Virus record (IMG/VR): IMGVR_UViG_2609459800_000001
Source of the DNA: a virus
Lineage: Duplodnaviria > Heunggongvirae > Uroviricota > Caudoviricetes
DNA: 64,000 bases
Strand: one strand, 5' to 3'
Shown here: piece after piece, positions 1 through 64,000 of the stretch
Layout: every line of letters begins with the position of its first letter
How positions within the stretch are numbered: the first letter of the stretch is position 1
The notes under the pieces: model-generated
What the model saw: the letters and a program-made list of their open reading frames with translations, nothing else
What the model was told of the DNA's origin: nothing
Database searches by the model: none
Translations under genes and position numbers: made by a program

Positions 1-12721: not shown

Positions 12722-13237
12722 ATGGCGTTAACACACCGCGAACTCTGTCAGATTGCGTACAAGTTCCTTAAGCGCAACGGGTTCAAGGTTTGTTTTCATG
12801 ACCGCTTTATAGCTGTAACCAGTACCGGAGAACAGCCAGATGCTATGGGATTCAGAAATTCAGCATCATGCCTGATAGAGGCGAAGTGTTCTCGTGCTGA
12901 CTTGTTAGCAGATAGAAAAAAGCGTTTCCGTAAAAATCCGTCTCTTGGAATGGGCGACTGGCGATTCTTTATTAGTGAGCCGGGAATTATTTCAATTGAG
13001 GATTTACCACCTGGCTGGGGATTACTTCACGTTGTTAACGGAAGAGTACGGAAAGTACATGGATGGCCCAAGGGGAATTGCTGTTGGGGTAACCCTGAAG
13101 ATAAACCTTTTATTGGGAATAAGCAGGTTGAATGCGATTACATGTTATCTGCATTAAGGCGCATGGAGTTGAGAGGGCACCTTAATGAAATATATGACGG
13201 TGTAATTGTTAATAAGAAAGAAGGAAACGCGGCATGA
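12722..13237 (+). CDS. hypothetical protein, possible PD-(D/E)xK nuclease fold
   Basis: ATG overlapping upstream stop; D...EAK-like motif (DAMGF...IEAKCSRAD). Confidence 0.45.
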   Translation: MALTHRELCQIAYKFLKRNGFKVCFHDRFIAVTSTGEQPDAMGFRNSASCLIEAKCSRADLLADRKKRFRKNPSLGMGDWRFFISEPGIISIEDLPPGWGLLHVVNGRVRKVHGWPKGNCCWGNPEDKPFIGNKQVECDYMLSALRRMELRGHLNEIYDGVIVNKKEGNAA

Positions 13238-13620
13238 TCACTATTACCAAAGAGCGACTGCTGACAATCAAGCAGTGGCGCGAAACATACGGACCTGGTA
13301 GCAACGTTGTACTGCCAGCAGAAGAAGCGGAAGAACTGGCACGAATTGCTCTGGCATCACTGGAAGCAAAACCAATAGGTGCATTCCACATTGCAGAACA
13401 GCAAGTTGACGGCACAAGTGACCACCTCAAGGATGGAGAATGGCCTATTGATAATGGAATTATTGAGGTCTACGCCACTCCCCCCGTTCCAGTAGTACCG
13501 GAAGAAAAACCAATGCCTAATCCTCTTAGCATGTACGCGGTCGATGCTGTTGCCGCTATTGCAGAGGTGAGAGGCTGGAACGCCTGCCGTGCCGCTATGC
13601 TTCAGGGGAAAGGAGAGTGA
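13234..13620 (+). CDS. hypothetical protein, short paralog of the 13830 gene
   Basis: Shares LASLEA and GWNACRAAMLQ motifs with ORF 13830-15029. Confidence 0.5.
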   Translation: MITITKERLLTIKQWRETYGPGSNVVLPAEEAEELARIALASLEAKPIGAFHIAEQQVDGTSDHLKDGEWPIDNGIIEVYATPPVPVVPEEKPMPNPLSMYAVDAVAAIAEVRGWNACRAAMLQGKGE

Positions 13621-13621
13621 T

Positions 13622-13819
13622 ATGGACAAAAACACACCTGCTTACTGGAGTTTATCACTTGATACTGAATGCCCAAAATGCGGCCACAATTTCGATCTGC
13701 TTTGTGATGCTGATTTCTGGGAATTTTCTGGAGCAAAACAGGCATGTGAAGAAATAAAAGGTTACGAAACATGCTGCCCAGAATGTAACCATGAATTTAA
13801 AACAGATTTTGTGTATTGA
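13622..13819 (+). CDS. zinc-ribbon protein (65 aa)
   Basis: CPKCG...CCPEC paired Cys motifs. Confidence 0.5.
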   Translation: MDKNTPAYWSLSLDTECPKCGHNFDLLCDADFWEFSGAKQACEEIKGYETCCPECNHEFKTDFVY

Positions 13820-13829
13820 GGCATAACGA

Positions 13830-15029
13830 ATGACCACTTTTACTAAAGAACAATTAATAGAGATAATTAAGCGCAATATAACGGTTATGGATCGTTATCC
13901 TGATTTAGTAACTGCACAAATGGATCTGGAAGTATACAAAATCGCGCTGGCATCACTGGAAGCAGAACCAGTTGCTTATATTTTCAAACATCCGGCCGGG
14001 AAATTATTCTGGGCTTTAACGGATGAAAGCAATAAAGAGCAACCGGACGTTATTCCTGTTTATGCTGACTCACCTGCGCCGGTTGTGCCGGATGAAATAG
14101 ACGTAAACGATGTACCAAGGGCGGTGACATATTTCAAGACACACAGAGATTGTTACGCAGATGGCTGGAACGCCTGCCGCGCCGCCATGCTTCAGTCCGG
14201 AAACTTTCGGGAAAACAAGAATTCGTCAACCAATAATTTTCGGGAAATCGCGGAAACGTCAACCAACTATCCGGTAATTCCTAGTGAGGTGTTGTCCGCA
14301 ATCCTGAAGGTTGCCAAGATTCGTGCCGATTTCGATGATTTTGACGGTGACAGGCGAGGTATCGGTGATTGTCTGGATGAGGCTGAGCAAGAGCTTATCG
14401 TTACCATTAACAAATATGCCAGTCAGTTGGCAGCAGAACCGATAGCGACTAATGACGTTCGAGAGCAAACAGCCGTTCCGCCAGTTCCTGTAATACAGGC
14501 TGATGTCGCGCAGGCAATTGAAAAACTCAAACGGAAATTAGTGGAATGCAATCGCTATAACTACTGTGCAGATGCAGTTAAAGGCGTAGAGGATGCCTGC
14601 CGTGCTGTTAGCTATAGCCAAGCCGACAATCAGCCAGCATCTGGCAACCAGGCTGCCGAATCCAATCGCGATAATGAGTGGACTGGCAATCCTGATATTG
14701 ATAACGCCATCATCATGCTCGACCGCATAGATACGCTGGAAAATTGCGATGATGACCGTATTGAGGCTGTTAAGGCTGTTTTGCGTAGACTGGCTGGCAA
14801 CTATCCGGTAACTCCGGATGGTTGGATAAGCTGTAGTGAGCGAATGCCGGATACCAAAACAGCCGTTCTTGTTGCCGTGGAGTTTGACAGGAAAGGTGAC
14901 TGGCGAATGAAATGGGCGACTTACATCCCGGGGCATCCTGACGCTAATGATGGGTGGATAATTCCTGGTGCGTCGTGGAAACCGTCACACTGGATGCCGC
15001 TACCAGAACCGCCGCAGGAGGCAAAATGA
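13830..15029 (+). CDS. DUF551-like domain protein (399 aa)
   Basis: C-terminal W...HWMPLPEPP motif typical of DUF551; N-terminus paralogous to 13234 ORF. Confidence 0.6.
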   Translation: MTTFTKEQLIEIIKRNITVMDRYPDLVTAQMDLEVYKIALASLEAEPVAYIFKHPAGKLFWALTDESNKEQPDVIPVYADSPAPVVPDEIDVNDVPRAVTYFKTHRDCYADGWNACRAAMLQSGNFRENKNSSTNNFREIAETSTNYPVIPSEVLSAILKVAKIRADFDDFDGDRRGIGDCLDEAEQELIVTINKYASQLAAEPIATNDVREQTAVPPVPVIQADVAQAIEKLKRKLVECNRYNYCADAVKGVEDACRAVSYSQADNQPASGNQAAESNRDNEWTGNPDIDNAIIMLDRIDTLENCDDDRIEAVKAVLRRLAGNYPVTPDGWISCSERMPDTKTAVLVAVEFDRKGDWRMKWATYIPGHPDANDGWIIPGASWKPSHWMPLPEPPQEAK

Positions 15030-15286
15030 TGGATGTCAAAGAGAAGATTTTGCAGGTGATGCGTTCCCGTGCAGCCCTGCAAGAGAAAGTTCTCGGCGGG
15101 GAATATCCATTCAGGATGGCAACCTGGAGTCTGCGGTTGGCAATGGAGAAGGAATTTCCTGATGAAGAATGGCGTTCGGCAGATTTGCGCAAAATTCTTA
15201 TGGAGATGGCTAAAGACGGAACAGTATCCAAAGATACCTATGCCAGCCGGATTGGTCAGGCGGTATGGAGACTGGAGGTGAGGTAA
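15026..15286 (+). CDS. hypothetical protein (86 aa)
   Basis: ATG overlapping upstream stop. Confidence 0.45.
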   Translation: MMDVKEKILQVMRSRAALQEKVLGGEYPFRMATWSLRLAMEKEFPDEEWRSADLRKILMEMAKDGTVSKDTYASRIGQAVWRLEVR

Positions 15287-15369
15287 TGAGCTGGCCTGAA
15301 GCATTCACCACGGTAGGAATCGCAATGGCGGTAGCACTGGTTTTGTATTCAATTTGTCGCTGGGGATAA
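15286..15369 (+). CDS. possible 27-aa hydrophobic peptide
   Basis: TAATG coupling to upstream gene; single predicted TM stretch. Confidence 0.25.
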   Translation: MSWPEAFTTVGIAMAVALVLYSICRWG

Positions 15370-15371
15370 CG

Positions 15372-15605
15372 ATGGGAAAAATAACTTTTGTAGTCGAATT
15401 TGAGGATGGCAAAGAGCCACCTGTTAGCGCCAATCTTGATGTTGCTGGTGGCAGGCTTGTTTCGGTTCTATTTGGTGACTACCGAGATGATTTCTTCCAA
15501 CCAGAAGAAGTTGATGTGGTGCGAGAGGCATTAAACGAGTTAAGTGTTGATAACGATGATGCTCATGCGGAAATCATCCAAAAAATGGAACTGCTAACTC
15601 ACTAA
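15372..15605 (+). CDS. small acidic hypothetical protein (77 aa)
   Basis: ORF. Confidence 0.45.
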   Translation: MGKITFVVEFEDGKEPPVSANLDVAGGRLVSVLFGDYRDDFFQPEEVDVVREALNELSVDNDDAHAEIIQKMELLTH

Positions 15606-15653
15606 ATTATCAATTATGGTGCTATCACCTACGACACCGAGAGAAAATTTATA

Positions 15654-15776
15654 ATGTCAAAAGTAAATGTTTTGATTTTTTCAGCAATTGTTGGCTTTGG
15701 TTTTACTGCCGGAGTGCAGATTTATATTACGTGGGGAAAAATCATCAACTACGCATGGAGTTGTTTTATTAAGTGA
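15654..15776 (+). CDS. possible 40-aa small membrane protein
   Basis: ATG 15654; hydrophobic core LIFSAIVGFGFTAGV; AT-rich. Confidence 0.3.
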   Translation: MSKVNVLIFSAIVGFGFTAGVQIYITWGKIINYAWSCFIK

Positions 15777-15783
15777 GGTAAGT

Positions 15784-16077
15784 ATGTGGAGAGGTAATAA
15801 TCATGGCAAAAGCCAGATGATACTTACCGAATATAAGCTAGACCACAAAACCAATAAATCACGCTCAGTATATTTGCTCCGGCACAATAGCCGTGTAAGA
15901 AATACCGTGTTGGAACAAAATCTGACAGTTGAAATGGATAATTACGGGGGATTCAAGCCAACAATTTCGCTTGATGATTTTCCTCGTGGTTTAAGCGAAA
16001 GAGAAGCAATGCTGAAATTAGCAGAATGGCTACAAAGATTAAGCATTGCTATTGAAGATAACTGGTCTGAACCTTAA
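15784..16077 (+). CDS. hypothetical protein (97 aa), AT-rich
   Basis: ATG 5 nt after GAGG. Confidence 0.45.
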   Translation: MWRGNNHGKSQMILTEYKLDHKTNKSRSVYLLRHNSRVRNTVLEQNLTVEMDNYGGFKPTISLDDFPRGLSEREAMLKLAEWLQRLSIAIEDNWSEP

Positions 16078-16083
16078 ATTAAT

Positions 16084-16458
16084 ATGATGACACTAAAACA
16101 TTTTCTTGACCGCCCATTATGGGCGGCAGCCGCAGGCTATGACTTTAATTATATGGATTGCATGTCTTATGCTGCCAATGCATACGACCATTCGTTCAGC
16201 CTGCTGTTTAATTCTTTAAGAATATTGCCGGAAACGGAAGTTGGAGAGCTTCATTTATGGATATTGGGCTTTATCGCGGCTGTCGTTGGTATTGCTGTAT
16301 GGCCTTTTATTTTCTGGCTGGTGGCTGTTGTAGTGTGGTTTAAGTGCAAGACATACCGGAGAAAGTATTTCTTAGGTGATGGAATGACTGATATTGCCAA
16401 AATGAACATTGAAAAATGGACTAAGGAATGTGAAAAGAAATGGCGCAAAAAGAAATGA
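16084..16458 (+). CDS. membrane protein (124 aa) with basic C-terminus
   Basis: TM segment ILGFIAAVVGIAVWPFIFWLVAVVVWF; AT-rich. Confidence 0.5.
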   Translation: MMTLKHFLDRPLWAAAAGYDFNYMDCMSYAANAYDHSFSLLFNSLRILPETEVGELHLWILGFIAAVVGIAVWPFIFWLVAVVVWFKCKTYRRKYFLGDGMTDIAKMNIEKWTKECEKKWRKKK

Positions 16459-17120
16459 CTACTCTAACGACAGCATACTTACAGCAATTGGTATTTTTTG
16501 CAGGGGAGGCTACTTGTCATCCTGACGCAAACTATTTATTGGAATTTGAGAGGTTAGCGTCACCCGGTATCGTTCTGGAACTGGCCCAACAGGTGCTGAC
16601 ATTGAGACAAAAAGAGCAACTTGGAAGTGATGCTTACAAGTTAGATTTTGAGCAATGGCTTGAACAGCAACGCGGGAAAATAGATGTGGACTGTGGTTGT
16701 GTGTCCACTGAAACATTCATGCACTGGCTGCGGGTAGCTTACGAGGCTGGCAACTATCCGGATATTCCGGATAGTTCGGTGCCAGCGCCAGGAAAGGGAG
16801 TCACCGGTGAACGTATCCGCATTAAGCCGCATGTTTATCGCGAACTGGTTAACCGCCTCCACGATACAGCGATCAAGTGTGCTGGCACCCAGCAATTACG
16901 AGAAAGAATTAGCCGTGTTTTGGGCGACGTTATTACGCCAGATCATCATAAACAAGCCGAGAAAAGTGACCTGGAAAGGTGTCACCTTGAGGCGGCATTA
17001 AACATTAAGCCGGGGCATACGCTTGGCATTATCGATGCTCTGTTGGTTCATAAGATGGCCAGGGCTTTATTGCCGCTGGTGGCTGATAAGCATGAGGCGG
17101 GCCATGCCAACGAAAGCTGA
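16440..17120 (+). CDS. hypothetical protein (226 aa)
   Basis: ORF. Confidence 0.5.
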   Translation: MAQKEMTTLTTAYLQQLVFFAGEATCHPDANYLLEFERLASPGIVLELAQQVLTLRQKEQLGSDAYKLDFEQWLEQQRGKIDVDCGCVSTETFMHWLRVAYEAGNYPDIPDSSVPAPGKGVTGERIRIKPHVYRELVNRLHDTAIKCAGTQQLRERISRVLGDVITPDHHKQAEKSDLERCHLEAALNIKPGHTLGIIDALLVHKMARALLPLVADKHEAGHANES

Positions 17121-17385
17121 GTTACAGGCGCGCATAGAGATTCTTGAAAAAGAGAATGCGAGTCTAAAAGGAATGCTGGCGCGGGCGGAAAGGGAATTAT
17201 CAGGCAAATTATTGCCAGAAGAACTGCCACCAGCAGATATACCAGATCGAGTGTCCCGGTGGATGAAGTCTTTTGGTTTGCCGTGGGAGGCTTTTTGGTG
17301 CTACGAGCATCGCAGATGGTGTGATGAACTTGATAGCAGTTTTCCCTACTTTGCGGAAGGGAATACTTGCCCTGAGTTGTATTAG
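17104..17385 (+). CDS. small coiled-coil protein (93 aa)
   Basis: ATG overlapping upstream gene end. Confidence 0.45.
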   Translation: MPTKAELQARIEILEKENASLKGMLARAERELSGKLLPEELPPADIPDRVSRWMKSFGLPWEAFWCYEHRRWCDELDSSFPYFAEGNTCPELY

Positions 17386-17403
17386 CTCAGATTTAACCTG
17401 ACA
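17381..17403. repeat. left 23-bp inverted repeat bounding the AT-rich cassette
   Basis: ATTAGCTCAGATTTAACCTGACA; reverse complement of 19556-19578 at 20/23. Confidence 0.45.
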
Positions 17404-17990
17404 CAGCTACGGCACAGTTCTAAACCTAATCTGACAGGCCGCTTTGTGCCAAAAGCGGGCATTGGGCGTTGTGGTAAATGCCTGATAATTTCTTCTTTTA
17501 CTAGCACAAGCCGCTGGATAATTGCCATGTTTCCAGCTTAAGTAAATCAAGAACAACTCGCGTACTGGCTGTATAAAGTTTGCCGGACGCAAATTTATTG
17601 ATTTCAGAAAAACCTGTTGAAATAGAGGTATATCAGCGTTAGTTTGATGTGAGTAAAGATCAGGAAAGAAGGTAGAAAAATGTTCCACTTGCGGGCAAAA
17701 AATCCTTCTATTAAATTGTTAAGGCTTTATGAAGATCGTACATTACGAATCGAATTCACCATGGGTAGGGAACATGAAATGTCCAAACCCTAAGTGCAGG
17801 AGGAATGACTCCTGCTTGATTCGGGATAGGTTGTACTCGCATGAAGTATGTATTGGCTCTAAACCCAAATACTGGTGGCGTTTGGTCACAAATACCTTAA
17901 CAAGTTTAGGTATGGGACGCTCCTAACGTCGCGCCCCTGCTAAAAGCGTTAGCTGTTCTCTAGCCTTCAACCAGATAAGGAAATAATCGT

Positions 17991-19421
17991 ATGAGTTCAG
18001 AATTGATTGCAAAACCTGGAACAGGGGTACTTTCCACAGATACAACAAAATTTGAAGGATATTTATCCTATCTTGGTTTGCCGACCGAAAATATAATTGC
18101 CTCTCTCCCTGAGCGCCAAATTATTGAAAAAAACCTCCCCACATTCATAGATTCTTTACCTGTTGAGGTAAAAAGAGATGCTCGATATTTATCAAAGTTC
18201 GTTGCTGGTGCGGCTATAGGACTATTTGATGCATCGTTAAATTATGTTTGGAATGAAGTTGTACTGAATTTAAGGGAAAAAGTAGTAGTTTATGGCCTCG
18301 ATATGTTCTTTGATGCTGCAGTTGGAGGAGGACGTAGAGAGCTTTATTCTACCGAAGAAGATCTTTCTGGTTTAAAAGACAACACCCTTATTAATACTTG
18401 CCGAAAACTTGAATTAATATCTGACGTTGTTTACACCAAGCTCAATCATATATTGACTATGAGGAATGACATTGGTGCTTCGCACCCAAATTCATACTCC
18501 ATAAATGCTTTTGAACTTCTTGGCTGGCTCCAAACATGCGTTCAAGATATTTTGAACGACAAACCGTCCGCGTCTGCCATACAAATAAAATCATTCCTTG
18601 AGAATCTAAAAAGATCCACTGATGTTCTTGATGAAGCCACAATTCATAGCATGGAAAGACCTTTGAATGATCTGTCGCTTCAGAATACAGACAATCTACT
18701 CAATAGTATTTTCGGCATATATACAGCTGACTCAACAGGAAATGTTGTCAGAAAAAATATCGCTCTTTTTGCTCCGCATATCTGGAATAAAAGCAGTGAT
18801 AACGTAAAATACAAGCTCGGTGTGACGCTAGACGGATACAAGAACAATCTTCACAACGAGAAACATGCTTTAGGTATTGAGTTTTTTACGTTTTGTGATG
18901 GTAATCGTTATCAATCATTAGACTCTAGAATTATATCACTGGACGGCCATGCCGACGATCTCTTAGAGGCTAGGTATGCTTGGGATAACTTTTATAATGA
19001 ACCCCCTCATATGCGGAAGATTCTTTCGTATTTAAAGACTGAAAATGACATACCTTTAGAGAGGGTTCATAAGCTTATAAAAACAGTTTTGATTTGCCGT
19101 GTTGGTAAAGGAATACCATATAATACTGGTGTTTCTCCGGCGGGACGACCTTTGTATGATCAGTTTTTTGGCATGCTTGGCGATCAAAACATTATCAATA
19201 CAGTTATAGCAATGCACTCTAATGAAGTGCGAGTGAATTTAGACAACAAATACTGCCAGCAACATATGGTAAGCGTTTTGACTTTGTTAAGAGCCAATGC
19301 TCGTAGCGAAAGAATTCAAGAAATTATAGATTTTTTGATCGCCAACCAAACGATTCTCCATAAAGTACACAACGATAAGAGATATAGAGATCTAACTAAA
19401 AATCACATCAGTTTTGGCTAA
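17991..19421 (+). CDS. 476-aa protein with Rx6H (HEPN-like) motif; candidate abortive-infection/defence effector
   Basis: R158-NDIGAS-H165; AT-rich coding; RBS AGGAAA upstream; ~600-bp ORF-free leader. Confidence 0.55.
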   Translation: MSSELIAKPGTGVLSTDTTKFEGYLSYLGLPTENIIASLPERQIIEKNLPTFIDSLPVEVKRDARYLSKFVAGAAIGLFDASLNYVWNEVVLNLREKVVVYGLDMFFDAAVGGGRRELYSTEEDLSGLKDNTLINTCRKLELISDVVYTKLNHILTMRNDIGASHPNSYSINAFELLGWLQTCVQDILNDKPSASAIQIKSFLENLKRSTDVLDEATIHSMERPLNDLSLQNTDNLLNSIFGIYTADSTGNVVRKNIALFAPHIWNKSSDNVKYKLGVTLDGYKNNLHNEKHALGIEFFTFCDGNRYQSLDSRIISLDGHADDLLEARYAWDNFYNEPPHMRKILSYLKTENDIPLERVHKLIKTVLICRVGKGIPYNTGVSPAGRPLYDQFFGMLGDQNIINTVIAMHSNEVRVNLDNKYCQQHMVSVLTLLRANARSERIQEIIDFLIANQTILHKVHNDKRYRDLTKNHISFG

Positions 19422-19555
19422 CAAAGCGCTGCACACGGACTAAATTAAGCTTCGCTCACTGGGGCGGGCGACAGCCCGTCCCTTAACCAAACGTTAATGT
19501 CCGCTTCTCGCTCAAAGCAGACTGTCAGATTTGATTGTGTGCTGCCAGTGAAAAC

Positions 19556-19578
19556 TGTCAGATCAAGTCTGAGCTAAT
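19556..19578. repeat. right 23-bp inverted repeat bounding the AT-rich cassette
   Basis: TGTCAGATCAAGTCTGAGCTAAT. Confidence 0.45.
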
Positions 19579-19603
19579 ACACCTGAGTGTAGGAGGTAGC
19601 GCG

Positions 19604-19864
19604 ATGTTTCGTCCTCGTCCAATACCGCCGAAACTAACTAATGGCTATCAGCCGAATACTCCAGAAATACAAGGGAGCGAGGGGCTTAAACCACCACCAG
19701 CACCACGTATTCCGCCTGTAGCAAGGAACGTATCATTACGACGAGAGTTAATATTAGCCTTGTCGCCCATTCTGGCTGCCCGCCAGGATTGGGTAAGTAA
19801 TGATGAACTGGCAGAAAAAATCACATCGCTGGTGGATAAAATTATGGATAAAGCTGATATCTGA
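19604..19864 (+). CDS. Pro-rich small protein (86 aa)
   Basis: ATG 6 nt after GGAGGT. Confidence 0.45.
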   Translation: MFRPRPIPPKLTNGYQPNTPEIQGSEGLKPPPAPRIPPVARNVSLRRELILALSPILAARQDWVSNDELAEKITSLVDKIMDKADI

Positions 19865-19876
19865 TCACCATGCTAA

Positions 19877-19905
19877 AATCCCCTCAATTCACAGAGGGGA
19901 TTTTT
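19877..19905 (+). terminator. hairpin (possible terminator)
   Basis: AATCCCCTC-aattcaca-GAGGGGATT then TTTTGT. Confidence 0.4.
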
Positions 19906-19909
19906 GTAT

Positions 19910-20176
19910 ATGTTGCATAGAGTTTTATGGAAATGCGGTATTGTCGGCGCGATGCTGGCTATATCTGGGTGTGCGATGGTGCAATACAATGACGGCGAAA
20001 AGGTAAGCATCCAGTCAGATGGCTGGTATGGACTGGATAGTCTGCAAAAAACCGCAGATAAAGCCTGTCAGCAATATGGGAAGTCTAAAGCTGTATATCA
20101 GCATAGCGCGAACGCTAACCCTCATCTTGCGCCCGGTTCGGGTGTTCAGAATACCATCTGGAAATGTGAGCCTTAA
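19910..20176 (+). CDS. lipoprotein (88 aa)
   Basis: Signal peptide with lipobox LAISGC. Confidence 0.55.
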
Positions 20177-20178
20177 AC

Positions 20179-20430
20179 ATGAGCGACTGGAATATTGCAG
20201 CTAAAAGTCAGGAAGAACGGGATAAGGTTAACGTTGATCTGGCTGCCAGCGGTGTGGCGTACAAAGAGCGATTGAACATACCTGTCATAGCGGAACAGGT
20301 GGTCCGCGAGCAACCGGAGAACCTGCGCACCTATTTCATGGAACGGCTACGGCACTACCGACAGTTAAGCCTCCAGTTGCCAAAAGGGAGCGATCCGGTG
20401 TATCAGAAAGAGGATGCGTCAAAAAAATAA
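20179..20430 (+). CDS. hot: DNA polymerase III theta-subunit homolog
   Basis: [33 protein letters not shown] aligns with E. coli HolE. Confidence 0.85.
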
Positions 20431-20437
20431 CGGCAAG

Positions 20438-20806
20438 ATGGGTAAGGTTTTAAACATGCTTAACTATCATGACAATACGCGTTCTATGCAGGCAATCCGC
20501 ACCAATACAGCAGTGGTCGATAGCTTTCCTGTGCATACTCAAGGCCGTGAAGATACCGTGGAAGTGCGACGCATGTTGTGTCGCCGGTCACCAGGCCACC
20601 AGCACTTCATCGTAACGTTTAAAAGCGATGTAGAGCGCGCCGAGAAAATCTCTAACTCCACATCTTTGGTTAAGCCGTTGGCGGAGGTTATTGTGCGCAA
20701 CAATAAGGCGCGCTTTGTCCTTGAGGAGCATCATTCTGATTTTAATGAAAAAATTGAGTCAAGCATTTTGCAATATATGAATGGCAAGTTCACGCCACCA
20801 ATGTGA
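20438..20806 (+). CDS. hypothetical protein at the P1 lxr position
   Basis: ORF between hot and humD; start uncertain (20414/20438/20456). Confidence 0.5.
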   Translation: MGKVLNMLNYHDNTRSMQAIRTNTAVVDSFPVHTQGREDTVEVRRMLCRRSPGHQHFIVTFKSDVERAEKISNSTSLVKPLAEVIVRNNKARFVLEEHHSDFNEKIESSILQYMNGKFTPPM

Positions 20807-20867
20807 TTAGCCCCCAGCGTTGCGCGCCTACAAATCCCGCTTTCACAAACTATGCCTTTTCAATGTA

Positions 20868-20887
20868 TACTGTATGAATAAACAGTA
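20868..20887 (+). promoter_or_regulatory. LexA (SOS) box
   Basis: TACTGTATGAATAAACAGTA, 19 nt upstream of humD start. Confidence 0.7.
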
Positions 20888-20905
20888 TCATTGAGGTAAA
20901 ACGCT

Positions 20906-21295
20906 ATGGGCTTCCCTTCTCCTGCGGCGGATTATGTTGAAAGCCGAATTTCTCTTGATCAGCAACTAATCAGGCATCCATCAGCAACCTACTTCATGCG
21001 GGCAGCTGATAGCCATCACCGTGAGGGAATATTGCAGGGTGCTTTGCTGGTGGTTGATTCCTCGCTTACTCCGGTTGATGATTCTCTGCTTGTGTGCGCT
21101 ATGGAGGGTGAATATCGCATAAAGAGATACCGAAAGTATCCGCGCCAGCACTTGGAGGATTTAAGCACCGGGAAGAAAGAGGCGTTACCAGTAGATGACG
21201 ATGGTTACACGGGTAGTAATGCTGTTTTTGGTGTGATCACTCATGTCATCAATGATGCCAGAAGTGGGGAGTTTGATGATTGTCCGGTTATTTAA
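20906..21295 (+). CDS. humD: UmuD-prime homolog (translesion synthesis accessory)
   Basis: GFPSPAADYVE...HPSATYF matches UmuD core lacking the N-terminal cleavage segment. Confidence 0.85.
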   Translation: MGFPSPAADYVESRISLDQQLIRHPSATYFMRAADSHHREGILQGALLVVDSSLTPVDDSLLVCAMEGEYRIKRYRKYPRQHLEDLSTGKKEALPVDDDGYTGSNAVFGVITHVINDARSGEFDDCPVI

Positions 21296-21367
21296 GCTGC
21301 AAAGGGCTGGTGCTTTATGCCTGTGAAGTTTATAATTGTGTACACATAACGAGTACACGAGGTGTTT

Positions 21368-21589
21368 ATGCAATCCATTAACTTCCGTACCGCGCGTGGC
21401 AACCTTTCTGAAGTGCTCAACAATGTTGAAGCCGGGGAAGAGGTTGAAATCACCCGCAGAGGCCGTGAGCCAGCAGTAATTGTCAGCAAGGCTACTTTCG
21501 AAGCCTACAAAAAAGCGGCGCTGGATGCTGAATTTGCATCCCTGTTTGACACCCTGGACTCCACCAACAAGGAACTGGTTAACCGATAA
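21368..21589 (+). CDS. phd: Phd antitoxin
   Basis: [49 protein letters not shown] matches P1 Phd as recalled. Confidence 0.9.
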
Positions 21590-21969
21590 TGAGGCATATA
21601 TCACCGGAAGAACTTATTGCGCTTCATGATGCGAATATAAACCGCTACGGCGGCCTGCCGGGAATGTCAGATCCGGGTAGGGCAGAGGCCATTATCGGGA
21701 GAGTTCAGGCCAGAGTTGCCTACGAAGAGATCACCGACCTTTTCGAAGTCTCCGCAACCTACCTGGTGGCTACTGCGAGAGGGCATATATTCAATGATGC
21801 CAATAAGCGTACCGCGCTAAACAGTGCGCTGTTATTTCTACGCCGTAACGGGGTGCAGGTATTTGATTCACCTGAACTGGCAGACCTTACCGTAGGGGCT
21901 GCGACCGGAGAGATATCTGTATCTTCTGTCGCCGACACGTTACGTAGATTGTATGGTTCCGCGGAGTAG
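21589..21969 (+). CDS. doc: Doc toxin (Fic-fold kinase)
   Basis: 126 aa, overlapping phd stop; [11 protein letters not shown] Fic-type motif. Confidence 0.9.
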
Positions 21970-21973
21970 ATTA

Positions 21974-22153
21974 ATGGCACGTAAATACAACAAATTGTCC
22001 CGTGAAGCGTTAAAGATGCTTCTTGATGGCGTGAGTCGCCGCGAGGTAAAGCAATACCTGGTTGGTAAGCAAATTGGTGCCAGGACAGCTATTGCTGTGT
22101 TATGCCGTCAGGAAATGGTTGTGCTTAAACAGAGAATGCCGGGCAGCAGATAA
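21974..22153 (+). CDS. small HTH-like protein (59 aa)
   Basis: ATG just after doc stop. Confidence 0.4.
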   Translation: MARKYNKLSREALKMLLDGVSRREVKQYLVGKQIGARTAIAVLCRQEMVVLKQRMPGSR

Positions 22154-22180
22154 AGCCCAATCAGTGATTAAAGGTGTGAT

Positions 22181-23224
22181 GTGAAAGCCGTAATTACTCC
22201 CTTTGTACAGAAAGAGCTTGGCCTCGCCACGTTCAAAGTGGATCAGGAGGTCAGAAAGCTGGTGGAGGCTGGCCGTAAATTTATTATGGAGCCGGTGCCG
22301 CGTGAGTTAATCGAGCACATGGAAGACGGCCTCGTTGTTACCGAGCAAACCATGGCAACAAATGAGGCGTTGCAGCCGTTTTTTAACAGCGATGAACTGT
22401 TTCGCCGTATTGGTGGAATTGACGCGCTGGTGGCGTGGTTGCGTAGGAAAGAGGGTCAATGCCAGGCCGCAGATCGTAGTTGGTGTGACAACCATATTGT
22501 CCACGCTGAACGAGACAATAGCGCGGTGTTGTTGTGCTGGCATCACGATAACCATTACCGGATGCGTGGTTTTAATGAGCTGAAAGAAACGCTGCACAAT
22601 AATCGCGTTAACTGGATACTGGATGTCGCCCGTCAGGAAATGGGCCTTTCAAATAGCCATGATTTAAGTATTCAGGAGCTGTGCTGGTGGGCTTTCATGC
22701 GCAACATGATGCACCTGATGCCGGAAGAAGTCTGCCGCATATCAATAAATAAGATGAAGGCTACTCCGCAGGATAGCGGACCTCTGAAAGAGGCGGATAT
22801 TCGCCCGTATGACGATCGCGCTACAGCATATGTTCAGATGATGGAAGAACGCGCCGCGCCGATGCGTGCAAAAGTATGCCCTGTGGATGTTGACTCCGAC
22901 CCAGGTATGGCGCATTTCAAGATACCAAAACTTCAATCGCTAAAATTGCCCGAGTACATGGACTTTGTGGCTTCCCGTCCATGCTGTGGCTGTGGAGCTG
23001 CGGGAGCTGGCGCTCACATTACGCCTTATATCGTTCGTCATAGTCGATTATGCGCGCATGACATTTATGCTATTCCTCTGTGCCAGTCATGCCAGCGTGA
23101 TATTGAGCGTGACCGCGATAATTGGGAGAAGACGCACGGTAGGCTGGCGATGCATCAACGATTGTTCTTTGATTACGCGCTTGGAGTCGGCGCTATCACA
23201 AGTCATTCGTCGAGTGTTAGATAA
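22181..23224 (+). CDS. hypothetical Cys-rich protein at the P1 pdcB position
   Basis: 347-aa ORF downstream of doc; CCGCG and CQSCQ motifs. Confidence 0.55.
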
Positions 23225-23225
23225 A

Positions 23226-23242
23226 ATTGCTCTAATGTATTG
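23226..23242 (+). promoter_or_regulatory. C1 operator upstream of lpa
   Basis: ATTGCTCTAATGTATTG. Confidence 0.6.
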
Positions 23243-23312
23243 CTATTTCTTTAATCGAAGGTATTATATTCGACGTTGATTAGTTGACATGGGCTAATCA
23301 GTAGGTGACAGG

Positions 23313-23765
23313 ATGTTACTTAACTGGCAGGGACGCCACTTCATGGAAATAAATCACTCACGAATAACATCGTACGAGATTGCGGATTACATGATCCGCA
23401 CTAAATCTCTTCTATCAGCGAAAGAACTCGCAGCAATTCTTGAAAAGGAATACCCGCATCTGGATGTCGATAAGCGCGATGTTTATCTGCGCTTAAAGGC
23501 TATCGCTGTGTCTAAGTATTCGTCTGTTTTGATTGATGACAGTACACGCCCACGTAGATTTCAGATCCACTCTCTGAATCCTGAATTCTTTCGCCGCAGT
23601 CGCGCTCCGCGCCGGTTTGATGAAAAACTCCAGAACGAACTCTATATGACGCAGGACGAAAAGGAACGCCGGGAGCACCAGCCTTGGGTAATGGCGCGTC
23701 AACTTTTCAATAAGGTGGCCCGTCAGCACCGTCATTACGGTAATGCCACATCCGCACGTATCTGA
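23313..23765 (+). CDS. lpa: late promoter activator-like protein
   Basis: Position between pdcB and pacA with C1 operator upstream; start may be 23343. Confidence 0.55.
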   Translation: MLLNWQGRHFMEINHSRITSYEIADYMIRTKSLLSAKELAAILEKEYPHLDVDKRDVYLRLKAIAVSKYSSVLIDDSTRPRRFQIHSLNPEFFRRSRAPRRFDEKLQNELYMTQDEKERREHQPWVMARQLFNKVARQHRHYGNATSARI

Positions 23766-23850
23766 TTGATTGCTTGCCCGTTCCGGGCCTTTTGACATGT
23801 GACTTTCGTTACCCTCGCGTCAAAAAGAGTTTTTACGAAAGGAAGCATAA

Positions 23851-25044
23851 GTGACCTGGGACGATCACAAGAAGAATTTTGCTCGCCTGGCGCGAGATGG
23901 TGGTTACACCATCGCACAGTATGCCGCCGAGTTTAATCTTAACCCTAATACCGCACGTCGTTATCTCCGTGCCTTCAAAGAAGACACCAGGACAGCGGAC
24001 AGCCGCAAGCCAAATAAGCCTGTCAGGAAACCACTAAAAAGCATGATCATTGATCACGCTAATGATCAACGTGCAGGTGATCACATTGTGGCTGAAATGG
24101 CTGAAAAACAAAGAGTTAATGCTGTTGTCAGTGCCGCACTCGAGAACGCGAAGCGCCAAAATAAGCGCATAAATGATCGTTCTGATGATCATGACGTGAT
24201 CACCCGCGCCCACCGGACCTTACGTGATCGCCTGGAACGCGACACCCTGGATGATGATGGTGAACGCTTTGAATTCGAAGTTGGCGATTACCTGATAGAT
24301 AACGTTGAAGCGCGGAAGGCCGCGCGCGCTATGTTGCGTCGGTCCGGGGCCGATGTTCTGGAAACCACTCTTCTGGAAAAGTCTCTTTCTCATCTCATTA
24401 TGCTGGAGAACGCCAGGGATACGTGTATTCGCCTGGTGCAGGAAATGCGCGATCAGCAAAAAGACGATGATGAAGGTACTCCGCCTGAATACCGTATCGC
24501 GAGCATGCTAAACAGCTGTTCCGCGCAGATAAGCAGTCTGATCAACACCATTTACAGCATCCGGAATAACTATCGAAAAGAAAGCCGGGAGGCGGAAAAG
24601 CACGCTTTATCTATGGGGCAAGCTGGCATTGTTAAGCTGGCATACGAACGAAAGCGTGAAAATAACTGGTCAGTGCTGGAAGCGGCTGAATTCATCGAGG
24701 CGCATGGAGGAAAAGTGCCTCCCCTGATGCTGGAGCAAATCAAAGCCGATCTGCGTGCTCCTAAGACCAATACCGATGATGAGGAAAACCAAACAGCATC
24801 TGGCGCTCCATCACTTGAAGATCTGGATAAAATCGCGCGAGAACGGGCCGCCAGCCGCCGCGCTGATGCCGCATTGTGGATTGAGCATCGTAGAGAAGAA
24901 ATTGCCGATATCGTCGATACAGGTGGTTATGGTGATGTCGATGCGGAAGGCATATCAAACGAAGCATGGCTTGAACAGGATCTGGACGAAGACGAGGAGG
25001 AAGACGAAGAAGTTACCCGCAAACTGTACGGGGATGATGATTAA
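23851..25044 (+). CDS. pacA: terminase small subunit (pacase)
   Basis: 397 aa; contains hexamer pac site; acidic C-terminus; GTG start. Confidence 0.8.
24044..24202 (+). other. pac packaging site (two clusters of TGATCA/TGATCG hexamers: 4 + 3)
   Basis: Hexamers at 24044, 24051, 24063, 24078 and 24174, 24187, 24197, each containing a Dam GATC. Confidence 0.75.
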
Positions 25045-26528
25045 TGGCCAGAAGTTGCGTAACGGACCCACGTTGGCGCGAGCTGGTGGCGCTATATCGT
25101 TATGACTGGATTGCGGCCGCTGATGTGTTGTTTGGGAAGACACCAACCTGGCAGCAGGATGAGATCATTGAGTCCACGCAGCAGGACGGCAGTTGGACAA
25201 GTGTGACCTCCGGCCATGGTACTGGTAAATCGGATATGACGAGTATCATTGCAATACTCTTCATCATGTTTTTCCCCGGCGCTCGCGTCATTCTGGTCGC
25301 TAACAAAAGACAGCAAGTCCTTGATGGTATTTTCAAATACATAAAGAGCAATTGGGCTACTGCTGTTAGCAGATTCCCGTGGTTGTCGAAGTATTTCATT
25401 CTTACAGAAACGTCTTTTTTTGAGGTGACTGGCAAGGGTGTTTGGACAATATTGATAAAGTCCTGTCGCCCCGGGAATGAGGAGGCGTTGGCTGGTGAAC
25501 ACGCCGATCATCTCTTGTATATCATCGACGAAGCGTCGGGTGTGAGTGATAAAGCATTCAGTGTGATAACAGGTGCGCTGACCGGTAAGGATAACCGTAT
25601 TCTGCTTCTTTCCCAGCCTACGCGACCTTCAGGCTATTTCTACGATTCACACCACAGACTAGCTATTCGCCCGGGAAATCCTGATGGATTGTTTACTGCG
25701 ATAATACTGAATAGTGAAGAATCTCCGCTTGTAGATGCAAAATTTATACGAGCAAAACTTGCGGAGTATGGCGGTCGTGATAACCCCATGTACATGATCA
25801 AAGTACGTGGTGAATTTCCCAAATCTCAAGATGGCTTTCTTCTTGGTCGTGATGAGGTTGAGCGGGCGACGCGGCGAAAGGTCAAGATTGCCAAAGGATG
25901 GGGCTGGGTTGCATGTGTTGACGTTGCTGGTGGCACAGGACGAGATAAGTCCGTTATTAATATCATGATGGTGTCCGGCCAGCGAAATAAACGCCGTGTA
26001 ATCAACTATCGTATGCTGGAATACACAGACGTTACAGAAACGCAGTTAGCCGCCAAGATTTTCGCAGAATGTAACCCAGAACGGTTCCCGAACATAACCA
26101 TAGCTATTGATGGCGATGGCTTGGGGAAATCGACGGCTGATCTAATGTACGAACGCTATGGCATTACCGTCCAGCGTATCCGCTGGGGTAAAAAGATGCA
26201 CAGCCGTGAAGATAAAAGCCTTTATTTCGATATGCGCGCTTTCGCGAATATTCAGGCGGCAGAAGCTGTAAAATCAGGGCGTATGAGGCTTGATAAGGGG
26301 GCTGCGACTATAGAGGAAGCATCAAAGATACCGGTAGGGATAAATTCCGCAGGTCAATGGAAGGTGATGTCAAAGGAAGATATGAAGAAAAAACTCAACC
26401 TGCACTCACCGGACCATTGGGATACATATTGTTTCGCTATGTTGGCGAACTATGTTCCCCAGGATGAAGTGCTTAGCGTCGAAGACGAAGCGCAGGTTGA
26501 TGAAGCTCTGTCATGGCTTAATGAATGA
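25044..26528 (+). CDS. pacB: terminase large subunit
   Basis: 494 aa; Walker A-like [13 protein letters not shown] Walker B-like; overlaps pacA stop. Confidence 0.85.
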
Positions 26529-26680
26529 ACATTTGCTCTAATGAATTGTGTTTTTTAACTACCGATGTTACATTGAACCTGACCTCTTGCGCCTTGAGGC
26601 ATTTTCGGTTTATGCTTATCAGGCACCTCATTAAAACGGGTGCCGGGATTGAGACCCCGGATAATGCAAAAGGCGACACA

Positions 26681-26702
26681 GACGCCAAAAGCGTCTTTTT
26701 TT
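26681..26702 (+). terminator. intrinsic terminator after pacB
   Basis: GACGC-caaaa-GCGTC followed by TTTTTTT. Confidence 0.55.
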
Positions 26703-26729
26703 GTGTCATGCCATCGCACAGCCATACGT

Positions 26730-26845
26730 AGCGTTTAGCTCAGAGATCAATGGTAGTGCTGGCTGGGCTGCCGAAAGGCAGGCCGGTTCCCTTTTGCGCC
26801 GGTAGTCTCAACCCAGTCAGTGCTACCGCCATTGAGATTGAGACC
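26730..26845 (+). ncRNA. candidate structured RNA (c4-like antisense RNA?)
   Basis: Nested stems 26748-26762/26818-26834; GAAA-capped hairpin 26768-26781; TAGCTCAG box 26736-26743. Confidence 0.25.
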
Positions 26846-26887
26846 TCACGCGGTAGCTCCTTAAATTAGCAAAAGGAGGCTGCCATT

Positions 26888-27109
26888 GTGGCTACTATCC
26901 CTACCCCAACTCATCCTGAATTTATCTGGCGCTTTTACTCCTGCCAGAAACGTCACTATCACTTCGTTATTGCACCGACAGAAGATGAGGCTCGCTCTCA
27001 GCTTCCGGATGCACCCTGTATTTTCTCTGCCCGCTTTTCTACCGATTCGCGCAATTCTCTCAGTTACTGGAGCCTCCCTGTTAACGCTTCTGCTCAGGAG
27101 GGACTATGA
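26888..27109 (+). CDS. icd-like small ORF (73 aa)
   Basis: GTG start after AAAGGAGG; stop overlaps ant-like ATG (ATGA). Confidence 0.3.
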   Translation: MATIPTPTHPEFIWRFYSCQKRHYHFVIAPTEDEARSQLPDAPCIFSARFSTDSRNSLSYWSLPVNASAQEGL

Positions 27110-28218
27110 GAACGTCATTAGTCACCCGTGAAGAGATGATCGAGGCAATTGAACAGCACACTGCCTGTATCAGTACCAGGGATATACCGGGCGTTATTGC
27201 CAACTACTTCATGATCACCAAACAACTTTACCGGAGAAAGGACAAGAACTCGGTTCACCGCATTCTGCTAACCGATATCCGTGAATACCTGCTCGAACAG
27301 GGTCATCTGAATTACGCAACCGTCGCAGCCGAAGCACGCAAGGAGGCACACAGAATGAAAGCAACTAACGTTAAATCAGAAAAAATTTATGCACCTTCAG
27401 TTCAGGAATCGGAACTGGTGGTTGTTCAGAATCAGCCGGATGAAATTCCCGTTCTGGAATGGCAGGGAGTACGTGTCGTGACAACCGAAACTCTTGCTAG
27501 AGGGTATGGGGTCGATGAAGCCAATATTCGCAACAATTTGTCTCGCAACCTTGACCGCTTTGAAGAAGGTAAGCATTACTTTCTTCTAACTGGTTTAAAA
27601 TTAAGAGAATTTAAGAACAGAGTAACCGGAAGTTACTCTGTTGGTAAGAACGCCAGAAGCCTTACACTCTGGACAGAGCGCGGCGCTGCACGCATGTCTA
27701 AGATCGTGGACACAAATGAAGCATGGGCATTCTTTGAAAAACTGGAAGACAGCTACTTCCGGCAAAAAGAACAGCAACCGGTTGCAATCCCCCAAACATT
27801 ACCAGAAGCCCTACGCCTGGCTGCCGAACTGGCTGAACAAAAGCAGCTTCTGGAACAGAAAGCCCACCAGCTAAATCAGCAGCTGGTGGCCGCCGCTCCT
27901 AAGGTCGATTTTGCCGACCGGGTATCAGTAGCTAAAGGGATCCTGATTGGGAATTTTGCAAAGGTTGTTGGACTTAAGCAAAATGCGCTGTTTGCCTGGT
28001 TACGGGAGAACGGCATCCTGATAGCGTCCGGTGGACGTAAAAATGTGCCGTTCCAGCAGTACATTAACGCCGGGTATTTCACGGTGAAAGAAGTGGTGCT
28101 GGATGATGAAGATGGCTACCAGATACGGTTGACGCCTCAATTAACGGGTAAAGGCCAGCAGTGGTTGACGCGTAAACTGCTCGATGCTGGCTTGTTAAAA
28201 CCGGTGGCAGCTGAATAA
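27106..28218 (+). CDS. phage antirepressor-like protein (KilAC-type C-terminal domain)
   Basis: C-terminal FAKVVGLKQNALFAWLRENGIL...YINAGYFTVKEV resembles Ant/KilAC; internal Met 84 could give a shorter isoform. Confidence 0.65.
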   Translation: MRTSLVTREEMIEAIEQHTACISTRDIPGVIANYFMITKQLYRRKDKNSVHRILLTDIREYLLEQGHLNYATVAAEARKEAHRMKATNVKSEKIYAPSVQESELVVVQNQPDEIPVLEWQGVRVVTTETLARGYGVDEANIRNNLSRNLDRFEEGKHYFLLTGLKLREFKNRVTGSYSVGKNARSLTLWTERGAARMSKIVDTNEAWAFFEKLEDSYFRQKEQQPVAIPQTLPEALRLAAELAEQKQLLEQKAHQLNQQLVAAAPKVDFADRVSVAKGILIGNFAKVVGLKQNALFAWLRENGILIASGGRKNVPFQQYINAGYFTVKEVVLDDEDGYQIRLTPQLTGKGQQWLTRKLLDAGLLKPVAAE

Positions 28219-28225
28219 TGGAAGA

Positions 28226-28250
28226 ATGCCCGGTTGATGCCGGGCATAAT
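28226..28250. terminator. bidirectional hairpin between convergent ant-like gene and c1
   Basis: ATGCCCGG-ttgat-GCCGGGCAT. Confidence 0.4.
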
Positions 28251-29102
28251 TTATTGCGCGCTTTCGGGGTTGTCGTTTACTGGCTGCCCCTTCTTGGTTT
28301 TACGGCTGCGCGTAACTGATGCGGCTGACTTAACCTTTTTCTCTTCGCGAGTGATGGCAATTTGTTTTTTTACATTTTCAATATCTGCCAGGCGATATAT
28401 TTTTGCTTGCGGCCAGCGGTCGCAGATGATCGGTTCTATGGAGTCATAAAGGCTAAATTTTGCTTTTTCGAATTCACCGTTGATGATAATTCCATCACGG
28501 AGAGTTTCATCGCAGATAAACACGCCACACAGTGGCACATGGTAACTAACTGATTTACCATCATTGTAGTTAGGGCTACTGGAAATGTAGTGGACGCGCA
28601 GCATTGTTTCGCTAAAGCCGTGTACGCGCATACGGAATTTTTCATCCTCCGGGTACTGCCTCATTAGCTCTTTTGTTGCTTCCAGGTTCTCTATGTATTT
28701 CGCACTGTGCTCATTGATCCCCGCGCTTTTTTGGATGCGAATGTCCTTATCAATCAGATGAATAATGCGGCCAGCGGTCATGTTGACGCTGTTCACAGCT
28801 TCTGTCTGATAAGTTGTAACCTTGCGCACACCGCGAAGGATGTTAGGCACTGGATATAAAATAGTCTTTGGGATATTGAGGTCTGGGTACTGTTCCAGTT
28901 CCCGCGCCATTAAAGTCCATTTATCAATTTCAGCCTGAATGCTGTCAGTTTCTTTGAACGGTAGAACGACAACCGGGCGTACAGGACGACCGTCGCTGGC
29001 TGTATCAACGTGTTGGGCGCGTGCAACAGCTTTTTTTAGAAAGAGATCCCTGAAGCTGACGAACTCCTGGTACAGTTGTTCGCCGTAGACATAATTTATC
29101 AT
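28251..29102 (-). CDS. c1: C1 repressor of lysis
   Basis: 283 aa; sequence matches P1 C1 as recalled (MINYVYGEQLYQEF...NDNPESAQ). Confidence 0.9.
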   Translation of the reverse strand: MINYVYGEQLYQEFVSFRDLFLKKAVARAQHVDTASDGRPVRPVVVLPFKETDSIQAEIDKWTLMARELEQYPDLNIPKTILYPVPNILRGVRKVTTYQTEAVNSVNMTAGRIIHLIDKDIRIQKSAGINEHSAKYIENLEATKELMRQYPEDEKFRMRVHGFSETMLRVHYISSSPNYNDGKSVSYHVPLCGVFICDETLRDGIIINGEFEKAKFSLYDSIEPIICDRWPQAKIYRLADIENVKKQIAITREEKKVKSAASVTRSRKTKKGQPVNDNPESAQ

Positions 29103-29195
29103 TGATCCTCCTCCAGAATTGACATGGTCAATAACGCCCGGCTGAGAAAACCGGTCATTACTGACCTATATTATAGAGGGATCAAACAAAAATAA

Positions 29196-29212
29196 TAGAT
29201 TTATTAGTGCAT
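29196..29212 (-). promoter_or_regulatory. C1 operator-like site upstream of c1
   Basis: AATGCACTAATAAATCT, 3 mismatches. Confidence 0.4.
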
Positions 29213-29422
29213 TTATTGTGAGTCTAACTGGTTAGTTGCCATGAGATATTCGATTGTGTCAGTGAGGTCATCCAGGTCGTCTTGGGTGATGCGGTACTCC
29301 TGATTGGATATCTTTGAGTAGTGTTCAGCAATGGCGCGGGCAGCGTCGGTTTCGGCAGGGTCTACAGATAAAGCGTTAGAGCAATGTCTAACGTCGTCGA
29401 TGGTTGGTTGAATGAAAGCCAT
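29213..29422 (-). CDS. coi: C1 inactivator
   Basis: 69-aa acidic ORF immediately upstream of c1 on same strand. Confidence 0.8.
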   Translation of the reverse strand: MAFIQPTIDDVRHCSNALSVDPAETDAARAIAEHYSKISNQEYRITQDDLDDLTDTIEYLMATNQLDSQ

Positions 29423-29660
29423 AATTATGCCTCACTGTATTGACAACACAGAGCCTGAAGCTCTGACCTACTGTTTCACCCATGATCCATGCTGGGGTAA
29501 TCTAACAACATTGCGCTGTGTGTAAGATGAGCAATGCATAGCTGTAATGCCGTTGTATAAGGTTTCCCTGTTTGCCCATTTCCTTCTGAGCCGCTCTACA
29601 ACGCTGAAGACACATTAAATAGTGAATCCAAAGTCGTATTACGTAACGGCGGCAAAACTA

Positions 29661-29677
29661 TAATTTATTAGAGCAAT
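29661..29677 (-). promoter_or_regulatory. C1 operator (Op99 cluster)
   Basis: ATTGCTCTAATAAATTA, 16/17. Confidence 0.65.
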
Positions 29678-29743
29678 TGTCAAACAACTATGAAAAACAA
29701 TCCAGTTTTTGGCTGGTGGAGTGGGATTTTTCTCTCAAAATTT

Positions 29744-29760
29744 ATTGCTCTAATATTTCT
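29744..29760 (+). promoter_or_regulatory. C1 operator (Op99 cluster)
   Basis: ATTGCTCTAATATTTCT. Confidence 0.6.
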
Positions 29761-29803
29761 TGATTTTTATGCGCAGCTGGACGTAAACTCCTCTTCGGAC
29801 CTA

Positions 29804-29837
29804 ATAACTTCGTATAGCATACATTATACGAAGTTAT
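29804..29837 (+). other. loxP: loxP recombination site
   Basis: Exact 34-bp ATAACTTCGTATA-GCATACAT-TATACGAAGTTAT. Confidence 0.97.
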
Positions 29838-29909
29838 CTTAAGGGTTATTGAATATGATCAATTTACCTGTAAATCCATACAGTTCAATACCTTATCAGG
29901 TCAAATAGT

Positions 29910-29929
29910 GATCACTTGATCATTTGATC
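29910..29929 (+). promoter_or_regulatory. cluster of three Dam GATC sites (TGATCA x3) in the loxP-cre interval
   Basis: GATC at 29910, 29918, 29926 within 20 bp. Confidence 0.4.
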
Positions 29930-30255
29930 AAGGTTGCGCTACGTAAAATCTGCGAAATGTTGGCAGTGTTAGTGCTCCAGATTTCGCGTAGCGCACTTAG
30001 CACCACCAATCAATCAGAGGTGAAAAATGGGATATTCAGCTGCTAAAGTGTCCACTCATCTTGAGTTTGAGAAAAACCGTGGTTACTGGCGGGCAAAAGG
30101 GTTTGATCGTGATAGTTGCCAACTGTCATTATCGCGCGGTGAAGAGAAAATAGAACGCACGCGCGGTCGCTGGCGTTTCTATGACGAGAACCATAAACAG
30201 GTAAAGGCAGAGCCGATCCTGTACACTTTACTTAAAACCATTATCTGAGTGTTAA

Positions 30256-31287
30256 ATGTCTAATTTACTGACCGTACACCAAAATTTGCCTGCATTACCG
30301 GTCGATGCAACGAGTGATGAGGTTCGCAAGAACCTGATGGACATGTTCAGGGATCGCCAGGCGTTTTCTGAGCATACCTGGAAAATGCTTCTGTCCGTTT
30401 GCCGGTCGTGGGCGGCATGGTGCAAGTTGAATAACCGGAAGTGGTTTCCCGCAGAACCTGAAGATGTTCGCGATTATCTTCTATATCTTCAGGCGCGCGG
30501 TCTGGCAGTGAAAACTATCCAGCAACATTTGGGCCAGCTAAATATGCTTCATCGTCGGTCCGGGCTGCCACGACCAAGTGACAGCAATGCTGTTTCACTG
30601 GTCATGCGACGGATCCGAAAAGAAAACGTTGATGCCGGTGAGCGTGCAAAACAGGCGCTGGCGTTCGAACGCACTGATTTCGACCAGGTTCGTTCACTCA
30701 TGGAAAATAGCGATCGCTGCCAGGATATACGTAATCTGGCATTTCTGGGGATTGCTTATAACACCCTGTTACGTATAGCCGAAATTTCTAGGATCAGAGT
30801 TAAAGATATCTCACGTACTGACGGTGGGAGAATGTTAATCCATATTGGCAGAACGAAAACGCTGGTTAGCACCGCTGGTGTAGAGAAGGCACTTAGTCTG
30901 GGGGTAACTAAACTGGTTGAGCGATGGATTTCTGTCTCTGGTGTGGCTGATGATCCGAATAACTTCTTGTTTTGCCGTGTCAGAAAAAATGGTGTTGCCG
31001 CGCCATCTGCCACCAGCCAGCTATCAACTCGCGCCCTGGAAGGGATTTTTGAAGCAACTCACCGATTGATTTACGGGGCTAAGGATGACTCTGGCCAGAG
31101 GTACCTGGCCTGGTCTGGACACAGTGCCCGTGTCGGAGCCGCGCGAGATATGGCCCGTGCCGGAGTTTCAATACCGGAGATCATGCAAGCTGGTGGCTGG
31201 ACCAACGTAAATATTGTCATGAACTATATCCGTAACCTGGATAGTGAAACAGGGGCAATGGTGCGCCTGCTGGAAGATGGCGATTAG
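30256..31287 (+). CDS. cre: Cre tyrosine recombinase
   Basis: 343 aa, essentially identical to P1 Cre as recalled; loxP 419 bp upstream. Confidence 0.97.
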   Translation: MSNLLTVHQNLPALPVDATSDEVRKNLMDMFRDRQAFSEHTWKMLLSVCRSWAAWCKLNNRKWFPAEPEDVRDYLLYLQARGLAVKTIQQHLGQLNMLHRRSGLPRPSDSNAVSLVMRRIRKENVDAGERAKQALAFERTDFDQVRSLMENSDRCQDIRNLAFLGIAYNTLLRIAEISRIRVKDISRTDGGRMLIHIGRTKTLVSTAGVEKALSLGVTKLVERWISVSGVADDPNNFLFCRVRKNGVAAPSATSQLSTRALEGIFEATHRLIYGAKDDSGQRYLAWSGHSARVGAARDMARAGVSIPEIMQAGGWTNVNIVMNYIRNLDSETGAMVRLLEDGD

Positions 31288-31304
31288 CCATTAACGCGTA
31301 AATG

Positions 31305-31321
31305 ATTGCTCTAATTCTTTG
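31305..31321 (+). promoter_or_regulatory. C1 operator between cre and downstream gene
   Basis: ATTGCTCTAATTCTTTG. Confidence 0.55.
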
Positions 31322-31337
31322 ATATTTATGGTGACAT

Positions 31338-31649
31338 ATGAGAAAGGATTTCAACATCGACGGAAAATATGTAGTGCTGTCTGTGAGCACTAATATTCAG
31401 TCGCCAGCCGTCATTGTCACTGTAAAGCTGAGCGATAGAATGCCTGATATTGACTCAATATCCGTTGCGTTCCCTGTCAGAAGTATGCGTAGTGCTGAAC
31501 ATTTCGTGATGAATGCCACCGAGGAAGAAGCACGGCGCGGTTTTGCTAAAGTAGTGTCTGACTTTGGCGAACTCTTGGATAAGGTTAACAATGTCCTTTC
31601 AATCAGTTCAGCAAGGTCCAAAGCGTTAACAGCTTCCATGATGAAATAA
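31338..31649 (+). CDS. cre-associated small protein (103 aa)
   Basis: ORF immediately downstream of cre. Confidence 0.5.
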   Translation: MRKDFNIDGKYVVLSVSTNIQSPAVIVTVKLSDRMPDIDSISVAFPVRSMRSAEHFVMNATEEEARRGFAKVVSDFGELLDKVNNVLSISSARSKALTASMMK

Positions 31650-31653
31650 AAAA

Positions 31654-31673
31654 AGCCTGGCAAGGAGCCAGGC
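31654..31673. terminator. hairpin flanked by A-run/T-run (bidirectional terminator)
   Basis: GCCTGGC-aagga-GCCAGGC. Confidence 0.45.
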
Positions 31674-31776
31674 TGCACTAAAGACCGGGTTTGTGTTCCG
31701 CATCCAATCAATCAGAAAGGAGTATAGCACATAGATACTAAAGTGAAAAAATGTGACTGAAGATAAACAATATAAC

Positions 31777-31800
31777 ATTGCTCTAATTGATTGTTATAAT
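31777..31800 (+). promoter_or_regulatory. C1 operator fused to a -10 TATAAT (ref-type promoter)
   Basis: ATTGCTCTAATTGATTG then TATAAT at 31795-31800. Confidence 0.55.
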
Positions 31801-31997
31801 TGAGCCGTGGCGTTAGTCAACTACGAAGACGTGGCCATTACCTACTTAACCAGTTCCGCCAGGGCAGCAGAGTAGGTTTCATCTCGGATGTACCATGCCT
31901 GCATGTTTTCCAGAGAAGCCCGCGAGGTTCCCGGACAGGACTCTGCCATTGCGATAGATTAAATGCAATAACCTAAAAGCGATAACGTGGTGGAAAA

Positions 31998-32635
31998 ATG
32001 TTCATCAGAGCTTATTTAAGGGCATCAACGGAAGATCAGTTTGCCGATCGGGCAAAAGAGATGCTGGGGCAGTTTGTTCAGGAGCGGGGACATAAAATAG
32101 CCAGTTACTACCGGGAGAACATAAGCGGTACAAAACTCGACCGCCCGGAACTGGGACGCTTACTGATGGACAGCCACCGCAATGATATTTTACTGGTCGA
32201 GCAAATTGACCGCCTGACCCGTCTGAGTAACAGTGACTGGATTACGCTGAAAAAGCAGATAGAACAACACGAACTGCGGATTGTCGCCTGGATGTATCCA
32301 CCTCATGGCAGGCGCTGTCAGATAAAGACCCTTCGCAGGCTGACCCAATCACCCGCGCCGTGATAACCGCCATCAATAACATGCTTATCGACCTGATGGC
32401 CGCGATGTCGCATAAGGACTGGCTGAGCCGTCGCCAACGGCAACAACAGGGAATTGAACGGGCTCATACGCTGGGTAAATACCGGGGATAACAGGCCGAT
32501 CAGGAACGGCATCAGAAAGTCCTGTACTACCGGCAGGTCAAGAAACTAAGTATCCATGAAACGGTAGATGCGACAGGGTACAGTCCTTCACAGATATGCC
32601 GCATTCAAGAGAGCCTGAATCGGAATAAAAAGTAG
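31998..32635 (+). pseudogene. serine recombinase (resolvase/invertase family) pseudogene with two frameshifts
   Basis: Catalytic N-terminus, middle and HTH C-terminus lie in three different frames. Confidence 0.7.
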
Positions 32636-32734
32636 CCCTGGCGTTAATGGATTACCTTTCCAGGCTAAGCTCATTGCTCCTGTCAGATACGCAGCCCTGC
32701 CTGTAATAATACAGACTGGGCAATGTGTTGCCAC

Positions 32735-33136
32735 TCAGGCTGACAACTGTCGGAGGATATCCGCTGTATTATAATGAGCCCGTTTTTCTATATATTTCCC
32801 GTCCTTCAGAGTGATCATAAATATCAGAGAAAAGCGCACTTTCCTGCCGCTGGCAGGATGCCCAAGGAATTCACGGGTCTGCACGCCTTCAAAGATAAGA
32901 TAGCAGGCGACTTTATCGTCTCTGGCAAAGATTTCGTGGATACGCATTGTAAATCCCGGAAAAGCATCCATATGGCCTTTTTCCTGTACGATAAACTGCT
33001 CACTGTTCAGCGGTGTATCCACCTGAGAATAGAATTTAAAATCCGGATGGCAGAGGTTTTTCACCTCATCATATTTATTTTCTTCAATCAGACGATAAAA
33101 CTTTTTAACCGTTTTGATATTTTCTTCAACAGACAT
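32735..33136 (-). CDS. NTF2-like / SnoaL-type ester-cyclase-like protein
   Basis: 133-aa ORF; pattern resembles SnoaL-like polyketide cyclase family. Confidence 0.55.
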   Translation of the reverse strand: MSVEENIKTVKKFYRLIEENKYDEVKNLCHPDFKFYSQVDTPLNSEQFIVQEKGHMDAFPGFTMRIHEIFARDDKVACYLIFEGVQTREFLGHPASGRKVRFSLIFMITLKDGKYIEKRAHYNTADILRQLSA

Positions 33137-33144
33137 ATTGCACC

Positions 33145-34134
33145 TCATTTTTCAGTTTCTTTACCTGCCGGAATATTGCCTGCCGGCGTTCCGTTAAATG
33201 TTTTTCGCCATTCACTGGGACTGACTCCCATCCGCTGCCGGAATATCTGCCGGAAAGTAATGGTGGACTGAAAGCCTGCCAGTTCGGCAACCCGCTCCAC
33301 TGCAATATCTGTACTTTCCAGCAGTTCCTGACTCCGCCGGAGACGCTCTGTGGTGATCCACTCCCAGACCGTCATTCCTGTGGCCGAATGAAAATGGCGT
33401 GTAAGCGTTCTTCGGCTCATGGAGGCTAAATGGGCCAGAGTGTCAATATCATGTGGTAATCCCAGATTTGCGGACAGGTATTCCAGCAGCTGGTTTATGC
33501 GGTTATCGGACGTACTTTTGGGAATAAGCAGTTGCCGGTACTGTGCCTGTCCGCCTTCCCGGTAAGGAGGAGCAACCATCCGGCGGGCTATTTGATTAGC
33601 CGTATATCTGCCCAGGCGTTGCCGGATCACATGGAGACAACAGTCCAGTGCTGCGGCTGTACCGGCTGAGGTGATAATCCGCTCGTCCTCAACATAAAGC
33701 ACGTTCACGTCCAGATGAACCGCCGGGAAAAGCATCTGGAAATCCCGTTCAGCCTCCCAGTGCGTGGCCGCCCGTTTACCATCCAGCAGACCGGTGTAAG
33801 CCAGAACAAAACTCCCCAGGCACAGGCCCACCACCTGAGCTCCATTTTTCCAGGCTGCAACCAGGGCACTGAGCAGAGTTTCAGAAGGCCTTTCATGGAT
33901 GTGTTTCCAGAAAGGAATAATAACGATATCGGCCTCTGCCAGTGCATCAAGCCCGTATTCTGCCCTCATCGCCGTACCTTCAGCAGACCAGATAAGCCCG
34001 GGCTCTTCCGCACATACCCGGCGGCTGAAGAGAGCCTTCCCTTCCAGTATCTCCCCGAACAGGATTAGTGGAACGGAGACATGAAATGTACTGAACCCTT
34101 CGGTGATCACTATAGCGACAGTGATGGTGGACAT
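33145..34134 (-). CDS. GlxA-family transcriptional regulator (DJ-1/PfpI domain + AraC-type HTH)
   Basis: N-terminal DJ-1-like domain with Cys nucleophile motif (VVGLCLGSF); C-terminal AraC HTH. Confidence 0.8.
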   Translation of the reverse strand: MSTITVAIVITEGFSTFHVSVPLILFGEILEGKALFSRRVCAEEPGLIWSAEGTAMRAEYGLDALAEADIVIIPFWKHIHERPSETLLSALVAAWKNGAQVVGLCLGSFVLAYTGLLDGKRAATHWEAERDFQMLFPAVHLDVNVLYVEDERIITSAGTAAALDCCLHVIRQRLGRYTANQIARRMVAPPYREGGQAQYRQLLIPKSTSDNRINQLLEYLSANLGLPHDIDTLAHLASMSRRTLTRHFHSATGMTVWEWITTERLRRSQELLESTDIAVERVAELAGFQSTITFRQIFRQRMGVSPSEWRKTFNGTPAGNIPAGKETEK

Positions 34135-34149
34135 GCCATGGCCTCCGGG

Positions 34150-34926
34150 TTAAATCGTAACTGATTCACCATCAGCAGGAACGGCAACTGACGCCTGGAT
34201 CTGGTTATCGCGGGCATATTCCAGCAGTTCCTGACGGGTCAGCAGACAGTGGTTTACGGCCTCCATGTGCGTTGCCACAATCAGTGCCTCTGGTACGATA
34301 CGATGGGCTTTCAGGACATCTTCCCTGCCGAAAATAATGGGGCCGAATCCGAGAACATGCGCCCAGCCCGTATTCATAATAACGACGCCAGGATTGAACC
34401 GACGTAAATTATCCTCTACAGCCTTGATCCAGATGGTATCCCCGACCAGATAGAGCGTTTTTTCGGACGGATGCTGGAAGACCACCCCACAGGCATCCCC
34501 AAGGATTGCTGCGAGTTGCGGGTTAGCATAGGCTTCGTCCGAACCATGCTGACAAACGGTTTTAATAAGTGAAATTTCGCCAAATGTGCTTTTGTCAGAC
34601 AGAATAACAAGGTTGCTGAAGCCCTGGGAACGCAGGATCTTTTCATCATGTTCATTCTGAACATAAATCAGTTTATCTTTCGGGATGTGCGCAACAGCCG
34701 CTTCATCCCAGTGGTCAGGGTGTGTGTGGGTGACAATAATGGCATCCACATCCAGCAGTACATCAAGGTCAAAAGGCAGCTCAGTCATCGGGATGCGGAT
34801 ATCTGACCGGGCCGTTCCTTCGAATCCCGGATAGGCTTCTTTTTTCGCAAGCATCGGATCGACAAGAAATTTTTTACCAGCGTAAGAAATGAGTTGTGTG
34901 GCGTTACGTACCTGGATGATCTTCAT
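34150..34926 (-). CDS. MBL-fold metallo-hydrolase
   Basis: THTHPDHW metal-binding motif (HxHxDH). Confidence 0.8.
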   Translation of the reverse strand: MKIIQVRNATQLISYAGKKFLVDPMLAKKEAYPGFEGTARSDIRIPMTELPFDLDVLLDVDAIIVTHTHPDHWDEAAVAHIPKDKLIYVQNEHDEKILRSQGFSNLVILSDKSTFGEISLIKTVCQHGSDEAYANPQLAAILGDACGVVFQHPSEKTLYLVGDTIWIKAVEDNLRRFNPGVVIMNTGWAHVLGFGPIIFGREDVLKAHRIVPEALIVATHMEAVNHCLLTRQELLEYARDNQIQASVAVPADGESVTI

Positions 34927-35144
34927 TTTAGCAAGTCCTGTATTGGTTAATAACCATCAGAGCCATATCATGATGGCCTAATGTGATAATTATGATTAAA
35001 TCAGGCCTGCCTGCCACTGAAATAATGCCATATTTGGATGATATCAGGCCATTCTTCTGGCTCTCAGGTTTCAGGAATATGTCTGCTGAAAGCGGGTACA
35101 GATCTGACGCATTGAAGGGAAGTATCGTCCTTTAAGGCTTATTG

Positions 35145-35531
35145 ATGTCAGCCAGTACAAAAAATCATCTTAACGTACAATATCTTCCGTTTCCCAAACG
35201 GAGCCCACCAACGACGGAGGAACGGCGCGTCGCCAATGCTCTTGGCGCTCTCCCCTGCATTGCCTGCTATATGCATGGAGTAATATCTAATGAGGTGTCT
35301 CTGCACCATATCGCCGGTCGTACCGCGCCGGGTTGTCATAAAAAGCAATTGCCACTTTGTAGATGGCACCACCAGCATGCAGCTCCGGCGGAAGTAAGAG
35401 AAAAATACCCATGGCTGGTCCCTGTTCATGCCGATGGTGTGGTTGGAGGCAAGAAAGAATTCACCTTGCTGAACAAGTCAGAGATGGAGTTACTGGCTGA
35501 CGCCTATGAGATGGCAAATATCATGCACTAA
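35145..35531 (+). CDS. HNH endonuclease-like protein at the P1 ref position
   Basis: CIAC...HHI...CRWHHQ HNH/Zn motif; 128 aa from first ATG. Confidence 0.6.
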   Translation: MSASTKNHLNVQYLPFPKRSPPTTEERRVANALGALPCIACYMHGVISNEVSLHHIAGRTAPGCHKKQLPLCRWHHQHAAPAEVREKYPWLVPVHADGVVGGKKEFTLLNKSEMELLADAYEMANIMH

Positions 35532-35719
35532 TAAATATATTATTTTTAATGATAAATGATTGACAACTGACAAGTGACTTCAGTCAGAATCATCACACGC
35601 CCGGTACGGATGGATCCCTTTTCAAATATTCCATGGACGGCACAGTCTGAGTACCGGGCGCTACCTTCAGTTGTATTGCTAAGCCGCCGCTGGTGGCTTT
35701 TCTTTTTTGTAGGGGCGCT

Positions 35720-36361
35720 ATGGATAAGAAAATATGCGTTGTTTCAATGAGCGTCGGCAAACCGGCGTCAATGACTGCTGCATGGATCAACAATGAGCTG
35801 ATAATGGCTGAGCGGACCAGCTACCCTGAACGCCGCCGCGATATGGAACTCCAGCTGCTGCGCGAATTGCGAGAAAAAGAGGAAAAGGGTTTTATCGTGC
35901 TGGTGGAAGAGGAAAACAGCTTTATTACCGGTCAAGTTGGCCAGCGTGTAAGGTTGCGTGATCCCTTCATGAACGGCAGACCGGTACTGATTGAAGCAAT
36001 GCAGATTTACAAGGAATTGGAACGCCAGAAAGCGATCAAGTTACCGCGCAAGGAATCCGGCAAATACATCCTTCACCAAAGCATCTTCGATTCCGAACAC
36101 GATAAAAAAGGCGATGAATTTTTCAACATCAACTGGAGCGAAATAACGACAGAGCATGTTCTGACGTTACTATGTTGCTTTGCGACGGAATACAACAACG
36201 TTGCCAGCGCCGACTACATCAGGGCAATGGCTGGAGAAGTTGAAGCCCGCCAGGAACCATCGTTACTAAGTCCACTTATTAACATAATTCTGGGTACCCA
36301 GACACTGGAACAAAAAAAAGTGCCGAAAGGGGTATTAACAGGCAAGCATAATTATTTCTAA
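35720..36361 (+). CDS. hypothetical protein at the P1 mat position
   Basis: 213-aa ORF downstream of ref-like gene. Confidence 0.4.
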   Translation: MDKKICVVSMSVGKPASMTAAWINNELIMAERTSYPERRRDMELQLLRELREKEEKGFIVLVEEENSFITGQVGQRVRLRDPFMNGRPVLIEAMQIYKELERQKAIKLPRKESGKYILHQSIFDSEHDKKGDEFFNINWSEITTEHVLTLLCCFATEYNNVASADYIRAMAGEVEARQEPSLLSPLINIILGTQTLEQKKVPKGVLTGKHNYF

Positions 36362-36559
36362 TAATTTATAGTGGGGACTTTTGATGGTGTAAAACCCCAT
36401 GAATTATTATTTTTTAGTTTTTTGATTCTATTTTTTTTGCATTACCCGTCATAAAAATGAGCTTGCTTACATAATAGAAAATTATTTTATCAACACTATT
36501 ACAACAAACGATTATCACTGATAACATGAGTCCTTTGAAAACAAAGGACTCACCATACT

Positions 36560-37168
36560 ATGTCTAATACCTCGGCAAATGAAATTGTACCGCACTTACC
36601 GCTAATTTTCGAAAATGAAGCTAATGGGATTCTTCAGGATCTGGCCTATACTCCATCGCTTATGGGGTTGATGATGTTCCCGACAGAAGAGGAGCTGAAA
36701 GCAGCGAGAAGCTACATAATTAACGTTTTTGAAGAGTGTTACCGAGCCGGTCATTTGCGCATTATGGGCTTTACTAATGAAGAAAACTTGTTCGGATACG
36801 CCTTAATCTTCGGACATCCATCGGGAAATTTTCCGTTGTACTGTCATAAAATATATGTATATGAGCAATATCGTGGTAATGGACTTGGAAGTAATATACT
36901 GGCAGAAATACTTGCATTTCCAAATGAGGTCGCTTTGATTTGCCAGTCTGATTTGGTTCCTTTTTATGAATCAGCCGGAATGCACTTTAAAGGAAATTAC
37001 ACCACTCCATCAGTCGCCAATTTCAAAAAAACTCGCGGCATGTATGAGGGGCTTTGTTTGATGAGCACTGAAAAAAATGCAAACTCTAATGGTGTACCTA
37101 TATTCATGCTGAACGATAACGATATTGATAACATCATACAGGCTATCGCATCATCGGCACCACGATAA
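36560..37168 (+). CDS. GNAT-family N-acetyltransferase
   Basis: Acetyl-CoA motif QYRGNGLGS; AT-rich gene with AT-rich leader. Confidence 0.75.
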   Translation: MSNTSANEIVPHLPLIFENEANGILQDLAYTPSLMGLMMFPTEEELKAARSYIINVFEECYRAGHLRIMGFTNEENLFGYALIFGHPSGNFPLYCHKIYVYEQYRGNGLGSNILAEILAFPNEVALICQSDLVPFYESAGMHFKGNYTTPSVANFKKTRGMYEGLCLMSTEKNANSNGVPIFMLNDNDIDNIIQAIASSAPR

Positions 37169-37250
37169 TATTAATAATTCATCTCGCCGCAGGAACTACA
37201 AACCAGTTGATTGTTTGTGAAACGCCCGGTGCAAACCGGGCCAACAAAAC

Positions 37251-37499
37251 TCAATCAGCATTTAGTAGCAGAGCATTATCTATGATGATCTGCTCCCATT
37301 CTTCGAATGCCCGGTCGCGGACGCCCTGGGGAACGCTGTTTGTTTTGAAATCGACGACCGTCCGCCATTTTCCGTCAGGACGGTACATGCGCAGAGCTTT
37401 ACTTCCCCCTTCCCTGCGCACCTCAACGTTATGCTTGTCAGCAAACTCTTGTAATGCTCGTAGCGTCCCATGCTTTACTGTGTAGTATCGCTTTTTCAA
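37251..37499 (-). CDS. small protein at the P1 lxc (bof) position
   Basis: 82-aa ORF, size and position as recalled for Lxc/Bof. Confidence 0.5.
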   Translation of the reverse strand: MKKRYYTVKHGTLRALQEFADKHNVEVRREGGSKALRMYRPDGKWRTVVDFKTNSVPQGVRDRAFEEWEQIIIDNALLLNAD

Positions 37500-37936
37500 G
37501 TTTTATCTCCAGCCTGTGCTAAGGCTTCAACTTCCAAATCGTAAGACTCAAACTCATAGTCCTGGTCGTCAACTTCTTCAGGCACTGGCAGTAAATGCCA
37601 GGCTGAGTATATCTGACCATTATCAAAACGCTCCTGGCTGTAGAGCGTCGCGGCTATGAGTGTTAGCGCCGGGCGGTCATAACGGTAAATTTTGCGAACG
37701 TCACGGTCAACGAGACGACCGAAATTACCATAACCGCGCTCCAGTAATAATTTTTTAATTTCCGGCCAGTATGGACCATAGCTGCGGTACAGGCGGGGAT
37801 TTTTCAGTAATCGCCCGCGTAGCCCTGACAGGAAGAAATCAACGTATTCGTCTTCTGTTTTTCCTAACAACGCTGTACGGAGTACCGCCTCAAGATATGT
37901 TTTATTCGGTTTTATTGTATCAGATAGTGTGACCAT
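37496..37936 (-). CDS. hypothetical protein at the P1 ulx position
   Basis: 146-aa ORF overlapping downstream start. Confidence 0.5.
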   Translation of the reverse strand: MVTLSDTIKPNKTYLEAVLRTALLGKTEDEYVDFFLSGLRGRLLKNPRLYRSYGPYWPEIKKLLLERGYGNFGRLVDRDVRKIYRYDRPALTLIAATLYSQERFDNGQIYSAWHLLPVPEEVDDQDYEFESYDLEVEALAQAGDKT

Positions 37937-37969
37937 ATTATGCGACGCCCGGCGAACCGGGCGCTCCTG

Positions 37970-39337
37970 TTATGCGTATTGTTGGATGACGGCCAGAACG
38001 TCCGACACGTTGTGTTTTGTCTCGATAATCCACCAGTTGCCCGGGAAATCGCTGTTCTTCGCCTTCGCTGGCACCCAGCGAGCGCCGAATTTTTCCTTGA
38101 TTGCGTCTTTAGCACGGAAAAGAACGCCTTTCATGCCGGACGCCTCCTGAAGCCCAAATACCTCGCCAGCGGCGAATTTTGGTGCGTACATCATCTTCAG
38201 GTCGGCGGTGGATACGCGATAATTCAGACCAAGAGACTGAGCTATGCTGGTGGCATCACCCTGTATTGATGATAACTCTTCTTGTTTCTCGTTTCTGGCG
38301 GCAATTTCTTCCTCCGTGATGTTGCCAAGGGCCAGGTTTATCCGATCAGCGTCGGCCTGTTTCTCTTCATCGGTGCGCCCGGCAAGAACCGTGTTAATTC
38401 TCTGCAATATCTCCACATGATTCTTGCGCATGCTGAGCAATTCCGGCGTAACATCGTTAAGATCCACCAGCCCAAGGATGGCAAGGTCGGAAAACATTGA
38501 TACCAGGTTGTAGGTCATGCGATAGCTGAGTTGGCTATAGGCTGATGGCAACTGCACCGCATCCATTTGATAGGCATCCATAAATTTAGAGCCGTCGTTT
38601 ACGACATCCGCAATTGCCGGTGTGATTTTCCCTGTGGTGGCGGCCTCCCTGATTGCTGTTACCCACGATTGAGTCAGCGCGGCGACTGCATGATTCAGAT
38701 TGGCTTTCCGTTCTGCTGCAATGCGCGCGCTTGCTGCGTCCATTGCCTGCTTGATCTCGTCTTTATTGCTGTAAATGCCAATGGGACCAAACTGTGTTGT
38801 GGTGATCTCATAATCTGACGCCCGGAACTCATTGGTACCGAAAATGGCATTGGTGACCTCAAGTTCAGAATCCCCGTTACGAGTAGCCCCCTGACTTGTT
38901 TTCTCCGGCATTTTTGCGATCGCATCCGCTATTTTCTCCTGAATTGCTTCAGGGGATAGCGTATCTCCGTATGACGCGATTACATCGCTATAATTGGATC
39001 CAAACAGTTCAGTCAGGAATACTTCTGCCAAACGGACCTGGCGGTTATTCCCTTCCGACATCATACCAAGCACCCATTTAGCAATTGACGACTTCAGCGC
39101 GCCGTCACGGCGATCCGGGTAAACCGCATGCTTCAGTGGGTCCGTATAGGTACCAACAAAATCAATGCTATAGCCTGACTCTGTAGTCTGAACGCCGTAT
39201 GAGTCAGTGATTTTGATCATGCCGCGCTGCTGGAAACGGTAGAAATCGTCACAGGAAATGATGTCGTTAATCCCGGCGATGGAGACGCCACCACTGATTT
39301 TCTGCATAACAGCATCTTCATCGGGAGTTACATCCAC
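37970..39337 (-). CDS. hypothetical protein (455 aa); possible C-terminal remnant of a darB-like gene
   Basis: GTG start; lies where P1 darB 3-prime end is expected. Confidence 0.4.
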   Translation of the reverse strand: MDVTPDEDAVMQKISGGVSIAGINDIISCDDFYRFQQRGMIKITDSYGVQTTESGYSIDFVGTYTDPLKHAVYPDRRDGALKSSIAKWVLGMMSEGNNRQVRLAEVFLTELFGSNYSDVIASYGDTLSPEAIQEKIADAIAKMPEKTSQGATRNGDSELEVTNAIFGTNEFRASDYEITTTQFGPIGIYSNKDEIKQAMDAASARIAAERKANLNHAVAALTQSWVTAIREAATTGKITPAIADVVNDGSKFMDAYQMDAVQLPSAYSQLSYRMTYNLVSMFSDLAILGLVDLNDVTPELLSMRKNHVEILQRINTVLAGRTDEEKQADADRINLALGNITEEEIAARNEKQEELSSIQGDATSIAQSLGLNYRVSTADLKMMYAPKFAAGEVFGLQEASGMKGVLFRAKDAIKEKFGARWVPAKAKNSDFPGNWWIIETKHNVSDVLAVIQQYA

Positions 39338-40119
39338 CTGTTATCCAGCGTCTTCACATCCCAGTTACCCGATTTGGTGCCTTTGAAGGTAAAGATGATC
39401 TCCACGTCTGCGCGCTGGCTGTCGAAGTCCAGCGACTTAATGCGAACGATATCACCGGCACAATCGTAGTATTGGCCTACACGCCATGAGCGATCGCCGA
39501 TAACAAGGAACTCACTCGCATGGTTAACCAGGTCAGGATCAACATCCAGAATGCCTTTATTTATTGCATCCTCCACCAGTGGGCGCAGGCGTTTGATATC
39601 CGTCGCGGCCTTCTGAGTACGGTTCAATAATTTCTCATAGCGGGAGATGGCTTGAGAGATATTAGCCTTGCGCTGAATGGCGCTTTTCAACGACGCGCGA
39701 TACTGTGCTAACAACATACGGTCTGTGTGATGGACACTCCCCCAGCGGGCCTTCCAGTCTGCGTTATCAGCTGCTTTGGCCATTACCGCCTGTTTGAATT
39801 TAGCTACCTCGGCGGTGGTCTTTTCAAATTCCGCTTTGCTTCGCTCTAATTCAGCGGTAAGTACCTCCACATCCTCACCAGCTGCGTGCTGCGCCTTGAT
39901 GTAGTTCTGAAGGTCGATAGTAGCCTGTTCTTTCTGGCGAGCGCGTTGCGCGGCTTTCGCCTTATCCATTTGAACCTGCATCATTGCCAGACGTTCACCG
40001 TCATCCTTCGCGGTATACATCTGCATTTCGATCATATCATTGGCGTCGGCGTTCTCCATTTCTGACTTATCTGAACGGAGGATATCGGAGATCCTGGGCT
40101 TCGTTTGGGAAACGTACAA
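39328..40119 (-). CDS. coiled-coil protein (263 aa) whose 5-prime end abuts inverted repeat L
   Basis: TTG start inside the repeat; first ATG gives ~243 aa. Confidence 0.4.
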   Translation of the reverse strand: MYVSQTKPRISDILRSDKSEMENADANDMIEMQMYTAKDDGERLAMMQVQMDKAKAAQRARQKEQATIDLQNYIKAQHAAGEDVEVLTAELERSKAEFEKTTAEVAKFKQAVMAKAADNADWKARWGSVHHTDRMLLAQYRASLKSAIQRKANISQAISRYEKLLNRTQKAATDIKRLRPLVEDAINKGILDVDPDLVNHASEFLVIGDRSWRVGQYYDCAGDIVRIKSLDFDSQRADVEIIFTFKGTKSGNWDVKTLDNRWM

Positions 40120-40331
40120 TATTGTACGGTTGCGCTATTGCGGTAGGGTGTACTCCAACGCTATACGGTCTTTGGCAGACCTTTAGGGAAATGAGATAAG
40201 CTAAATGCGATAAGAGAAAAGCAATAACTTAAAGGCAATAGCTGATTACGATAAATCAATCAGTTACTTATCAGTATCGATTAAAAAATGCTCCTAACGT
40301 ACAATAATTTCCGTTTCCCAAACCGACCCCT
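40093..40331. repeat. 239-bp inverted repeat, left copy (MITE-like)
   Basis: Near-identical inverted copy at 43748-43986; contains palindrome CGTACAATATTGTACG (40113-40128); own ends form ~26-bp imperfect TIR. Confidence 0.85.
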
Positions 40332-40341
40332 AATAGCCGGA

Positions 40342-40539
40342 CTACGGACGCGCAATAATTCGCCCCTGACTTTCCAGCAGTTGGTAAGCATGTCCGACGG
40401 TCATGAAGCTCATGCCGCTGCTGGCGACCTGTTCGCGCAGTGACGGCAGACGATCGCCGGGTCGCCAGACGCCAGAGGCGATCTGTTCGCAAAGTTGTTC
40501 AGCCAGACGCTGGTATTTTTTATTCTGGTTTCTCGTCGG
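40342..40539 (-). pseudogene. GntR-family regulator fragment (HTH domain only)
   Basis: KKYQRLAEQL...GDRLPSLREQ...MTVGHAYQLL HTH; no start codon; ends 11 bp from repeat. Confidence 0.55.
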
Positions 40540-40691
40540 TCAATGCAGGTGAGCCTCGCAGTGTATAACAGTGAATAAAATTCACAACGATTTGCAAACT
40601 GTTATGGTTAAATATGTCTGTTCTGTTTCTGCCCCTCATTGCCTCACACGCTTAGAATTGCGCTGAATCAATTTTTAATGCGGAGTCAGGC

Positions 40692-42092
40692 ATGTTTGGT
40701 CTTGATGCGTATCACCTGGCAAGGATCCAGTTCGCCTTTACAGTTTCATTTCACATTATCTTTCCGGCGATCACCATTGGGCTTGCCAGTTATCTGGCGG
40801 TGCTGGAAGGCCTTTGGCTAAAAAGCAAAAATCCGGTCTGGCGCTCGTTGTACCACTTCTGGTCAAAAATATTCGCCGTAAATTTCGGCATGGGCGTGGT
40901 TTCCGGTCTGGTGATGGCCTATCAGTTCGGCACCAACTGGAGCGGTTTTTCGGAATTCGCAGGCAGTATTACCGGGCCGTTGCTTACCTATGAGGTGCTG
41001 ACCGCTTTCTTCCTTGAAGCCGGATTCCTCGGGGTGATGCTGTTTGGCTGGAATAAAGTCGGTCCGGGTTTGCATTTCTTCTCAACCTGCATGGTGGCGC
41101 TTGGCACCCTCATTTCCACCTTCTGGATCCTGGCGTCTAACAGTTGGATGCAAACGCCGCAGGGGTTTGAGATCGTCAACGGCCAGGTTGTGCCCGTGGA
41201 CTGGTTCGCCGTTATCTTCAATCCTTCGTTCCCTTATCGGCTGCTGCATATGTCCGTCGCCGCATTTCTCAGTAGCGCGCTGTTTGTCGGCGCTTCGGCA
41301 GCCTGGCATCTGCTGCGCGGCAACGCAACGCCAGCCATTCGCACGATGTTTTCCATGGCGTTGTGGATGACGCTTATTGTCGCGCCGGTGCAGGCGTTAA
41401 TCGGCGATATGCATGGGCTGAACACCCTGAAACATCAGCCAGCCAAAATCGCCGCGATTGAAGGTCACTGGGAAAACCCGCCGGGTGAGCCCACGCCGCT
41501 GCTGCTGTTTGGCTGGCCGGATATGGAACAGGAACGCACCCGCTATGGACTGGCGATCCCGGCGCTGGGAAGCCTGATCCTGACGCACAGTCTGGATAAA
41601 CAGGTTCCGGCGCTAAAAGAATTCGCCAAAGAGGATCGCCCTCACTCGACGATCGTGTTCTGGTCGTTTCGCATCATGGCCGGCCTGGGCATGTTAATGA
41701 TCCTGCTAGGGCTCTGTGCGCTCTGGCTGCGCTACAGGCAGCGCCTCTACACCTCGCGCCCGTTCCTGCGCTTTGCGCTATGGATGGGACCCTCGGGGCT
41801 CATCGCCATTCTCGCGGGCTGGGTGACCACTGAGGTCGGACGCCAGCCGTGGGTGGTGTACGGTTTACAGCGTACTGCCGACGCGGTGTCGGCCCACGGC
41901 GATTTACATATGAGCATTTCGTTGCTCGCTTTCTTTGTTGTCTACAGCTCAGTCTTTGGCGTCGGCTACAGCTATATGATTCGCCTGATCCGCAAAGGCC
42001 CGCTGGAAGATGATTCCGCGCCGCCGCCGGGCACACCCGCCAGGCCGCTTTCCGCCGCCGTCCTCGATTCTCAACATAAGGCACATCGCTAA
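40692..42092 (+). CDS. cytochrome bd-type quinol oxidase subunit I (CydA/AppC/CioA family, short Q-loop)
   Basis: 466 aa; alignable with E. coli CydA N-terminal region and GRQPW motif. Confidence 0.9.
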   Translation: MFGLDAYHLARIQFAFTVSFHIIFPAITIGLASYLAVLEGLWLKSKNPVWRSLYHFWSKIFAVNFGMGVVSGLVMAYQFGTNWSGFSEFAGSITGPLLTYEVLTAFFLEAGFLGVMLFGWNKVGPGLHFFSTCMVALGTLISTFWILASNSWMQTPQGFEIVNGQVVPVDWFAVIFNPSFPYRLLHMSVAAFLSSALFVGASAAWHLLRGNATPAIRTMFSMALWMTLIVAPVQALIGDMHGLNTLKHQPAKIAAIEGHWENPPGEPTPLLLFGWPDMEQERTRYGLAIPALGSLILTHSLDKQVPALKEFAKEDRPHSTIVFWSFRIMAGLGMLMILLGLCALWLRYRQRLYTSRPFLRFALWMGPSGLIAILAGWVTTEVGRQPWVVYGLQRTADAVSAHGDLHMSISLLAFFVVYSSVFGVGYSYMIRLIRKGPLEDDSAPPPGTPARPLSAAVLDSQHKAHR

Positions 42093-43102
42093 TGGGTATT
42101 GATTTATCGGTTATCTGGTTTGTGATCATCGTTTTCGCCACGCTAATGTATATCGTGATGGATGGATTCGATTTGGGTATTGGCATTCTGTTTCCTGTCA
42201 CACGAAACGCAGAGGATCGTGATGTGATGGTCAATAGCGTCGCGCCGGTGTGGGACGGTAATGAAACCTGGCTGGTGCTGGGCGGCGCGGGGCTGTTTGG
42301 GGCTTTCCCGATGGCCTATGCGGTTATTATCGATGCGCTGACCATTCCGTTGACGCTGATGCTGATCGGACTGATTTTTCGCGGCGTGGCCTTCGAGTTT
42401 CGCTTCAAGGCCACGCCAGCCCACCGCCCATTTTGGGACCATGCTTTTCTCGGCGGGTCGATTCTGGCTACCTTCGCCCAAGGGATCGTGGTTGGCGCAG
42501 TGATCAACGGTTTCCCGGTGACCGGTCGCAGCTACAGCGGCGGGCCGTTCGACTGGTTAACCCCCTTCACTCTGTTCTGTGGCGTCGGACTGGTCGTTGC
42601 CTATGCGCTCTTAGGCGCAACCTGGCTGGTGATGAAAAGCGAAAATCCGCTTCAGGATAAAATGCGCAGCGTCGCGAAAAAACTGCTGCTGGCCCTGCTG
42701 TTGTCAATTGCGATAATCAGCCTCTGGACACCGTTAGCGCATCCGGCGATCGCCGACCGTTGGTTTACGCTTCCCAACCTGGGCTATCTGCTGCCGGTTC
42801 CGGTGCTGGTGATCGCGTTCAGCGTCTGGTTATGGCGCACACTGGGTCGTCCGGAAAACCACACGTTTCCGTTTGTGCTGACGCTCGGGCTAATCTTCCT
42901 TGGTTTCAGCGGCCTGGGCATCAGTATCTGGCCGCACATTATTCCGCCTTCGGTTACCCTCTGGCAGGCAGCCGCCCCCGCCCAGAGTCAGGGGTTTATG
43001 CTGGTCGGTGCGCTGCTCATCATTCCGGTGATTTTGGTGTACACCTTCTGGAGTTACTATGTGTTTCGCGGCAAAGTGCAACATGGCGAGGGGTATCACT
43101 GA
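42092..43102 (+). CDS. cytochrome bd-type quinol oxidase subunit II
   Basis: 336-aa polytopic protein, start overlaps subunit I stop. Confidence 0.9.
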   Translation: MGIDLSVIWFVIIVFATLMYIVMDGFDLGIGILFPVTRNAEDRDVMVNSVAPVWDGNETWLVLGGAGLFGAFPMAYAVIIDALTIPLTLMLIGLIFRGVAFEFRFKATPAHRPFWDHAFLGGSILATFAQGIVVGAVINGFPVTGRSYSGGPFDWLTPFTLFCGVGLVVAYALLGATWLVMKSENPLQDKMRSVAKKLLLALLLSIAIISLWTPLAHPAIADRWFTLPNLGYLLPVPVLVIAFSVWLWRTLGRPENHTFPFVLTLGLIFLGFSGLGISIWPHIIPPSVTLWQAAAPAQSQGFMLVGALLIIPVILVYTFWSYYVFRGKVQHGEGYH

Positions 43103-43230
43103 TGCAACATTCTCTCTGGAAACGCCTGATGTGGCTGGTCATCCTTTGGGGCGGCAGCGTGTTGGCGCTGGCGGCGGTGGGCATGTTTTTTCGCCTGCTC
43201 ATGACTGCGGCGGGGTTTAAAGCGCATTAA
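43102..43230 (+). CDS. small membrane protein (42 aa), CydX-like position
   Basis: ATGA overlap with subunit II stop; single TM helix. Confidence 0.45.
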   Translation: MQHSLWKRLMWLVILWGGSVLALAAVGMFFRLLMTAAGFKAH

Positions 43231-43334
43231 GCGGACACCTCGCCGGATGTCGGCTTTGGGCCAGGCGTTAACCGGCGGAAATAAATACCAACACAAAGGC
43301 CCGGTAAACGCCACCGGGCTGATGTCGCAAAGGA

Positions 43335-43745
43335 TTAAGGTTTACGCTTCGGCAGCGTTTTCATCAGATCTTCCGGACTGACGGAACCCACCACGCTGCC
43401 CGGCAGCGGCATTTTAAGAATGTGATCTTCAATCTTGCCGATAACGTGCATTTCACACGGGCGACAGCCAAATTTCAGCGTCAGCACCTCATCACCGTTG
43501 ACCAGTTGCATTGGCGTCGCTTTCCAGCTTTTGATGTTACCTTTCGCCTGTTTCGGGCAAAGATTAAAGGCAAAACGCAGGCAATGCTTGGTGATCATCA
43601 CAGGCACATCGCCCTTTTCTTGATGCGCTTCATACGCCGCGTCGATCAACTGTACGCCATAACAATGGTAGAACTCACGCGCCTTCTGGTTATAGACGTT
43701 TGCCAGAAAACTCAGATGCGTCTGCGGGTAGACCGGCGCGGGATC
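43335..43745 (-). pseudogene. C-terminal fragment of an unidentified host-type gene (5-prime end replaced by repeat)
   Basis: Frame stays open upstream into inverted repeat R with no start codon. Confidence 0.4.
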
Positions 43746-43747
43746 GG

Positions 43748-43986
43748 AGGGGTCGGTTTGGGAAACGGAAATTATTGTACGTTAGGAGCATTTTTTAATC
43801 GATACTGATAAGTAACTGATTGATTTATCGTAATCAGCTATTGCCTTTAAGTTATTGCTTTTCTCTTATCGCATTTAGCTTATCTCATTTCCCTAAAGGT
43901 CTGCCAAAGACCGTATAGCGTTGGAGTACACCCTACCGCAATAGCGCAACCGTACAATATTGTACGTTTCCCAAACGCAGCCCAGG
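43748..43986. repeat. 239-bp inverted repeat, right copy
   Basis: Reverse complement of 40093-40331 with one visible mismatch. Confidence 0.85.
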
Positions 43987-44615
43987 TACGCGTTTTTAAT
44001 TGCCATATCCCGCGCCGATTGCGCCACCGCGCTGGTGGGCAGATAGGCCAGTTGTGACGCTTCGCGACCATTTTTATAGCTATTGCGGTAGTTGTGACCT
44101 TCGTCGGCGATCACACTATCGAAGCCCATATCCTCAAAGTACGGATACTTCTCTGCTTTTTCGGTGCCGGTATCTGAATACTCCGACAATACCCGGCGAC
44201 GCGCGGCCTCTTTGCGGTGGGAGTCGGAGTCCATTGCGCTGGCTACGCGCCCGGCAGCAACGAAGTCATAAAGCATATCCTGTGCATGCTCATCTACGGT
44301 GTCATCACGTAGCGGAATGCGGGCGTATTGTTCTTTGGTAAACACGACTGCACGGTAATTTGAGTGCGGGATTGCATTCATACGTGCCGTGATAGTGGCT
44401 TCATCTGCCAGTTTAAGGGCATCGCGCATAACTGGAGTGCCATCAGTACCAAGAACAGGTTTACCGTTCTCATCGAGCACCGGCACCTGGCGAATCTGAT
44501 CGCCATCCATCAGCACATCAAGACCGACAAACAGGTAGTTACTGAATGCCTCTTCACTCAGGAACTCTTTTGCTTCGTAATACCAGTTTTCCAGCACTGA
44601 TTTATATTGTCTCAT
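43893..44615 (-). pseudogene. darB-like N-terminal fragment 2; last ~30 codons read into inverted repeat R
   Basis: ORF diverges into repeat at 43986; contains DEGH motif. Confidence 0.35.
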
Positions 44616-44991
44616 TAAAAACGCCGGTGCCCGCCGATGGTTCCAGAGTGTTACCTACGTCCGCGCCATAGAGGTTCATGATCTCCCAGACGCCTTCAGC
44701 GATAGGCTTTGGTGTGTAATATTCGGAGACGGACCCGCCAATGCCGCCTTCGCCGGTGTACCCAGCCAGGATCTGGCGCTGTTCATCTGTCAGTGTCGCG
44801 CCATCCACCAGCGAATTAAGCAAATCTATCGCCTTCTGATTCGCCTCCCGGCGCAGCCGGTCATAGCTTTTGCCTTCCACCTTTTCCACGCCGTATCTAA
44901 TCGGCGCTCGATGAGATGTTATTGCCCTAATGTATTTCAATATTTCGCTGACACTTGAACAGCGAAACACCCCCATAGATAGCTTGTTCAT
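44602..44991 (-). CDS. darB-like N-terminal fragment 1 (methyltransferase motif I-like)
   Basis: LEPSAGTGVF resembles SAM-binding motif I; overlaps next ORF by 14 nt in another frame. Confidence 0.35.
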   Translation of the reverse strand: MNKLSMGVFRCSSVSEILKYIRAITSHRAPIRYGVEKVEGKSYDRLRREANQKAIDLLNSLVDGATLTDEQRQILAGYTGEGGIGGSVSEYYTPKPIAEGVWEIMNLYGADVGNTLEPSAGTGVFNETI

Positions 44992-45053
44992 TGGTAATCC
45001 TTAACAAGTGATTAGTGTTAAATTCCGTTCAAACACGATGCGAATTATTCTAA

Positions 45054-47787
<2,734 letters not shown>

Positions 47788-47798
47788 CCACGAAAAAT

Positions 47799-47819
47799 AA
47801 CCCCGGCGGATGCCGGGGT
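47799..47819 (+). terminator. intrinsic terminator hairpin after pro
   Basis: AACCCCGGC-ggat-GCCGGGGTT. Confidence 0.5.
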
Positions 47820-47831
47820 TCTCGTTAACTA

Positions 47832-48086
47832 TTATCGCCTTCGCCTGCGTGCCATATATTTGCGCACCGCGCGGCGTGGACAATCTGAAGCGGTTTCTTT
47901 CTGCTGCATCAATCTTGCAGCCATGCTCAAAAATGTCAGGCACAGCCGAAGCCCGGCATACAATAGCGGTTCCAGTGGCCACGTCTCATTGAGCACATAT
48001 ACCGCCATGAAAATCGAGTCGAAAACTATCGCCGCCAGCGATAACTTCATTGTCGAAAGTCGGCGGAGCTGCCGGAGTTTATTCAT
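47832..48086 (-). CDS. possible small membrane protein (84 aa)
   Basis: Two hydrophobic stretches; overlaps lyz 3-prime end by 8 nt. Confidence 0.3.
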   Translation of the reverse strand: MNKLRQLRRLSTMKLSLAAIVFDSIFMAVYVLNETWPLEPLLYAGLRLCLTFLSMAARLMQQKETASDCPRRAVRKYMARRRRR

Positions 48087-48636
48087 TGACCAGTCCCGTC
48101 AGGCAAAGCTGGCGTTCTTTTTCACGGCGAATCTTTAAACCTCGCAGGGGCACGCCGTTACTGTTCACGAAATCAGGGAGATGGTTACACATATTCACCC
48201 ATTCCCCTTTCTGCGCCCACTTGTGGATGGACGTTTCTACTCGCATGCCTCGCGCTTTGCTGTAGTAGGTCCGTAAGCTATTACATCCCATATTGAATGC
48301 CGCGCTTGTCATTGCACTGAAGGCATTATCGGGCATGTCTTTGCCCCGGAAGTGCTGATTAATACAGCGTTCAGCGATCAGGATATTCTTTTCCCAATCA
48401 GCGGCGATTTGCTGGTCGGTTTTTCGCACACCCGGCGTTACCCCGTGTGTATTACCGATCCCGTCAGTCCATACCCCCGCCGGGCACATGTATGGATCAC
48501 GTCGGCAACCTTCAGCGTTACCAATCAGCTCAAGCCCTGCCTGGTTGGTTCGCACATTGCCATTACCCATCACGATGGTAATCATCACCGCGATAGCGCA
48601 AATTGCACCGCCTCCTGCGGCTGTTTTTCCCTTCAT
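48079..48636 (-). CDS. lyz: SAR-type endolysin (T4 lysozyme family)
   Basis: N-terminal hydrophobic SAR segment then ELIGNAEGCRRDPY...GIGNTHG catalytic region; 185 aa from Met 48636. Confidence 0.9.
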   Translation of the reverse strand: MKGKTAAGGGAICAIAVMITIVMGNGNVRTNQAGLELIGNAEGCRRDPYMCPAGVWTDGIGNTHGVTPGVRKTDQQIAADWEKNILIAERCINQHFRGKDMPDNAFSAMTSAAFNMGCNSLRTYYSKARGMRVETSIHKWAQKGEWVNMCNHLPDFVNSNGVPLRGLKIRREKERQLCLTGLVNE

Positions 48637-48769
48637 AAAGACCTCATAAGCGAATTTTTTACGCTCCAGGACAAACACTCATTCACAGCCAATACCGACT
48701 GACTCGATCCCTTTAGAAGGCACAGGATAATGCAAATCACTTGTTAGCTACGTTTCAAAGATATACATT

Positions 48770-48786
48770 ATTGCTCTAATTAATTT
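48770..48786 (+). promoter_or_regulatory. C1 operator upstream of ssb
   Basis: ATTGCTCTAATTAATTT, 16/17. Confidence 0.6.
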
Positions 48787-48805
48787 ATTTTATTAGGTAA
48801 GATAA

Positions 48806-49294
48806 GTGGCACAACGCGGTGTAAACAAAGTCATCCTGATTGGTACCCTGGGGCAAGACCCGGAGATCAGGTATATACCAAATGGCGGCGCGGTCGGAAG
48901 ACTCAGCATCGCAACGAATGAATCATGGCGCGACAAGCAAACGGGCCAACAGAAAGAGCAAACAGAATGGCATAAAGTCGTTTTGTTCGGAAAACTTGCT
49001 GAAATTGCGAGTGAGTATTTACGAAAAGGTTCTCAGGTCTACATCGAAGGGAAACTTAAAACCCGTAAGTGGACAGATGACGCCGGTGTAGAACGTTACA
49101 CGACGGAAATTATCGTCAGCCAGGGCGGCACCATGCAAATGATCGGCGCTCGCCGTGACGATTCACAGTCCTCAAATGGCTGGGGGCAATCAAACCAACC
49201 TCAAAACCACCAGCAATACAGTGGTGGCGGTAAACCTCAGAGCAACGCCAATAACGAACCTCCAATGGACTTTGACGACGATATTCCGTTTTGA
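48806..49294 (+). CDS. ssb: single-stranded DNA-binding protein
   Basis: OB-fold N-terminus [16 protein letters not shown]; Gly/Gln-rich linker; C-terminal DFDDDIPF. Confidence 0.95.
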
Positions 49295-49491
49295 ATGTGT
49301 AAAAAACGACTGAAAGAAAAGCGGTGGTCCAGACGCCGACAAAAGCACGAACTCGCAAACAAACGCCAAAGTTGGCAATGGCACGCGCTTTTCACGAAAA
49401 GAACACCCCGAGATATTGCTTTCGCTGGTGGGAAAACATTCCTGACCCACCTGAAGGCGCAATACATCAGGTTTTAAGCAGAGGAAAGACT

Positions 49492-50169
49492 ATGAATAAC
49501 ATGACAACGAAAGAGCTTTTGACGGCACTTCCAAAATACAAAAGCCATAAAACAGTTCGCGCCTCAAAAATCAAAGATATCGAAATTATCGCCCTAATGG
49601 ATGTGGTCCTTTTTTGCAACATCGAAGTCGTTGAGCCAGAAGGGGTAAAAGTCCATGTTGATAAAATGTTTTTGCAAAAACACCGACCAGAAATTGGCGG
49701 ATATCTGGTCGCTTATGAGGACGGATCTCTGTCCTATTCACCAGAAAAAACATTTGAAGAAGGCTTTAGTCGGACTAACGACTTCTTCGAAAATGGGGTA
49801 TCGCTCAGTATTGAAGGTCACAATGGGGTGACATTCATTACAGCCAGGGACGTAACTATTGCTGCCAGTGGCATCATTACCACACAAGAAGAAATCGACC
49901 TTGAAGCAGCCGACTTTTCTGACGCGCTGATGTGGCTGAAGGATGGCAAGAAAGTTGCTCGACGCGGGTGGAACGGCGAAAACCAATTCTGCTGGCTGGT
50001 TCCTGAAGGACAGTACCCGGCACGAATGGAAGCCATTAAGGGATATTTCCCCGGCGACCTCGTTCCGTATGGTGCTTATTTCGCCTTAAAAAATGCACAA
50101 GGTGTAGTTGTTCCGTGGGTGCCTTCTGTATGCGACTTACTGGCATGTGACTGGTTTGTAGTGGAGTGA
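49492..50169 (+). CDS. protein with C-terminal DUF2829-like (Tad2-like) domain
   Basis: ALMWLKDGKKVARRGWNG...WFVVE; ATG 5 nt after GAGGAAAG. Confidence 0.55.
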   Translation: MNNMTTKELLTALPKYKSHKTVRASKIKDIEIIALMDVVLFCNIEVVEPEGVKVHVDKMFLQKHRPEIGGYLVAYEDGSLSYSPEKTFEEGFSRTNDFFENGVSLSIEGHNGVTFITARDVTIAASGIITTQEEIDLEAADFSDALMWLKDGKKVARRGWNGENQFCWLVPEGQYPARMEAIKGYFPGDLVPYGAYFALKNAQGVVVPWVPSVCDLLACDWFVVE

Positions 50170-50175
50170 TTTAAC

Positions 50176-50964
50176 GTGGAAAATACTAAAGCAATTCAAT
50201 ACCGCCTGCGTAATGGCCAGAGTGTCGAAGTGACCATCAATAATGATGGTGTACCTGGCGAAAAGGTTTCTATCTCTGATCTGGCTATCGAAAAAACCAT
50301 CATGTGCCACCTTGGCTTTACTGAAGAAGTGAGCAAAAAGCATGGTGTAGCTATCTGGCGCACAATGGATACTGGCATGCGCAGATTCATTACTGCTCGT
50401 ACCCCTGGTATGACCATGATGGACCTCATGCAGATTGCGCCGCTGTTTGAGTGTGAACCTTTGGATGTATTCAGCAATCCAGCCATCTGCCAGCAGTTAT
50501 ATGGTGAGATGAAACTCGCGGTTACCCCCATTGTGCTGCATGAAGGATCGCTTGCTGGCGTATGGAAAGTAGAGCGAATTTCAAGCTACATGCCTTTCCA
50601 CATCCATGTCAACGGCGTAATCACAGGTGAAAATCAACCTGTTTCAGTTACAAAGTCAGACCTCAAGCGCGCAATTCTTGAAGCAAGTTGTCGAGTTATC
50701 GGCCTGGGCAAACAGTCTTATGTTTCCTTCCCGGCTGGCCCTGAAGGCCCGGCAGAAATTCTGATTATGGATGCCGATCTGCTCTGGCAAATACAGTTTC
50801 TGATTGGCAAAAGCATCATCCGCGCTGAAGAACTCGATCAGTACATTACCTGCACGATGACGGATGAAGTCAAAAGTGTGGCTATAGCCAATGCCCGGAA
50901 CCTATGTCGTGCTGCATTAACAGAACTGCAAGAAAACACCACGGAAGAAGTGGAAAGCGATTAA
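50176..50964 (+). CDS. hypothetical protein (262 aa)
   Basis: GTG-start ORF. Confidence 0.5.
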   Translation: MENTKAIQYRLRNGQSVEVTINNDGVPGEKVSISDLAIEKTIMCHLGFTEEVSKKHGVAIWRTMDTGMRRFITARTPGMTMMDLMQIAPLFECEPLDVFSNPAICQQLYGEMKLAVTPIVLHEGSLAGVWKVERISSYMPFHIHVNGVITGENQPVSVTKSDLKRAILEASCRVIGLGKQSYVSFPAGPEGPAEILIMDADLLWQIQFLIGKSIIRAEELDQYITCTMTDEVKSVAIANARNLCRAALTELQENTTEEVESD

Positions 50965-50968
50965 AAAA

Positions 50969-50990
50969 AATCCCGCCGATTGGCGGGATT
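50969..50990. terminator. bidirectional intrinsic terminator
   Basis: AAAAAAAATCCCGCC-gatt-GGCGGGATTTCTT. Confidence 0.6.
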
Positions 50991-50993
50991 TCT

Positions 50994-51311
50994 TCAATAT
51001 ACGATCTGGTCTACATGATCCCCAAAATCATCGTCGTCATCGTCGTCGTCCTCATCGCCACCCTCTACTGCTGGCCAATCAACAAACCAGCCAGCGTAAA
51101 GATGCAGCGTTCGGAGAACATCACTTGCGGGAGCATCAAGGGTGTTAACGAATCCCATATAGCTATTGGGATTTGCCCCAGCTATGGCTTCAGCGATCAT
51201 GTCCTCGGTAATGTCACCGGAGATAATGCTTAAACGCCCGGAAACTTCTTCATTATCATCAAATTCGATAATGGCATCTCCGCCTAATGGCGCTGCGATT
51301 TTAATCTGCAT
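50994..51311 (-). CDS. small acidic protein with poly-Asp tract (P1 hxr position)
   Basis: 105 aa; GGDEDDDDDDDD near C-terminus. Confidence 0.45.
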   Translation of the reverse strand: MQIKIAAPLGGDAIIEFDDNEEVSGRLSIISGDITEDMIAEAIAGANPNSYMGFVNTLDAPASDVLRTLHLYAGWFVDWPAVEGGDEDDDDDDDDFGDHVDQIVY

Positions 51312-54288
51312 TATTTAGCTCCTTTGCCACACCTAATAACAGTTCCAGCAATCCGTCACCATTCATCAGTGATGCGGCAGCGGCCTCTTTGTCATGATAC
51401 AACTGAAGAGCCATAGAGAATACTTCCGTTGCTGACGTTTTGGAAATAGTCGGGGATTTCTGCCGAATTTTCCCAGTGTTACTTACTGAGGCTGGCGGGG
51501 ATACCTTCGCCATATAAATATTACTCAATCGAGATCTGAAGCACCATTCAGGCTTGCCACGCCCACCGATATTAACGAAAGATGGCTTATCCCCTTCAAC
51601 ATTGGCCTTCAGGAATGACCGGGCTTTCTCTAACAAACCAGGGTTACTGTACTCAAGATGATGACCCAGCTCGTGCCACAGTGCACTTGCATTTTCATCG
51701 TTCAAATTGACAGCAACAACACCATTAAGATTTGCATATGCCCTTCCCTTGTGGTGAACCACCTTTGATAAGGTCGAAATTTTACCGCCGGTCAGGCGAT
51801 AAATATCAGCAAGTTCCTTGCGCAGGTCTATCCCACCATTCTGTCCAGCGCGGGCTTCTTCCACTTCTTCCGTGATAAAAGAGTCGGCCCACTCAAGAGC
51901 TTTTTCTTCAGATACGGATGAGTTTGCGATCGCACTGTTCATGGCAGATAACACTTTCTCGTGGACCGAACCCATACTTCGCTGATTCATTTGCCAGCGT
52001 GTCTGCGGGTTATATGAGAATCGCTTAAGTAGTTGGTCAAGATGCTCAAGTTCTTCTTCACTGACATACTTTTTAGCCTCACCAATAATGCCAGGGAGAA
52101 TATTGCCGTTAGGATTAAACGCTCGCGAAAGGAAGAGTTTCAGCGCCCCCATGCCCTCCGATGCTTCAATATCACCAATAACCCGGTTAACAATGGCCGC
52201 ACTCTTCGGATTAGCATCCGCCAACGCTCTGGCTACAATTTGCAGGGACGATACGACCTCACGCTGCATATCCGTCCTGATCTCATCAATAAACTCTGGC
52301 GTTATGCCGTGCTCTTTAAGGATATCCCTGCCTTCCGCCGTTACCCCATCGATATCACCGACATGTTTATTAACCCGACTTTGCAATGCCTTAAATGCCT
52401 TCAGAATTCCACGGGCATCATCAGCTTTACTAACGGCCTTCCTGAATGCTGGCAAGAAGTCAGAGTTAACCTCATTTTGTTGATCGGCCCACTGAATGGA
52501 GGCTTCTTTCATCTCGTCCAGAGTCAGATCACCCAACGCGGTATGGTCTGTGAATATGAGCGACAACCTCTGAACCATTTCTGCCAATGGTGATGCCGAA
52601 TGCGCCGCGCTAAGGAATGCTTTCACCCTGGTTGGGCGAATGGAAAACCAGTCAATAGCTGGTGGCATATCTCCGTTTTTTATCGCCTGCGCTATCTCGT
52701 CAAAGCCATCGCGCCCAAGGGAGGATGCGTGATTTAACAAGCCGCGAAGTAACGAATTGCTGATACCGAATAATCGGCACCATTTTTTCACGTCGGCAAC
52801 AGGCATTCGAACAAAATGCGCAAGCACTTGTACAAGCTGTTCATCCTGGGGATCTGTGCGGGAAAGCAGCCTGATCAGATGAATAATGTCTTTGATGCCG
52901 GATGCCCGATGTAATAGCAAACTGGTATACGGAGCAACACCGTTGTAACTACCGCCGGAAACGGACTCGAAAAGACCGCCGGATATCCCTTGCATGCCTT
53001 CGTATTCCAGTTCCTGAGACACCTGGCGAAGGATATCCTGTAACGACACATCGCCGCCGCCAAACATATCCCCGAGCGCCTGGCCCTGGTGCTGTAACTC
53101 ATCATTGATACGTTGCGCCATCAACTTAAAGGCGGTGGCCATACGCTTCGCGCTACGGTTATTCGCGACGATGAACAACGCGAGTGCTTTCACTTCCGGG
53201 GCCGTTTCGCTGAACATATCCCCCTGAGCAATAACATCGGTAATATGCTGGCCTGACTCCTTCGATTGCCTTACCAGGTCTACCGCATCTTTCAATGCCG
53301 CCAGCGCCTTTTTATCGAGGCTATCCGCTGTCTCAATGCCATCAACAATAGTTGTCACAGCCTGCTTGTGCGCTTCTCCTGATAAAGCCTGCATCTGGAC
53401 AAAATCATTGGCTGCCGCATTAAGCGCCGTCAGAACATTACGCATATCCGGATCAGGTTCTTCTGCAACCATCCTTACCAGGCGCGCATCCTTATATGCC
53501 TTGGCAAAGATCGCGTTTTGTATACGGTCAACAAGTTGCCGTGTTGGTCGCCCATCTTCAGTTACAAGGCCAGCCGCCTGTGTGGCACCAACTTGCGTCA
53601 TGAATCCGCGAATAAACGCGTCATTACTGCGGCTAAGCAGATCTCCGCTTTCTGACGGGTTAAACAACGCCATCATCGCCGGTGTTATGCTGTCGGCATC
53701 AACAAAAGCCTTTTCACTGGCTGCCATTTCCTGGAGATCAGAAATATTTGAGTCCTTGGCAAACTGAACACGGTCAACCTTCGTTAACCGGCGGCGCACC
53801 AGTACCGGAGCCGTCATTGATTCAACCTTTTCAGGCCGTATGCCGAATTCGGTCGCATGTTCAATCAGGTACTCCCGATACCGATCCGCATTACCGTCCT
53901 GATAGGCTTTGATGATCCCCATGGTCCGTCCATTACCTGACTCAACGGCATTGTCCTCACCAATTATCGGCGCGCCATGGCTGGATAAACCGGAATCAGT
54001 AAGCTGAGCAGGCCGCAAATCTTTGGATATCTGGTTAACCTGAAGAAGGCTGGATGCGCGGGTCCGGTCGCGCGGCTGAAGTTCCTGGGGATAGTCAGGA
54101 TTAATTTTCCCATCCAGAGTATTGGATACCAAAAGAGCTGAGGCATCGACGATATCAAACGCTGTTTTTACCTCGTCTCCCTTCGCTGTCACCACATACG
54201 AAACCCGCCCATAATCGGGCAGGTTCTTTAGCAGCTCGATCAGCGTTTCTATGCTGGTGGCCATTACCACCTGATCGCTTAAGCTCAT
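51301..54288 (-). CDS. large internal virion protein of the darA operon (DdrB-like) with HExxH motif
   Basis: 995 aa; WHELGHHLE zincin-like motif near residue 850. Confidence 0.6.
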   Translation of the reverse strand: MSLSDQVVMATSIETLIELLKNLPDYGRVSYVVTAKGDEVKTAFDIVDASALLVSNTLDGKINPDYPQELQPRDRTRASSLLQVNQISKDLRPAQLTDSGLSSHGAPIIGEDNAVESGNGRTMGIIKAYQDGNADRYREYLIEHATEFGIRPEKVESMTAPVLVRRRLTKVDRVQFAKDSNISDLQEMAASEKAFVDADSITPAMMALFNPSESGDLLSRSNDAFIRGFMTQVGATQAAGLVTEDGRPTRQLVDRIQNAIFAKAYKDARLVRMVAEEPDPDMRNVLTALNAAANDFVQMQALSGEAHKQAVTTIVDGIETADSLDKKALAALKDAVDLVRQSKESGQHITDVIAQGDMFSETAPEVKALALFIVANNRSAKRMATAFKLMAQRINDELQHQGQALGDMFGGGDVSLQDILRQVSQELEYEGMQGISGGLFESVSGGSYNGVAPYTSLLLHRASGIKDIIHLIRLLSRTDPQDEQLVQVLAHFVRMPVADVKKWCRLFGISNSLLRGLLNHASSLGRDGFDEIAQAIKNGDMPPAIDWFSIRPTRVKAFLSAAHSASPLAEMVQRLSLIFTDHTALGDLTLDEMKEASIQWADQQNEVNSDFLPAFRKAVSKADDARGILKAFKALQSRVNKHVGDIDGVTAEGRDILKEHGITPEFIDEIRTDMQREVVSSLQIVARALADANPKSAAIVNRVIGDIEASEGMGALKLFLSRAFNPNGNILPGIIGEAKKYVSEEELEHLDQLLKRFSYNPQTRWQMNQRSMGSVHEKVLSAMNSAIANSSVSEEKALEWADSFITEEVEEARAGQNGGIDLRKELADIYRLTGGKISTLSKVVHHKGRAYANLNGVVAVNLNDENASALWHELGHHLEYSNPGLLEKARSFLKANVEGDKPSFVNIGGRGKPEWCFRSRLSNIYMAKVSPPASVSNTGKIRQKSPTISKTSATEVFSMALQLYHDKEAAAASLMNGDGLLELLLGVAKELNNAD

Positions 54289-54300
54289 CCCTGTTACGCC

Positions 54301-54666
54301 TTATGCTGCCTCTTTAATGTTGGCGGCTATCCATGCCGCCGTGTGCTGTTTAACCTGGTCCAGGTCGATGTATGTGCCAACATATTGACTCAAGTCTTGC
54401 AAGGTACCGATAAATGCATCTGTGCTCTGATCGACGAATTTATCAGCCAGGAAATCAGCAACCAGTTTTGGCACACCATCATGTTCCGAAGGTTGTTTTT
54501 CATCGCCACTACCACCGCCGGACGCGCCGTACCCCATCTGTTGCATGATCTGGTCAATTTCATCGCTGATATCCAGCAACTCCATGCCACTCGCGGTGGC
54601 CGCTTTGGACATCAGAGCATCCAACTTATCGCTGAGATCCATTAACTCAATAGCTGATAGTGTCAT
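54301..54666 (-). CDS. small acidic protein of the darA operon (DdrA-like)
   Basis: 121 aa between darA and ddrB-like. Confidence 0.5.
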   Translation of the reverse strand: MTLSAIELMDLSDKLDALMSKAATASGMELLDISDEIDQIMQQMGYGASGGGSGDEKQPSEHDGVPKLVADFLADKFVDQSTDAFIGTLQDLSQYVGTYIDLDQVKQHTAAWIAANIKEAA

Positions 54667-56582
54667 GCCGCTACCCCCGCTTTCTGGATTGCTACCAACA
54701 GATCAGCCAGGTGGCGAGCTGCGCCGTTAACCAGCTCTTCGTTTTCCTCAAAACGTCCGGCAGCCTGAAGGGCTGCAATCGCTTCCCGGACATTGCCCCG
54801 GGCGTTACGGATCTCCGCCATGTCAGTGCTTTGCATATCCATTACGTTATTGAGATATTCAATGGCTTTATTAGCCTCTGCATCTGCTTCGCTAACCGTT
54901 TCATCTGGCTGTGCCGGGGCCGGTTCTGGCTGAGTAATCTCACCGACTTCGGCCTGCAATGCATTGATCATGCTCTGCACCATTTTCTCGGTGCCAGCGC
55001 CCCCAGGAAACGCAATATTGGGGAAAGTTTTTTGAAACTGAGTTTTCAGCATTACGCGGAACTCGTCTGGTGAGCTGGTGGCCAGCTCCAGAGCTTTTTG
55101 TGCATATTTGCCAAACGGACCATTAGTAAGTGTCTTCGCCAGGAAGTCGAAAGAATCCTCGCGAGGCAATAACTTCAGGTCGTACTCACTCATTTGCTGA
55201 TCAGAAAGCGGGGTATCGTAAGTAGCAATGCCGTAGCGTGCATATTCATAATACGGGTCACCTTCATCAGGGCGCGGCAGAATCGCTTTGTTACCTTCAG
55301 GTATTGCGCCAGGGGCCGCCGGACGCATTTGCAGGGCATATCGATATGCACCTACAGAGACTTCTGGTTCAGGCGAAGAGCTACCGGTATCCTCCGCTGG
55401 TTCAGGTTCGACGTTTTCCGGTTTATGTTCTTCTGGTTGGACCAGATATTCCGATACATTACCCGCTTTATAGGCTTTAAACAGCTTGCCGATCGCATCT
55501 GCCATGTCCACACCCTGTATGGATTTAGCCTTGATCATGTATACGCTGCCATCCGGATCGGTTAACTGGATATACCCTTCGCCATCCCCAATGAATTGCT
55601 TCATTGATGCACCATTACTGAGCGTCGCTTCCCCGTCCATATGCATACGATTTTTGATACTGGCAAGGCGATCCGTCAGCGCGCGAGAGTGCCCACCAGT
55701 CATCCCCGCGGGAGCAATGGTATCGCGCCCACCAGTGCGATTGAGCTGATCAATCTCCGTCTGCAAACGCTCATTCTCTTCATAAAGAGAATCCGCTTCC
55801 GATGCAACAGCGTTAATTTTCTGCTCCAGATCTGCCTTCTGCCCTTCTACCGCTGCCACCTGATCCGCGAGGTCGCTCATGGCATCCTCTTTCTGGTCAC
55901 TGTCAGCCTGTAGTTGGGTTATTTCATCAACAAGGGCTTTTTTCTTCTTCTGCGCACGCTGGAATTTTGCCGAGTTTTTCTCTGCAAGGTTGGCAAGTTT
56001 CATGGTGACCTGCGCCAGCGTCATATCACGTCCACTCATCGGAGCAACGGTGTGAGTAACGTCTTTTTTATTCAGTAAGAACTGGAAAGCAACCAGCGTA
56101 TCGCTATTGGTGATCCGGTTTTCCGCTGTCGGGCTATGAAACAGAATGCTGATAGTCTGACCATCACTGAGCGGAATAATGGCTGGCAAGACCGGCAGCC
56201 CGTTAACGTTACGTGCCCGGCCAATTTCAGCGCCGCCGATCGCGCGCGCGCCGCTCTGGGCCACATCCCCCGTTTTATCACTCCCCGCAGAGATTCCGGT
56301 ACCATTCAGCTTCTGGTTCAATGCCCGGACAAATGCCTGCATGGTCCGGTGTAACTGCAAACGAGTAGAACTAATCGCCTCCAGTAAATCCGTAGCACAC
56401 CAGTGGATCGGCGTGTCATAGAAGAACGTAGCCTCGATTTCCTCCAGGGTGTTGGATTCCGTCATCAGATAGCGGTCCTCACCGGCCATTAATGCGCGAT
56501 ATTCATCATCAGTCACTGGCGGGGGAAGCACGTCAAGCCCAGGCTTGAGCGTCACCCCTTTATTGATATTGAACTGTTCCAT
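54663..56582 (-). CDS. darA: defence-against-restriction protein DarA (head internal protein)
   Basis: 639 aa as recalled for P1 DarA; central coiled-coil; operon position. Confidence 0.7.
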   Translation of the reverse strand: MEQFNINKGVTLKPGLDVLPPPVTDDEYRALMAGEDRYLMTESNTLEEIEATFFYDTPIHWCATDLLEAISSTRLQLHRTMQAFVRALNQKLNGTGISAGSDKTGDVAQSGARAIGGAEIGRARNVNGLPVLPAIIPLSDGQTISILFHSPTAENRITNSDTLVAFQFLLNKKDVTHTVAPMSGRDMTLAQVTMKLANLAEKNSAKFQRAQKKKKALVDEITQLQADSDQKEDAMSDLADQVAAVEGQKADLEQKINAVASEADSLYEENERLQTEIDQLNRTGGRDTIAPAGMTGGHSRALTDRLASIKNRMHMDGEATLSNGASMKQFIGDGEGYIQLTDPDGSVYMIKAKSIQGVDMADAIGKLFKAYKAGNVSEYLVQPEEHKPENVEPEPAEDTGSSSPEPEVSVGAYRYALQMRPAAPGAIPEGNKAILPRPDEGDPYYEYARYGIATYDTPLSDQQMSEYDLKLLPREDSFDFLAKTLTNGPFGKYAQKALELATSSPDEFRVMLKTQFQKTFPNIAFPGGAGTEKMVQSMINALQAEVGEITQPEPAPAQPDETVSEADAEANKAIEYLNNVMDMQSTDMAEIRNARGNVREAIAALQAAGRFEENEELVNGAARHLADLLVAIQKAGVAA

Positions 56583-56583
56583 G

Positions 56584-57186
56584 TTAATTTCCTGCTTTCA
56601 GTTGCTTAAGACGACGTTTGAGTTCGCCATTCCGTGCCTTTTCGTTATTGAGTCGGCCCGTCTCCTTATCCAGCTTCGCCCGCAAATCAGTGATCTGCTG
56701 TTGATTGAAAGACACCGAATTCTGCGCGGACTTATAAGCGGCAACCACCTGAGCATTCCGCTGTTTTGCTTCTTGCAGGCGCTGAAAGTTGGATTTAACT
56801 GCCGGTTTCTTGTCTACCGGATTGGCAACACGCTTCGCTTTGGCGATCAGTGATTTCTGGAATTTTGCGGAGTTTTTGCGGGCCGCCTGTCCCATGACGG
56901 TACCAAGCGTCTTGATATCCGGCGACTGAGCGTTAGGAATAGCTTTTCCATTCAGTTTCACAGACGATATATCGCCAGTATCGTTTACCTGTATGGCAAG
57001 AATTTGTCCGTCGTTAAGAACCAGCTTTGCGGTTTTAACTTTAACGCCATCTTTCGTTGTTGCGCGGTTGCTGGAGTCAACCTCAATTACCGTAACCCCG
57101 GTTTTATTGATCGCCGCGATAAGGGATTTCAGCCCCTTTTCATTAACCTGGTCAAAATCGACCGTTGCATTCTTATTTTTCGTCAT
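56584..57186 (-). CDS. Hdf-like protein (homolog of a DarA fragment)
   Basis: RKNSAKFQKSLIAKAK resembles DarA NSAKFQRAQKKKK. Confidence 0.55.
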   Translation of the reverse strand: MTKNKNATVDFDQVNEKGLKSLIAAINKTGVTVIEVDSSNRATTKDGVKVKTAKLVLNDGQILAIQVNDTGDISSVKLNGKAIPNAQSPDIKTLGTVMGQAARKNSAKFQKSLIAKAKRVANPVDKKPAVKSNFQRLQEAKQRNAQVVAAYKSAQNSVSFNQQQITDLRAKLDKETGRLNNEKARNGELKRRLKQLKAGN

Positions 57187-57616
57187 CTGACACATCCTGT
57201 GCGAGATTTATTACGTAACTTCTGCGGATTTGCTGAGTAACAGGGAAAATCCGATACAACGGGTTAATGAACGAGTCGCCATGCGTAACCATGACGTTGA
57301 AATGCCACAGTCGCTCTCCTTTACCCATATATTCAGTGGGTATGTACAACCATTCACTGTTTTCGCCCTGTTCAGCCGACGTCAGACAACGTTGTTCGCC
57401 TTCAATCACTGTCGTCGGCTTCTGAACATCGCGGATCCAATATCTGACCGTTGCGCCGCGCAAAAACGGGAATTTAGACCGGTATTTGAACGGCACCCGG
57501 ATGAAACCCGGTTTAATTTCCACATCACCAAGTTCTAAGTGCGTGATGTCCTTGCGTTTTAGCAAATAGCGATCGGCTAAGGCTAACGCAAGAACGCATA
57601 CACCCCAGCCAATCAT
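57173..57616 (-). CDS. lydB: LydB-like antiholin
   Basis: 147-aa ORF directly after holin gene. Confidence 0.5.
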   Translation of the reverse strand: MIGWGVCVLALALADRYLLKRKDITHLELGDVEIKPGFIRVPFKYRSKFPFLRGATVRYWIRDVQKPTTVIEGEQRCLTSAEQGENSEWLYIPTEYMGKGERLWHFNVMVTHGDSFINPLYRIFPVTQQIRRSYVINLAQDVSDDEK

Positions 57617-57942
57617 TTCCCGCCTCCCTTTTTCACCAAACTTGTAAGAACATTCAGAATGCTATCGATATTCACTCGTTTCATCCCTGAAATCACCTCA
57701 TGACCGTTATTGCTGGCTATCGTTACCATTAAGTACGTAATTGATAACTCCCAGCCCTCGTGTTGCCCCAATAGGTACGCCACCGCGCCAGCTGTCACTG
57801 CAACAAAGATCTCCGTAACCAATCCTAACAAATTGCCAGACTGGCGACCGTCTCGGACATCCATCAGGAACGTGCCTATCCCACCAATTACTGAAAGCAG
57901 GAGCGCAATAGCAACTGGAGCTAATTCCTGTGTGTCAAGCAC
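57613..57942 (-). CDS. lydA: LydA-like holin
   Basis: 109 aa; three hydrophobic helices; charged C-terminus. Confidence 0.6.
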   Translation of the reverse strand: MLDTQELAPVAIALLLSVIGGIGTFLMDVRDGRQSGNLLGLVTEIFVAVTAGAVAYLLGQHEGWELSITYLMVTIASNNGHEVISGMKRVNIDSILNVLTSLVKKGGGK

Positions 57943-58009
57943 AAGTTCCCTCCTACGTTGTCAGGAGGTAATGGTATGCAAAGTAACTTCTCAACCGGTC
58001 ATTTGTTGC

Positions 58010-58291
58010 TTAAGAGGCATTTCTATTGAGGTGCGAATCGATAATCCTTTGTAACTTTTCAAGAATGAGCCTGTTATTGATGCTGCAAATAATAGTCACG
58101 CAATTCTGAAGACTTTCATCCATACCCTTATATTCCGCGAAATACATGCCTATAAAGCCTGCAAGTACGGCAGCAATACACTCGGCCATCAATTGCCTGC
58201 ATGACGCTTCGTAACGTTTTTCACGAACCCCATTCAGAAACGAATGCACCCCGCCAAGGATGGAGAGGAGCATTATTGTGAAATCACACAT
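58010..58291 (-). CDS. small membrane protein (93 aa), holin-like
   Basis: TM segment IAAVLAGFIGMYF. Confidence 0.4.
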   Translation of the reverse strand: MCDFTIMLLSILGGVHSFLNGVREKRYEASCRQLMAECIAAVLAGFIGMYFAEYKGMDESLQNCVTIICSINNRLILEKLQRIIDSHLNRNAS

Positions 58292-58418
58292 AACTATTTC
58301 CTTAATAGTGAATTAAATATCATTGGGAAACGGTATGTACTTTGTGATTTCCACACATACTGGTTTTTGTTAATTAAAATCCGCAGCTTGCTATAAATAA
58401 CGATAGTGAGCAGAAAAT

Positions 58419-58979
58419 ATGCTAATAGGCTATGTACGCGTATCAACAAATGAACAAAACACTGCTTTACAACGAAATGCCCTTGAAAGCGCAGGATGTG
58501 AGCTAATTTTTGAGGATAAGGCGAGCGGCAAAAAGGCTGAACGCCCTGGGCTAAGAAAGGTTTTGCGTATGCTTTCCAGAGGTGACACCCTGGTCGTATG
58601 GAAGTTAGATCGTCTTGGGCGCAGCATGCGTCACTTGGTTGTGCTGGTGGAGGAGCTGCGTGACAGAGGAATTAACTTCCGGAGTCTCACTGACTCCATC
58701 GACACCAGTACACCAATGGGGCGCTTTTTCTTTCACGTAATGGGGGCGCTGGCAGAAATGGAACGTGAGCTTATCGTTGAACGTACACGCGCTGGACTTG
58801 ATGCAGCTCGCGCAGAAGGTCGAATAGGAGGCCGTCGGCCTAAATACCAAGAAGAAACATGGCAGCAAATGCGTCGATTGCTGGAGAATGGCATCCCCCG
58901 TAAGCAGGTTGCAATCATCTATGATGTTGCTGTTTCCACGCTTTATAAAAAGTTTCCTGCGTCATCATTTCAATCCTAA
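58419..58979 (+). CDS. cin: Cin/Gin/Hin-family serine DNA invertase
   Basis: MLIGYVRVSTNEQ catalytic Ser; VWKLDRLGRS; C-terminal HTH; next to invertible tail-fibre segment. Confidence 0.9.
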   Translation: MLIGYVRVSTNEQNTALQRNALESAGCELIFEDKASGKKAERPGLRKVLRMLSRGDTLVVWKLDRLGRSMRHLVVLVEELRDRGINFRSLTDSIDTSTPMGRFFFHVMGALAEMERELIVERTRAGLDAARAEGRIGGRRPKYQEETWQQMRRLLENGIPRKQVAIIYDVAVSTLYKKFPASSFQS

Positions 58980-58996
58980 ACCTTGGTTTAAGAGAA
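58971..58996. other. cix-like inversion crossover site (left)
   Basis: CAATCCTAAACC-TT-GGTTTAAGAGAA, hix/gix-like half-sites; overlaps cin stop. Confidence 0.6.
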
Positions 58997-59170
58997 CTCG
59001 GTACCAGCGGTGAAAAGATCCCCCTGTTGAGCACGGCTAACACATGGAGTGCGCGCCAGACTTTCAACGGCGGGATCACCGGGGCGCTGACAGGGAACGC
59101 CGACACCGCGACGAAATTAAAAACAGCCATAAACATTAATGGCGTCAGGTTCGATGGTTCGGCTGACATT
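58984..59170. repeat. inverted repeat (left) of invertible segment
   Basis: Matches reverse complement of 63347-63532 with few mismatches. Confidence 0.8.
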
Positions 59171-60880
59171 ACGTTGACTCCTAAAGATCTGGACGTTTAC
59201 AGCAAAAGCGAAATAGACAATAAAAAAGGGATGCGAAAATACACTTTTTCAGCGCCTGCAAATGCAGTAAGCGGTAAGTGGTATCCTATAGTCTTTCGCC
59301 GATCTGGAGGCAGTACCGATGAATTAGCCTCACGAGTTGTGATAACTACTTATTCCTCAGCTGGCGGATACGCCATGAATAATTGTGAATTTAATGGGTT
59401 TGTTATGCCTGGCGGTTGGTCTGATCGCGGTTCATATGCGGCTGGTTTTTTCTCAATATATTCTACTGCTGAGCGAGCTATACACTCGATTATTTCAAGT
59501 GTGAAAGATGACGATTTGTGTAGTGTATTTTACGTTGAAGCCAGAGCATTTCCTATCAAGATATTTGCTGAGGAGGGCTTGAACGTAATTGTTCCAACTA
59601 CTGACTATACCGTTGGTCAAGCCACCTATAAGTGGGGGGCCACAGATCCAGTAGCAGAAAGTACAAATACTCAAACCATTCTGGATTTTAAAAATGGACG
59701 TGGTTATTACTGCTCACATCAGTTTGTTTCAAGCCTTTCAGGAAATGCAGCAACAGCAACGAAATTAGCAAGTTCAATAAACATAGGTGGTGTATCCTTT
59801 GATGGTTCAGCCGATATAGATTTGCCTGGTGTGAATACAAAAGGTAATCAAGACACTACCGGTAATGCAGCGACAGCGACCAAGTTGCAGACAGCATGTA
59901 CTATCAACGGCGTCTCGTTTGATGGTTCTAAAGATATTGAACTTAACCCACGGTCTATAGGCACGATCAACTCCACAACAATGTCTTTTAGTGGTGGTGC
60001 TGGATGGTTCAAGCTGGCAACTGTAACAATGCCACAAGCCAGTTCCGTGGTTTACATAAACCTGATTGGTGGCGCAGGGTATAACGTTGGCTCCCCGCAG
60101 CAAGCAGGCATCTCTGAGCTGGTTCTGCGTGCAGGAAATGGAAATCCAAAAGGTATTACTGGTGCATTATGGCGACGGACCTCGGTTGGATTTACTAATT
60201 TTGCATGGGTGAATACATCCGGTGATACCTATGACATTTATGTAGAAATAGGTAATTACGCCACAGGTGTTAATATCCAGTGGGATTATACAAAGGATGC
60301 AACTGTACAAATTCATACATCACCAACTTATACAGCGAATAAACCAACAGGCCTGACAGATGGAACTGTATATGTAATTTACAGTTCGCACATTAAACCG
60401 ACTGCTGCTGAGGTTGGGGCATTGTCATTATCTGGCGGTCAATTGAATGGTGCATTGGGTATCGGAACATCCAGTGCTCTTGGCGGTAACTCGATTGTTT
60501 TGGGTGATAATGACACGGGCTTTAAACAAAATGGCGACGGTAATCTGGACGTTTATGCTAATAACGTTCATGTTATGCGCTTTGTCTCCGGCAGCATTCA
60601 AAGTAATAAAACCATAAATATTACAGGGCGTGTTAACCCCTCGGATTACGGTAACTTTGATTCTCGTTATGTAAGAGACATGCGACTTGGTGGAGCATCT
60701 ACATATAAACCAGCAAATAACACCTCGACATGGACGCATCAGGCACCATCAGGCTGCGTTTATACTGGCATTATAGTCCAGGATACCGGCTCGAATTCTG
60801 CCGATAATATTGGAGGTGTATATTACAGGCCGGTTCAGAAACAGATTAATGGAACATGGTATAACGTGGCACAGGTTTAA
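59027..60880 (+). CDS. alternative tail-fibre variable part (Sv-prime), silent in this orientation
   Basis: 617-aa ORF; GNAATATKL...INGVSFDGS fibre repeats; 5-prime end inside inverted repeat. Confidence 0.75.
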
Positions 60881-60884
60881 ATTT

Positions 60885-61412
60885 ATGCAGCATTTGATCA
60901 ATATAACAGCGGGTAATCCAAAAACAGTTGAGCAATACCAGCTGACGAAACATTTTGATGTCATCTGGTTTTTTACAGAAGACGGTAAAAACTGGTATGA
61001 GGAACAAAAGAACTTCCAGGATGACACGATAAAATTAGCGTATGACAAAGATAACATCATCCGCTATGTGGAAAAGGATGTAACAGCTATCAGACCGGAT
61101 GGATTAAGTGTTGTTGAAGTGCCGGATATTACTGCTAACCGACGTGCCGACATTTCTGGTAACTGGATGTTTAAGGATGGCGCAGTTATTAAACGTATTT
61201 ATACGGCAGAGGAATTACAGCAGCAGGTAGAAAATCAGAAAGCCAGACTTCTTGCTGATGCTGAATCAGTCATTCAACTACTAGAGCGTGCAGTAAGGCT
61301 GAATATGGCAACGGATGAGGACCACAGCCGACTGGAAGCATGGGAACGCTACAGCGTTCTTGTAAGCCGCGTGGATACGGCAAAGCCAGAATGGCCACAA
61401 AAACCTGAGTAA
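60885..61412 (+). CDS. tail-fibre assembly protein (U-prime)
   Basis: 175 aa; paralog of minus-strand gene 61440-61973. Confidence 0.8.
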
Positions 61413-61416
61413 AAAT

Positions 61417-61438
61417 AAGGCCCGATAACGGGCCTTTT
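61417..61438. terminator. bidirectional terminator between convergent fibre-assembly genes
   Basis: AAGGCCCG-ataa-CGGGCCTTTT. Confidence 0.6.
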
Positions 61439-61439
61439 C

Positions 61440-61973
61440 TCATTCTGGTTGTTCGGGAAACGTTACTGGCAGGATGGAGGTATCTGTAGATTCTACTTTC
61501 TGCGCATATAGCATCCACGCGGTTAATTTCTGTTTATTCTCATCGGAAATGATGCCCAGCCGTAGCTGTGAGTCCCACAGTTGGGTTTTATCCCTGACAA
61601 GTTGCAATAGGCTTTGCTTTTCATTTTCAGCTTGTTGCCTCTGTTCTTCCTCGGTATAAGTTCGCTTTATCACTACGCCATCTTTGAACATCCATTTACC
61701 AGAAATGTCAGCACGGCGATTTGCAGTAATGTCAGCAACCTCAACCACACTTAAACCTTCTGGATTTATTGTAGATACGTCTTTATTTATAGCCACAATA
61801 ACTCCATCTGATGTGTAAGCAATTTTTATAGTGTCATCCTGGAAGTTCTTTTGTTCCTCATACCAGTTTTTACCGTCTTCAGAATACAACCAGACAACAC
61901 CAAATTGTCGCGTCAATTCATATTGTTCAACAGTTTTTGGATTACCTGATCTGATGTTTTTTAAATGCTGCAT
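61440..61973 (-). CDS. tail-fibre assembly protein (U), expressed orientation
   Basis: 177 aa directly after S stop. Confidence 0.85.
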
Positions 61974-61975
61974 AA

Positions 61976-64000
61976 TTAAATACTTCCCGCGTTATACCAT
62001 GTACCATTGATACAATACTGCACCGGCCTTGCCTGAGTTGTATCAATAAGTTCGTCCTTATTTGAGTTAATTGAGGCAGTAACAACATAACCAGATTTAT
62101 CGTTCCATCCAGGACCATTCCATGTTTGCACAGACGATTTTGTACCTAATCGAATACCTGTAATAAATCGTGAATTACATTCTGCTTTGGTATATGCCCC
62201 AACATCTCCCGCAGATGGTTTACGTGTTGTAGTATAAAATTCCGACCAGTCGGCTTCAAAACCATAACCGTCACGCGCAGAACGATAATAAATACCGCCG
62301 TTCTTATAATTCACGCGGAACTGAACAGCCGGACAACTACCAGCTCCCATATAAAAATGGAGAATCAACGTAGATGCTCCACCAATATTAGCGTTATAAA
62401 CCCCGCTAATCGAGTTCCATCCAACAGCTTTGTCATTTCCAACTGTGCTTCCTGTCTGCCCTAAAGCAAATGCAGGTTGCTGGTTTTTTGTGCTGTAGTC
62501 GCGCCGCCAGCCTGGGGCGTAATCTGCACCATGGTTTATATAAGTAAATTGCGCATTAGTGGTGCCACCTCCGGTGGAAGTGCTTGGTGTTGTTACACGG
62601 ATGGTCATGGCACCTTTATTACCCATAACCTCAATAACGCAACCTGCAAGATGAATAGTTCCACAGCCAGTATCGGTTATAATTTTATTATTGCCGTACG
62701 ACCATGAACATTTGCACATCCAGTATGGGTGATTGAATGCCCCTTGAGAATCCAGCCATTCAATCAATTGTGCCGTTGTCCAGTTCCCTGCACCTGTACT
62801 AATAGAACTGTGAAAAGCGCGACATGCACCAATATTTTTAGTGAAGGTATCTTTTCCAGGAATATCCGCGCCATTCTGGTTTTTCTGCAATGATCCAGCG
62901 GCTAGTTCTACGGTTTGCTCAAGATTTAAATTTTCAGCCGTTAGCTCAATATTTTTAGAACCATCAAACGAAACACCGTTAATAGTGCGCGCCGTCTGCA
63001 ATCTGGTCGCCGTAGCAGCATTGCCGGAGGTATCCTGATCCCCTTTGGCATTGACGCCGGGAATTGAATCTTTTGACGTATAGACCTGCGCCCATTCAGA
63101 CCAGTTGGCAGAATCAGTATCCCGCCGCGAACGGATATGTACGGGCGCATGGGCACCGCTCGTGCCACTCCAGCCAATGAATAACTCACCTTCGCCAGCA
63201 GCGGTGGCACCTTTAAGGTGAAGCACATTGCCATAGGGGGAAGGGTAGCCATTGTTGTATGCCTCATACAGCTGAATCCCAGATGTTCCCTGTGCATTCG
63301 CCTCCAAGGCCGTTACGCGACCGCGCGATACCAGAGTATTGATATTAATGTCACCAGAACCATCGAACCTGACGCCATTAATGTTTATGGCTGTTTTCAA
63401 TTTCGTCGCGGTGTCGGCGTTCCCTGTCAGTGCCCCGGTGATCCCGCCGTTGAAAGTCTGGCGCGCACTCCATGTGTTAGCCGTGCTCAACAGGGGGATC
63501 TTTTCACCGCTGGTACCGAGTTCTCTTAAACCAAGGTATTGGATAACGGCCAGTGTGCTTGTTTTAGCCAGAATATCGCGACCGACTGACGTTAAATCAG
63601 TCTGAGCTACCGTATCCTTACCAGTGAAATAAGGCAGTTTGTTTGCACCAGTCGCAAGGGCAGCGAGAGCGGTTAAAGTTGCATCCAGAGGCTGTTTGCC
63701 TGCCAGCGCATTTGTCATTGTTGTCGCAAAGTTCGGGTCATTGCCAAGTGCTGCGGCAAGCTCATTCAGGGTATCAAGAGCTTCTGGTGATGAACCAACC
63801 AATGCGGATATGGCAGCTCTTACATAAGCGGTCGTAGCAATCTGCGTGTTATTCGTACCCTGTGCAGCGGTAGGCGCAGTAGGGACACCCGTTAATGCAG
63901 GGCTTGCCAAAGGCGCTTTGAGAGCCAAGGCATTGTTGATAGTTGTGCTGTAATTCGGGTCGTTATTGATCGCAGCAGCTATTTCTTTAAGCGTATCCAG
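61976..64000 (-). CDS. tail-fibre protein S (constant + variable parts), 5-prime partial; continues past window end
   Basis: Open frame to window edge; tandem LDTL.E.AAA.NNDPN and GNAATATKL repeats; crosses cix site. Confidence 0.85.
63347..63532. repeat. inverted repeat (right) of invertible segment
   Basis: Reverse complement of 58984-59170. Confidence 0.8.
63521..63546. other. cix-like inversion crossover site (right)
   Basis: TTCTCTTAAACC-AA-GGTATTGGATAA. Confidence 0.6.

Follow-up and report, generated by a model that had tools for sequence, protein, structure and literature searches.

A Dec-family OB-fold joined to a Tad2 domain: a candidate two-module anti-defense protein at an early locus of a P1-like phage-plasmid

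The gene at positions 49492-50169 (+) of the window, by which the whole analyzed stretch of 64,000 nucleotides is meant, lies at a hypervariable early locus and encodes a protein that begins with an OB-fold of the Dec family, continues with a variable linker, and ends in a sponge domain resembling ModTad2; this architecture is what is new here. With a probability of about 0.7, the product is read as a two-module anti-defense protein of a P1-like phage-plasmid that would be made early, with Tad2 as a sponge and the OB-fold as either a second anti-signaling head or a helper of the sponge.

The window belongs to a P1-like phage-plasmid (Punavirus) and is, in the 2.6 kb around the gene, 97.7% identical to Salmonella phage SJ46 and 97.3% identical to phage vB_EcoM-Ro157c2YLVW; the flanking gene set of lyz, ssb, isaA, hxr, and ddrB is as in P1. 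The list of open reading frames gave an intact frame of 225 aa without interruption, whose ATG at 49492 lies three bases 3' of the ribosome-binding site AGAGGAAAG (49480-49488) and is the start chosen by PGAP in vB_EcoM-Ro157c2YLVW. In the SJ46 record the gene starts instead at an upstream GTG (49324), and a longer reading is possible; the ATG is supported by the divergent homologues, all of which begin just before a conserved LPKYK motif. The minus-strand frames listed beneath the gene (up to 82 aa) were without support.

As the earlier note had stated, the gene comes after ssb, which directly precedes it at 48806-49294 (+). This frame encodes a P1-type single-stranded DNA-binding protein, corresponds to ssb in P1, SJ46, and P7, and heads the presumed operon. 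The preceding 151 bp are those of P1 except for one base at 48720, and P1 annotation transferred by coordinate offset places the ssb promoter region, with P2ssb, P1ssb, and the C1 operator Ossb (48770-48786), at 48741-48803 (+). Ossb has one mismatch to the C1 operator consensus. When up to three mismatches were allowed, 13 sites in the window fitted this consensus (e.g., 9887, 29661, and 48770), against 0.29 expected by chance, as would fit the presence of an entire immunity regulon of the P1 type.

A spacer or leader of 197 nt (49295-49491, +) separates ssb from the gene; it was delimited by alignment with P1 and ends in the ribosome-binding site. A generic scan of this spacer detected no plus-strand terminator and no sigma-70 promoter, and the P1 late-promoter (Lpa) box AACAAGTGA was not found in it, while exact boxes stand ahead of neighboring late genes at 45003 (+) and 48737 (-). 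The spacer is annotated as coding from a GTG in P1 and SJ46, and P1 has kept it in front of isaA; it may be a leader, a regulatory RNA, or a translated extension. On the other side of the gene, an isaA homologue of 262 aa (50176-50964, +) matched phrog_2326 only, with no match in Pfam or NCBIfam. It is followed by a G+C-rich hairpin, ATCCCGCC-GATT-GGCGGGAT, which has an A-run and a T-run at its borders (50970-50995, with no strand assigned). Read from its sequence, the hairpin is a probable bidirectional terminator between isaA (+) and hxr (-), and the consensus terminator scan did not flag it. When positions 50965-51311 were compared with P1 (L001, 3088-4799), IS1 and isaB were found to be absent, and the gap between isaA and hxr consists of the hairpin only. 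The simplest reading of the layout would be that ssb, the Tad2 gene, and isaA form one C1-controlled early operon, which lends support to the placement of the gene in an early region by the earlier note.

[quoted passage not shown] A DUF2829/Tad2 call had previously been made for the C-terminal ~80 aa from a motif, ALMWLKDGKKVARRGWNG...WFVVE, that corresponds to aa 145-225 of the product, and the call proved right by sequence, profile, and fold. The Pfam family PF11195 (Tad2-like) matched aa 141-224 and was covered from position 2 to position 73 of its 73 positions, with an E-value of 3.6e-23 and a score of 82.3 bits, where the gathering cut-off is 25 bits. A phmmer search against all PDB sequences returned ModTad2 (9eib) as the best match (E 7e-21), followed by HgmTad2/AcrIIA7, SPO1 Tad2, and SptTad2. 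An AlphaFold2 monomer model, built from 45 homologues, had a pLDDT of ~85-92 over most of aa 141-225 and of 68-76 (about 70) in a variable insertion at ~aa 171-190. It displayed the expected Tad2 fold of an N-terminal helix, an antiparallel sheet, and a helix-bearing insertion after beta2. In a Foldseek search against the PDB, the best 24 matches were Tad2 chains only, with target TM-scores of 0.61-0.87, and the top match was ModTad2 with His-ADPR bound (target TM-score 0.76).

ModTad2, or MoTad2, of a Myroides odoratus prophage (PDB 9EIB and 8V3E) was the best match in both sequence and structure. The two domains are 46% identical over 87 columns with one single-residue gap, the beta2-beta3 insertion included, and they share the GWNG and W-x-PS-x-x-D motifs. 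They differ in that ModTad2 stands alone with ~89 aa, whereas the window protein has an N-terminal extension of 136 aa. The short stand-alone form usual for Tad2 (~90-105 aa) is not what this protein of 225 aa presents, with an OB-fold and a linker in front of Tad2; such a length is typical of Tad2 but not obligatory, and functional fused Tad2 proteins exist.

By alignment, the core of the ADP-ribose pocket is kept, namely the W-N of the GWNG loop and the W, S, and D of the W-x-P-S-x-x-D segment. Residues W160/N161, W209, S212, and D215 align with W25/N26, W73, S76, and D79 of SPO1 Tad2, which are its gcADPR contacts (Yirmiya et al.). They also align with W21/N22, W87, S90, and D93 of HgmTad2, in which mutation of W21/N22 or S90/T92/D93 abolished gcADPR binding (Li et al.). 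The exception at this site is Cys214, where SPO1 has T78 and HgmTad2 has T92. SPO1 Tad2 (Gp34.65) and HgmTad2/AcrIIA7 have the fold in common with the window domain at ~32-36% identity, and their mutationally validated gcADPR contacts are kept in it. In contrast, the water-coordinating D67 and H71 of SPO1 are replaced by Q203 and V207, and the long insertion with which HgmTad2 binds cGG/cGAMP is absent from the window protein.

A role of the DUF2829 domain other than that of a sponge was also weighed, either as an anti-CRISPR, as once ascribed to AcrIIA7, or as a toxin. AcrIIA7 is itself a DUF2829 protein. RefSeq names the products of this gene 'DUF2829 domain-containing protein' or 'Thoeris anti-defense Tad2 family protein', while one 97%-identical plasmid copy (NZ_CP148988.1, 2121-2795) is named 'MW1434 family type I TA system toxin'; the naming is inconsistent. 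However, the Cas9 inhibition by AcrIIA7/HgmTad2 was not reproduced, and that protein is a gcADPR/CDN sponge (Li et al.). The conservation of the ADPR-site residues in the window protein likewise speaks against such a role, as does the lack of type I toxin features in a soluble protein of 225 aa with no antisense RNA evidence, and the probability of a non-sponge role is considered very small.

A sponge activity is predicted for the window domain, and its ligand may not be cyclic ADP-ribose, since the signals bound by ModTad2, the nearest characterized relative, are His-ADPR of type II Thoeris and, in a second pocket, cUMP/cCMP of Pycsar, and ModTad2 did not counter type I Thoeris. The residues through which ModTad2 contacts His-ADPR, which were sought for ligand specificity, are not given in the accessible texts. 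The beta2-beta3 insertion forms the second pocket, for CDN or cUMP, in HgmTad2 and ModTad2. In P1-like plasmids this insertion (aa 167-198; 49990-50085) was observed as three discrete alleles, ~31%, 47%, and 100% identical to that of the window, within near-identical Tad2 cores. Because the insertion is the second pocket in HgmTad2 and ModTad2, the alleles may differ in ligand range.

The N-terminal part had been described in the earlier note as an unrelated domain of ~140 aa. A non-Tad2 region of ~136 aa is indeed present, but it is identifiable: it begins with a Dec-family OB-fold with detectable sequence homology (aa 1-97; 49492-49782, +). Residues 4-97 folded with confidence (pLDDT 88.7, pTM 0.79) in the order beta1-beta2-beta3-alpha-beta4-beta5-alpha of an OB-fold. 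A profile of 23 homologues matched Dec of phage L (PDB 6E3C) with a probability of 93.7% and an E-value of 1.9e-7 over 84 columns, BLASTP gave an E-value of 2e-5 for Dec, and Dec was the sole significant match in a profile search of all PDB sequences (E 2.3e-4). In addition to the OB-fold topology, aa 1-97 and Dec have the motif K/RPE-GGYL...FE..Y in common. No PDB chain other than Dec rose above the generic OB-fold level for this domain, and no part of the 225-aa protein was matched in NCBIfam. Other identities were considered for the N-domain and set aside. Lockin is an unlikely identity, as it is a curved hexameric 'cog' reported to be absent from INPHARED phages, while the OB domain was found in 35 INPHARED records; TadIV-1 and the RyR-like Tad are structurally different, being helical or of the RyR type. 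The G+C content was 41-44% in the OB-coding part (within 49450-49900) and ~48-50% in the Tad2-coding part and the flanks, a difference too small to indicate a separate origin of the OB part.

The two domains are separated by a hypervariable, beta-rich linker of low confidence (NGVSLSIEGHNGVTFITARDVTIAASGIITTQEE; aa 98-136; 49783-49899, +), with a pLDDT of <50 and predicted strands. Dec is composed of a capsid-binding OB-fold (residues 12-89) and a C-terminal tail from which a trimeric beta-helix stalk is built (PMC6449081), and its similarity to the window protein continues weakly past the OB-fold into the beta-rich region. The linker aligned weakly with the start of the Dec stalk, and the BLASTP alignment runs into it (TARDVTIAASG versus TARTITL-TG). 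From this similarity, the linker is possibly a remnant of the stalk. The stalk is not a constant feature, since only 7-9 aa separate the domains in many other OB-Tad2 fusions.

A search of 1.84 billion cluster representatives with the OB profile recovered 2788 proteins (50%-identity clusters) at E<=1e-10 and 5079 at E<=1e-3. The latter number is an upper bound, because giant proteins with bacterial cadherin/Big_9 repeats were among the matches; four of these (P0121, P0122, P0124, and P0165) matched the profile in part and were treated as false positives. The best 140 non-giant representatives were used for a census of partners, of which 40 were no longer than 110 aa and 69 were longer than 150 aa. 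The OB domain is very common as a stand-alone phage protein of 80-110 aa, and neither Pfam nor NCBIfam has a model for it. Pfam partners among the 140 representatives were PF21825 (18 occurrences), PF11195 or Tad2 (12 occurrences), PF13876 (three occurrences), and the Acb2/Tad1 hairpin PF24729 (one occurrence), and the only other Pfam families were two single marginal matches. In a second collection, for which 120 proteins were listed, the partners were PF21825 (13), PF24729 (4), and PF11195 (2-3), and these were the only Pfam families seen. Tal et al. (2025) identify PF21825 as Sequestin and PF13876 as Acb4, and every recurrent recognizable partner of the OB-fold is a known immune-signal sponge family. 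One metagenomic protein of 298 aa (P0152) is an OB-Sequestin-Acb4 triple fusion. Several other metagenomic proteins (P0123, P0136, P0205, and P0213) consist of two OB domains of this family in tandem. The same OB domain was also seen within a 'MazG-like pyrophosphatase' (BFVD A0A384WK77; 394 aa; phrog_37613) of Vibrio phage vB_VpaS_KF6, a nucleotide-handling partner.

The OB domain is phage-specific, short, mostly stand-alone, and recurrently fused to sponges, and these are the marks of a candidate sponge in Tal et al. (2025). In that study, Sequestin was discovered by an analysis of fusions that considered Pfam families only, and fused sponges were shown to be functional. The OB partner would have been missed by the published search because the OB-fold lies outside Pfam. 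The published fused sponges (Acb4-Tad2 of Pasteurella phage Pm86, Tad2-Sequestin, and Sequestin-Acb4) likewise combine Tad2 or another sponge with a small phage module that exists alone, but both of their modules are proven sponges, whereas the partner in the window is an OB-fold outside Pfam. Tad2 homologues with a PDB 6E3C (Dec)-like or PF21825 domain were excluded before a screen of 84 proteins (Hadary et al.). A full-text search of the literature found no paper joining OB-fold, phage, sponge, and Thoeris, and a list of sponge families dated April 2026 included Tad1, Tad2, Acb2, Acb4, Sequestin, Lockin, and TadIV-1, with no OB or Dec-like family. An anti-signaling role of the OB-fold is favored by the guilt-by-fusion logic that uncovered Sequestin. 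The broader proposal that the N-terminal OB-fold defines a large non-Pfam phage family of anti-signaling modules, being a new sponge or a sponge-assisting domain, is a tentative one; systematic searches would then have overlooked this family because it is outside Pfam and its only solved relative is labeled a capsid decoration protein.

The homology to Dec suggests a different role, in which the protein is capsid-associated. Its OB-fold would bind the coat lattice or another structural protein, and Tad2 would be displayed on it; in Dec, the OB-fold forms the capsid-binding legs and the C-terminus a trimeric stalk. The sponge could then be concentrated at the place where TIR or cyclase sensors triggered by structural proteins fire, or the trigger could be masked. 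Alternatively, the protein could simply decorate the capsid, with a tip that binds surfaces. Structural proteins, including the capsid, are documented triggers or escape loci for TIR-based signaling. Additionally, two of the OB contexts that were examined are late or structural: Bas106_0070 of phage Bas106 occupies the slot of dec in phage L, and gp05 of Ralstonia phage GP4 lies in the interval between the portal and major head genes. The majority of contexts were early regions. For example, the OB-Tad2 gene of Klebsiella phage SopranoGao adjoins early regulators, and stand-alone OB genes (P0301 and P0345) are surrounded by small genes of early regions, with SSB, NinB, primase, or Dam close by, while the OB homologue of Dolphis is found among small hypothetical genes. 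These contexts mostly argue against a purely structural role of the OB-fold. One of the stand-alone proteins (P0301, 87 aa) is encoded ~0.8 kb upstream of SSB in three different metagenomic phage contigs (L011, 5001-5264; L012; and L013), a proximity that echoes the adjacency to ssb in P1-like elements.

The regulation of the gene in the window also differs from that of dec. While dec is a late gene near the terminase genes and its product ends in a trimeric stalk, the window gene lies in a predicted early operon, behind ssb and a C1 operator, and its product ends in Tad2. It lacks the Lpa box that neighboring late genes carry in exact form, and a late expression of the Dec type is not what this layout indicates. 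Reference P1 and P7 produce virions without the gene, the stalk-like linker is missing from many OB-Tad2 fusions, and a sponge on the outside of a capsid would not be carried into the next cell. Moreover, the most conserved family residues, H19, K20, Y75, D77, Y79, and S81 (window numbering), are kept in 95% or more of the 140 representatives and absent from Dec, which suggests that the bulk of the family may share a site that Dec lost or never had. The window domain itself has a Ser at position 79, where 97% of the representatives have a Tyr. The conserved basic and aromatic residues H19, K20, K63, H64, Y71, and Y75 hint at possible positively charged interface pockets in a homo-oligomer. A capsid-associated role is considered unlikely.

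The gene is an accessory one. It is absent from reference P1, where the same leader, ribosome-binding site, and ATG lead straight into isaA, and from P7, where nmpC follows ssb. D6 encodes a Tad2 of 146 aa (orf114) without the N-domain at a different genome position, where it adjoins a dUTPase gene, followed by isaA, and in D6-like contigs the dUTPase and Tad2 are fused. By megablast, the gene was found in 213 of 5426 complete E. coli genomes (~4%), nearly always in plasmids of ~90-100 kb, and it was present in 229 PLSDB plasmids. As the P1 lyz-ssb backbone was found in 498 of the 5426 genomes, roughly 40% of the P1-like elements have the gene, a proportion consistent with a DefenseFinder survey that identified Tad2 in 56% of the phage-plasmids of the P1 group and 93% of those of the D6 group (bioRxiv 10.1101/2025.09.12.675607). 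The presence of Tad2 in P1-like elements is already known from this 2025 survey and from the RefSeq product names. Whether the P1 locus also hosts Tad2-Sequestin fusions was considered and rejected, as P0063 is in a different, non-P1 context.

Compared with the window, the P1-like alleles were 55-94% identical in the OB part and 33-94% identical in the linker, while the Tad2 core was 85-100% identical in most. The segments of the gene recombine independently among these alleles, and the locus is mosaic as well as accessory. In P1-type and D6-type elements alike, Tad2 is always followed directly by an isaA homologue. Members of this IsaA family, of ~255-262 aa, follow Tad2 in the window and in two contigs (L010, 3041-3817; L019, 4233-5000), and the surrounding genomes differ. 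The two genes may travel together as a single cassette, and IsaA could have a function related to that of Tad2, perhaps in anti-defense as well.

This mosaicism bears on a further explanation, in which only Tad2 matters and the OB-fold with its linker is a passive scaffold for solubility or oligomerization, or a passenger of cassette shuffling. The free recombination of segments fits this explanation, and the same Tad2 occurs without the N-domain in D6 orf114 or fused to a dUTPase (P0056) or a tail-fiber repeat (P0023). In contrast, the frequent occurrence of the OB domain as a stand-alone phage protein points to an autonomous function, ~20 of its positions reach a conservation of 90% or more among clusters whose mutual identity does not exceed 50%, and its recognizable partners are confined to sponge families and not random. 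A passive OB-fold is regarded as quite improbable.

Under the preferred reading of a two-module anti-defense protein, the gene would most likely be co-transcribed with ssb from the C1-repressed early promoter, and the protein would be made once the repressor is absent, on infection or induction. The C-terminal Tad2 would assemble like other Tad2 proteins, which are homotetramers with pockets only at the protomer interfaces of the tetramer. It would sequester the nucleotide alarm signal of host TIR sensors of the Thoeris type, and removal of this signal would stop the effector from aborting the infection. Type II Thoeris is the largest TIR cluster in E. coli. Since the window Tad2 is closest to ModTad2 and has the same insertion, the likeliest ligands would be His-ADPR of type II Thoeris and possibly cUMP/cCMP of Pycsar, and 3'cADPR would also be possible. 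The OB-fold would be an autonomous module, most likely a second anti-signaling head that binds a ligand, and otherwise a helper for sponges.

Several observations count against this explanation. The Thr replaced by C214 contacts adenine in SPO1 and HgmTad2, and the sole characterized OB relative is a capsid decoration protein and not a sponge. If the N-terminal part trimerizes like Dec, its symmetry would clash with the Tad2 tetramer. The Ser79 of the window OB domain departs from the family. Plasmids that are nearly the same elsewhere diverge by up to 45% in their OB alleles, and such variation would be unusual if the domain bound a small molecule that does not vary.

The Tad2 assignment alone adds little, P1 and D6 phage-plasmids having already been reported with Tad2. 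The OB-Tad2 fusion is a form of Tad2 that was left out of functional screens, yet it is present in ~4% of complete E. coli genomes, in P1-like plasmids. An OB-fold whose recurrent Pfam partners tie it exclusively to four sponge families is a concrete lead. P1, which is naturally without the gene, and SJ46-type elements, which have it, provide a model pair for temperate phage-plasmids facing Thoeris and Pycsar in Enterobacteriaceae. If the OB-fold binds immune signals or masks a trigger, a very large family would be added to the seven or eight known sponge families, and the homology to a 'decoration protein' would have hidden that family. Were the OB-fold a new sponge or a sponge-assisting domain, the inhibitor that P1-like phage-plasmids encode at this hypervariable early locus would be two-headed.

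Follow-up and report, generated by a model that had tools for sequence, protein, structure and literature searches.

Architecture of the cin region

The window analysed here, a stretch of 64,000 nucleotides, is 100% identical to the Escherichia albertii plasmid NZ_CP030784.2, a P1-like phage-plasmid. Towards its right-hand end lies cin, followed by a segment of 4.55 kb (58971-63546; 4550 bp from crossover to crossover) between two 26-bp cix sites. The segment contains two convergent gene sets, each comprising a tail-fibre variable part and an assembly chaperone (Table 1). The initial annotation had described a 4.5-kb segment after cin with two such sets, and its positions for both sites are exact; both chaperones match Caudo_TAP. 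The fusion of the minus-strand set to the constant part of S is also borne out, as the S frame crosses cixR and leaves the window, and S is a 3141-nt CDS in the source record. The full S coding sequence, R and the late promoter LPs lie directly past the window in the source plasmid, in which the LPs region, upstream of R-Sc and outside the segment, is 100% identical to that of P1. In automatic annotation the silent half appears as a 'hypothetical protein', which hides the switch.

Table 1. Features of the cin region and the invertible segment (positions in the 64,000-nucleotide window)
Feature	Position	Strand	Remarks
Upstream region of cin with predicted sigma-70 promoters P2cin and P1cin	58297-58418	+	Promoter positions transferred from P1 annotation
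cin, serine DNA invertase, 186 aa	58419-58979	+	Stop codon within cixL
Putative recombinational (Fis-dependent) enhancer	58437-58508		5' part of cin; annotated enhancer of P1 is cin nt 19-90
cixL crossover site, 26 bp	58971-58996		Identical to P1 and P7 cixL; centre TT 58983-58984
Left inverted-repeat arm	58973-59171		Codes for the initial ~62 aa shared by the two variable parts
Silent variable part (long Sv), 631 aa	58985-60880	+	Own start codon absent; predicted to be expressed only after inversion
Block replacing P1 Sv sequence, 1.65 kb	59172-60825	+	No P1, P7, D6 or RCS47 DNA match except a 119-nt motif
Insert module, ~185 aa	about 59177-59735	+	Within the 1.65-kb block
Inner remnant of P1-type repeat	59825-59943		Partner 62943-63061, 78%; encodes fibre motif
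Peduovirus-like distal part	from about 59956	+	Within the 1.65-kb block
U-type tail-fibre assembly chaperone, silent set	60885-61412	+	Caudo_TAP 6.8e-34; 77% to P1 U
GC-rich hairpin between both stop codons	61417-61436		Candidate bidirectional terminator
U'-type chaperone	61440-61973	-	Caudo_TAP 6.5e-36; 83.6% to P1 U'
Sv'-type variable part, presently fused to Sc	61976-63532	-	93.8% to P1 Sv' over 518 aa
Right inverted-repeat arm	63346-63544
cixR crossover site, 26 bp	63521-63546		Identical to P1 and P7 cixR; centre AA 63533-63534
Sc constant part, 3' end of tail-fibre gene S	63535-64000	-	Exits window; 93% to P1 Sc

Invertase, putative enhancer and crossover sites

The product of cin has the features of a small serine recombinase: an N-terminal resolvase domain (Pfam Resolvase, E 5.7e-51), a C-terminal HTH domain (HTH_7, E 2.6e-18) and the catalytic serine, whose motif YVRVSTNEQ is intact in the translation. 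Identity amounts to 98.9% with P1 Cin and 98.4% with P7 Cin, and the protein matches the structure of Mu Gin (3uj3) with an E-value of 2.9e-88. In NCBIfam, Cin has matches below the cutoff only, and the chaperones have none. The lydC-cin intergenic region is 100% identical to that of P1; P2cin and P1cin were not called by a generic promoter scan. The putative enhancer shares 70 of 72 positions with its P1 counterpart, and at both differing positions it carries the P7 sequence.

The sites flanking the segment had been labelled hix/gix-like. They are recombinase crossover sites, but the label is too loose, since they equal P1 cixL and cixR base for base. A search with cixL that allowed three mismatches returned one match against 0.00 expected, and a search with the shared cix core returned exactly cixL and cixR against 0.10 expected. 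The two sites are inverted relative to each other, agree in their central dinucleotides and enclose the segment.

Inverted repeats and central hairpin

The inverted repeat overlapping the cix sites measures 199 nt at 97% complementarity, or 188 nt counted from the crossover dinucleotide, close to the earlier estimate of ~185 bp. It falls far below the ~0.6 kb quoted for P1, for which we measured 636 nt; the two lengths are thus not equal, and the continuous ~0.6-kb repeat, a feature of P1 sensu stricto, is absent here. Identity with the beginning of the P1 repeat is 95-97% in the left arm, and the 119-nt inner remnant matches either arm of the P1 repeat at 85.7%. The repeat is short because the U-side set has been replaced beyond codon ~64 by foreign fibre modules. 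Among the five elements measured, it is P1 with its continuous 636 nt that is the outlier: P7 and RCS47 have an outer repeat of 198 nt and an inner one of 129 nt (199 and 119 nt here), and D6 has 198 and 366 nt. Because the repeats of P7 and RCS47 are also 198 nt, a ~0.6-kb repeat does not define the family and a short one does not in itself mark a new variant. As a separate observation, the ~198-nt repeat boundary recurs in P7, RCS47, D6 and the E. albertii element. Elsewhere in the window are two icd/antirepressor modules, between which we found no inverted repeat at the DNA level.

The shared hairpin noted in the initial annotation is present, ending at 61436 rather than at 61438. It is called terminator-like on both strands, with predicted folding energies of -16.2 and -18.9 kcal/mol (z -3.9 and -5.2), and the T-tract on the plus strand is interrupted (TTTTCTCATTCT). 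The hairpin also occurs in P1, P7, D6 and RCS47, with an invariant stem and a variable loop.

Expressed and silent fibre sets

The initial annotation had proposed a variant fibre cassette, which holds for the silent set, a divergent mosaic; the set presently joined to Sc is an ordinary P1 Sv'/U' pair. Residues 181-518 of Sv' match the structure of Mu S' (8ju3) with an E-value of 1.1e-181. For P1, TRF did not report the annotated b1/b2 repeats of Sc, although the 222-nt repeat in the source plasmid was found.

The silent variable part, long Sv, shares with P1 and P7 Sv or Sv' only residues 1-64, a 46-residue motif and the last ~80 residues. Its relation to Mu S (5yvq_A) is distant and confined to the last ~85 residues (E 1.5e-12), while its chaperone matches the Mu U structure (5yvq_B) with an E-value of 4.7e-86. 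Within the replaced block, the insert module is 87-89% identical to residues 61-248 of 911-residue fibres on ~110-kb contigs, and the distal half of long Sv is 82-83% identical to fibres of Yersinia P2-like phages. The insert gave nothing meaningful in Pfam (E<=1) or in a PDB sequence search (E<=10), and no Pfam family was found for the 617-residue silent open reading frame. An AlphaFold2 model of the 195-residue insert region, based on 22 sequences that were all at least 85% identical, was mostly beta and unreliable (mean pLDDT 50, pTM 0.59).

Inversion in silico creates an open, in-frame Sc-long Sv fusion, and the present Sc-Sv' frame is likewise uninterrupted. The segment thus holds two alternative 3' ends, each with a chaperone and both in frame with the constant 5' part outside. 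Sc-long Sv fusions are common in databases as 1085-residue proteins with 98-100% identity on 94-99-kb contigs, and the same fusion is a 3480-nt CDS in NZ_CP074369.1. The mosaic fibre is widespread, with about 30 P1-like plasmids from E. coli, E. albertii and Salmonella carrying it in PLSDB. P1-like phage-plasmids are recognised to be hypervariable in the region cin-Sv'-U'-U-S (PMC9603915). In the literature we found C-segment variability treated in general terms only, and found no description of long Sv or of the P7 repeat lengths.

Comparison with related switches

The region follows the gene order of the P1 C-segment (AF234172 / NC_005856), namely lydC, cin, cixL, segment, cixR, Sc, R and LPs, and shares with it the cix sites, the central hairpin, Cin, the sequence of the putative enhancer, Sv'/U' and U, at the identities given above and in Table 1. 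Apart from repeat length, the two differ in crossover distance (4256 bp in P1) and in the variable part partnered with U, which in P1 is a 533-residue Sv unrelated to the 631-residue protein over 1.65 kb. In the P1 reference record it is Sv that is joined to Sc, whereas the E. albertii window, with Sv' in that place, represents a C(-)-like state. P7 (AF503408) and RCS47 (FO818745) share identical cix sites, the architecture and the hairpin. P7 differs in its cin-side variable part, which comprises 447 residues and lacks the insert module, and in its more diverged repeats (87%); in RCS47, cin is a pseudogene. The G-segment of Mu (Gin/gix) likewise has a homologous invertase (3uj3), homologous chaperones (5yvq_B) and S' tip (8ju3), and alternative 3' ends of S. 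Its repeats span only ~34 bp, and gin is located on the opposite side relative to S.

Evidence for inversion

Among near-identical plasmids (>=99%) the segment is found either way round, in about 20 versus 12 records. Counted by junction, 19 plasmid records display the cin-adjacent state in full and one more displays it up to the point where the record is cut; the Sc-adjacent state is seen in eight records as a single piece and in four as two pieces. These are different plasmids, each assembly giving one consensus orientation, and six of the cin-adjacent records go back to pooled pig samples of a single study, so that the events counted are not all independent. In NZ_CP074369.1 the same segment is present at 99.9% identity and flipped.

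We conclude that the segment is very probably a functional P1-type C-segment, a Cin/cix switch with two alternative tail-fibre tips, and that its carrier is a P1-like plasmid-prophage of E. albertii. A frozen relic, which would have kept its P1-derived architecture but lost the ability to invert and would carry the silent set as dead cargo, is very unlikely. Relatives do show such decay: RCS47 has its cin annotated as a pseudogene in two parts, and in several P1-like plasmids cin is truncated or the C-segment is gone (PMC6906374). In the E. albertii element, however, both cix sites, the cin gene, its promoter region and the putative enhancer sequence are intact and differ hardly at all from P1, the silent 631-residue frame and its chaperone are open, and both orientations occur in the plasmids just described.

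The junction predicted from a crossover at the cix centres is found with 801/801 identity in two plasmids. In the flipped relative, the four repeat alleles attached to long Sv moved along with it, while the flanks kept the outer half-sites; this locates the crossover at -5 to +102 relative to the cix centre. This polymorphism test of a cix against a homologous crossover is only partly informative, the nearest informative position being +102. In the other arm, two of the four informative positions deviate from the simple prediction, which indicates a degree of polymorphism or gene conversion on top of the inversion.

The same repeats bear on whether flipping proceeds mainly through host RecA, by homologous recombination between them rather than by Cin at cix. 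Homologous recombination could act on repeats of 199 nt with 97% identity, and the alleles at +102 and +135 in one arm of the flipped relative, off the cix-crossover prediction, point to exchange or conversion between arms. Yet one reciprocal exchange within the repeat fails to yield both arms as they are observed, the Sc-side junction of the flipped plasmids is the exact cix-crossover product, and a dedicated invertase is present with conserved sites and a conserved putative enhancer; inversion in P1 is cited as Cin-dependent (Iida et al., 1982, via PMC6906374). We regard the RecA route as highly improbable.

In the P1-related plasmid p15B, the Min system reassorts 3' segments of tail-fibre genes at several crossover sites, by means of an invertase related to Cin, and Min-type multiple-inversion regions are known from P1-like plasmids (PMC5786510, PMC6906374). 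We nevertheless reject a multi-site shufflon of this kind, with several fibre segments, as practically negligible in probability. It requires more than two crossover sites and the E. albertii element has exactly two, no third site at >=17/24 half-site matches being found above shuffled sequence in the whole 64-kb window. Moreover, the inner 119-nt inverted repeat is conserved fibre-motif coding sequence, not cix, and the segment has no more than two variable parts, each with one chaperone.

Proposed mechanism and implications

In the Cin/cix switch that we favour, Cin would pair the two inverted cix sites, aided by the enhancer inside cin, and strand exchange at the central dinucleotide would flip the 4.55-kb segment. 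We infer that Cin is active and Fis-dependent. Only the cix sites are needed by Cin, and the length of the repeat is therefore irrelevant to it. LPs-R-Sc, the late operon, reads leftward into the segment and would be joined in frame to either 3' end of S, each followed by its own matching chaperone. Transcription would probably end at the central hairpin, so that the antisense copy of the other set would stay untranscribed. The sequenced orientation would yield a P1 S'-type fibre and the inverted one the longer mosaic fibre, and a lysogen population would give rise to two types of virion with differing receptor specificity. In P1, where the cassette is inverted by cin, the LPS outer core is bound by S and O-antigen by S' (PMC13172314). 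The mechanism itself is textbook and conceptually nothing new; the fibre variant is the unstudied part.

We speculate, tentatively and with some doubt, that the silent 631-residue part forms a functionally new receptor-binding fibre, and that the ~198-nt repeat boundary is a preferred joint at which unrelated phage-plasmid lineages swap fibre modules. The fibre may have been assembled from a P2-like distal half and a ~185-residue insert without a Pfam or PDB relative, which has 87-89% identity to side fibres of ~110-kb siphovirus-tailed phage-plasmids. A different host range of the silent fibre may reasonably be inferred. If this reading is true, the mosaic cassette would confer a host range outside that of P1 S or S'. 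In practice its value is modest: the fibre is a candidate for extending the host range of P1-based transduction or delivery. The cassette is also a clear case of fibre modules exchanged among P1-like elements, P2-like phages and ~110-kb phage-plasmids.

The Cin/cix switch and its two fibre sets

The Cin protein encoded in the window is 98.9% identical to P1 Cin and matches the structure of Mu Gin (3uj3, E 2.9e-88). As in P1, cin terminates within the left crossover site, and scanning the full window for half-sites revealed no third cix site. The lydC-cin intergenic region, which holds the predicted cin promoters of P1, is 100% identical to P1, and the putative enhancer agrees with the one annotated in P1 at 70 of 72 positions, with both differences equal to the P7 sequence. 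Outside the window, the source plasmid has the late promoter LPs, upstream of R-Sc, with the same sequence as in P1.

Coordinates of features in the window
Feature	Position	Strand	Remarks
Type I restriction-modification genes	14682-20642	-	hsdR, hsdS, hsdM
isrK	26623-26701		Rfam
C4 antisense RNA	26746-26833		Rfam
First icd-like/KilAC-antirepressor module	27447-28777	+	
C1 repressor	28810-29661		
Cre-like integrase	30816-31847		
Second icd-like/KilAC-antirepressor module	32452-33782	-	
Fimbrial cargo genes	37836-43426	-	PapB/FocB-like regulator, fimbrial subunit, PefC/AfrB usher, chaperone, F18 FedE-like protein, DsbA-family gene
cin	58419-58979	+	Pfam Resolvase and HTH_7
Putative enhancer	58437-58508		P1 annotation: cin nt 19-90
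26-bp crossover sites	58971-58996 and 63521-63546		Base-for-base P1 cixL and cixR
199-nt inverted repeat	58973-59171 / 63346-63544		97% complementary; cix sites at outer ends
Central hairpin	61417-61436		
222-nt tandem repeat in Sc	63840-64000		2.2 copies, 92% matches; extends beyond the window (source plasmid record L001, 8541-9022)

Between the cix sites are two convergent sets, each comprising a fibre variable part and a Caudo_TAP chaperone, separated by a 27-nt gap that includes a hairpin. The hairpin is predicted to be terminator-like on both strands, with a stability far above that of shuffled sequence (z -3.9 and -5.2). Its loop is variable, but the stem is unchanged across P1, P7, D6 and RCS47, and the hairpin is therefore a feature of the family rather than peculiar to this element.

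The minus-strand set, now fused to the constant part Sc, is the Sv'/U' pair of P1 (Sv' 93.8% identity over 518 aa, U' 83.6%), and the solved structure of Mu S' (8ju3, E 1.1e-181) matches the tip of its variable part. The window has Sv' joined to Sc where the P1 reference record has Sv; the state sequenced here corresponds to P1 C(-), and the expressed fibre is S'-type. In P1, S binds outer-core sugars of LPS and S' binds O-antigen, and host range differs between the two (PMC13172314). In the sequenced orientation, the plus-strand set is the silent one. Its chaperone is U-type (77% identity to P1 U; match to Mu U, 5yvq_B, E 4.7e-86).

Evidence for inversion

In-silico inversion of 58983-63534 yields an uninterrupted reading frame joining Sc to the silent 631-aa variable part (long Sv). 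This flipped state exists in plasmid NZ_CP074369.1 of E. coli ZYB62 (99.9% identity), where the fusion is annotated as a 3480-nt tail protein. Among PLSDB records, the cin-adjacent (silent) long-Sv junction occurs in 19 over the full query and in one cut by the record end, six of these cin-adjacent records coming from one study and hence being non-independent; the Sc-adjacent (expressed) junction occurs in eight single-piece and four two-piece records. Two plasmids contain, with 801 of 801 positions identical, the junction that a crossover at the cix centre would create. In a large protein search, long Sv (98-100% identity) forms the C-terminal portion of tail-fibre proteins of 1085 aa encoded on 94-99 kb contigs from E. 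coli and Salmonella.

The repeat arms have four informative differences, at +102, +135, +177 and +179. Alleles linked to long Sv moved along with it in the flipped relative and the outer half-sites remained with the flanks; the crossover therefore lies between -5 and +102 relative to the cix centre. Two positions in the other arm deviate from the simple prediction and therefore reflect superimposed polymorphism or conversion.

An IS3-family transposase is present inside the cin/C-segment/Sc region of a 99.8% relative (NZ_CP122864.1, 80518-87777). In RCS47, cin is annotated as a two-part pseudogene (L006 1528-2068). Judged from this annotation, the RCS47 C-segment would be naturally locked and, if so, helpful as a negative control when inversion is assayed.

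Length of the repeats and of the fibre

The P1 repeat measures 636 nt, with the first ~210 codons common to both variable parts; here the outer repeat spans only 199 nt because the U-side variable part is replaced from codon ~64 onward, and an inner 119-nt remnant persists at 78%. The short repeat is not unprecedented, as P7 and RCS47 have repeats of 198 and 129 nt and D6 of 198 and 366 nt. The recurrent ~198-nt boundary falls directly past the first copy of the fibre motif GNA.TATKL..ING..FDGS, and may mark a favoured point for exchanging modules. Since Din-family invertases such as Cin act on crossover sites, here cix, repeat length should be immaterial to Cin; Mu inversion works with ~34-bp repeats.

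The Sc tandem repeat is also present in L002. Sc-long Sv fusions measure 1085 aa versus ~1159 aa (NZ_CP074369.1), a gap of 74 aa that equals one 222-nt unit, and the relatives H32 and H33 are longer than the query by ~222 bp. These differences suggest that the copy number varies, altering the length of the fibre shaft.

The silent long fibre is a mosaic

The similarity of long Sv to P1 or P7 is limited to the N-terminal 64 aa, a fibre motif of 46 aa and the C-terminal ~80 aa. In DNA comparisons, 59172-60825 of the window matches nothing in P1, P7, D6 or RCS47 except a 119-nt motif (59825-59943), and no phage record covers 80% of long Sv.

Between two fibre-motif copies lies an insert (residues ~65-250). 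Sequence searches of Pfam and PDB gave no match for it, its PHROG matches are solely fibre or unknown-function groups, and its predicted structure is unreliable (mean pLDDT 50). Fibres of 911 aa encoded on ~110-kb contigs (L008/L009, 6001-8736) share the insert at 87-89% identity (their residues 61-248), and their genes adjoin those for a 1575-aa GpJ-like tip protein, ParA, DnaB and a TacA/acetyltransferase toxin-antitoxin pair. These contigs probably represent a second phage-plasmid lineage swapping fibre modules with P1-like elements; that they are SSU5-like phage-plasmids is a guess. The insert is present too in phage Cyrano (108 kb) and the 9g-like siphovirus HdSG1. From residue ~317 to 631, long Sv is 82-83% identical to P2-like Yersinia phage fibres, and its final ~70-85 aa are similar to Mu S (5yvq_A, E 1.5e-12) and to the short tail fibre (9cuy, E 4.4e-19) of phage phiTE (PMC11972413).

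The host element

Over its final 5.7 kb, the window is 100% identical to plasmid unnamed1 (100,347 bp; NZ_CP030784.2) of Escherichia albertii 2012EL-1823B. The remaining window is annotated with the P1 hallmarks C1 repressor, Cre-like integrase, phd/doc, late-promoter activator, terminases, DarA-region genes and holins, which mark the element, judged by gene content, as a P1-like phage-plasmid. ARAGORN found no tRNA genes in the 64-kb window.

Replicon typing (PLSDB, MOB-suite) assigns the source plasmid to IncHI1B and the flipped relative to IncY, the usual P1 replicon type; the discrepancy may have arisen from an exchange of replicons or be an artefact of typing. The place of a variable defence locus in P1-like elements is taken by a type I restriction-modification system. 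Two icd-like/antirepressor modules in opposite orientation flank the C1 repressor and Cre-like integrase, and only the first has a C4 antisense RNA beside it. No inverted repeat of at least 60 nt joins them at the DNA level, and they are therefore diverged paralogues or of separate origin. The backbone also carries a chaperone-usher fimbrial operon as cargo, possibly a trait for virulence or colonisation that the phage-plasmid transports.

Discussion

Every defining feature of a P1-type Cin/cix switch that can be tested in sequence is present. The only P1-specific feature missing is the 0.6-kb repeat, which P7 likewise lacks. Eight hypervariable regions have been described in a set of 54 P1-like phage-plasmids, cin-Sv'-U'-U-S being one of them (PMC9603915); it has also been described as a region of difference (PMC6906374). 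The C-segment is therefore ordinary and apparently functional, and its alternative long fibre is widespread yet uncharacterised. By homology with P1, a lysogen population would release virions with either fibre.
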